A DNA stretch of 40,901 nt from contig JAYUVP010000027.1 of NCBI GenBank assembly GCA_043753995.1, positions 1-40,901 on the forward strand, given 5' to 3'. Below are positions 1 through 40,901 of the stretch, piece by piece. The stretch's first letter is position 1. Each line of letters starts with the position of its first letter. The DNA comes from Fibrobacterota bacterium (GTDB lineage: Bacteria; Fibrobacterota; Fibrobacteria; UBA11236). The notes beneath the pieces were generated by a model that made no database searches, had not been told where the DNA came from, and worked only from the letters and a program-made list of their open reading frames with translations. Made by a program: the position numbers and the translations under genes.

Positions 1-1
1 A

Positions 2-208
2 TTTTTGACGTTTTCGCTGTCGCTGTTAGGCTTATGCATCTACTGGCTGCGCGAGCGAAAGCGCGCACACCATTGGCGGCGGCGTCTTGCTCTATCGGCG
101 ATCGGTTTCGCGGTCACCGGCAGTATTTTGGTCGTGTTGTTAGTCGAAAAATTCTCCCACACGCTGACCCTGAATGGAATAACTGCGGCCTCCCGAAGCT
201 TCCTGTAA
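2..208 (+). pseudogene. Internal fragment of an APC-superfamily (amino acid/K+) permease, broken at ~160
   Basis: Frame 2 reads FLTFSLSLLGLCIYW...W.RRLALS.IG.AVT..ILVVLLVEKFSH, resembling late TM helices of APC/KimA-like permeases. As I recall the family, EKF is followed by GGW. Here the frame runs into unrelated sequence and stops at 208. Confidence 0.55.
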
Positions 209-1198
209 ATCGCCGAAAACCAGGGCCGAGCCATTTCCTTTTTTCTGGGAAGCCGCATCTTTCGGGACAATAGAGACGGTACTTCCCTTCACCTTAGAGA
301 ATAGCCACTCGGCCAAAAGCGGATTGTGCCAAGCAATCATCCAGCCGCTGCGATGATCGCCGCCCGTCAATTCAGAGTAGAGATATTTCGCGCCTCCCCG
401 TACCGCCCGCGTTACCGAGTCCCAGGGGATATTCGAGCTCTTGGCTACCAAATCCTCACGCTTGGTACCACTGCGAATGGCACTGCTATAGGCCGTTAGG
501 CTGGGAGCCGGTAGAGCCGTTTGGCTGACAATGCGCACGACCTTAATTCCGGCGCCTTCGAGTGCGGTGGCCATGGTGCGCCCGCCCGTTCCATCATTGG
601 CTCCGTGATGATGCCATATAGGTGTTTTGGCGATGTCATTCACCGAAGCGGCATTGCCGCCCGCCGCACAGGGCACGGCGGCAGCGAAATAGCCGGGCTT
701 GCCCCGGAGCAAATTGTAGGTGCCCGCGCCTCCCATAGAGAGGCCGGTGATATAGAGGCGATTGGTATCAATCGAGAATTCCCGCTTCATGGAATCGAGA
801 ATATTCAGAATGCCTTGTCCGGCGCTCCCCACGCCGCTAGCTCCGCCCATGCCACCCCAGGTGGAGTCGGTGGGGCATTGCGGCAAAACCACGAAGTGAG
901 GAACCTTGGCTTGGACGGTATCTTCAATCCAGGGATGGGCGAGGTCTTCGTAATCCACTTGGCGACGATTGTCGGTGCCTCTTTCACCTACACCATGCAG
1001 GCAGACGACAATCGGATATTTCTTGGTCGCATCATAATTCTTGGGCTTGAACATTCGATAATGCATGTCGATGCTTTGAAGCCGGGTTTTACGGGCTTCC
1101 ATCAAATCACTTTCGCGCGTCGTTTGCTGGGCAAAAACCGTGGCCGCGAGAGCAAGCATGGAAATGCAAGTCGTCTTGTAAATCTCAAAACCATTCAT
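140..1198 (-). CDS. Secreted alpha/beta-hydrolase (COG4099-like esterase/peptidase) with short CTD-like tail
   Basis: Signal peptide (…ALAATVFA|Q); KKYPIVVCLHGVGERGTDN; PQCP; nucleophile elbow YITGLSMGG; HGAND and GDH complete a Ser-Asp-His triad; tail YSIQGQRV. Confidence 0.85.
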   Translation of the reverse strand: MNGFEIYKTTCISMLALAATVFAQQTTRESDLMEARKTRLQSIDMHYRMFKPKNYDATKKYPIVVCLHGVGERGTDNRRQVDYEDLAHPWIEDTVQAKVPHFVVLPQCPTDSTWGGMGGASGVGSAGQGILNILDSMKREFSIDTNRLYITGLSMGGAGTYNLLRGKPGYFAAAVPCAAGGNAASVNDIAKTPIWHHHGANDGTGGRTMATALEGAGIKVVRIVSQTALPAPSLTAYSSAIRSGTKREDLVAKSSNIPWDSVTRAVRGGAKYLYSELTGGDHRSGWMIAWHNPLLAEWLFSKVKGSTVSIVPKDAASQKKGNGSALVFGDLQEASGGRSYSIQGQRVGEFFD

Positions 1199-1271
1199 GG
1201 ATCAACCCCCATGGGGGTGATTTTAATGCCAGCGACTCATTGGCACAGGCCAAATGTACGCGCAATGCGAT

Positions 1272-2735
1272 TTACTGGACCACCTTATAAGCCTTTGTGC
1301 CGATGTGAAGCATATAGACGCCGTTTTTCAAGGAATTGGGAAGGCGATAGGTGCCTCCCGCCACACGAATCATTTCGATCCGTCGGCCATCTAATCCCGA
1401 AAGTGTGACATTCTCGCGTGAATCGGAAGCCAGGATCAAATGGTCACCCGTCCACCGATATGCCTTTGCCTTGGTGCCGGGATGTAGTTGGCGAGCCGCC
1501 ACGGTAGACATTTCTTTTATCCACTTCTCGACCCAATGGATGGCAAGGGTGTCCACTTCAAAGACGCCAAGTGGCGGCATTTGAGTGGGCACAGGATAAT
1601 AGGCATCCTCATTGTTGGGATTCAGGGCATTTCTTTGTTTCATCCGGAAAAGTATGGTCGATAATTCTGGATGACCGGGAAAAATGGCCATGGTTTGCAA
1701 GGCGTCACCCTTCGGCGATTTTATATAGGGCATGCTGTCATAGTGCACGGAGACGACCTTTCGCAAGTCTACCGTCCAGGTAAGAGCATTGTTGGCTGTC
1801 TTGATAAAGTCAAAGTTGAAGTCGTGCGGTGCGTGACCTAACGCCCCGATTGGAATCCCGCGAGTACCATGGCAGCCGGAGCAATTCGAGGCGATATAGG
1901 CTTTGGCACGTGTATCCAAGGATGTGGTCGTGTCCTCAATGCGCGCCCATTTGGGCATGGCCACGAGTTCCGCTTCGGTGGGTACAGCCTTATCCCAGGT
2001 GAAAATATTTTCCTGGAAAAGATTGCGAATCTGATTCAGGTTGGCGTCATGTCCGGTCTTACGATTGATTTGGGCAGCGAAAAACCCTAAAACCGTTCTC
2101 CCCTGCATTCCACTAATGTATTGGCGGTGGCAGGTATTGCATCCTCTCACCGAAGGGAAAGCCCATTTTCGAAAGGAAGGTTGTCCCTTGATTCGAAGTT
2201 TGAGGGTGGCCGTATCGCCTGCAATGCCAACCAGATTAGCCTCCGAACCATCGCGCTTCCATTTATAGCTGAAGGGATACCAATTATCGTGAGTCACTAT
2301 TTCCAAGGGTTCGGTGCTAAGCGTATCCCGTGTTTTTTTATTGACCAAGACCCGAGTTTCCCACCAAATGCGCGTGGTGGTGTCGCCGGGCACGGTGTCA
2401 TGCTTAAAAAGTTTGACAAATACGGCACCCTCGGGATATTCGAAATAATCGTTAGCGGGATCGAATTTAATTTTTGCCGTTCCAGGCTTTAACAAAATCC
2501 AGCGAGACATGTGAGCATTGTCGCTCCAAAAGGGAGTATTGACATCATAAGCAACAGCCTCATTGGTGACCGCGTGAGTACTCATGCTGCTATAAAAACC
2601 GGTTTTTGAAAACAGCTTGGGCACCTTGGCGGTGTCAGAGGGATCAAAGTGCAGCCAAGCCGAAATGGCCAAGTTGGGGCAAAAAGCGAAGCCCAAGCCG
2701 ACCCACTTCAAAAAGTGGATTTTGAAAAGTTGCAT
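1272..2735 (-). CDS. Di-heme c-type cytochrome (SO2930/TIGR03806-like) with T9SS-type CTD, paralog 1
   Basis: Start moved to ATG 2735 (MQLFKIHF…, signal peptide matching paralogs). Motifs: FSKTGFY, YDVNTPFWSDNA, YPEGAVFVKLF, ETRVL, YSYKW-like, FPSVRGCNTCH (2127-2141), RAKAYIASNCSGCH (1869-1883), PGHPELS, QMPPLG, WI. Tail LSGLDGR…LKNGVYMLHIGTKAYKVVQ. Confidence 0.85.
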   Translation of the reverse strand: MQLFKIHFLKWVGLGFAFCPNLAISAWLHFDPSDTAKVPKLFSKTGFYSSMSTHAVTNEAVAYDVNTPFWSDNAHMSRWILLKPGTAKIKFDPANDYFEYPEGAVFVKLFKHDTVPGDTTTRIWWETRVLVNKKTRDTLSTEPLEIVTHDNWYPFSYKWKRDGSEANLVGIAGDTATLKLRIKGQPSFRKWAFPSVRGCNTCHRQYISGMQGRTVLGFFAAQINRKTGHDANLNQIRNLFQENIFTWDKAVPTEAELVAMPKWARIEDTTTSLDTRAKAYIASNCSGCHGTRGIPIGALGHAPHDFNFDFIKTANNALTWTVDLRKVVSVHYDSMPYIKSPKGDALQTMAIFPGHPELSTILFRMKQRNALNPNNEDAYYPVPTQMPPLGVFEVDTLAIHWVEKWIKEMSTVAARQLHPGTKAKAYRWTGDHLILASDSRENVTLSGLDGRRIEMIRVAGGTYRLPNSLKNGVYMLHIGTKAYKVVQ

Positions 2736-3010
2736 TGGATTCAACCTATAGATTTTAGTCGCGAGCGTTATGGAATTTACCTGTAAACGAAATATTTTGC
2801 TTGCCATGAATTCGATGGGACCCTCTTGTTTGGAGTTGAAAACGGACCTGGCCAACCAAAGGTCTAAGCGAAAAAACAGCAAATTTCGCCACAGAATCAG
2901 GAAATCCCTGCGGTAAATACGGCATAAAAGGCGGAAATTTACTCGGCCCGCTTAAGAGATAGACCCTAGATTAGTAAGGGGTCCAGATACACGGTATTCA
3001 TGGGGAAAAA

Positions 3011-4717
3011 ATGAAAACAATTTCGATGGCGAGTTCCATTTTGGCTGTTTCCGCGGCCTTTTTGGAAATACAAGCCCAAACTTGCACTAAGCCAGCCACC
3101 GCGGATTGGCAAAAGGTGACTCTGGTGGATGGCAATTCACCAATGAAATTGGATCAACCGGTGAAAATGTCCATTCTTCCCGATGGTCGAGTCTTTGTCT
3201 GCGAAATGTGGTCGGGAAAAATCAAATTATTCACGCCAAATTCGGGGCTCACCGAAGTGGGTTCCATCACCGTTTACAGTGATGCCGTGGAGAATGGATT
3301 GCTTGGTATTGCGGTGGATCCAAAGTTTGCCACGAATAATTGGGTCTATGTGATGTACTCCCGCAAGTTGTCGGGAGCCAACTTTAGTGCTGGTGACGGC
3401 GGCGTTAGTCCGCATGAACATGTGCTCGCGCGCATGACTTTCGCCAATGGCAAGCTGGGAAATGCCAAGGATATCCTGACTTTTAGGCGACAGTCCAAAC
3501 GTCACGCCGCAGGCGGGCTTTCTTTCAATATTGCCACGGGGGATCTTTATATCCCCACCGGAGACGATGTCTATCCCTTGGTCGCAACCACCTATTGGGG
3601 CGGCCGCAATGAAACCAATGCCTATTTGTGTGACTTGGCCACAGCGGCAAATACCAATGACTTAAGGGGCAAAACATTGCGCATTAAGCCCCTTCCCTTT
3701 GCCGATACAGAAACTCCGGCACCGGGTGTAGGTACCACCTATAGCATACCCGAGGGTAATTTATTTCCCGCGAATACCGCCAAGACAAGGCCCGAGATTT
3801 ACACCATGGGCCATCGCAACCCCTATAAGATCAATGTCGACCCCGTGTCTGGAGTGGGACTTATCGGCGAAGTGGGGCCTGATGCTCCTGGCCCGGATGC
3901 GGCGCGTGGTCCCACCGGTTCCGATGAATTCAATTTGGTGACGGGACCGGGCAATTTTGGCTGGCCCTTCGCCATTGCCGATAATCAACCCTATATCGCC
4001 CATGATGGCGAGGCCTATACCAAGGGCACGACCTTTGACCTGAAGAATTTGAAGAACAAATCGAAATTCAATACAGGACTCGAGGACTTGCCACCGGCCA
4101 TTGGGGCCATGGCCTATTACAATGCCTTGAACTCACAAGCGGGTGCTAATAAGCCATTCGCCGGTGGATCCGAGAGTGCCATTTCTGGGCCTTATTATCG
4201 CTATGATGCCTCCAAGCCTGCGGTGCGCATGCCTGCTTTTTTTCACGGGAAGTGGATTGTCGGCGATTATGCGCGTGGAAAAGTGTGGTCTCTAGAGATG
4301 GATGCAAATAAAGGTCTCAAGCAAGTGGAGCAACTTTGGAATGTCTCCACCGTCATTGATCTTGCCATAGGACCGGAGGGTGACCTTTATGTTTTAACTC
4401 TGGGTGGCTCGAATGATGGCACCTTGTACAAAATGCAGTTCAAAGGCACCCATTATGCGGCGACCTCTTGCGAACAATATGTTTTGCCAGCAGCATCCAC
4501 CAGCATTGGTTCAGCTTTGGCGTCCTCTCCATCGAATGGCCAGCGGAAGCTAGTGAACCTGGCCTCCAGGGCCCCGATTCAAGCCCCTGCAGGTGCCGCA
4601 CAGGGCGTGTTTTATGATTTGAATGGCCAGCGTCTTTGGGAAGGCCCGGTTCAAGGGAATTACCTAAGTCTGCCTACTGGGCTAGGCAGCAGCCTTGGTT
4701 TTCTGCAATTCCGTTGA
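3011..4717 (+). CDS. PQQ-dependent sugar dehydrogenase family (GSDH beta-propeller) with T9SS-type CTD, paralog 1
   Basis: Signal peptide; ENGLLGIAVDPKF, HAAGGLSF, TGDD, NTNDLRGKTLRI, IPEGNLF, RPEIYTMGHRNP, GEVGPD, GNFGWP, GPEGDLYVL; tail FYDLNGQRLW…FLQFR. Confidence 0.85.
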   Translation: MKTISMASSILAVSAAFLEIQAQTCTKPATADWQKVTLVDGNSPMKLDQPVKMSILPDGRVFVCEMWSGKIKLFTPNSGLTEVGSITVYSDAVENGLLGIAVDPKFATNNWVYVMYSRKLSGANFSAGDGGVSPHEHVLARMTFANGKLGNAKDILTFRRQSKRHAAGGLSFNIATGDLYIPTGDDVYPLVATTYWGGRNETNAYLCDLATAANTNDLRGKTLRIKPLPFADTETPAPGVGTTYSIPEGNLFPANTAKTRPEIYTMGHRNPYKINVDPVSGVGLIGEVGPDAPGPDAARGPTGSDEFNLVTGPGNFGWPFAIADNQPYIAHDGEAYTKGTTFDLKNLKNKSKFNTGLEDLPPAIGAMAYYNALNSQAGANKPFAGGSESAISGPYYRYDASKPAVRMPAFFHGKWIVGDYARGKVWSLEMDANKGLKQVEQLWNVSTVIDLAIGPEGDLYVLTLGGSNDGTLYKMQFKGTHYAATSCEQYVLPAASTSIGSALASSPSNGQRKLVNLASRAPIQAPAGAAQGVFYDLNGQRLWEGPVQGNYLSLPTGLGSSLGFLQFR

Positions 4718-4764
4718 GCTTCGCTTGCCGAGGCGCCGGCCTTTATAAACGGCTTTTCTGACCC

Positions 4765-4807
4765 TGAAAAAACACCCACCGGCTTCAAGCCAGTGGGTGT
4801 TTTTTCA
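4765..4807. terminator. Bidirectional intrinsic terminator between convergent genes
   Basis: TGAAAAAACACCCACCGGCTT-C-AAGCCAGTGGGTGTTTTTTCA: long near-perfect inverted repeat with A-tract and T-tract on the two sides. Confidence 0.85.
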
Positions 4808-4841
4808 ACCTCATCATTTTGGGCCGGGGCCTTAGCAAACC

Positions 4842-6305
4842 TTACTTGACCACCTTATACGCTTTGTTTCCGACCCGAAGCATGTAGACGCCACTTCGAA
4901 GGGCCGAGGAGATGCGATAAGTATTTCCTGTCACGCGGACCAGTTCAACTTTTCGGCCATCTAGGCCGGTGAGGCTCACTTGGTCGCGAGCATCGGAAGC
5001 AAGAATGAGGTTATTTCCCAACCACCGAGGGGCAGAATTCTTAAAGCCAGCATGCCCATTGCGAATGCCCAAGGGCGGCATTTCCGTGATCCACTTTGTT
5101 AGCCAGCGTGTCGCCACGGTATCTACTTCATAGATGCCAGATAATTTCGGCATTTGCTCTTCCAAAGGAGTGTAGGCATTCTCATCGGTGGGGGGCAGCC
5201 TATTCCGCTGCTTCATGCGGAAAAGTATGGTGGACAATTCGGGACGGCCGGGGAAAATGGCCCTGGTTGGTAGGGTATCTCCATTCGGCAACTTGACATA
5301 GGGAATGCTGTCGTAATATTTGGAAATAACCGTTCGCAAATCAATAGTCGAAGTTAAGGCATTATTTTCGATCTTGAAAAAGTCGTAGTTGAAATCATGC
5401 GGCGCATGGCCTATCGCGTCGGTTGGAATCCCGCGAGTACCGTGGCAGCCGGAGCAATTCGCGGCTATATAGGCTTTGGCGCGGATATCCAGACTTACGG
5501 AGGTGTCTTCAATGCGCGCCCATTTGGGCATGGCTGTGAGTTCGGCTTCGGTGGGTACGGCCTTGTCCCAGGTGAGAATGTTTTTCTGAAAAAGATTGCG
5601 TATTTGATTAAGGCCGACATTACCCGCCGTGGGCCGATTGATTTGCTGTGCGAAAAAGCCCAATACCGTTCTTCCTTGGTTTGGGTAGGCGTATTGGCGG
5701 TGGCATTCATTGCACCCTCTCACCGAAGGGAATACCCATTTTCGAAAGGCAGGCTGTCCCTTTATCAGAAGATTAATGCTGGTCTCCTCCCCTTTAATTC
5801 CAACAAGATTCGCCTCGGAACCATCGCGCTTCCATTTATAGCTAAAGGGATACCATTTATCGTGGGTCACGATTTCCAAGGGGTCGGTGCCAACCGTATC
5901 CGTCGTCTTTTTATTAATCAAAACTCGAGTTTCCCACCAAATGCGGGTGGTGGTGTCGCCGGGCACCGTATCATGCTTGAATAGTTTGACAAATACGGCA
6001 CCCTCGGGATAATCGAAATAGTCCTGAGCGGGATCGAATTTGATTTTAGTCGAGGGCTTCAAAAGCACCCATCGATACTTGTGGGCATTGTCGCTCCACA
6101 AAGGTGAATTGACATCAAAGGCCACGGCTTCAGAGGTTACCGTATGCGTGCTCATGCTAGTATAAAAGCCGGTTTGGGAAAACAGCTTAGGAACCTTGGA
6201 CGTGTCGGCGGGGTCGAAATGCACCCAGGCTGAGAAGGCCATGGCAGGGACCACAGAAAGCCCCAAAAAGGCTCGTTGAATGGCTTTGAGTTTCAATATC
6301 TTCAT
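4842..6305 (-). CDS. Di-heme c-type cytochrome with T9SS-type CTD, paralog 2
   Basis: ATG 6305 lies 6 nt after GAGGTG; CNECH and CSGCH; QMPK; CTD LTGLDGRKV…LRSGVYMLRVGNKAYKVVK. Confidence 0.85.
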   Translation of the reverse strand: MKILKLKAIQRAFLGLSVVPAMAFSAWVHFDPADTSKVPKLFSQTGFYTSMSTHTVTSEAVAFDVNSPLWSDNAHKYRWVLLKPSTKIKFDPAQDYFDYPEGAVFVKLFKHDTVPGDTTTRIWWETRVLINKKTTDTVGTDPLEIVTHDKWYPFSYKWKRDGSEANLVGIKGEETSINLLIKGQPAFRKWVFPSVRGCNECHRQYAYPNQGRTVLGFFAQQINRPTAGNVGLNQIRNLFQKNILTWDKAVPTEAELTAMPKWARIEDTSVSLDIRAKAYIAANCSGCHGTRGIPTDAIGHAPHDFNYDFFKIENNALTSTIDLRTVISKYYDSIPYVKLPNGDTLPTRAIFPGRPELSTILFRMKQRNRLPPTDENAYTPLEEQMPKLSGIYEVDTVATRWLTKWITEMPPLGIRNGHAGFKNSAPRWLGNNLILASDARDQVSLTGLDGRKVELVRVTGNTYRISSALRSGVYMLRVGNKAYKVVK

Positions 6306-6356
6306 TCGCATCACCTCAGGGTTCAAATTACAAGAGTAAAAGGAATTACCGACCCT

Positions 6357-6394
6357 AAAAAAACACCCACCGGCTCAAGCCAGTGGGTGTTTTT
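6357..6394 (-). terminator. Intrinsic terminator (duplicated copy) between the two tandem cytochrome genes
   Basis: Minus strand: AAAAACACCCACTGGCTTGAGCCGGTGGGTG followed by a T7 run. Confidence 0.8.
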
Positions 6395-6424
6395 CGACCT
6401 CATGAATAGAGAGCTCTAAAGCAC

Positions 6425-7885
6425 TTACTTGACCACCTTATACGCTTTATTTCCGACCCGAAGCATATAGACGCCACTTCGAAGGGCGGAGGGAATGCGA
6501 TAAGTATTTCCTGTCACGCGGACTAGTTCGACCTTGCGGCCATCTAGGCCGGTGAGGCTAACTTGGTCGCGAGAATCGGAAGCAAGAATGAGGGTATTTC
6601 CCAACCACCGAGGCGCAGAAGATTTAAGGCCCGCATTTCCATTGCGAATGCCCAAGGGCGGCATTTCCGTGATCCACTTAGCTAACCAGCGTGTGGCCAC
6701 GGTATCTTCTTCAAAGACGCCTAGGGGTGGCATTTGAGCAGACACAGAGTAATAGGCATTCTCATCGGAAGGAGGCAGTCTACTCCTCTGTTTCATACGG
6801 AATAGAATGGTGGATAATTCTGGATGACCGGGGAAAATGGCCATGGTTAGCAAGGTGTCGCCAAGCGGTGATTTTACATAGGGCATGCTGTCATAGTGTT
6901 GCGAAGGAACCGATCGCAAGTCGACCGCAGCAACGAGCGCATTGTTGGCTGTTTTGAAAAAGTCATAGTTGAATTCATGCGGCGCATGGCCTATCGCCTC
7001 GGTTGGAATCCCGCGAGTACCGTGGCAGCCGGAGCAATTCGCGGCAATATAGGCTTTAGCCCGAAGATCCAAACTAACCGAGCTGTCCTCAATGCGCGCC
7101 CATTTGGGCATGGCTGCAAGTTCGGCTTCGGTGGGCACGGCCTTGTCCCAGGTGAGAATGTTTTTCTGAAAAAGATTGCGTATTTGATTGAGGCCGACAT
7201 TGCCCGCCGTGGGTCGATTGATTTGTTGTGCGAAAAAGCCCAATACCGTTCTTCCTTGGTTTGGGTAGGCATATTGACGGTGGCAGTCATTGCATCCTTT
7301 GACCGAGGGGAATGCCCATTTTCGAAAAGCAGGCTGTCCCTTTATCAGAAGATTGATGCTGGTCTCCTCCCCTTTAATTCCAACAAGATTCGCCTCGGAA
7401 CCATCGCGCTTCCATTTATAGCTAAAGGGATACCATTGGTCGTGGGTCACGATTTCCAAGGGTTCGGTACCAACCGTATCCGTCCTCTTTTTATTGATCA
7501 AAACTCGGGTTTCCCACCAAATGCGGGTGGTGGTGTCGCCGGGCACGGTGTCATGCTTGAAAAGTTTGACAAATACGGCACCCTCGGGATAATCGAAATA
7601 GTCCTGAGCGGGATCGAATTTGATTTTAGTCGAGGGCTTTAAAAGCACCCATCGATACTTGTGGGCATTGTCGCTCCACAAAGGTGAATTGACATCAAAG
7701 GCCACGGCTTCAGAGGTTACCGCATGCGTGCTCATGCTGGTATAAAAGCCGGTTTGGGAAAACAGTTTCGGAACCTTGGACGTGTCGGCGGGGTCGAAAT
7801 GCACCCAGGCCGAGAAGGCCATGGCAGGGACCACAGAAAGCCCCAATAAGGCTCGTTGAATGGCTTTGAGTTTCAACATCTTCAT
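6425..7885 (-). CDS. Di-heme c-type cytochrome with T9SS-type CTD, paralog 3
   Basis: ATG 7885 (alternative 7894) downstream of GAGG, which overlaps the stop of the upstream dehydrogenase; CNDCH and CSGCH; QMPP; same CTD as paralog 2. Confidence 0.85.
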   Translation of the reverse strand: MKMLKLKAIQRALLGLSVVPAMAFSAWVHFDPADTSKVPKLFSQTGFYTSMSTHAVTSEAVAFDVNSPLWSDNAHKYRWVLLKPSTKIKFDPAQDYFDYPEGAVFVKLFKHDTVPGDTTTRIWWETRVLINKKRTDTVGTEPLEIVTHDQWYPFSYKWKRDGSEANLVGIKGEETSINLLIKGQPAFRKWAFPSVKGCNDCHRQYAYPNQGRTVLGFFAQQINRPTAGNVGLNQIRNLFQKNILTWDKAVPTEAELAAMPKWARIEDSSVSLDLRAKAYIAANCSGCHGTRGIPTEAIGHAPHEFNYDFFKTANNALVAAVDLRSVPSQHYDSMPYVKSPLGDTLLTMAIFPGHPELSTILFRMKQRSRLPPSDENAYYSVSAQMPPLGVFEEDTVATRWLAKWITEMPPLGIRNGNAGLKSSAPRWLGNTLILASDSRDQVSLTGLDGRKVELVRVTGNTYRIPSALRSGVYMLRVGNKAYKVVK

Positions 7886-7896
7886 TCGAATCATCC

Positions 7897-9711
7897 TCAA
7901 GGTTCAAATTGCAAGAACACTAATTTTTCAGTGGTATGGGTCGGTAGTCGCAATTGACCCTTCATCACGCGGCCCTGCCAAATCTTAGCACCTTTCAAAC
8001 TGAAGAGGCTGCCTTGAGTCATGCCAGCGGGGGCTGACACTTGGGAGGTCATCCCCAAACGTACCATGCGCATGCCATTCACCCCATGGGTTTTAAATGA
8101 CATTGCGGCACTGATAGAGACTCCGGTGCGGGCGGGATGCACATAGGTAGCGGGACAGGTTGCCGTGTCATAGTGGGTGCCCGTGAAAGCCAGTTTGTAA
8201 ATACTGCCCGTATTCAAATCGCCTTGATAGTCGCCGGTGGCGCTGAAGCCATATTCCAAAACATAGAGCTCGCCATTGGGGCCAATGTCCATATCAATGA
8301 CTTTACCCGGACTGTATAGGTTGTCGATTTTTTTGACCGTATTGTTGGCATTTAATTCAATAGCAAAAATGCGATTGCGGCTCCAATCACCCACTATCCA
8401 CTTGCCGTGAAAATAGGCGGGCAGTCGACCCTTGGCCGTATCCTTGGCATTATATCGATAATAAGGCCCTGAAACCGCGGCCGATCCCGCGCCTCTATTG
8501 CTGTTTAAAGCCGTAAAGGGTTCGGCCGCATTTTGGCCGCTGCAGTAATAAGCTAAGGCAGGAGTTGCCGGGGGCAAATCCTGTAGGCCAGTATTGAGCT
8601 TGGAAAGGTTTTTCAAAGCATTCGCGTCGAATTTCGTGCCGACGGCATAGGCTTCACCGGTAAGGGCCGTGTACATCAAGTTGTTTGCATTCGCGAAAGG
8701 CCAGCCGAAATTGGCTGCCTTCAGCACCAGATTGTATTCATCATGGCCAATGGGTCCCTTGGCAGCATCGGTGCTGCGGGCATCTGGCCCGACTTCCCCA
8801 ATCATACCGACGCCACTGATTGGGTCGACACTGATTCGATAGGCATTGCGATGACCCATGGTATAAATCTCGGGCCGGGTCTTTTCCGTGCCGACGGGAA
8901 AGAGATTTCCCGCTGGAATGGTATAGGCTTTTCCGACCCCCATGCCGGGAGTCTCGGTATCGGCAAAGGGAATGGGCTTAATGCGCAAGGTTTTCCCGCG
9001 CAAGTCATTGGTATTGCCGGAGCTGCGAAGCGAATTCAAAAAATCGGATTCTTCATTGCGCCCGCCATACATAGTAGAGGGGCTTCCAGGGTAGGTGTCG
9101 TCGCCAGTGGTAACAAGCAAGTCGCCCGTGCCTTTGTCAAAGGTCATGCCACCGGCGGCATGGCGTGCGGATTCGCGCGGCATACTGAGCATGTCCTTGG
9201 GATTGCTGAGTTTTCCATCGATCACGCTATAGCGCCTTAGCATATGTTCATGCGCCCGAATGCCATTATCACCGGCAGCATGAGTCACATCAGAAATCTT
9301 GCGCGAGAAGAAAACGTATATCCACTTATTAGTAGCATAATTGGGATCGGCGGCAATGCCGAGCAAGCCATTTTCAACGCCTGCGCCTTGAGCACTTGAA
9401 TTGTCGCGATAAACATCGATGGTGCCCACATCGGTAACAACGGAAGTGGCGACATCCAAAAACTTGACCTTGCCCGACCACATTTCAGCAATGAAAATAT
9501 TGCCATTGGGCAAAATCGACATTTGCGAGGGCCGATTCAATTTGCCCGAGGCTCTGGCCACCAATTCCACCTTGCTGAATTGGTTGGTCGCAGGTAAGGC
9601 GCATTGGGCGTGGGCCGAATATGCACAAGCCAGGGCCAAGAAAATCAAGCCCAACTCAAATCTCTTAAGACTTGTCAATTTCGCCTCCACAGAAAACTCT
9701 TTGGGAATCAT
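7897..9711 (-). CDS. PQQ-dependent sugar dehydrogenase family (GSDH) with T9SS-type CTD, paralog 2
   Basis: Signal peptide (…AYSAHA|Q; GTG 9690 is an alternative start); ENGLLGIAADPNY, RHAAGG, TGDD, NTNDLRGKTLRI, RPEIYTMGHRN, GEVGPD, NFGWP; tail LFSLKGAKIW…FLQFEP. Stop is 11 nt from the next cytochrome start, implying an operon. Confidence 0.85.
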   Translation of the reverse strand: MIPKEFSVEAKLTSLKRFELGLIFLALACAYSAHAQCALPATNQFSKVELVARASGKLNRPSQMSILPNGNIFIAEMWSGKVKFLDVATSVVTDVGTIDVYRDNSSAQGAGVENGLLGIAADPNYATNKWIYVFFSRKISDVTHAAGDNGIRAHEHMLRRYSVIDGKLSNPKDMLSMPRESARHAAGGMTFDKGTGDLLVTTGDDTYPGSPSTMYGGRNEESDFLNSLRSSGNTNDLRGKTLRIKPIPFADTETPGMGVGKAYTIPAGNLFPVGTEKTRPEIYTMGHRNAYRISVDPISGVGMIGEVGPDARSTDAAKGPIGHDEYNLVLKAANFGWPFANANNLMYTALTGEAYAVGTKFDANALKNLSKLNTGLQDLPPATPALAYYCSGQNAAEPFTALNSNRGAGSAAVSGPYYRYNAKDTAKGRLPAYFHGKWIVGDWSRNRIFAIELNANNTVKKIDNLYSPGKVIDMDIGPNGELYVLEYGFSATGDYQGDLNTGSIYKLAFTGTHYDTATCPATYVHPARTGVSISAAMSFKTHGVNGMRMVRLGMTSQVSAPAGMTQGSLFSLKGAKIWQGRVMKGQLRLPTHTTEKLVFLQFEP

Positions 9712-10029
9712 AAACAGAGTTTAATCAGGAATGGCGAAAATTGCAGGGCAAACTGTGGTTTTCTCAGTACAGGAATCGGTCTTCAAATTCCCCCGTAATT
9801 CCTTTCCTATTGGTGGTTTATATCGGTTTGCGGCTCTCCATTTGATTTGCAATAAAGGCATGGACTTGCCATTTTGAGTAAACAAATCCTGAGAGACTCT
9901 CTAAGCACTCAAAGAAACCACTTTTCGCGAATTATGTCTTTCATTTGACGGTGCGGCTCTGGAGTTGATGGGATTAGCCCCCCATAATGGGTCTAGATCA
10001 AACCCATTGCCATATCATCGAGGTCCACG

Positions 10030-10350
10030 ATGGACTATGAAATGAACCTTGAAGCCCAGCATAAACAAAGTCAGGTGCGTAAATTGGCGCATAAGCTGGC
10101 CAATAATCGCTCCAAAAAACGAGTGGTGCGCCGCTTACCTCGCGCTTACACAATAGTGCGGAGGCGAGGGAGTCCCTTGAACCAAGTGCGTACATCGCTC
10201 AATACCCACAAGGTGGGTGGCTATGCCCTGCTGGTGGGCCTGGCTTTGGCCGCTTTTATTTTGGACTTCAATGATGAGTCATTGGCCAGCTTGCGCGAAA
10301 CGGTCAATGAATTCGCTACCCTCCCGTCCCAGCTTTTCGGCAAAACCTAA
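10030..10350 (+). CDS. Small hypothetical membrane protein
   Basis: GAGG RBS 6 nt before ATG; basic N-terminal region, one hydrophobic helix (GYALLVGLALAAFIL); fills the gap between two dehydrogenase genes. Confidence 0.55.
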   Translation: MDYEMNLEAQHKQSQVRKLAHKLANNRSKKRVVRRLPRAYTIVRRRGSPLNQVRTSLNTHKVGGYALLVGLALAAFILDFNDESLASLRETVNEFATLPSQLFGKT

Positions 10351-10394
10351 GGTCGCCGAAGCCAGGAAGGGCTTATTCCGTCGCCGATTCGGCT

Positions 10395-12050
10395 TCAGTA
10401 GCTGAATTGCACGCGATAGAGGCCGCTGCCCTGCATGCTAGGGATTTCGATGCGACGAGAGGCCGTGGCGTCCACGGCATGGCTCCACAGCAGCTTGCCT
10501 TGCAAATCATAGAGCTTTAAGCCCTTGGCTTCAGCGGGCAGGGAAAGTGCGTGATGGCCATTGGCCCCCAGGGAAAGGAGGGTGGTATGGGCTGCGAGCC
10601 TTTGGTTGGCCTTGCGGTTTTCAAGGGCTGTCGGACCCGTGCAGGCCGCACCTTTGTATTCCCAGCGGGCAATCCGGGTGCGATTATCGGTGACCCAATA
10701 GGTATTGGCTGAGGCGTATTCCAAGGTATAAAGCAAGCCATCCGGGCCAATCGACACTTGCAAAAGGCTACCGGGTAGGGTTTGCAGGCTTTTCTCCTCG
10801 GTCTTTTTTGAGCTGGTCTCGTTATCCAGGGAGATGACATGCAGCCAGCCTAATTTCCAGTCGCCCACAAACCATTTTCCGTCGAAATGCGGAGGCAGCT
10901 TTTTCGTGGAGTTGGGGTAAAAGCTATAGCGGTAAACTGGACCCGCGATGGCGGCGGCCTGCTGGTAACCCACGGTAGCGCCTATGGCCGCTGGTAATTT
11001 CTGTACGCCAGTATTCTGGGTCGAGGTATTCATGGGTGCATTGGCGTCCTTGCTCAGACGATAGCTGTATTTGGCATACCCTGCGGAACCGGCAAAATAG
11101 GGCCAGCCAAAAAATCCAGGCTTTTGGGTCAGGTTGTATTCCTCGGATAGCAGGCCTTCATCGGGCCCGACATCCCCCCAGGTCAATGATCCTTTTAACG
11201 GGTCGATGTCTATGGTGTAAGGATTACGCATGCCCATGCCATAAATTTCGGGCTTGATCTTGGTCAATTCATCGGCCGTGTACTGGGAGGCGTAAAAATC
11301 CTTGAAGTTCCCGGGGGGCACGGTATAGCTGCCTTCAGGGGTTGGCTTAATACGCAAGATCTTGCCGCGATAATCATTGGTATTGGCCGCATGCGCTTGA
11401 TCGTTGGCATCGCCACCTGCAAAGCTTTCGTCGACATAGGCCTTGGCATCAGAGGGGTCGGGGGGGTTGCGTGTATTATTGCCCACCGAAATGAGAAGGT
11501 TTCCGCTGGCGTCGAATTTCAAATCGCCGCCGGTATGGCAGCAATAGTTCTTGTGATAATCAAAAGACATCAGGACTTTCTCGGAACCGAGATCCAGGTT
11601 ATTGGAATTCACGGTGAAACGAGAAACCTTCATCACATCCGGGGAAGGCGGTTGATACGTCACATAGAGAAAGTGATTGGTTTCGAAGTTGGGATCGAGG
11701 GTCAGGCCGGTGAGGCCCATTTCATCGCTTCCGCTCTGATCTTTTTTCAGGGGCGAGCCGATGGGGAAGACGGAAATCGCGCCAATCTTGGTGATGGAGC
11801 CATCGGTTTTCACGACCTTGATGGCGCCGCCGCGTTCCGCAAAATAAACCTCGCCATTTTTGGCCACAGCGAAACGTACAGGTTCGGCCAGGGAATTGTC
11901 CTTGGTTTTATTGACTAAGGATACGAGTTCGAAATTTGCGGAGGTTACGGCCTCGCAACCGGGATAGGTAAAGGAGGTTTGCCCGGAAACCTGGGTCGCT
12001 ATGGCGACTAGGGAGAAGGAAAGGGCTTGGCTCAAACGGGAAAACTCCAT
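10395..12050 (-). CDS. PQQ-dependent sugar dehydrogenase family (GSDH) with T9SS-type CTD, paralog 3 (CCH type)
   Basis: Signal peptide; EMGLTGLTLDPNF, YCCHTGGDLKFD, NTNDYRGKILRI, PEIYGMGMRNP, WGDVGPD, FFGWPY, GPDGLLYTLEY; tail LKLYDLQGKLLW…SGLYRVQFSY. Confidence 0.85.
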   Translation of the reverse strand: MEFSRLSQALSFSLVAIATQVSGQTSFTYPGCEAVTSANFELVSLVNKTKDNSLAEPVRFAVAKNGEVYFAERGGAIKVVKTDGSITKIGAISVFPIGSPLKKDQSGSDEMGLTGLTLDPNFETNHFLYVTYQPPSPDVMKVSRFTVNSNNLDLGSEKVLMSFDYHKNYCCHTGGDLKFDASGNLLISVGNNTRNPPDPSDAKAYVDESFAGGDANDQAHAANTNDYRGKILRIKPTPEGSYTVPPGNFKDFYASQYTADELTKIKPEIYGMGMRNPYTIDIDPLKGSLTWGDVGPDEGLLSEEYNLTQKPGFFGWPYFAGSAGYAKYSYRLSKDANAPMNTSTQNTGVQKLPAAIGATVGYQQAAAIAGPVYRYSFYPNSTKKLPPHFDGKWFVGDWKLGWLHVISLDNETSSKKTEEKSLQTLPGSLLQVSIGPDGLLYTLEYASANTYWVTDNRTRIARWEYKGAACTGPTALENRKANQRLAAHTTLLSLGANGHHALSLPAEAKGLKLYDLQGKLLWSHAVDATASRRIEIPSMQGSGLYRVQFSY

Positions 12051-12156
12051 ATGTAAACCTTTCTAAAATCTCAACGATTTGCCGCCCTGCATTGGTTGAA
12101 TTCACCGTGGCGTCGGTTCGAATTCAGTCATTGCCTGCGAGGGATTGAGGTTTTGT

Positions 12157-13074
12157 TTACAGCTTCGGGCGGTATTCGACGGCGATCCAGAAGTGTACCG
12201 GCTTTTCCTGGCGAAAGGCCGTCTTCAGAGCACGGAGGCAACGATACAGCCAATACAATCCTGGCAGGGAAGAGATGCGCCGTTGGCGAAGGACAGCATA
12301 AAACCGTTTTTTTTCGAGATCGATGATGTGAAGGCGAAGCCCTGGCGTTTGCTCGGCGATGGAGCGCAGCCATCGTCTCACGCGTGTTGCGGTTACATAG
12401 GTGATACCCTGTAGCCCGGCTTCGGGGCGGCCGCGCAAGCGCAACCAGAGTCGGGCGAGGGAACGCGGCAAAAGAGGCAGCCAGGGCAGGAGATAATGTC
12501 CCTCATAGGTGCCGGAATAATCGGGGCAACGCAAGTGGATGCCGCCTCCGGAGCGCGTCACGCGTAGCCATTCGGCGAGCACGGCGCGCGGGTCGGTGAC
12601 ATGCTCCAAGGTTTGATAGGACAGGATGGCGTCGAAACTTTGATCCCGAAACGGCAGGGCTTCGCCCCAGGCGCGAAGATTGCGCTTGCGCCAATATTCG
12701 GGCAAGCTTAATCCCCGAAGCAAGTTCGCGGCAATAATATGCTTGGCGATCGAAGGTTCGACGCCGAACATGTCAAAGCCTTGCGATAGCCCGTGAAAAA
12801 CCGCCGTGCCATAACCCGAGGCGAGATCGAGCACGCGCCGGGCTTGCGGGGCTTGCTCGCGTAGCCAGGCGAAACGCCAGGCGGCATCGTGGGCGATATC
12901 GGCATGGGCCTGGGCGATCTGTTGGGCGAGCGGGGGATTGTCGACGCCGAACTCTTCGCGCCATTCGCGTCCGATTTGATCGGTGATGGACGCCAGCGCG
13001 TCGGCAAGGGCTTGCGCGCGCGCGGTCAGTTCATTTGGACTGGAGGGGTCGGCCATGGGTAACGTATATGTCAC
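12157..13074 (-). CDS. Class I SAM-dependent methyltransferase (Methyltransf_11-like)
   Basis: VLDLASGYG; GEALPFRDQSFDAILSYQTLEHV; GTGA overlap with the upstream GNAT gene. Confidence 0.8.
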   Translation of the reverse strand: MTYTLPMADPSSPNELTARAQALADALASITDQIGREWREEFGVDNPPLAQQIAQAHADIAHDAAWRFAWLREQAPQARRVLDLASGYGTAVFHGLSQGFDMFGVEPSIAKHIIAANLLRGLSLPEYWRKRNLRAWGEALPFRDQSFDAILSYQTLEHVTDPRAVLAEWLRVTRSGGGIHLRCPDYSGTYEGHYLLPWLPLLPRSLARLWLRLRGRPEAGLQGITYVTATRVRRWLRSIAEQTPGLRLHIIDLEKKRFYAVLRQRRISSLPGLYWLYRCLRALKTAFRQEKPVHFWIAVEYRPKL

Positions 13075-14183
13075 GTCGGGGAGGTCTCGCTGCCGTTACC
13101 GTCGGCCGGAAGTGTTGGCTTGGGGTTGGCACGCAAGGCTGAGCGTAGGCGGGCTAAAATACCATAAAGACCCACTTGATTGAGCGAGCCCTGAAAAGCG
13201 ATTTCGCGTGTCCCGAAGCGGCTTTTGAAAGAAGCCACGCCGCCCAGCCCGCTGCTACCGGTCAAGTCGAAATGGGCATAGCCGCCCTGCTTGGCATCCG
13301 CCATCATGTGATGAAAAAGTGCTTGGGTAACGCCGAAGCGGAAATAAGCCTTGCCTCCGGCGCCATGCCAGGGCACAGCATGAAGCTGATGGTAGAAGGT
13401 CAAATAGCCCGCGCCGATTTCCGGGCTGTCGCCCTGGGCGGGCAGGCCTGCTTGGCGCAAGGTCTCGGCGGGCACTTCGGCTAGCCAAAGAGTAATGCCC
13501 GAGTGGGTCTCGCTGAGGCGGCGCAAGGCGTCGAAAAGGCTCCAGGGGTATTGTGATGTGGTGGTATCGCCCCAGCGTTCCAGGCTTTCCTGATAAAGCT
13601 CGAAATAGCGCCGCCAGTCGGCTTCGCCTTGGGCCGCACGCACCGTAACACCGCTGCGACGGGAAACACGCACGCGTCTCTGTTGTCCCTCTTCCCAATC
13701 CCGCATGGGATTATTGGCATCGAGCTTGAGCAAATCGACGGCTTGAATGGCGAAATCCAGCGGACGGCCGATTTGCACGGCATTGGGGCTAAAGGGCGAA
13801 GAGGTGAGCAAGACATTGGCACGGCTCAGCGAAGCGGCGATGGCGGCTTTGCCCGCGGGGCTCAGCGTCCCGGCGAAAGCCGGAGCGGAATAGGTGCCGA
13901 AAGGCGAGAAATAATGCCAAGCCCCGAAGCGACGCCGGCGCAGGAGGGGGAAAACGGCCGGACCTTCCGGCAGGGAAAAGCTCCAGGGGGCGACTTCGAC
14001 GCTCGCGTCGCCATGCCCGCGAAAATGCTCGGCTGCTGTGTTTAACCAGGCGGGTGTCTGGTAAAAAGTGCAGGAAGGGTCCTCGGAGCAGAGCCTGGCC
14101 CAGAGGTCTTCGGGACAAGGAGAAAAAGGGACGGCCAATACCATGGCCGAAAGGTCGGACCTCAAGCCGGAATTTTCAAGCAC
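13071..14183 (-). CDS. GNAT/FemAB-like (Acetyltransf_6) acyl- or aminoacyl-transferase
   Basis: TFYQTPAW; RRVRVSRRSGVTV; YFELYQESLERWG; YPWSLF; FDLTGS.GL.GVASFKSRFG, typical of Fem-like GNATs in polysaccharide loci. Start may be ATG 14144. Confidence 0.8.
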   Translation of the reverse strand: MLENSGLRSDLSAMVLAVPFSPCPEDLWARLCSEDPSCTFYQTPAWLNTAAEHFRGHGDASVEVAPWSFSLPEGPAVFPLLRRRRFGAWHYFSPFGTYSAPAFAGTLSPAGKAAIAASLSRANVLLTSSPFSPNAVQIGRPLDFAIQAVDLLKLDANNPMRDWEEGQQRRVRVSRRSGVTVRAAQGEADWRRYFELYQESLERWGDTTTSQYPWSLFDALRRLSETHSGITLWLAEVPAETLRQAGLPAQGDSPEIGAGYLTFYHQLHAVPWHGAGGKAYFRFGVTQALFHHMMADAKQGGYAHFDLTGSSGLGGVASFKSRFGTREIAFQGSLNQVGLYGILARLRSALRANPKPTLPADGNGSETSPT

Positions 14184-14264
14184 TTTCCATTCGCTTTCTT
14201 TCGTCTAGCAAGCAATTTTAGAGATGCCCTTGATATTCCTCGTGACTCCAATGACCGGCTTGCC

Positions 14265-15416
14265 ATGACTGCCCGTATTCTGCATTTGCTGAATAGCTAT
14301 TTGCCGCCCACCGAAACCTTTATTTGGCAATACTTGCGGCAAGCGCGGGATTTTCATCCTCTGATTTTAGCCGACAAATACGAAAACCTCGAACGCTTTC
14401 CCCTGCTGGGTGGCGAGGCGCCGCGCTTGGAATTGCCCGTGCTGCGTCCCGCTTGGGCCCGGGCTTGGGCGTCCTTGACCGGTGGCTATGCCCCGGTGAA
14501 TTATGCCGGACTCGATCAAGCCTTGCGAGGGCGCGAGGTGGTTTTGGCCCATGCCCATCAAGGCTTTCGCGCTTGCGTCACCGAGCCCTTCCTTCGCCAG
14601 CGAAAACTTCCCTTCGTGGTCAGCTTTTATGGATCGGACATGAGTCGCCGCGACTTGCTGCGCCGAGCGCGCTCGGGCTATGCCCAAGTTTTTCGCCATG
14701 CGGGCGCCTTGCTGGCCGAAGGGCCGAAGGCGCAGAAGCGCTTGCTTGATTTGGGGGCGCCTGAGACCAAGATCCGCTTGATGCGCATAGCCATCGACCT
14801 CGGGGATTATGCCTTTCGCGAACGCTCCTGGGATGGACGTCGGCCCCTACGCTTGCTTTTCGCAGGCCGCTTGGTCGAGAAAAAAGGGCTGGCCTTCGGC
14901 CTGCAAGCGCTGGCTCGCCTGCAGAAGCGGCAGGGCATGCCGCAAATCGACTTGACCGTGGTCGGCGACGGCCCCTTGCGCGGCGCCTTGCTGGGCCAGG
15001 CCAAGGACCTGGGCTTGCAGGACCGAGTGCGTTTCGTCGGCACCTGGACCTTGCCCCAATTGCGCGAGGCCATGGGGGAACAGGATGCCTTGCTGGCTCC
15101 CTCCTGCACAGCGGCGAATGGCGATGCTGAAGGAGGAGCGCCAACGGTTTTACTCGAAGCTCAAGCTTGCGGCTTACCTGTGATTTCCACCACCCATGAC
15201 GATATCCCCTTTATCACCTTGCCCCAGCGCAGTGCTTTTTTAGTGCCGGAAAAAGACCCTGAGGCCTTGAGCCAAGCCCTGGTGACTTGGGTCGAGAAGC
15301 ATGCGGAGTGGGCCGCCATGGGACGCGCCGGAAGGGATCACGTGGCCGTGCATCATGATGCTAGGCAAGCGATTCACGCCATGGAATCAGTGTATCGCGA
15401 GGTCTTAGGAAATTAG
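14265..15416 (+). CDS. Glycosyltransferase family 4 (WcaL-like)
   Basis: YLPPTETFI; FYGSD; LFAGRLVEKKG; VGDGPLR; PSCTAANGDAEGGAPTVLLEAQACGLPVIST. Confidence 0.9.
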   Translation: MTARILHLLNSYLPPTETFIWQYLRQARDFHPLILADKYENLERFPLLGGEAPRLELPVLRPAWARAWASLTGGYAPVNYAGLDQALRGREVVLAHAHQGFRACVTEPFLRQRKLPFVVSFYGSDMSRRDLLRRARSGYAQVFRHAGALLAEGPKAQKRLLDLGAPETKIRLMRIAIDLGDYAFRERSWDGRRPLRLLFAGRLVEKKGLAFGLQALARLQKRQGMPQIDLTVVGDGPLRGALLGQAKDLGLQDRVRFVGTWTLPQLREAMGEQDALLAPSCTAANGDAEGGAPTVLLEAQACGLPVISTTHDDIPFITLPQRSAFLVPEKDPEALSQALVTWVEKHAEWAAMGRAGRDHVAVHHDARQAIHAMESVYREVLGN

Positions 15417-15425
15417 AGCCCCGGA

Positions 15426-17864
15426 TCAGCGGGCGACGATGATCCGGCCTTGCTTGGATTGCGATCCCGCTTTGACGCTCCAGAGATAGACGCCCGGCTT
15501 CACGGGACGACCCGCGTCATTATTGCCGTCCCAATGCGCTTGAAATCCTACGAGGTCGCGGCTGTGCAAGGTACGCACGACTTGTCCGTCTTGCCCATGG
15601 ATCCAAACTTCAGCGGAGGGTGGCAATTGGTCGAAGACCACGAAGCGATGCTCTTTTCGGAATGGGTTGGGATAAACCTTGAACGACTCCAAACCGGTTT
15701 TCGGCTTGCTGACTCCTCCTTCAAAACGGCTTACTCCGCGATTCGTTACCGCCCAGACCATGCCAGTGATGCCATCTATCGCGACATCGTAGACCACATT
15801 GGAAAGCAAGCCGTCTTCTTGTGAAAAGCGCGTGATGCGCGTGTCGCGCGCATAAAATTCGGGGACAATGCGATAAATTCCGTTTTCGCATCCAGCCCAA
15901 AGGCCGAGGGCCGGGTCTTGGGCTAGAACATGGCATTCCTTACCGTCGAAAGATTCCAGTTTATTGGGCACAATTTCAGCACCGGCCTGGGTTTCAATGC
16001 TGTCGACATAGGCCAGCTTGCCGCCTTGTAATAACCAAAGCCGTTTAAAGGCGTCTCGCTTTACACCCCAGGTATCAAAAACATCGCCGGTGGCTTTGAT
16101 GGTTTTCCAGAGTTTCAAGGTGGTGGGTCGGGTTTGGTATTGAAAGAGAAAAAGACCAGCATCGCTGCCCACGGCCAGGACACCGTCATCCAAGGTCTCG
16201 ATGACACGAGGCGAATGACCCTGATTGGCATTGTCGAAACAAGTGAAAGAGTTGTCCTGTAAGTCGAAATAGGCCAATTGATGGCCACTGCTGAATTCAT
16301 TCATGAACATGCCCAGCCACAATCCGTTTTTGTAGGGATCGCTTAAAGTATGCACGACATAAAAGCTTGGGGCGACGATGGGGAAGAGACAAGAGTCCTT
16401 GCCGACATAGGTGGAGACCTGGCCTTCCGGGGTGATTTTGTCCAAGCCCTGACCCCAAGAACCGATAAAGACATTTCCATTGGCATCCATGGTCAAATTG
16501 CGAAGCGTGCGCGTGCTGAGTTCTTCGGAAGCGTAGATTGCGAGCGGTAGATAATGAAATCCGTCCGCTTCCAGTTTATTGAGTCCCAGATAAGACTGGG
16601 TATAAACCTTGCCTCCATGGGCGGTGATATTGACTGGAGAATGTTCAGGGAAAGCTGTCGGAGCAGGCAATAATTCAAAACTGACGGAATCGCCGTCTTT
16701 GTTGGGCGTCGCGCGGAATAAGCCGTAACTTCCACCGATATAGTAGGCGTTTCCGACCTTGCCTGCGGCTTCGAGTAGGCCCTTTTCCTTGGAGTATTGG
16801 ATGCCATGGATGGTCATCCCTTTTTGCAGGAGAATTTCCACCCGTTTCGGTTCGGTCAATACCGTGCCTTCCCCATAGGTTTCGAGGTGATCCTTTTCCC
16901 AAACCAATTGCCCATACTTGCGAACAAAGGGGCCTTCCATCGTATCGGTTTCCGCTTGGGCGCGGCTTTTTGCCGCAAGCTTGAAAAACGGTACCCTGGC
17001 CGAGTCTCCTGAAGGCGGCAGAGAATCTTCAGGAACGGCCACACTGTCTCCAGGTGGCTGAATCACGATATCGACGGAGTCGAGAGGCGGGGGAATGGAA
17101 TCGTCGGGTGGCGGCTCGGTGTCGTCGGGAGGAGGTACGACCGGATCCGGCTCGGTGACCTTCACCGTGTCGATAGGAAATTCATATCGCTTCCAAATGC
17201 GAGGGTCGAAAATACTTCCATAAGGTGTGACTGATAGTAAGTCACGCCAATTCACGGCCGCGAAATACACCGCCTGGGGCGTACTGATATAAAGGGTATC
17301 GCCATGCCTCAGCACCGCGACGATGCTGTCGCCGACGGCATTGCCGAAGCGATTGAGTGAGGTCAAGGCCGCATGTTTCTTGGTATCGAAAAAGGTGAGG
17401 CCTTTGCTGGATCCCAAGACCAAATATTGTCCGCCAGCGGCTGCGGCGCGAGTCCGCATCGTCCATTTTTCGGCAGCATAGCCCTGGCCATAGGCCGTAA
17501 AGGCATGGCCGTCAAAGGAATGCACATAACCCTCTTGGGAAATAGCCCACAGGGTTCCGTCTTCAGAATGGATTAAGCTGGCGATCCTGTCATCACGCAA
17601 ACCCGAAAGGTTGTCATAGGTTTTTTCCTCCTTCGTCCTCGGATCCATGCTGCGTATGCCCCCGGTAGTGCCGATAAAAGCCCGGCCACCGTGTTCGATA
17701 ATGCTGGTAGCATGATGCAATGGCGAATAGCTTTTCCAATCGCCGATAGCGGCTTGCGAGGCCGAAGCGAGGATGCCAATAAGGAAGGCAGCCAGGGCAA
17801 AACCCCATCGGAAGCGAGCGAAAAAAATCGGGGACAGGGCGGGTCTTAAACTGGAGGGCATCAT
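15426..17864 (-). CDS. porZ: PorZ-like two-propeller protein with FlgD/T9SS type A CTD
   Basis: Signal peptide then IGDWKSY; repeated propeller blades (LSGLRDD.I, DGTLW, GNVFIGSWGQGL, DGLLSNVVYDVAID..TG.VWAVTNRGVSRF); CTD FKVYPNPF…WDGNNDAGRPVKPGVYLW…GRIIVAR. Confidence 0.7.
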   Translation of the reverse strand: MMPSSLRPALSPIFFARFRWGFALAAFLIGILASASQAAIGDWKSYSPLHHATSIIEHGGRAFIGTTGGIRSMDPRTKEEKTYDNLSGLRDDRIASLIHSEDGTLWAISQEGYVHSFDGHAFTAYGQGYAAEKWTMRTRAAAAGGQYLVLGSSKGLTFFDTKKHAALTSLNRFGNAVGDSIVAVLRHGDTLYISTPQAVYFAAVNWRDLLSVTPYGSIFDPRIWKRYEFPIDTVKVTEPDPVVPPPDDTEPPPDDSIPPPLDSVDIVIQPPGDSVAVPEDSLPPSGDSARVPFFKLAAKSRAQAETDTMEGPFVRKYGQLVWEKDHLETYGEGTVLTEPKRVEILLQKGMTIHGIQYSKEKGLLEAAGKVGNAYYIGGSYGLFRATPNKDGDSVSFELLPAPTAFPEHSPVNITAHGGKVYTQSYLGLNKLEADGFHYLPLAIYASEELSTRTLRNLTMDANGNVFIGSWGQGLDKITPEGQVSTYVGKDSCLFPIVAPSFYVVHTLSDPYKNGLWLGMFMNEFSSGHQLAYFDLQDNSFTCFDNANQGHSPRVIETLDDGVLAVGSDAGLFLFQYQTRPTTLKLWKTIKATGDVFDTWGVKRDAFKRLWLLQGGKLAYVDSIETQAGAEIVPNKLESFDGKECHVLAQDPALGLWAGCENGIYRIVPEFYARDTRITRFSQEDGLLSNVVYDVAIDGITGMVWAVTNRGVSRFEGGVSKPKTGLESFKVYPNPFRKEHRFVVFDQLPPSAEVWIHGQDGQVVRTLHSRDLVGFQAHWDGNNDAGRPVKPGVYLWSVKAGSQSKQGRIIVAR

Positions 17865-17934
17865 GGGGATGCGGGCAATCTACCAAAAGGCCTGCTTGCC
17901 GCCCTCCGGTTCTGGTTTTAGGGCTCCGTGGGCT

Positions 17935-19077
17935 TCAGGGGTTTTCCAGCCAGGGCCCAGCCCATTCCCTAGCACAAGGGGGCAAGGTCGCCCGATGTCC
18001 GCAAACGATTAAAGGCGCCGGAGCCAGGTCCGGGCCTTGCCAAGTCCCCACCCATCCTTTGGCGCCATCGCCGACTTCAGCAGGGGAAAGCAATTTCATG
18101 GCATCGCGCGGGCTGCATATCCATTGCAAATCTTTGCCCAGTCGACTTTCCCAGCCTAGGCGCTGTCGCGCCGGAAAGCCGCGGTGATTCGCCACTTGCC
18201 AATGCGCCACCACCTTCACGTTTTGTTTTTCCAGAAAGTCGAAAAAGGCCTCGGCTTGCCCATGCCCGCATAAGGCGACCGTCGGTCTTTTTTTGTCCCA
18301 ACCGGTCAGCGGTAAGTGAAGCTCTCGCCTCCAAGCCTTGCCCTCTTGAAAAGTTTGCCTTCCCGGGTCGCCGGCCTGGGCGGAATGCAAAATCAAATCG
18401 CCGGGCCGCAGCAAAGCCATGGTGCCGCGATAGTCTCCCGATGGAAATAAATCGCGCCAGCCGGGATTTTCTCCGGTTTCCAAAAGCGCCAGGCGCTTCA
18501 CCTTGCCGCTCGGCGTATCGACTAGGCGCGGATCAAATAGGCCGTCATCGCTGAGCAGGAATTGCAAATCGGGAAGGGTCCGCGCCAATTCTTGCCAAGC
18601 GCGCAAGCGATGGCGCGTGACGAAAACGCGCGCACCCGGATTCATGTGCTTCATCAATAGCGCTTCGTCAGAAAAATCCGGCCAATGACTTTGAAGCGAT
18701 ACTTCGCGTAAAAGCGGAAGCGATTTCATCGCGAGCCTGGGCAGGACTTGCTCCGGGCTATCATAAAGCAAAACGGCCGTCGATCGATTTCGCGCCAAGG
18801 CCATTTCGGCTAAGGCCGCCGTCACCGAGGTTTTGCCCGAGCCTCGCAGCTTGAGGCCGCCCACCACCAGCAGGGGAGGACGTGGATGGCCTTCCGGCGT
18901 CTGCCTTGCACGTGTTGATTGTCGCCGCAGCCAGGCCTGATGCAAAACAAGGCATAGTGCATGGAGGGCGCTCAGGGGGTATAGGACAATCACCCGCCAT
19001 CCGCGTAGAAGGAGCCGACCCAGGTTCTCCATCGGCGGTCCCTCAAACTTCGCCAATACCTTCTCCTCGCTCCTCAA
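17935..19077 (-). CDS. lpxK: Tetraacyldisaccharide 4'-kinase (divergent)
   Basis: LYPLS N-terminal helix; P-loop VVGGLKLRGSGKT; SDEALL; LLSDDGL; FPSG.YR; ALCGHGQAEAFF; NHR; SPRDAMKL, all colinear with LpxK motifs. Start may be ATG 19032. Confidence 0.7.
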   Translation of the reverse strand: MRSEEKVLAKFEGPPMENLGRLLLRGWRVIVLYPLSALHALCLVLHQAWLRRQSTRARQTPEGHPRPPLLVVGGLKLRGSGKTSVTAALAEMALARNRSTAVLLYDSPEQVLPRLAMKSLPLLREVSLQSHWPDFSDEALLMKHMNPGARVFVTRHRLRAWQELARTLPDLQFLLSDDGLFDPRLVDTPSGKVKRLALLETGENPGWRDLFPSGDYRGTMALLRPGDLILHSAQAGDPGRQTFQEGKAWRRELHLPLTGWDKKRPTVALCGHGQAEAFFDFLEKQNVKVVAHWQVANHRGFPARQRLGWESRLGKDLQWICSPRDAMKLLSPAEVGDGAKGWVGTWQGPDLAPAPLIVCGHRATLPPCAREWAGPWLENP

Positions 19078-19193
19078 GAAACCCTGCCGGGGTGGATAAT
19101 CATGCGTAACCGAGCGAGCCAGAACATTTCGCTAAGGTAGCCGCCTGTTTGGAACCGATGGGACCTTGGGCGGCGGAGAAAGGCAGATCCACC

Positions 19194-20174
19194 ATGGGTG
19201 TAGAAGAGTTGATGCGCAAGCGGCTAGAGATCTTGCTGGGTGATGAGGAAATGGTGACGTCTTACTTGCGCACCTATGGTCCTCAAATTGACTTGGCCAA
19301 GGTGAATTTATTGAAAGAATCGCGCCGCAAGGTGGCGGCCGCTGCCGCCAAGCCCGATGCCGGAGGTTCCGACGATCCAACCTATACCGTGCAGGTGAAA
19401 TGCCCGATATGCGGCATGGCGGGCATTACCTGCTATGAGTTGAAATCCAAATCCCTGGCGGTGATCACCGATCGCTTTTTCGTTCCTCGCTATGCGCCAG
19501 TGAGAGGTTTCCTCAATTTGAATTACAATCTCTATGCCGTCACAGTTTGTCCCAAATGTCTTTTCGCCTCTCCCGACAAAAAGGATTTCATCACCTGGTC
19601 CATACAGACCAAGTCGGATGTGAAATCGCAGCTAGGCCCCTTTGTCTTGGAAGAGCTGAAAAATCGCCTCGAAACGCGCAAGAAAATGCTAGAGGGCGTG
19701 ACCGACTATGCCAAGCATTTCGTCCATCCCCGCACCATCGCTTCGGCTGTCGACAGTTTGCGGCTAGCCATCCATCGCGCCTTGGTCGAGACCACCTTGG
19801 ACGTGCCGCTGTCCTATTACAAGGCTGCCATGTATCAACTGAAAATAGCGCTCTTCATGCGAGATGCCGGTAAGGACGATGAGTCCGTCGTCAAAGAGGC
19901 CTTGCCGCTATTGATGAAGGCTTTTGGCCGCAATGAATCGGCGAATCCTGATTTCGAGTATCAAATGCTGAATGCCCTGGTGGCCATGAACTTGCGCTTG
20001 CAGAACTTCGAAGGAGCGCAAAGTTATCTCGGCGTTTTGGAAAAACTGAAAACCGAGCGCTTGAAGGCAGTTCAGGAAGATCCTTCGATCAAGGTAGGCG
20101 CGGTAGAGAAGTGGGTCGATGCCACCAAGGATATGTGGACCAATCGTGAGGATCCCGATTTGTGGAAGCATTGA
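19194..20174 (+). CDS. DUF2225-family zinc-ribbon/helical protein
   Basis: VKCPICG and VTVCPKCLFAS followed by TPR-like helices; ATG 19194 follows a purine-rich RBS (GGAGAAAGG). Confidence 0.75.
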   Translation: MGVEELMRKRLEILLGDEEMVTSYLRTYGPQIDLAKVNLLKESRRKVAAAAAKPDAGGSDDPTYTVQVKCPICGMAGITCYELKSKSLAVITDRFFVPRYAPVRGFLNLNYNLYAVTVCPKCLFASPDKKDFITWSIQTKSDVKSQLGPFVLEELKNRLETRKKMLEGVTDYAKHFVHPRTIASAVDSLRLAIHRALVETTLDVPLSYYKAAMYQLKIALFMRDAGKDDESVVKEALPLLMKAFGRNESANPDFEYQMLNALVAMNLRLQNFEGAQSYLGVLEKLKTERLKAVQEDPSIKVGAVEKWVDATKDMWTNREDPDLWKH

Positions 20175-23086
20175 GGGCTCCGGCGCGAATAAGTTTGTCA
20201 CTCCTTCGGGTGGCGACTTTTCTTGTCGCCGGTTTAGCGGTTTTCGCGCAATCCCAAGGCCTGGACGTCAGCGGTTTTACCAGCCTGGATGGATCGGCAG
20301 CGGGGTCCACGTCCATGTCCTGGCTGAGACTTCCCGTGGGCGCGCGCAATGTGGCCATGGGCGGGCACAGCCTCACCACCGACGAAGAAGCCACGGCCCA
20401 AATCGACAATCCCGCCATGGTGGCCCAGGCCGCCAATTCGGACTATGCCCTGTCGCATTCGGAAATCCTGGGGGAATTCCGCGTCGAGCGGCTTTCCCTC
20501 GCCATGCCCTGGCGCTACGGGGGAAACCTGGGAGTTACGGTAGGGGCCATGTTCACGGGGGCCTTCGAGAATGCCCGCGACATTGACGAAGAATCAACCC
20601 AGCCTTCGGCGGGCGATTTGCTCGTGGGTGCTGCCTTCGGTCGCAATTTCCTTGATGGGCGATTGGCTTTAGGCGCGCGTCTCGACCTTTATCGCAGCGC
20701 TATCGAAGACGTCTCCGCTTATGGCGGTGGCTTGGGCCTTGGGGCTACCCTGGCTTTAGGTCTAGACTGGCGCCTCGCAATGGCATTACGCAATATCGGG
20801 CCTGGCCTCGCCTATGACACGCCTGAGAGCGAATGGCAGGGACAGCCCATGGCCTGGAATCTCGAAATCGGCAAACCTTTATTTCTCGACTCCTGGTCGA
20901 CGCATCTTGGCTTGGAGCATGAGGCCAATGGCGTCCTGCGTTACTATGCGGGAGGAGAATGGTTTTGGCGCGACCTCTTGCTTTTCCGGCTTGGCTATGA
21001 AGGGGCAACCCAAGATCGGGAAATCGACGCCTTAGCCGGCATCTCGGCCGGAATGGGTGTGCGATGGGAGGGCATTACCGTCGACTATGGCTTCAAGCAT
21101 TTCGGCTATTTGGGCGCCTATCACGCCTTCGGCTTGTCTTATGCCAAGAAATTAAAAGATCGGCGCAATGATGAATTTCTTTTGCGCAAGGCCAAGGCCA
21201 GTTATGCCGAAGGGGATTATCATCGCGCATTTAAACTGACTAAGCGCGCCTTGGGATATAACCCCAAGAATTATCAGGCCCAAGCCTTCCTAAGCATAGT
21301 CCTTGCCGATTTGGAGCGCCTTGACGAGCGGGCCATCTCTATTCTTTTCACTGCCAATACCCACGGTAATCTCGCGCCGCAATGGGTGGCGGGCAAACCG
21401 CTGGGGGGCTTGGCCCGAAGAGCCGCCAAGCTCAAGGAATTGCGCCAATCCTATCCCCACAATGTGCTCATCGACGCCGGGGATTTGCTCACCGCCACCG
21501 CCAAGGACGAGACGCGCGGCTTCATGGCGGCGGCGTACGCCCACATGAAATACGATGCCATCGGCGTGGGGCCCTTGGAAATGGCGCGCGGCAATGCCTT
21601 GCTGGGAAATGACTTGCCCTTTATCGCCAGCCAAGAGCCATGGTCGAATTTCGGTGGCGGGGTTTCCGCCTCCTATGGCAAAAAACTTCCGAGCGGTGGC
21701 AAATTGATTTTGCTTTCCATCAGCCTGGACGCGCAGGCGGCACAAGGGGAGCCTCTCGAAGAAGCCGAAGCCGCCTTGATCCGGCATCTCGATAAGGTCG
21801 AGGATCGCGATCTCGTGGTGGTGATGGCCAATGGCACCTTGCAAAGGGCTTATTTGCTGGCGCAAAAAGTGGGTCGCATCGATATCCTCGTGATGTCGGG
21901 AGAAGGGTCGCCACTGCAAGTTCCCATGCAGGTCGGCCGCACCTATTTGGTTTGTCCTGGTCGTGACGGTAATTATTTGGGGCAGTTCAGCCTCGTCTTC
22001 GACAAAGCCGGCAAGCGCAAAAGCCATAATCATCGACTCATCGCCCTCGATGCCAAGGTTCCCGAAGACGAGGCGGTGGCGCGGCTGCTCAGCGCCGCCA
22101 TCGTCAATCTCAATAAGACCTTATTCGGCGATGGCGAGCTCGAACTCACGGCCAAGGTTCTGCCCTATGTCGACGATAGCGCCGAGGTGAAGGGTCGATT
22201 GCATCTTGTCGATCTCATCACCGGCGCTACCTATGACTTGCCGACCGTGGGCCTGCCTGTGGCCGAGCCCGCCGTGGCCTGGGGCCGCAATCTCATCGCC
22301 TTCACCAGCGCCACCGAGGGCGGAGCCCGTGAGCTTTTTGCTTTCACTCCCGGCAAGGACTCGCTGGATACCTTGACCGATCAAGGCGGCGCCATGAGCC
22401 AGGAGATATTCGGCTTACGGGGCAAGGCGGTTTTCGCCCTTTACCAAAACGGAGATCAAAGTGATCTGGTACGAATAGATCCTTGGCGTCACGAAATGAA
22501 TAATTTGACCCAGGGCCGTATGGGGTATGTGCGGAGTTTCGCCCTTTCTCCCCAGCAAGACCAATTGATTTTTGCCGCACGCCTGGGGAATGATGACATC
22601 ATCACCCTTTCCGGCGCCGACCTTTCTCAACCGATGGAAGTCGCCAAGGTTCCCTATGTCGTAGGCCGCATGGCCTGGAGCCCTGACGGAGAGAGCTTCG
22701 CCTTCCTCGAAGGGCAGGAAGGCGACACCACCGGGGAAATTGAAATTTACGATATGCGCTTAAAAGGCCTACGTACCTTGACCGGCGGCAGTTCGGTGCA
22801 TGAATTGGCTTTTTCTGCGGACAGCAAACAACTTTATTTCACCGCCGGCACCACGGTTTCCGATTTGAATGCCGCCGATTTAGAGACCTTGGCTTTGAAA
22901 AAGCTCACCTCCCAATCCTTGACCTTGCGCAGCGAGCGCCATCCCGTAGTGCGCAACTTGGACGGCAGGGAAATGCTGATCTTCCTAGCGGAAGACAAAG
23001 AGGGCCGCCGTATCTTGGCCATCGATCCACAAAGCCAAGTCGAGCGCGAAATTCTTTCGCCGCGTCCAGGTCTACGATTGAAATAG
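20162..23086 (+). CDS. PorV/PorQ (UPF0164)-like beta-barrel fused to TPR, degenerate 5'-nucleotidase-type metallophosphoesterase domain and TolB-like propeller
   Basis: WLRLPVGARNVAMGG…NPA (PorV-type N-terminus); barrel ends GAYHAFGLSY; TPR (AKASYAEGDY..A…ALGYNPKN); ILFTANTHGNL…GGLARR…LIDAGDLL…YDAIGVGPLE; WSPDG/FSADS repeats. TTG 20171 overlapping the DUF2225 stop is an alternative start. Confidence 0.75.
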   Translation: MEALRAPARISLSLLRVATFLVAGLAVFAQSQGLDVSGFTSLDGSAAGSTSMSWLRLPVGARNVAMGGHSLTTDEEATAQIDNPAMVAQAANSDYALSHSEILGEFRVERLSLAMPWRYGGNLGVTVGAMFTGAFENARDIDEESTQPSAGDLLVGAAFGRNFLDGRLALGARLDLYRSAIEDVSAYGGGLGLGATLALGLDWRLAMALRNIGPGLAYDTPESEWQGQPMAWNLEIGKPLFLDSWSTHLGLEHEANGVLRYYAGGEWFWRDLLLFRLGYEGATQDREIDALAGISAGMGVRWEGITVDYGFKHFGYLGAYHAFGLSYAKKLKDRRNDEFLLRKAKASYAEGDYHRAFKLTKRALGYNPKNYQAQAFLSIVLADLERLDERAISILFTANTHGNLAPQWVAGKPLGGLARRAAKLKELRQSYPHNVLIDAGDLLTATAKDETRGFMAAAYAHMKYDAIGVGPLEMARGNALLGNDLPFIASQEPWSNFGGGVSASYGKKLPSGGKLILLSISLDAQAAQGEPLEEAEAALIRHLDKVEDRDLVVVMANGTLQRAYLLAQKVGRIDILVMSGEGSPLQVPMQVGRTYLVCPGRDGNYLGQFSLVFDKAGKRKSHNHRLIALDAKVPEDEAVARLLSAAIVNLNKTLFGDGELELTAKVLPYVDDSAEVKGRLHLVDLITGATYDLPTVGLPVAEPAVAWGRNLIAFTSATEGGARELFAFTPGKDSLDTLTDQGGAMSQEIFGLRGKAVFALYQNGDQSDLVRIDPWRHEMNNLTQGRMGYVRSFALSPQQDQLIFAARLGNDDIITLSGADLSQPMEVAKVPYVVGRMAWSPDGESFAFLEGQEGDTTGEIEIYDMRLKGLRTLTGGSSVHELAFSADSKQLYFTAGTTVSDLNAADLETLALKKLTSQSLTLRSERHPVVRNLDGREMLIFLAEDKEGRRILAIDPQSQVEREILSPRPGLRLK

Positions 23087-23791
23087 GCGAAATAATCCCA
23101 CGAATTCCGTGATATGGGTGTGGTAAATCCCGCCCTGGATGAATTCGAGGTTCAATCGCATTTTCAAAAACCGCTTCCAACCGTTGGGAGTCATGAAATG
23201 CCAGCGGTGGCAGGGGTCGTCGTCGTAACCTAGCGGCAAGGCGATGAGAATATGGGTTCGTTCCGCGGAGACCCGCCGCAATTCGGTTTTCAGTCTGCCT
23301 ATGGCCACGATATGTTCTAAAACATGGAGGGCGACGATCAAATCAAAACGATGGCTTTTGAAAGGCAAGGCTTCCGCCGAAGCATTGGTGAAATGCAAAT
23401 CGGAGCGGCGGGAAGGGCGTAATTCCTGGCGGCGAATTTCCATGCCGAAGCCTTCGGCAATCCTTTTGCGTTGGAGAAGATGTTCGAGAAACCAGCCGCT
23501 CTCGCAGCCGATTTCCAGGCAAGCCCGGTAATTTCCGGGGAGTAAATCCATCCTCACCTGCAATGAAGCTTGCTGCGAAGCTTCTCTTTCTTCCGAGGCG
23601 GGGACGCTTTGCATATAGGCTTGATAGGCTGTTTTTTGTTCTTGATGCAGGCGAATCAATTCCGCAGGGGTGCGCGGTTCGTGACGAGGAAAGCGATTGC
23701 GGTATTGGCAAAGAAAGGCGCGCCGACACCAGCGCATTCGATAGCGCAGAGATTCCGCCAAATAGGCCGACAGTTTGCGCATGTCCACCAT
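23072..23791 (-). CDS. Class I SAM-dependent methyltransferase
   Basis: CLEIGCESG; AEALPFKSHRFDLIVALHVLEH. Confidence 0.75.
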   Translation of the reverse strand: MVDMRKLSAYLAESLRYRMRWCRRAFLCQYRNRFPRHEPRTPAELIRLHQEQKTAYQAYMQSVPASEEREASQQASLQVRMDLLPGNYRACLEIGCESGWFLEHLLQRKRIAEGFGMEIRRQELRPSRRSDLHFTNASAEALPFKSHRFDLIVALHVLEHIVAIGRLKTELRRVSAERTHILIALPLGYDDDPCHRWHFMTPNGWKRFLKMRLNLEFIQGGIYHTHITEFVGLFRLFQS

Positions 23792-23872
23792 GATCGCATA
23801 GTTTGCGAGCCCGCGGAAGAAAAACCCGCACCGGGCTCTTAGGGAAGCCCCCCGTTACCTAATTTTTGCCGC

Positions 23873-25225
23873 TTGTCTAACGCCATCGGTTTACCCTCCC
23901 GCCAAGCCGCCTTGCGCGTGCTCCTCGATCAAGAACGCTCCGGCGCATTTTTGAAAGAGCTTTTCCCGTCGGCCTTAGCCGGCTTATCAGGCCAGGATCA
24001 GGCCTTGGCGCGCGCCTTGGCGCTTGGCGTTTTGCGTCATCGCAGCCTGCTGGATTATCATATCGACCGCTTGGCGCCCAAGGGTGTCTCGCATCCCGGC
24101 CTGCGTAGCGTGCTGCGCTTAGGGGCTTTGCAAATCCTGGTCATGAATGGCATACCCGTGCATGCCGCCGTCGACACTTCGGTGGAAATCGCGCGCCTCA
24201 AATTCGGCAAGCCCCTGAGTGGCTTCGCCAATGCCCTGCTCAAAAATTTATCGCGCCAGGGTTTGCAATTGCCGCCGGGCCAAGACGCCAAGGCATTGGC
24301 CATCGCGTCTTCCCACCCCGAGTGGCTGGTGCGCCGCTGGAGCGCAGCCCTTGGCCCTGAAGCGGCAGCGCTGGCCCTGATTCGAGGTAACCAGGAAGCG
24401 CCGACATGGTTGCGCGTCAACCCGCTCAAGGGGACCGTGGCCGAGGCTAAGGCCGCCTTGGCTGAGGCGGGTTTAGCCGCCGAAGAAGATGCTCTCGCCC
24501 CGCTTTTTTTGCGCGTCACGGGCGGGGCCGATGTGGTTTTATCGCATCGGCTTTTCGCGGAGGGAGGCCTGAGCTTTCAGGATCCCGCAGCCTATTTCGT
24601 CGCCCGTCTTTTGCAGTGGCAGCCTTCGCTCACCGCCCTGGATTTATGCTCGGCACCCGGCGGCAAAGCGGCCTTGTTATTGGAAATGGCCGCCGCCGAG
24701 GGCCATGATTTAAATGGCGCGGGCGTGATCTGCGCCGATCAGAGCTGGCGCCGCATGCGCTCGATTCGCGATGCCCGCGATCGTCTCGGTCATCGACGCG
24801 GGGGCGGCGAACTTTGGCCCTTGGTGCAGGACGCCCTGAAGCCCGCCCTCAAGCCGACCTTCGATCGCGTGCTTGCCGACGTGCCTTGCTCCAACCTGGG
24901 CGTCATCGGCCGTCGTCCCGAGGCGCGATGGCGGGTGCAAGAAAAAGATTTGTCAGACCAAGGCGGGCGCCAGCTCGCCATATTGCGGCATGCCTCCACC
25001 CAGGTAGCTCCCGGGGGACGTCTCGTCTATGCGACGTGTAGCCCCGAGCCTGAAGAAACTAGCCAGGTGATCGCGGCCTTTTTGAGGGAAAGCGCCGATT
25101 TTTCTCTGGACGATGCGTCCGCGGTTTTGCCAAAGGAATTGCTAAGGCAGGGATGCCTGCACCTTTATCCCGGAGAAACTGACTATGACGGTTTTTTCGC
25201 GGCGGCCTTGCAGAGGAAGAAATGA
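23873..25225 (+). CDS. rsmB: 16S rRNA m5C967 methyltransferase RsmB/Sun
   Basis: NusB-like N-terminus (LRLGALQI, HAAVDTSVE, FANALL), SHPEWL, LRVN, FQD, DLCSAPGGK, DVPCS, YATCS, DGFF. Confidence 0.9.
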   Translation: MSNAIGLPSRQAALRVLLDQERSGAFLKELFPSALAGLSGQDQALARALALGVLRHRSLLDYHIDRLAPKGVSHPGLRSVLRLGALQILVMNGIPVHAAVDTSVEIARLKFGKPLSGFANALLKNLSRQGLQLPPGQDAKALAIASSHPEWLVRRWSAALGPEAAALALIRGNQEAPTWLRVNPLKGTVAEAKAALAEAGLAAEEDALAPLFLRVTGGADVVLSHRLFAEGGLSFQDPAAYFVARLLQWQPSLTALDLCSAPGGKAALLLEMAAAEGHDLNGAGVICADQSWRRMRSIRDARDRLGHRRGGGELWPLVQDALKPALKPTFDRVLADVPCSNLGVIGRRPEARWRVQEKDLSDQGGRQLAILRHASTQVAPGGRLVYATCSPEPEETSQVIAAFLRESADFSLDDASAVLPKELLRQGCLHLYPGETDYDGFFAAALQRKK

Positions 25226-27057
25226 AACGTTTTTACCTCCCTTACCTTACTCTTGGCCTTGGCCTTTCCCTCGTCACCCTCGCGACCCCCATGGCCGAAG
25301 TCCTGGACACGGCGCAAGACACCACCCAGCAGGCCGGGCCGGCTTCTTTGCTCGAAACCCTGCTGCCAGCGGAAAGCCCGGCCCTGCGTGAGCGATTGCT
25401 TCACCCCGAACGCCTTTTCCTCTGGACGGGCGGCGAAGCCGTGGGTCCCGGCGAAACCTTCACAGCCGAACCCTCCTGGACACGGCGCTTGCTTTGGGCG
25501 GGCCAAGTCTACCCCTTCGCCGAGTGGCCGAGTCTTTCTGAAAAACGCGACAAAAATCAAGATGAGAAGGAAGAAATGCCGAGCGTTTTTTCTCTGCAAG
25601 GCGGCGGAGAAATGGACGAGCAAGACGGTGGGGCCTGGCGTGGGGACTTAAGCTATTCGGTTTTGCCCCAACTTCGGCTGCGAGGCCTATTATGGCAGAA
25701 TGAAGTCGCCTCGGCGGAAAGTAGGTCGCGGCGCGCGCAGGCCTTGGCACCAAAGTCGGGAAAGAATGTTTTGTCGTTTTACGGTGATCGACTGCCGAGC
25801 CAGGCCTATGCCCTGGGGGAAATGACCTATCGCCAGCGTAGCGGTAGCTTGCATGCTACCTATGCCCAGGGTTGGCGCTGGGGTCTCTCGCCGGTTACGG
25901 GGGCCGAATATCCTTGGGAAATCCGGTTGACGCGCCTGAAGGCCGACTATGGCCCGGGACAGGGCATATACCTGCTATTGGCGCAATGGGAAAGCCCGGA
26001 AGAGGCCCTGCATTATCAAGGCGAAGGACAAGCCTCGGAAGTGGGCCTTCGTTTTCAGGGTGGCGAGGACGGCTGGTCTTGGTATATGCAATGGGGTTTT
26101 GCGCGGAGGAAATTCGAAGCCGGGCCTGCCGGTGGCTTTCCCACTTTCGACGAGGATCGCTTTCCCTTCACCTTGCTGACGCAGAAAAACTTTACTTCCG
26201 AGGATTTTCCGGGCTGGGCTTGGCGCACCGAAAGCAAGGTGGCGTCGAGTGACGGCATACTTTCCTTGGAAGGCGAGTCTTCTTTGGGGCGCACGCAAGG
26301 ACAGCATAGGCCAGACGTCGGCGTGAAGGCTTATTTGTCCTATCGCTCTACGGATTTGCCTGCTTCTCAGGAAATCGCCGCCGATTCTGCGCAAACCGTA
26401 TTCGGAGATTTTTTCCCCGATCGCACGGCGCGAGGTGGAGCGGCCTTTGGGGAATACGCTTTTGTGCGCGGCCCGGAAACGGCAAAGGCGCGGGCTACTT
26501 GGGCGGCAGAATGGGGGCGGCCGGTATTTTCTTCGATGACCTCGCCCTCGCTTTCTTCTGTCGAGCAAGGGGATTATTCCAATGCGGCGAGGGTTGGAAA
26601 TTATGCCGCCAGTCCCTTTGTCTTGCATAATTTGGCGCTGACGGCGCAAATGGTGAGCACGCGTCTACCCGGCATTCGGCTTGCCTTGAATGGGGGCACC
26701 CGCGAGTTCTTTGGTGAGGAGGCCGGCGATCTCGAATACGCGCCTGCGCCTTGGTGGGCCGGAGCCGAAGCGGCTTGGGCCGTGTCTCCAGATTTTAGCC
26801 TGACGGGCTTGGCGCAATGGGTGGGTGAAAAGGTCGTACGCCGTTGGCCGAAGGCCGCGGGCACAATCTCCGTCACGCAGGAGTTACGGTCGAAACCTCA
26901 TGCCGAAATATCGGCTGGCTTGCGACGCACTTTCTTTCAGCAGAAGTTTGGCGCGAACTTGCAATTGCTGAATGCCGTTCAGCCCGAAGCGGTGGAGCAT
27001 CCCGCCGGCAATGCCCTGGGGCTTCGCATGCTCGCCTCAGTGGATGGTCGCTGGTGA
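25222..27057 (+). CDS. Hypothetical outer-membrane beta-barrel protein
   Basis: Signal peptide, alternating aromatic beta-strand pattern, C-terminus LLN…EHP.G…RMLASVDGRW (TonB-receptor-like end); ATGA overlap with rsmB. Confidence 0.6.
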   Translation: MKRFYLPYLTLGLGLSLVTLATPMAEVLDTAQDTTQQAGPASLLETLLPAESPALRERLLHPERLFLWTGGEAVGPGETFTAEPSWTRRLLWAGQVYPFAEWPSLSEKRDKNQDEKEEMPSVFSLQGGGEMDEQDGGAWRGDLSYSVLPQLRLRGLLWQNEVASAESRSRRAQALAPKSGKNVLSFYGDRLPSQAYALGEMTYRQRSGSLHATYAQGWRWGLSPVTGAEYPWEIRLTRLKADYGPGQGIYLLLAQWESPEEALHYQGEGQASEVGLRFQGGEDGWSWYMQWGFARRKFEAGPAGGFPTFDEDRFPFTLLTQKNFTSEDFPGWAWRTESKVASSDGILSLEGESSLGRTQGQHRPDVGVKAYLSYRSTDLPASQEIAADSAQTVFGDFFPDRTARGGAAFGEYAFVRGPETAKARATWAAEWGRPVFSSMTSPSLSSVEQGDYSNAARVGNYAASPFVLHNLALTAQMVSTRLPGIRLALNGGTREFFGEEAGDLEYAPAPWWAGAEAAWAVSPDFSLTGLAQWVGEKVVRRWPKAAGTISVTQELRSKPHAEISAGLRRTFFQQKFGANLQLLNAVQPEAVEHPAGNALGLRMLASVDGRW

Positions 27058-27113
27058 GGGCGCTGGTGCCCTCCGAGCTCCGATGGATTTAGGCCTGAAG
27101 CCAGAGATTGCCA

Positions 27114-28805
27114 TCACTCGGTTTTATAGTTCACGATAAAGCATTCAAAGTCGACGGCCATGGAGGCTAGCATGGCCGTGTCGGCCTGGGTTTTCTCCAA
27201 GCCGACATGCGCGGCGCGTGCCGAAGCTTGCAAGGTGGTCGCTTCTTGGGCCATGTTCCGGCTGGCTGTCGCCGCATGCGAAAGGCTACTGCTCATCTCG
27301 CGGGTCGTCGCGGTTTGTTCCTCCACCGCGCTGGCTATGGAGGCTTGAAAGGCGTGAATGCGATCGATGATTTCCTTCAAGTCCTTCATGGAGATGGACA
27401 CGCCGGTGGTGCCTTCTTGAATCGAGGTGATTTTGGCGGCGATGGTTTCGGTGGCGGTGGAGGTGTGGCGCGCCAATTCCTTGACCTCGCTGGCGACTAC
27501 GGCAAAGCCTTTGCCTGAGGCTCCCGCGCGCGCGGCTTCGATAGTGGCATTCAAAGCCAATAAATTGGTTTGTTCGGCGATATTCTGGATCAATTGCAGG
27601 ACATCGCCAATTTCGCGACTGCTGACATCCAGCCTATTCATGTCCTGATGAGCATGTTGGACTATGCTCACGGCCTCTTTGACCACCGTGGTCGCTTCGA
27701 CGGTATGACGGCCGATTTCCTGTATGCTGGCCGACATTTGCTCGGTGGCTGCCGCCACGGATTGCACCACGCTATTGAGTTGATCGGCTTCACCGGTCAT
27801 TCGGTCCATCAATTTTGTCGTGGCGCGAGCGCTATCGTCGGCCTCCAAATTGGCTTCCGTCAGGCTGGCGGAACTGGAGGTGAGGACATTCGAAGTGCGT
27901 CGGAGAGCCGTGATTTGATCCCGAAGGCTTTGCACCAAATCCTGTATGCCTGTGGCAAGCCTTCCCACATCATCATTGCCCTCATTGGGAATTTGCACGG
28001 TCAAGTCCTTGCTGGCCGCGCATTCCACGGCTTCGCGCAGCCGGGCGGTACGTTGGCTTAGCCGCGAAGTGAATCGGCGATAAGTCGCCAACAATAATCC
28101 GAGCAGGCCAAGTACCAGGAAAAAAATCAATCCCACTTTTTGGGCCATGGCCCGCGAGGCGGCCAAGGGCTTTTCGACTTCCAGGTCGACTTCGAGTACG
28201 CCGCGCATATCGCCGACTTGCCAATCCCGTTTGGGCGAGTCTGGATGGGAATTGTGGCAGGCAACACAACTTTCTTTCATGCGATCGGCCGCAGCCAGCC
28301 GTACTTTCGCGGGCTTCGAGCTTTCATCCAGAAGAGAGAATATGGAATCGGGATGACCTTGTAAAAAGGCAAGGGCAGCCTCGGCAAAAGCGTCGAGGTG
28401 ACGACCCTTTCGTTCGGGGAAAGGAAAGCGGCTATAAAGCTTCATTTGGGTACCGGATTTCGTACCCTCAAGTTTGGCACTCAAATCATGAATGACGGTC
28501 GCAGGCAGGGGAATGGTTCCGGGCTTGTCGAGATAATGCGACGAAGCGGTCAATTTGCCTTCCGCTGCGGGTAATTTGGCAATGACATTTTCGGTGTAGT
28601 AGGCGCGCAAATTCCGGTATTGCTGTACCGTGCTATGGGCTGAAGCGACCGAAGCCGCCACGGTATTGGCGCGCGACACGCTCACTATCAGGAATAATGC
28701 CGCACCAAGGCCCACCGCGGCCAGGCTGAGCAAAATCCAGGTAGCCAGATTCAGGCGGTTTTCGATACCGAGTCGTGGCTTTGCAAGCTCTGGGGATATT
28801 TTCAT
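27114..28805 (-). CDS. Methyl-accepting chemotaxis protein with periplasmic heme-c (DUF3365/Tll0287-like) sensor
   Basis: Two TM helices flank IPLPAT…YSRFPFPER…ESCVACHNSHPDSPKRDW.VGD.RGVLEV; HAMP; IAEQTNLLALNATIEAARAG..GKGFAVVASEVKELA. Confidence 0.9.
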   Translation of the reverse strand: MKISPELAKPRLGIENRLNLATWILLSLAAVGLGAALFLIVSVSRANTVAASVASAHSTVQQYRNLRAYYTENVIAKLPAAEGKLTASSHYLDKPGTIPLPATVIHDLSAKLEGTKSGTQMKLYSRFPFPERKGRHLDAFAEAALAFLQGHPDSIFSLLDESSKPAKVRLAAADRMKESCVACHNSHPDSPKRDWQVGDMRGVLEVDLEVEKPLAASRAMAQKVGLIFFLVLGLLGLLLATYRRFTSRLSQRTARLREAVECAASKDLTVQIPNEGNDDVGRLATGIQDLVQSLRDQITALRRTSNVLTSSSASLTEANLEADDSARATTKLMDRMTGEADQLNSVVQSVAAATEQMSASIQEIGRHTVEATTVVKEAVSIVQHAHQDMNRLDVSSREIGDVLQLIQNIAEQTNLLALNATIEAARAGASGKGFAVVASEVKELARHTSTATETIAAKITSIQEGTTGVSISMKDLKEIIDRIHAFQASIASAVEEQTATTREMSSSLSHAATASRNMAQEATTLQASARAAHVGLEKTQADTAMLASMAVDFECFIVNYKTE

Positions 28806-28811
28806 TCAGGA

Positions 28812-28842
28812 ATGTTAAAGGCCGGCTTGGCCAGATTGTCAA
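28812..28842 (-). promoter_or_regulatory. Candidate sigma70 promoter for the MCP (leaderless)
   Basis: TTGACA-19 nt-TAACAT-6 nt-ATG with no SD. The spacer is longer than optimal. Confidence 0.4.
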
Positions 28843-28875
28843 GGTGTAAAAGTATGGGAAGGGAAAAGCGAGAAA

Positions 28876-29796
28876 TTATCGAATCGCTACGGTAGGAACG
28901 GGAAGCACGGCCGCGGCCATCCGACGTTCCGCCCAATCGTCGCGCCCGGCTCTTTCCCAAGCGATTCGCGCCTCGGCTAGGGCCTGCTCGCTCTGGTTCG
29001 GCCACTGGGCTTGGAATATTTCCGGGCTCCAAGCCGTGCGTGCCAAATACTCGGAAGGCGATTCACGTTTGAACTCCATGGGATTGGTTTCCGGCAGACG
29101 CAAGGAAGCGAAGGGTAAGCCGGCATAGGCAGATGGGGCCTTGGGCAGGGCCTGCAGGGCTTCTGCCTTCACAAAACCGATGGCATCCCGCGCTTGCACC
29201 AGGACCCAACCTTTTTTAGGTTCACTCAAAATCGCGATGCGATCGCGTGAAAGTAGGACGCCTAGCCTTCCGCCCCGGGTGGAGGGATAAGGCCGCACAT
29301 TCACCGAGGCCCATTTGACCTTGGCCTTTTTTCCTACCGTAGGCGGAGGCGATCCCTTTTTCCATTGATCCAATAAATCATGCCAAGAAAAAGTGAGCAA
29401 ATAGGCGGCGATATAGGCTGTGTCGCCTTCCTCGGTCACCACTTGGGCCCATTTTCCCATCATCTTTCGGACGAAGAGGGCTTCATCCAGCAAGCGAGTA
29501 CCCTTGATTGGAGCAATCAGAGAGGGGCCTTCACGTAAATTAGCGGCATCCACGCGCACCTTGGCCAGACAATGATCAATGGCATTCGGATTGTCGGGAA
29601 GTGAGGTATCGCCCAGGTTACTCTCGGGCAAGTTTCCTGGAGTGAGGCTGGCCGTGGCCTCCTCTGTTTGCGATCCCGAGGTTTCGGCCTTCGGTTCTTG
29701 CAGGGGAAGGCCTAAGAGTAAAGCCGGAAACCATAAGCTTGAAATCAGAGTGGCGCCGATTCGGCGTTTGTCCCCTATCCCGCTTATTTGCCTCAT
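28876..29796 (-). CDS. Secreted protein with two bacterial SH3 (SH3b) domains
   Basis: ANLREGPS…GKWAQV…YIAAYL and VNVRPYPST…GWVLVQ…GFVKAEAL; GGAG RBS. Confidence 0.75.
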   Translation of the reverse strand: MRQISGIGDKRRIGATLISSLWFPALLLGLPLQEPKAETSGSQTEEATASLTPGNLPESNLGDTSLPDNPNAIDHCLAKVRVDAANLREGPSLIAPIKGTRLLDEALFVRKMMGKWAQVVTEEGDTAYIAAYLLTFSWHDLLDQWKKGSPPPTVGKKAKVKWASVNVRPYPSTRGGRLGVLLSRDRIAILSEPKKGWVLVQARDAIGFVKAEALQALPKAPSAYAGLPFASLRLPETNPMEFKRESPSEYLARTAWSPEIFQAQWPNQSEQALAEARIAWERAGRDDWAERRMAAAVLPVPTVAIR

Positions 29797-29822
29797 TTTT
29801 ACTCCGCCTGGGTTGTCCTTGG

Positions 29823-29852
29823 ATTATACGAGGCCGGAGACGAAGATCGCAA
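29823..29852 (-). promoter_or_regulatory. Sigma70-type promoter for the SH3 gene
   Basis: TTGCGA-18 nt-TATAAT, 26 nt upstream of ATG 29796. Confidence 0.6.
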
Positions 29853-29923
29853 ATGTCCTGATTGGAACAAGATTCCAAACAAATTCTGGCTTGACAGGTA
29901 ATTGACTCGGGACTGACCCTAAC

Positions 29924-29952
29924 TTGACCAGAGAAATATCCACCCTTATTCT
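29924..29952 (+). promoter_or_regulatory. Sigma70-type promoter for the GGDEF-EAL gene (leaderless)
   Basis: TTGACC-17 nt-TATTCT-7 nt-ATG(29960); no SD. Confidence 0.5.
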
Positions 29953-29959
29953 CTTCAAT

Positions 29960-31849
29960 ATGCCCCAAACTCTCAATCTAAGGGCCAAGGCCAAGGCCGT
30001 TGCCGGGCGCCGCTTGGATGCCACGCGCTTTCACACCGTGGTTGTCCTCTTGGTGCTTTATGCTGTAGCCTTAAGTCCGCTTTATCGCCTCATCGGAGAT
30101 GTGGTCTTTTTTCTTTCCCTGGTGCCCTTGACGGTCGCAGGCGGTTTGTTGGGAACCTTGCCGGCCCTGTTGGTGGCTTTCTTGCTTTCAGGTCTCAACC
30201 TTTATCTGTATTGGCAACTCGGTGCCAGTTGGGGGGAATTGGCGGGACGCGGTGGCGCTGCTGTCCTTTTGCATTTGTTGGTGGGCGGAGGCGTCGGTCG
30301 TCTCGCGGACTTGCATGCGCGACTCAAGCAGGAATTGGCGGAACGCAATGAAGTCGAGGACCGTCTCGAATTTCTAGCCTATCACGATCCTTTGACGGGT
30401 TTGCCTAATCGCCTGCTTTTTCACGATCATCTGGAGCGAGAATTGGCCCATGCTCGCCGCAATCAGCTTCGAGTGGGTGTTTTGGCTCTCAATCTCGAAC
30501 GATTCCGGTGGGTGAATGATTCCTTTGGCCATGATGTCGGGGACAAGCTTCTATCCGAAGTCGGCCAACGTTTGCAAAAGGCGGTACGGCAAAGCGATAC
30601 CGTGGCGCGACTGGGCAGCGATACCTTCGTCATCCTTTTACCGAAGCTTCGCACCGGCACGGACATTTCCGCCATCTATGAGAAAATCCAAGTCCAGTTG
30701 GCCCTTCCCATGTTTCTCAATGGCCAGGAAATTCACATCAATGGCCGCATGGGAGTAGCGCAATTCCCCGAAGACGGAGACGAGCCGGAAACCCTTTTGC
30801 GCAATGCCGATGCCGCCTTGAACCGCGCCAAGCAAAACGCCACCCAAACCTTTCAGGCTTATAATCCCCAGATCAATAGCGCGGCCCGTGAGCGCATGCG
30901 TCTCGAAATGGGTATTCGCAAAGCCTTGCAGCAAGAGGAATTATTCCTGCACTATCAGCCCGTCATAGACACGGGCACGGGAGCCATCGTCAGCTTTGAA
31001 GCGCTACTGCGCTGGAATCACCCGCAAATCGGCGCCATATCCCCGGATGTTTTCATTCCCATCGCCGAAGATACGGGAGCGATACACGCCATAGGCACCT
31101 GGGTCTTTCGTTCGGCCCTGCTTCAGTTGCGGCATTGGCAACAAATGGGATTTTCCGAATTACGCATGGCCGTGAATCTTTCACCCAAGCAATTACGGCG
31201 CGAAAACCTTCATCTTGAGTTTGCCACCATCGCCCAGGAAATTGGAATTGCAGGTGAATCCATTGAGCTCGAAGTCACCGAAAGTTCCCTGCTCAAGCAA
31301 GAGACCCAAGTGATGGAGAATTTGAAGCGGTTCCGCGAGGCGGGCTATGGCCTAGCCGTCGATGATTTCGGCACGGGTTATAGCTGTCTGGCTTATTTGA
31401 AGCGCATGCCCTTCACCTGCCTCAAGGTCGATCGCTCCTTCATTAAACAAGTGAATACCGATCCCGAATACGCAAGCATCACCTATGCCATTATCGCCAT
31501 CGCCAAGGCATTGCGCATGCGCACCATCGCCGAAGGCGTAGAAACCCAAGAACAATGCACCTATTTGTGGCAATTGCAATGCGATGCCATCCAGGGCTAT
31601 TTCTTCAATAAGCCCGCTCCTGCTGAAGAATGCACGCGCATGTTGGCGGAAATCACGAACCGCAAGAACTTGTACTCAGCCCAGGTCGCTGCCCTGCACG
31701 CCGCCGCTTCAAGCCGTAAGCAGGAATCAGGTGCCGCCGGTTTGGACCTGTTGCCATTGGCCGTGTCCACCGATTGGGCGCCTGCCGCCAAGCCAGCCGA
31801 AGAAGAGGATATGCCGCCGGTGCGCCTGCAGAATCCGCATGAGGCTTGA
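29960..31849 (+). CDS. Membrane-anchored c-di-GMP phosphodiesterase (degenerate GGDEF + EAL)
   Basis: N-terminal TM helices; YHDPLTGLPNR; GGDEF replaced by GSDTF; intact EALLRW, VNLS, ELEVTES, DDFGTGYS, KVDRSF, AEGVET, QGY. Confidence 0.9.
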   Translation: MPQTLNLRAKAKAVAGRRLDATRFHTVVVLLVLYAVALSPLYRLIGDVVFFLSLVPLTVAGGLLGTLPALLVAFLLSGLNLYLYWQLGASWGELAGRGGAAVLLHLLVGGGVGRLADLHARLKQELAERNEVEDRLEFLAYHDPLTGLPNRLLFHDHLERELAHARRNQLRVGVLALNLERFRWVNDSFGHDVGDKLLSEVGQRLQKAVRQSDTVARLGSDTFVILLPKLRTGTDISAIYEKIQVQLALPMFLNGQEIHINGRMGVAQFPEDGDEPETLLRNADAALNRAKQNATQTFQAYNPQINSAARERMRLEMGIRKALQQEELFLHYQPVIDTGTGAIVSFEALLRWNHPQIGAISPDVFIPIAEDTGAIHAIGTWVFRSALLQLRHWQQMGFSELRMAVNLSPKQLRRENLHLEFATIAQEIGIAGESIELEVTESSLLKQETQVMENLKRFREAGYGLAVDDFGTGYSCLAYLKRMPFTCLKVDRSFIKQVNTDPEYASITYAIIAIAKALRMRTIAEGVETQEQCTYLWQLQCDAIQGYFFNKPAPAEECTRMLAEITNRKNLYSAQVAALHAAASSRKQESGAAGLDLLPLAVSTDWAPAAKPAEEEDMPPVRLQNPHEA

Positions 31850-31988
31850 GGGGGGAAGAGGACAGGTCAACTGACTTCCACCTTGCTCCACACTTTCACT
31901 TGCTTATTCTCGATTGCATTTAAGAACCTAAGTAAGGGGCTGGCGTCGGATTTGTTGGGTAAGATTTGAGAATTGATTAGGAGGCGGT

Positions 31989-32426
31989 ATGGATCCATTC
32001 ATCCTGAAGCTGGATAGCCCAGAACGTTGCGAGCAATATGCGCGCAACATTCAGGTGCGTGATCCCAAAAATGCAGAGATTGCCCTTCGGCGTGCAGTTG
32101 AACTCCGCGCTGAACAATATCATGCAACATCACCGGCTGAACGAGAGTGCGTGCAAGCAGTGTATGCCTATGAAAGAGCCATGTGGAAACAACGTGGCAA
32201 GCCCGTTAAAGCTTCGCGGACATGGCAAATGATCAAGCGGCGTGGCATTATTCCCGCGGTTGAATACATCGTCAATAAGCCGGAGGAGTTTCCCGGGTAT
32301 ACTATCCTAGTCGAGATGGGTATGCGAGATATGGCCTTCGAAGCTGTCGTACTCAGACATCCACAGCATTTCAGTGAACAGGCTATAGCCGCATCCCAAT
32401 TAAGGCTTGCCCATCCATTACAGTGA
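31989..32426 (+). CDS. Hypothetical protein (all-alpha)
   Basis: AGGAGG RBS 4 nt before ATG; protein-like sequence (AVYAYE…ASRTWQMIKRRGII…AFEAVVLRHP). Confidence 0.7.
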   Translation: MDPFILKLDSPERCEQYARNIQVRDPKNAEIALRRAVELRAEQYHATSPAERECVQAVYAYERAMWKQRGKPVKASRTWQMIKRRGIIPAVEYIVNKPEEFPGYTILVEMGMRDMAFEAVVLRHPQHFSEQAIAASQLRLAHPLQ

Positions 32427-32528
32427 AAAGTGGGTAAGGGCTGGGGAAATGAGAATAGGGGTTTAATTTTCCTAGGCTCTTTCATGTTTAAGAAATCCAT
32501 TATCCGTTGGATGCAAGTAAGGCGCACC

Positions 32529-33014
32529 ATGAAGCCGGTTTTTGGAATATTCGCCTTATCGGCAATGGTCGCTATTCTGGGCTGCATCCCAGATTGCACT
32601 TCCGAGGGCTATCAACAGGAAAACCGGGAAATCACGCTTCGTCTGTTCACCTCAATTGATTCCTTCACCATTCGGTATCAAAGAGAGGGCTACGCCATGG
32701 TCAAAGTACCCGTGCGCAAGCACCGGAACGATGCGCTGGGAGACACCGTGATTTGCCGGTTCTTCGGGACGGAAGGGCGGTACCGAGATTACCACTTGTT
32801 CAGCCGGGTGTCGGTCGATAGCACCGGAATCCGCATCTCCCACGAGCCGATAGGTGCGGACCGGGTGGACTACCGGGATTCCACGGGGAATATCCAGGTT
32901 CTGACAAAACAGGCCTGCAGCCCGCTGGAACCTGGTTTCGATGCCGATTCCATCCATATCGAGATGGGTGGCGCGAAACGAATAGTCTTCGACACCCTGA
33001 CCCTTCGCGATTAG
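32529..33014 (+). CDS. Putative lipoprotein
   Basis: MKPVFGIFALSAMVAILG|C lipobox; AAGG upstream. Confidence 0.55.
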   Translation: MKPVFGIFALSAMVAILGCIPDCTSEGYQQENREITLRLFTSIDSFTIRYQREGYAMVKVPVRKHRNDALGDTVICRFFGTEGRYRDYHLFSRVSVDSTGIRISHEPIGADRVDYRDSTGNIQVLTKQACSPLEPGFDADSIHIEMGGAKRIVFDTLTLRD

Positions 33015-33024
33015 GCCACTCGCT

Positions 33025-33870
33025 CTAAAGCGTCCCGCCCTTTTTCAGCAATTTCCACCGCAGAATACGGTCGACCATTTGGTGGCTGAGAAAGCGGCTT
33101 AGCCGGAAAAACCGCTTGGCCTCTGCCCCCACGGCAATGCGCACGGGGGCTTTTTCGTTTTCCAGGGTGGCCAGTATCACGCGCGCTACGTCTTCGCCAT
33201 CGGGTATACGCGGGTCCTGATCGCGGCCATAGTCGAGAAAGGGTTTGAGGCGCGCGGCATAGGGACTATTCTCCTTCAGTGCCGGTCGTAGGCGATTGTG
33301 GAAATCGCTGCGCACCCAGCCCGGCTCGAAGAGATGCACGCGTATGCCATAGGGAAAAACTTCGTGGCGGAGGGCCAAGGAAAAAGACGATAAGGCTGAT
33401 TTACTGGCGCAATATTGGGCTTTAAAGGGGAATTGAAGCGAATGCACAATGCTCCCCAATTGAAGTATGGCTCCCTGGCGGCGACTGCGCATGGCCGGCA
33501 AGGCGAGTTGGGTGAGCCTTACTGCCGAGAAATAATTGACTTCGAACATCTCTCGCGCATCCGCCAGGGACGTGTCTTCGACGGCACCGAGTTCGCCCAG
33601 TCCGGCATTGTTAATGAGGATATCAATGCCGCCCCATTTTTGTTCTGCCTCGTGAAAAAGCCTTTCCACCTGGGGTGGGTCGGCGAGGTCAGCGGGAAGC
33701 AAGGCGAAAGGCAAGTCTTCCGGCTTCTCTACGCCTAGCCGAGAAGCGGCGGCCAGGGGATTGCGGCAAGAACCTATCACTTGATAACCGTGCGAAGCCA
33801 ATAAACGCGCAGTCGCAGCGCCTATACCCGAGCTGGCTCCGGTAATGAGGACACGTCGGAGGGACGTCAC
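33025..33870 (-). CDS. Short-chain dehydrogenase/reductase
   Basis: VLITGASSGIG, NNAG, YCASK, EPG; GTGA overlap with the upstream TPR gene. Confidence 0.9.
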   Translation of the reverse strand: MTSLRRVLITGASSGIGAATARLLASHGYQVIGSCRNPLAAASRLGVEKPEDLPFALLPADLADPPQVERLFHEAEQKWGGIDILINNAGLGELGAVEDTSLADAREMFEVNYFSAVRLTQLALPAMRSRRQGAILQLGSIVHSLQFPFKAQYCASKSALSSFSLALRHEVFPYGIRVHLFEPGWVRSDFHNRLRPALKENSPYAARLKPFLDYGRDQDPRIPDGEDVARVILATLENEKAPVRIAVGAEAKRFFRLSRFLSHQMVDRILRWKLLKKGGTL

Positions 33871-35810
33871 GGTGAGGTTTCGCCCGAGGCTTTGTCCATG
33901 GCTTCCACATCGTCGGGGAAGTCAGGAATATCGGGTCTTCGCGAAGGGGTGATGATGGGCACCCCGCTGCCCGGCGCCGCCTTTGCCGCAGGCTTGAAGG
34001 TTGGCATTCGAGCCTTCGACTTACCCGCGGCCTTGAGTTCGCCCTTGCGCCCAAGTTGGCTTTCCCACGTATCGCGATCGAGATAGCGCACTAATTCGCA
34101 TAGCCTTTTATCTTCAGGCATGGCGTGACGGCTGATACGGGCCAGCCGCACCTGGTTTTCCTTGCCTTGAAACTGGGCCATGAATTCAAAGGTGTCGTCG
34201 TTTTCCCAAATCGCGCCTTGAAAGCTGCGATAACCCGGGCACGAAGCCTCCCCGGTACCGCGGCCCTCGCCTGAGATTTTGGTTTTGATACGTATCATGC
34301 GCCCGAAAACGTCGATATGGGTGCCACCGCTGTCGCTGGCCATGGCGAGCACGCCCCAAAGCGAGTCGTGATGAAAAGCCAGGAGATATTCGTGCACCAG
34401 GCCATCGTAGAAAAACCGATCCACAAGATTTCCCTGGGCCGTACGCAGGAATGTCTTTTCAGGATAGGCCGCGCGAACCTGTATGGGCGAGGCATGCCAC
34501 GGCACGCTATAGGTTCCCAGCAAGGCAATGGCTCCGGGGATGATGACGCGATCGTCGCCTTCCAATGGAGAAACCGGCTCATGCTGAATCTTCGGTGTCG
34601 GTAAGCTGGCTTTTGCCTTGTCATCTTGGGCTAACCATTGTCGCATCGCTTCCGTGCGCATTTCTTGGATGCCAGGCAAAGTCGCGTCTAGCATGAGCGC
34701 GGTGTCCAATTCAATTACGGCCAATCCGAAAAGCCCTCGCTTGACATAGGATTTCGCCAAGGCTAAACGCAGAGGTCCGTTTTTTGGGTATTGACGCACC
34801 AGGGGATCGAGAGTTTGAATGGCGAAAAGCGCTTGCATGGCCGAAGCATCGCGTCCTCCCTTGAGGCCCAGATTGGCGCGCAATCGCTTGGCGGTAGCGA
34901 GCCCAGGTTGCGCCGTGAGCAAGCTGTCATAAGTACGGCGCGCTTTATTCAGATCGCCCCGAAGCTCCCACCACCAAGCGCGGGCCATTTGCAAGGAGGC
35001 ATCCAGCCAACGATTTTCTTCGGCGACCGTAATGGCTTGCGCTGCTGAATCCGGATGGCCTTCGGCGAGAAATGCCAGGGCGAGGCCACCATAGGGCGCA
35101 GCTTCACAGAGCGGCAAGTCGCGATGTTCGGAAGCCTTGGCATCCGGGCGACGGCGATAAAGTGCGCTATCGCTTTCCATGAGTCCGATAGCGAGACGAA
35201 AAGCTCGTTTGGCTTCAGCGGTCTCACCGCGTCCCAAGTACTGATAGCCCAATTGCGCCCAAGCGAAACCGAAATCAGGCGCGAGTTCGGTGGCCTTCCG
35301 CAGGGTTTGCCAAGCTTCGGAGGTGTCTCCGAGAGTGGCCGCGAGGCGGCCCGCGGCATAAAGTCCAAAAGGGTGTTTGGCTTGCGCGAGATTTTGCTGT
35401 AAAGCTTGGGCGGCGCGGTTATTCGGAAGCTCTCCCAAAAGTGCGGAGTCAGCCATCGCCAAGGCCTCGGCCCACGAGGCCGGAACAAATCCTTCGGCTT
35501 CGGGACGCAAGGCCGCCATGGCATTTTCCACACCAAGGGTTTTGGGCTTGCTGGCTTCACCGCTTAAGGCGAAAGCAACTTCTTCCCATAGCACCCGGGT
35601 TTTAGGGCTGGCATGCCGCAATTCTGAGGCGGCGGTGAAATCATAACGATGAGCAATGCGGGTGCCCAGCGGCGGACCGAAAGGCGATGGCTTCAGGGCT
35701 TCGCCCGACCCCAGTAACCCACGCGTGACGCTCAGCCAGGCTATGGCCAAGATGCCGACGGCGACCGCCACCGTCAGGCCGTTGGAGAGTGGTTTTTGCT
35801 GGATACCCAT
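33867..35810 (-). CDS. Membrane-anchored tetratricopeptide-repeat protein
   Basis: N-terminal TM helix; TPR motifs (ATELAPDFGFAWAQLG; YPKNGPLRLALAKSY..RG.F.LA); distinct C-terminal alpha/beta domain. Confidence 0.75.
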   Translation of the reverse strand: MGIQQKPLSNGLTVAVAVGILAIAWLSVTRGLLGSGEALKPSPFGPPLGTRIAHRYDFTAASELRHASPKTRVLWEEVAFALSGEASKPKTLGVENAMAALRPEAEGFVPASWAEALAMADSALLGELPNNRAAQALQQNLAQAKHPFGLYAAGRLAATLGDTSEAWQTLRKATELAPDFGFAWAQLGYQYLGRGETAEAKRAFRLAIGLMESDSALYRRRPDAKASEHRDLPLCEAAPYGGLALAFLAEGHPDSAAQAITVAEENRWLDASLQMARAWWWELRGDLNKARRTYDSLLTAQPGLATAKRLRANLGLKGGRDASAMQALFAIQTLDPLVRQYPKNGPLRLALAKSYVKRGLFGLAVIELDTALMLDATLPGIQEMRTEAMRQWLAQDDKAKASLPTPKIQHEPVSPLEGDDRVIIPGAIALLGTYSVPWHASPIQVRAAYPEKTFLRTAQGNLVDRFFYDGLVHEYLLAFHHDSLWGVLAMASDSGGTHIDVFGRMIRIKTKISGEGRGTGEASCPGYRSFQGAIWENDDTFEFMAQFQGKENQVRLARISRHAMPEDKRLCELVRYLDRDTWESQLGRKGELKAAGKSKARMPTFKPAAKAAPGSGVPIITPSRRPDIPDFPDDVEAMDKASGETSP

Positions 35811-35817
35811 GGCGCTA

Positions 35818-35826
35818 AGAGTAGCA
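35818..35826 (-). promoter_or_regulatory. Extended -10 promoter for the TPR-SDR operon (leaderless)
   Basis: TG-C-TACTCT-7 nt-ATG(35810); no SD. Confidence 0.45.
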
Positions 35827-35856
35827 TGCCGAGGAGGCTTGCGTCGCCGGGAAATG

Positions 35857-35894
35857 CTCCTCCGCCCAACCCATTGCCGAGCGGAGCGGAGGAG
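35857..35894 (-). terminator. GC-rich hairpin just after the GH5 stop
   Basis: CTCCTCCGC (35857-65) / GCGGAGGAG (35886-94); weak U-tract. Confidence 0.35.
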
Positions 35895-35902
35895 GGGAAA
35901 GG

Positions 35903-37666
35903 CTATTGCGCCAAATAAATCATTTGACTACGGGAGAAGGGCCCGGCTTTGAAAACAGCCAGATAAAGTCCCGGCTCAGTCTTCATCTGCCGACGATCGA
36001 TGGAGTGATTTCCCGCCATCTGCTGCTGATCCACCACCGTTGCCCGCAAGCTTCCATCCAGGTTGAAAAGCTTCAGCGAAACGAATTCCGACTTGGGCAA
36101 GGTATAAGCTATCGAACCCGTACTCGAGACTTGAAGGGTCACGCTCTTTCTCGTCGGGCCATTGAGAATGTCCACCTTACCGGGGTCGGCGATCTGGGTT
36201 GCATTCCAGAGCTTCGCTAAAAGGGAAAGCTTTCTGGAGTCGGTAGCTCCCCAAGTCCCCCAGCCACCCTTATTCGAAATCGGATCATAAGGCGTCGTGA
36301 AAATGCCGTAGGTATCGGCCGATTCTGGGTTGATGGACCAATAGAAGGAATCATAAATGCCTTCTCTCATCAAGTAGTCCACGAAAGCATTTTGCCATCT
36401 TTCATCGGTTGTTTTGTCCGTGAGGTAACCGAATTTGCTTTGGTTATTGCCATCGCTTTTGTTCGGCCAATCCATATTGCCACCGAATTCGCCAATAGCC
36501 ACGGCATAGCCCAAGGTTTTCAAATAGCCGAAATGTTCATGCCATCCTGCGTCGAGAGTCGGTTGAACGAGAGAAATCTTGCATTTCTTTGCGGCAAAAG
36601 CGTCACCCTCAAGTTCCGCGCACTCAGGCTGGGAAGGATCGGCAAACATTTTTTGAACATAAACCGCGGGACCATAGGTATGCGGTGAAAAAACCAGTTT
36701 GGTTTTAGGCATGGTCGGAGGCAAGGTGCCAGCTTCAAATAAATTCTCGCCCCAATTGGGGTTCGACCTTGGACTTCCATGAGGAGTCGGGGCTGTCGTC
36801 GTTGGCGTGCCGTCTTGGGAACCATAAGAACTGCCGATGCCTTGGGCAAAGATCAAGATATTGGGATTCACCGGGCTGATAGCCGCATAAGCTTGATCAA
36901 TCATGGTGCGCCATTCGCTCCAGCTATAATCCCAGGGCTCGTTGAAAATGTCGATGCCCATGATATTGTCGACGCCGATTTCCTTTCCCAAGCCGGCTAA
37001 GGTCTTCAAGTCGGCCAACCACTTGGTATTGTTATAGGCGTGAATGAATTTGACCGTGCTGGGATTGCCGGTCTCGGAGCAAGAATATTCTTCGCGAGTG
37101 AATTCATAATTTTGTCGAGCCGCATCCACATAAGGAGGACGAGCATCGAGGCGACCCTTGCGCCAGCCCACGAAATTCGAGCAAGAGTGCAAGTCCAACA
37201 TCACATATAAACCGGCATCGCTTAAAGCCTTGACCGTCGCCTTGAGTGCCGTATAGGCGCCTTGAATGCGCACCGGCTCGGCATTTTTCAAATTCGGATC
37301 CTTGCCTTGGGGATCGGTATCGGTCAAAGTCTGGGGCGAAACGGGAATACGCACGCTATTAAAGCCGAGGTTTTTAATCTCAACGGCATCTTTAGCAAGG
37401 GTACGATCGGTGACGCTCCAGAGCATATTCCCGAGATACATCTCCATCGGAGCACCGGCCGGATTTTTGGAATCCGAAGGCGGTTCATGTCTTCCTTCAA
37501 GTCCAAACCAAGATCCGCCCTTGATCCGGAAAGCCGTACCATTGAGCGTAATATTGCCTTTGGCGTCTACGGCCCATTCATTTGCGGCCAGGGCAGCGCT
37601 ACTTGCCAGGAGTGTTAAAAGAGCCGCATGAACAGCTGCTTTTTTGACGGTTTGTTTACTTTTCAT
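35903..37666 (-). CDS. Glycoside hydrolase family 5 (probable endoglucanase) with T9SS type A CTD
   Basis: GGAG RBS before ATG 37666; signal peptide; IKGGSWFGLE, FNSVRIP, MLDLH, IFNEP (acid/base), SPHTYGP, IGEFGG (nucleophile), FYWSINPES; CTD YTLP…VSLKLFNLDG…PGLYL. Confidence 0.9.
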   Translation of the reverse strand: MKSKQTVKKAAVHAALLTLLASSAALAANEWAVDAKGNITLNGTAFRIKGGSWFGLEGRHEPPSDSKNPAGAPMEMYLGNMLWSVTDRTLAKDAVEIKNLGFNSVRIPVSPQTLTDTDPQGKDPNLKNAEPVRIQGAYTALKATVKALSDAGLYVMLDLHSCSNFVGWRKGRLDARPPYVDAARQNYEFTREEYSCSETGNPSTVKFIHAYNNTKWLADLKTLAGLGKEIGVDNIMGIDIFNEPWDYSWSEWRTMIDQAYAAISPVNPNILIFAQGIGSSYGSQDGTPTTTAPTPHGSPRSNPNWGENLFEAGTLPPTMPKTKLVFSPHTYGPAVYVQKMFADPSQPECAELEGDAFAAKKCKISLVQPTLDAGWHEHFGYLKTLGYAVAIGEFGGNMDWPNKSDGNNQSKFGYLTDKTTDERWQNAFVDYLMREGIYDSFYWSINPESADTYGIFTTPYDPISNKGGWGTWGATDSRKLSLLAKLWNATQIADPGKVDILNGPTRKSVTLQVSSTGSIAYTLPKSEFVSLKLFNLDGSLRATVVDQQQMAGNHSIDRRQMKTEPGLYLAVFKAGPFSRSQMIYLAQ

Positions 37667-37815
37667 GAGCCGCGCTCCAGGTTGAATTCTCAGCATAGCG
37701 ACCTTTGAAGATCGTTTTGCCTTAGTGCTATAGAAAAACAGTGAAGTTCATCGTTTCAAAAAATGCGATTCGAACTTCGCGAATTTTACTGTATGCCTGG
37801 CGCATATAAAACACA

Positions 37816-39315
37816 TCAGAGAACCTTGTACGTTACCGTCATTCCGAATTCCATACCTGAGGTTTTTTGAGATCCGTTTCGAGTGACTTCGGATTGTCCA
37901 GGAAAAGTCAAATAGCCTTCCATACCAAGCATTTCCTCTAAAAATCCAAGCCCGAAACCGATACTGAACGCACTATATCCAAACGGTGCATCCGGTTTGG
38001 GATCGATCGAGGTTGAACGGACATTCGGCAAAGGAGAAGGAAGAAAAGGGTCGAATTGGAAAGCGTGGTAACCTGGGTGTTTCCTCCCATCCTGGCGCCA
38101 AGTCCAACCGGTGCGCAAGGTCAAGCTCATTGCCTCAGGAAAGTCAATGGGGAGGCGATGAACATGATGTTCCAAGCCGAAAGAAAAGCGATGATAGCGT
38201 TCTTCCTGGGTGCTATCCGATTTAAAGGTGTGGCCCGCTGTCTCCCATTCCGCTAGTAGGGAGACCATTTCGCGAAAGCTCACCTGCCCACCTAAGCCGA
38301 AGTCGGTAATGCTTCGCGTCCACTGAATAGAGTCGATCTTGGCCCCCTTTTTGAGAGGATTTTGATTGCTCTTGATTCCGGCATAGCCTTGCGCTTTCTC
38401 CGAGCGTTGCGCAAAGCGAAGCGCGGGCTGCAAACGAAAGTCGCCGGCCTGCAATGGATACATCCATTGGGTCTGGAAAGTCCAATAGCCCGTCCAAATC
38501 GTGGGATACAAGACCCCGCTATCATTCGCCGGCCTATATTCGCCGAATTCGCGATCGGTACCCAGCTCCACCACCGTATTGCCCAGGAGCGGCAGGGATT
38601 CCGTACCTCCCACGTCAGCCAAGACACCGTAACGGGGAAGTGACATGGCAGCTGTCCTTTCCAAATGGCCCGCCGGGTTTTGCAAGCTATCGAATCGCCC
38701 ATTGAACCCAGCGAAGAGCCCCATTTCCACTGCGGGATGCAGTCGGCTGCCGAGGTCGAAACGCAAAGAGGGAATGGTGAGTAAGGTGCGCTTGGCCTCC
38801 CCGGAATATTCGATGTCGCCAATACGGACATGAGCACTGAAGCCTACTCGGAATAGACCGGAAGCCGGTCCCGCGGCCATGTCGATGCCGAAAAGGTTGG
38901 AGTGATTCTCCACGCTGTCGCCGCGTTTCTGATGATAGGCTTCGGATTCGCGCAAGTAATAAAGATTGGCACCAAAAACCCCGGGCTGAAAAAACCCCAA
39001 TTGGGGGATGGCCAGATCGCTATGATCGATGGCGAGTGAATCTCCCGAAGTCGCTCGATGTGATTTCACATAGCCCAAGCCCAGGCTCACCCTTTCCTTA
39101 TGGGTTTCCAACAATCCCATGGGCGATCCACCCTGATCAAACAGATTGTAAACACGTGCATCCGTGAACCGTGGCTCACCTAAAGCAAGATTGCGTGGTG
39201 TGTAAATTCCGGCGGAAGAGCGACTCGCTGGCTGGGCATCTGGAAAGACCTGGGCTTTAGCTGGCACTATGGCCAAGGCCGCGGCCGCAAGAATAGACTG
39301 ATATAGCTTGGTCAA
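37816..39315 (-). CDS. Hypothetical outer-membrane beta-barrel protein
   Basis: GGGAGG RBS before TTG 39315; signal peptide (…AIVPAKA|Q); amphipathic strands; C-terminus GMEFGMTVTYKVL. Confidence 0.65.
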   Translation of the reverse strand: MTKLYQSILAAAALAIVPAKAQVFPDAQPASRSSAGIYTPRNLALGEPRFTDARVYNLFDQGGSPMGLLETHKERVSLGLGYVKSHRATSGDSLAIDHSDLAIPQLGFFQPGVFGANLYYLRESEAYHQKRGDSVENHSNLFGIDMAAGPASGLFRVGFSAHVRIGDIEYSGEAKRTLLTIPSLRFDLGSRLHPAVEMGLFAGFNGRFDSLQNPAGHLERTAAMSLPRYGVLADVGGTESLPLLGNTVVELGTDREFGEYRPANDSGVLYPTIWTGYWTFQTQWMYPLQAGDFRLQPALRFAQRSEKAQGYAGIKSNQNPLKKGAKIDSIQWTRSITDFGLGGQVSFREMVSLLAEWETAGHTFKSDSTQEERYHRFSFGLEHHVHRLPIDFPEAMSLTLRTGWTWRQDGRKHPGYHAFQFDPFLPSPLPNVRSTSIDPKPDAPFGYSAFSIGFGLGFLEEMLGMEGYLTFPGQSEVTRNGSQKTSGMEFGMTVTYKVL

Positions 39316-39741
39316 AAACACATCCCTCCCATGCAACGCCAAAGCGTCCCCAGGAAATTTGTGTGTATATGGTGGAGTTGGGTGCGGTAAAACTATTGGC
39401 AATAAAGTGCCCGAGCGACATGAATTTATTGCAAAAACACAATAATTCGGCGGGGGTGGCTCCGCCTCCCCCGACCTCGGCCCGCCATTCCCTGGAGCCC
39501 GGTCGGCCTCGGTCTCCCCTCCGGCGAGGCTGTGGAATGGGTCTCAAAACCTAGGTAACACCAGTGTTTCCGGGGCTGAATGGATAAGGATATCTTTTCT
39601 GAAAGTTGGTAAACGCAGAAAGAACGACGTGCATCAAAGTGAGTTCCCCCATTTCATCAAAGTATGTGATGCGCTTTCGTTCAGAAAGTGTTATGAGGCG
39701 CTACGTTGTTTCTTAAAGGCTGGTAAAAGTCCTCATCGCGT

Positions 39742-40901
39742 ATGCTAAAACTGATGATTCCCAATCGAGTCCTTCGAATAGGCTTATTGCTATTGCCTTT
39801 GGTATGGGGCTATCCGCTCCTGGATCCCTTTCATGCCTATCGCTGGGTAACTCTGGCTTTGATTTCTTTCGTCATGCTTTTAGGAATAGCTTTGCCAACG
39901 AAATTGGGCTGGGTTTTATCCAAAACCGAAATCCTGATAATGGGGCTGGCAACCCTCGTCATGGCATTGAGTTGGATATCCACCGGGCTAGCCCTGGATT
40001 TATCCGAAAGTCTTTGGCAGTCCGTTCAAACCACGACATGGCTGCTGTTCTTGTTGTGCCTCCTTCTCGCAGCGCCTTCAAAACCTGCCTTTTGGGTTTC
40101 GGTTAGGAGAATTGCGATTTGCGTCGCGATGATAGGATCTTTGGTGGTCAGCGCCGAGATTTCCGGCTTGTGGCAATCGCCATTTGATTCGAGTTGGGGG
40201 CCGGTGGGAATGCACGGCAACCGCAATTTATTGGTGACCTTTCAAGTTTTGTTGGCTCCCTGGATCGTATGGGCCTGTTTTGATGAAGTGGGATCCTGGC
40301 GAGTCTTGGGCGGCATAAGCTGGTTGTTTTTCAGCTTCCATCTGGCTCATTGCCAAAGTCGCGGCGCTTGGCTGGCCATGGCGGCCGGAATTGTCTGGAG
40401 CTTCCTAGGCATAGCCGGCAAGGGTTGGGGTTCGTTCCAGCGTTCTATGCCAAAGGCGATACCCTCCCTGACGTCGCGAGCGAAGTCATTCGCAGTTGTC
40501 GTCTTCCTGGCCTTAAGCCTAGTGGCTGTTTTTGCGATTGAAAATGCAACTCGAAAGGAAAGTCATGAGACTCCCTTCTCCCAACGGCTGATTTCAATCA
40601 CCCATTTGGAGAATGCCAGTATTCACGAACGCTTGGTGCTTTGGGAAAAAACGCTTTCCTTGATTCGCCAACACCCGTTCTTGGGAGTTGGAGCTGGCCA
40701 ATGGAAAATCGTCCTGCCCTCCCAGGGCATGAACGGCCTCCCCACCACGGATATGTCGGTCATGCAAACGCGCCCGCATAATGACTGGCTTTGGGTTGCC
40801 TCCGAGGTGGGAGTCGTGGGGGGCTTGGCTTGGTTCGCGATTCCCTGCCTTGCCCTGGGGATTGCCGGCTGGCGGCTCCGGTCTCTTCCGCTCAGCCCTT
40901 T
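39742..40901 (+). CDS. O-antigen ligase / Wzy_C family membrane protein (3' end beyond window; absent from the supplied ORF track)
   Basis: Open frame from ATG 39742 to the window end, translated by hand: many TM helices, GMHGNRN, QSRGAWLA, ERLVLWEKTLSLIRQHPFLGVGAGQW, RPHNDWLWVASEVGVVG. Confidence 0.85.
   Translation, partial: MLKLMIPNRVLRIGLLLLPLVWGYPLLDPFHAYRWVTLALISFVMLLGIALPTKLGWVLSKTEILIMGLATLVMALSWISTGLALDLSESLWQSVQTTTWLLFLLCLLLAAPSKPAFWVSVRRIAICVAMIGSLVVSAEISGLWQSPFDSSWGPVGMHGNRNLLVTFQVLLAPWIVWACFDEVGSWRVLGGISWLFFSFHLAHCQSRGAWLAMAAGIVWSFLGIAGKGWGSFQRSMPKAIPSLTSRAKSFAVVVFLALSLVAVFAIENATRKESHETPFSQRLISITHLENASIHERLVLWEKTLSLIRQHPFLGVGAGQWKIVLPSQGMNGLPTTDMSVMQTRPHNDWLWVASEVGVVGGLAWFAIPCLALGIAGWRLRSLPLSP

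Follow-up and report, generated by a model that had tools for sequence, protein, structure and literature searches.

The window, a 40,901-nucleotide stretch of Fibrobacterota DNA, carries six genes of only two families, three encoding six-bladed GSDH-fold propellers and three encoding TIGR03806-like diheme proteins (Table 1). A sequence-only reading of this DNA had called them PQQ-type dehydrogenases and cytochromes, and its open reading frames were confirmed throughout; the fold and the CxxCH motifs behind its two labels stand, but both names go further than the sequence evidence. The divergent pair that it recognised (2735/3011) is cytA and gdhA, its tightly linked pair (7897/7885) is gdhB and cytC, and in-frame ATG codons open cytA at 2735 and cytC at 7885. 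The neighbouring cytochrome duplicate is likewise real: 6337–7916 and 4746–6335 share 89% DNA identity over 1592 nt, terminator-like hairpin included, making cytB a tandem copy of cytC, and cytA is 70–71% identical to both. A promoter and terminator scan stayed at chance level (11 versus 11.2; 16 versus 14.9). Judged from its sequence, the host is an aerobic bacterium of the Fibrobacterota type; its genome holds three heme–copper oxidase subunit I matches, two AA10 LPMO genes and heme c maturation genes.

Table 1 Features of the propeller–diheme locus, in window coordinates (cytC residues in 491-aa ORF numbering)
Feature	Position	Strand	Remarks
cytA, SO2930/TIGR03806-like diheme protein (487 aa)	1272..2735	-	Signal peptide, P460-like heme-1 domain, second CxxCH and conserved Met, T9SS-like tail
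gdhA, six-bladed GSDH-fold propeller (568 aa)	3011..4717	+	Divergent from cytA, convergent on cytB
Inverted repeat, terminator-like, A/T runs either side	4765..4807	.	Between convergent gdhA and cytB; 93% self-complementary over 43 nt; function putative
cytB, diheme protein (487 aa)	4842..6305	-	Recent tandem duplicate of cytC, 90% aa identity
Terminator-like hairpin, second copy	6358..6394	-	Between cytC and cytB
cytC, diheme protein (486 aa)	6425..7885	-	Start 11 nt after gdhB stop
gdhB, GSDH-fold propeller (604 aa)	7897..9711	-	51% identity to gdhA
gdhC, GSDH-fold propeller (551 aa)	10395..12050	-	29% identity to gdhA/B
cytC Lys112	7565..7567	-	Aligns with heme cross-link Lys78 of M. capsulatus cytochrome P460
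cytC heme-1 CxxCH (203-207)	7280..7294	-	End of P460-like beta-sheet domain
cytC heme-2 CxxCH (289-293)	7022..7036	-	Invariant Met390 the likely sixth ligand
cytC C-terminal Ig-like tail (424-491), T9SS CTD-like	6428..6631	-	Profile match below cut-off, model and hhalign

All three propellers clear the cut-off of the Pfam GSDH profile PF07995 (97–114 bits versus 25), and their closest structural relatives are aldose sugar dehydrogenases (Z 37–41; for gdhA against 3a9g, Z 40.8 and r.m.s.d. 2.1 over 327 aligned residues). Human HHIP has the same fold (Z 28–30), AA12 is a more distant match (Z 27–28, 14% identity), and the clusters returned by the ESM Atlas were unnamed or GSDH only. Our active-site reference was E. 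coli YliI, in which we take H147 and R214/N215 to be the catalytic His and Arg–Asn pair, and in which the last-blade Arg-x-Arg (R341/R343) presumably holds the PQQ carboxylates, by analogy with sGDH R406/R408. The catalytic positions are retained in gdhA (H165, R269, N270), gdhB (H184, R288, N289) and gdhC (H172, R275, N276), but the last-blade pair is replaced by T447/I449, K470/I472 and S428/L430, respectively. Across the 23 propeller paralogues of the genome, the catalytic His and Arg are invariant (23/23 each) and the Asn is found in 20; the second last-blade Arg occurs in 0/23 paralogues and 0/221 homologues, and the first in 1/23 and 24/221. Neither pqqC nor pqqE gave a match above cut-off in this genome (97% complete), and pqqC was detected in 1 of 61 genomes, which served as the control. 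PQQ dependence of these propellers is therefore unsupported and, from their sequences, doubtful.

The diheme proteins each contain two CxxCH motifs and match TIGR03806 with E values of 1e-36 to 1e-39, but at 126–135 bits against a curated cut-off of 313.3, which makes them divergent homologues rather than curated members; the curated score was reached in 0/61 genomes. A search for the SO2930 family collected 3,500 clusters at E 1e-30. For the heme-1 part of the cytC model, the sole structural matches listed are cytochromes of the P460/c′-beta type (6hiu, 9hrk and 7s5o), with middling scores (Z 5.0–5.1, r.m.s.d. 3.8–3.9, 126–129 aligned of 143–156 residues). Profile alignment by hhalign gave 86.8% for the diheme family against P460-like proteins, from a template of only 6 sequences, versus 0.1% for three controls. 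A lysine occupies the P460 cross-link position in 77 of 85 family members, its motif in register with 6hiu Lys78, and wider aligned segments retain Lys112 in 140/156, Glu130 in 157/157 and Arg132 in 150/157 sequences; Glu130 and Arg132 lie on the strand that matches the P460 distal carboxylate (Asp102/Glu96), in a low-confidence register. The PF16694 profile matched 0/85 family members, a PDB sequence search with cytC returned no match, the 85-sequence profile matched CxxCH stretches only, and Foldseek with the diheme model found nothing at E 0.001. Within the whole cytC model, the heme-2 region resembles no known fold among the matches listed; its heme is probably His/Met-ligated. Because the modelled heme-1 domain looks P460-like, with a lysine at the cross-link position and a probable His/Met heme beside it, the 'cytochrome' may be catalytic, and the earlier view of it as a plain electron carrier lacks support.

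By hydropathy, all six proteins begin with a hydrophobic stretch and have no later membrane helix. The claim that each also bears a T9SS-like tail holds insofar as the two tail types are homologous to one another (hhalign 97%), and fails at the level of the T9SS CTD profile TIGR04183, which scored below its cut-off of 23 in cytB (19.7) and cytC (18.1) and gave no match in cytA, gdhA, gdhB or gdhC. The modelled cytC tail resembles the T9SS cargo CTD 8gl8_D (Z 7.3, r.m.s.d. 2.3, 63 aligned residues), with four more CTD entries listed, and matches the unrelated Ig-like domain 3wdh_A equally well (Z 7.4). The tail is common to 7/7 diheme paralogues and 14/23 propellers of the genome, and its HMM matched only 4 of 17 DUF1080 proteins; among 38 fused homologues scanned, 4 carry Por_Secre_tail domains above cut-off. 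Of the core secretion genes expected by the earlier reading, SprA and a PorV-family gene are present and GldK appears only below cut-off; GldM and GldN profiles gave no match in the genome or in their controls.

Pairing of the two families extends beyond this locus. It recurs at two further places in the same genome, and of 80 related diheme loci 18 show it, 4 as fusions and 14 as neighbouring genes. These 80 loci contain 26 propeller genes versus about 5 expected from genome-specific densities; around 58 of them (26 of which offer a flank shorter than 2 kb) the nearest 5 kb or so are free of GSDH propellers, and 46 have none of the three propeller types counted. GSDH fusions account for 51 of 56 long, distant diheme homologues and 10 of 14 in a smaller set, in which another 4 are joined to FG-GAP/ASPIC propellers. 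The same diheme family also pairs with DUF7133, with another unnamed propeller family and with two separate GSDH clades. General clustering of secreted genes does not describe these loci: several secreted families occur at 0–0.5 times expectation, and GH9-like, GH10-like and esterase-like families, so labelled by inspection, are found in none of the 80; ABC-type, BNR-propeller-like and porin-like families are enriched 3–8-fold. The locus had been proposed to be a split analogue of a fusion protein, and we reject a simple split form of the GSDH–SO2930 fusions because, in a quick tree, the window propellers belong to a clade other than the diheme-fused one. The proposed link to carbohydrate is borne out by homologues fused to the polymer-binding modules CBM6, CBM35, ricin and PA14.

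Fusion partners of the propellers point to a particular chemistry. Among the 120 best longer gdhA homologues of 2799, ThuA occurs in 116, DUF1080 in 80 and CxxCH motifs in 25. Clustering the 120 at 60% identity leaves 9 groups, with ThuA present in 8 of them. The DUF1080 fusions come almost entirely from a single Streptomyces-type cluster (80 of 82 members), and DUF1080 is absent from all 25 CxxCH-bearing sequences. The three window propellers fall within this ThuA/DUF1080-fused clade (SH-aLRT 99, quick tree). DUF1080 or ThuA genes occur in 9 of 22 propeller-bearing related loci, spread over 6 genomes; the 9 include L059, with a same-strand run ThuA–propeller–DUF1080–diheme, as well as L070 and L085, two of the three loci that hold the closest gdhA orthologues. 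On the diheme side there is one direct DUF1080 fusion (P0277); the 56 long homologues include DUF1080 once and ThuA never, and DUF1080 genes near diheme genes are in modest excess (10 versus about 4 expected) over related and so non-independent loci. Above cut-off, DUF1080 and ThuA each have 17 matches in the window's genome, none in the window itself and within 10 kb of only 2 of the 23 propellers. At the family level, GSDH and DUF1080 occur in 31/31 genomes and TIGR03806 in 29/31, and DUF1080 and TIGR03806 in 0/22 genomes of two other families. GMC oxidoreductases were not found in the window's genome (control positive in 5/14), and its 6 Gfo/Idh/MocA proteins, detected with a three-sequence profile that may miss distant members, have no evident signal peptide, which leaves the exported set without any of the known 3-dehydrogenases. 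DUF1080 proteins are described as 3-keto-glucoside lyases/hydratases (bioRxiv 2024.03.25.586180). Placement in the ThuA/DUF1080-fused clade, together with the ThuA and DUF1080 genes that flank the closest orthologous loci, favours C3 oxidation feeding an oxidation–elimination cleavage of glycosides.

We consider it likely that the six proteins form a carbohydrate-directed, exported redox module. More tentatively, and with rather less than even confidence, we propose a glycoside-oxidising module in which the propeller oxidises C3 and the diheme protein re-oxidises it through a P460-like heme 1. Heme would be attached in the periplasm, and export by a SprA/PorV-type route would follow. A glycoside would bind on the His/Arg/Asn face of the propeller, where a ring hydroxyl, most likely at C3, would be oxidised with the help of a cofactor that is not PQQ in its canonical binding mode, and the 3-keto glycoside would be cleaved by elimination and then hydrated by DUF1080 (perhaps ThuA) proteins encoded elsewhere in the genome. 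Electrons from the propeller would first reach heme 2 of the diheme partner, the His/Met one, and then heme 1, which would be open-sided and possibly cross-linked to Lys. Heme 1 would hand them on to a small acceptor such as O2 or H2O2, and the system would thereby need no respiratory chain outside the cell.

The roles could also be reversed, with the diheme protein as the enzyme, its P460-like heme 1 responsible for the oxidation or for peroxide chemistry and its heme 2 for electron transfer, and the propeller as a cofactor-less sugar-binding or scaffold partner like HHIP or as a non-redox catalyst (lyase or lactonase). Retention of Lys112, Glu130 and Arg132, the variety of propellers with which the same diheme associates, the missing PQQ arginines and pqqC, and the fold held in common with human HHIP all speak for this arrangement. 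We nevertheless think it unlikely, as every propeller paralogue keeps the redox-site His and Arg, the nearest structures are aldose sugar dehydrogenases, and an ordinary monoheme cytochrome c is part of the Bacteroidota-type members of the propeller clade, implying that electrons leave the propeller.

A PQQ-dependent C1 oxidation of aldoses or oligosaccharides, as in CDH and AA12, would be in line with the sequence-only reading and has the GSDH fold with its His/Arg/Asn site in its favour. The PQQ would be scavenged, which is how E. coli YliI operates, and diheme electrons would go to LPMOs, to Fe(III) or to quinones. PQQ uptake by non-producers is stated in a preprint (bioRxiv 2026.07.10.737718), the genome has two AA10 LPMO genes, and a C. 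japonicus cytochrome domain can reduce an LPMO (PMC12542752). This scheme is improbable against the absence of the second last-blade Arg from all paralogues and homologues compared, the rarity of pqqC among the 61 genomes, the remoteness of AA12 as a fold match and a comparable T. turnerae domain pair that neither bound PQQ nor oxidised glucose (PMC10916295). Somewhat less probable again is that the proteins stay periplasmic or surface-bound and feed sugar-derived electrons to respiration, or that the diheme protein acts on NO, hydroxylamine or peroxide without involvement of the propellers: the heme–copper oxidase matches, the below-cut-off CTD and GldK scores, the majority of diheme loci with no GSDH neighbour and the NH2OH or NO activity of known P460 and c′-beta proteins (PMC11928373) would suit it, but the tails common to so many paralogues, modelled like T9SS cargo CTDs, and the fused homologues with Por_Secre_tail and polymer-binding modules argue against it.

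How bacteria attack extracellular polysaccharides oxidatively, and what secreted cytochrome–CBM proteins contribute, are questions that this locus addresses, supplying small, separate, soluble versions of both the propeller and the diheme half. The glycoside C3-oxidation scheme makes distinguishing predictions, namely 3-keto products rather than gluconolactone and a P460 cross-link at the named lysine. Thousands of propellers of this group are annotated as 'PQQ-dependent sugar dehydrogenase' with part of the PQQ site missing, and a positive result would re-annotate them and the SO2930 family. In its broadest and rather unlikely form, the proposal would be a widespread secreted glycan oxidation–elimination system in aerobic bacteria, with GSDH-fold propellers that oxidise glycosides in the absence of canonically bound PQQ, the SO2930 family as a large unrecognised P460 branch, and a Lys-cross-linked heme as extracellular oxidant or electron sink; heme P460 chemistry would then reach beyond nitrogen metabolism. 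Should neither prediction hold, what is left is an expansion, in a single lineage, of two families that are catalogued but uncharacterised.

Parts of the locus resemble several known systems, and in the open-access literature we found neither the propeller–diheme pairing, nor a connection of SO2930 with P460, nor ThuA–propeller fusions described. Fungal cellobiose dehydrogenase and AA12 pyranose dehydrogenase (6jt5, 6h7t) likewise join a sugar-oxidising domain to a heme domain outside the cell, but theirs is b-type, with flavin (CDH) or a full PQQ site (AA12) and neither heme c nor a P460-like site; the window proteins have neither a flavin GMC domain nor an AA12 propeller with a b-type cytochrome domain. 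Sorbosone dehydrogenase of Ketogulonicigenium is reportedly a PQQ and heme c enzyme. Soluble PQQ glucose and aldose sugar dehydrogenases (sGDH 1c9u, E. coli YliI 2g8s, 3a9g, 2ism) have the same six-bladed fold (Z 31–41) and active-site His/Arg/Asn, whereas the window propellers lack the last-blade Arg pair, have about 100 extra residues and a secretion tail, and belong to a genome with 23 to about 25 propeller paralogues in which pqqC was not found. The known oxidoreductases of 3-ketoglycoside pathways are NAD-dependent Gfo/Idh/MocA enzymes or GMC flavoproteins, periplasmic and acting on small glycosides, unlike a propeller that is probably extracellular. DUF1080 and ThuA partners recall the oxidation–elimination–hydration pathway (AL/BT2156-2159, LacABC, ThuAB); the last two are reported to be 3-dehydrogenases that depend on cytochrome c (PMC8121099).

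The TIGR03806 diheme c-type cytochromes (SO2930/HNE_0200), annotated with GSDH fusions, also have two CxxCH motifs, and SO_2930 is named in one paper, in a table only (PMC4837345); the window proteins fall below the curated cut-off, are soluble with a tail and stand next to propellers from a clade different from the fused one. With cytochromes P460 and c′-beta the diheme proteins may share a beta-sheet domain ending in CxxCH, and they keep a lysine at the P460 Lys78 position, but P460 belongs to nitrogen metabolism, and the window proteins have two hemes, large insertions and a carbohydrate context; the sections consulted in a P460 review mention no diheme or fused members (PMC11928373). The earlier statement that no similar system had been described fails, because Teredinibacter turnerae TERTU_3803 and TERTU_2567 are already described in PMC12055684 as secreted GSDH-like/cytochrome c/CBM proteins and likened to AA12. 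PMC10916295 reports no PQQ binding by the GSDH-like part of TERTU_3803, annotates the propeller of the domain pair otherwise (PF08450-X173) and identifies neither cofactor nor substrate. These proteins, which are seen in secretomes, and Cellvibrio japonicus Cbp2D provide the closest parallel, secreted bacterial c-type cytochrome domains joined to CBMs. They are single polypeptides of Gammaproteobacteria with X183/X132 cytochromes, whereas the window encodes its propellers and TIGR03806-like diheme proteins in separate genes, each with a T9SS-like tail.

The cluster comprises six genes of only two families, all located where the sequence-only reading had placed them. The three propeller genes gdhA, gdhB and gdhC (3/3) pass the Pfam GSDH cut-off in a profile scan, and the diheme genes cytA, cytB and cytC encode two CxxCH motifs apiece, score 126–135 bits against TIGR03806 (cut-off 313) and are divergent homologues of that family. 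cytB is a tandem copy of cytC, 89% identical, and because the duplicate carries only ~30 nt 5′ of its start and the copied unit includes a terminator-like hairpin, its expression may rely on read-through.

Pairing of propeller and diheme genes recurs beyond this contig. The host genome, G000 (5.2 Mb, 97% complete), has 7 diheme genes of full length and some 25 propeller genes, with propeller-then-diheme pairs again on contigs C58 and C61, and the three closest gdhA orthologues (60–78% identity) each adjoin a closest diheme orthologue (49–64%). TIGR03806 matches occur in 29/31 genomes of the family versus 0/22 of two other families in the same class (tallies that count genome G021 in). We surveyed 80 regions around the strongest TIGR03806 matches in 26 genomes, leaving out G021, G030:C276, G037:C350, G036:C236 and weak partial matches: 4 loci hold fusions, 14 a propeller less than 600 bp away, 4 a propeller farther off and 58 none, 26 of the last having a short flank. 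These loci contain 26 propeller genes versus about 5 expected, which is not a clean statistic because the loci are related. Farther out, GSDH fusions make up 10/14 and 51/56 long diheme homologues, several adding CBMs, PA14 or ricin domains or a genuine T9SS tail (Pfam scan covering 38 of the 56). The predicted dehydrogenase–cytochrome pairing is real and conserved, but not obligatory. A tailed protein on another G000 contig (C240), with domains labelled by inspection, may represent another secreted propeller–diheme design, and an outer-membrane-protein-like family near diheme genes (L042 type) could import products.

Phylogenetic context points the propellers toward 3-ketoglycosides. Close gdhA homologues carry the source labels Fibrobacteria or Fibrobacterota. 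The 120 top-ranking longer homologues fall into 9 clusters at 60% identity; 116 of them bear ThuA, 80 DUF1080 and 25 a CxxCH cytochrome, with DUF1080 confined to one cluster and never accompanied by the cytochrome. In a quick tree, a ThuA/DUF1080-fused clade (support 99) holds gdhA, gdhB, gdhC and 12/13 diheme-adjacent propellers, and a separate clade (support 100) holds 16/16 diheme-fused propellers. As adjacent and fused propellers fall in different clades, the diheme protein of this lineage appears to replace the monoheme cytochrome that other clade members bear in the same chain. DUF1080 or ThuA genes lie in 9/22 propeller-bearing diheme loci, L059 holding a four-gene set of ThuA, propeller, DUF1080 and diheme, and passages of two reports describe DUF1080 proteins as 3-keto glycoside lyases and hydratases (bioRxiv 2024.03.25.586180; PMC8121099). 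G000 encodes 17 DUF1080 and 17 ThuA proteins, most with a signal-like N-terminus by eye; a profile search found no GMC oxidoreductase in G000 (3/24 in the family), and G000 has no evidently exported Gfo/Idh/MocA protein. The propellers are natural candidates for the glycoside oxidation that would otherwise be missing. Against this link, DUF1080 and ThuA are both missing from the window itself, and only 2/23 G000 propellers have one or the other within 10 kb. In genome G015, an open frame joining GMC and DUF1080 matches would be a flavin counterpart of the proposed pairing. We tentatively favour a mechanism, inferred at every catalytic step, in which C3 of a glycoside would be oxidised by the propeller, using a non-canonical cofactor; the electrons would enter the diheme protein at heme 2 and leave it through heme 1, and cleavage would be completed by secreted DUF1080/ThuA proteins.

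The first heme domain of the diheme protein appears to resemble cytochrome P460. In a cytC model of mean pLDDT 89.9, residues 39–246 match cytochrome c′-beta 7s5o (Z 5.1, 129/156 residues aligned) and P460 structures 9hrk and 6hiu (Z 5.0; 129/144 and 126/143); these Z scores are middling, and the three, each covered over most of its length, are the sole matches listed for that part. A profile built from six PF16694 proteins matches the heme-1 domain with 86.8% probability, versus 0.1% for three control profiles, and a global alignment places CxxCH in register. The cytC stretch ending in Lys112 aligns with the 6hiu stretch that ends at residue 78, the cross-link lysine in Table 2 of a review (PMC11928373); Lys112 is present in 77/85 lineage and 55/57 GSDH-fused sequences, and Glu130 is invariant. 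Elsewhere in that article, lysine is not enough for the cross-link, other pocket residues and peroxide being required. At heme 2, invariant Met390 is consistent with a His/Met electron-transfer heme. The label 'cytochrome' says more than the sequence supports, and the diheme protein may be an enzyme. The P460-like heme might even be the oxidant and the propeller its binding partner, a rival that we judge less likely.

The propellers themselves retain part of a sugar-dehydrogenase active site. The gdhA model (mean pLDDT 92.9) best matches aldose sugar dehydrogenases (3a9g, Z 40.8; 2g8s, Z 37.4), followed by sGDH (Z 31–32), HHIP (Z 25–30) and AA12 (Z 27–28). Aligned to E. coli YliI, gdhA, gdhB and gdhC keep the active-site His, Arg and Asn, and the last-blade Arg pair is replaced by T/I, K/I and S/L, respectively. 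The second of these arginines is missing in 23/23 G000 paralogues and in 221/221 homologues with a locatable motif (240 examined). By analogy with sGDH, we take the pair to hold the PQQ carboxylates. The AA12-type signature, as given in part of bioRxiv 2026.07.10.737718, includes a C-terminal Arg, Arg622. Profile searches found no pqqC in G000 (present in 1/61 genomes) and only a below-cut-off pqqE match. With the Arg pair gone and these genes wanting, the initial PQQ-type label is not sustained; PQQ dependence is doubtful, and use of scavenged PQQ possible. PQQ-dependent C1 oxidation passing electrons to LPMOs or metals is accordingly improbable for these propellers, although G000 encodes two AA10 LPMOs.

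Signal-peptide-like N-termini occur in 6/6 proteins, as claimed, and the C-terminal tails are related across 6/6; their T9SS assignment is less secure. SprA scores above cut-off in G000 and the window holds a PorV-family gene and a PorZ-like gene (match below cut-off), but GldK is below cut-off and profile searches for GldM and GldN were silent, as were their controls, so export by a T9SS-like route is plausible but unproven. Three cytochrome c assembly matches in G000 bear out the expected heme c maturation. Three heme-copper oxidase subunit I matches would suit periplasmic respiration, but with all six proteins tailed that role, or NO/peroxide handling, is the least probable account.

Additional features of the window and of related loci
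Location	Feature	Context
window 140-1198(-)	secreted PHB-depolymerase-like esterase, short tail	same strand, directly downstream of cytA
window 10030-10350(+)	106-aa ORF	within 683-bp gap separating gdhC and gdhB
window 20162-23086(+)	974-aa protein: PorV-family barrel, TPR, UshA-like 5′-nucleotidase, TolB-like propeller repeats	
window 27114-28805(-)	chemoreceptor, Tll0287-like heme c sensor domain, one CxxCH	
L117 (G000:C62:6074-8640)	ThuA gene followed immediately downstream by a tandem pair of AA10 LPMO genes	one strand
L122 (G000:C93:21465-21737)	stand-alone PF16694 cytochrome P460-family protein	Lys motif present
G000:C240:16662-19265(+)	867-aa tailed protein: PKD-like start, propeller-like middle, two-CxxCH peroxidase-like domain	labels by inspection
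G015:C92:25336-26490(+)	900-aa open frame: GMC oxidoreductase C-terminal match, DUF1080 match	
L048:8863-10743 and 9 other loci	secreted tailed propeller-like family without Pfam hit	8 copies in G000; ~8-fold enriched near diheme genes, often adjoining DUF1080
L042:2428-3921 and 8 other loci	outer-membrane-protein-like family without Pfam hit	~8-fold enriched near diheme genes
L062, L071, L074, L075, L081, L084, L087, L093, L107, L110, L111, L113	HupE/UreJ-family membrane protein gene	adjoins diheme gene (12 loci), mostly in place of propeller

Searches of open-access text turned up no account of the split, tailed propeller and diheme arrangement, of its tie to 3-ketoglycoside enzymes or of a P460-like site in this diheme family. 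Both families, GSDH and TIGR03806-like, are already catalogued, and the statement that no system like this had been described is contradicted by secreted GSDH-like/cytochrome c/CBM proteins of T. turnerae, which sections of PMC12055684 present together with an AA12 comparison. A GSDH-like protein of T. turnerae was negative in a PQQ test, according to part of PMC10916295, and an excerpt of bioRxiv 2026.07.10.737718 describes periplasmic six-bladed PQQ enzymes with adjoining diheme c4 genes.
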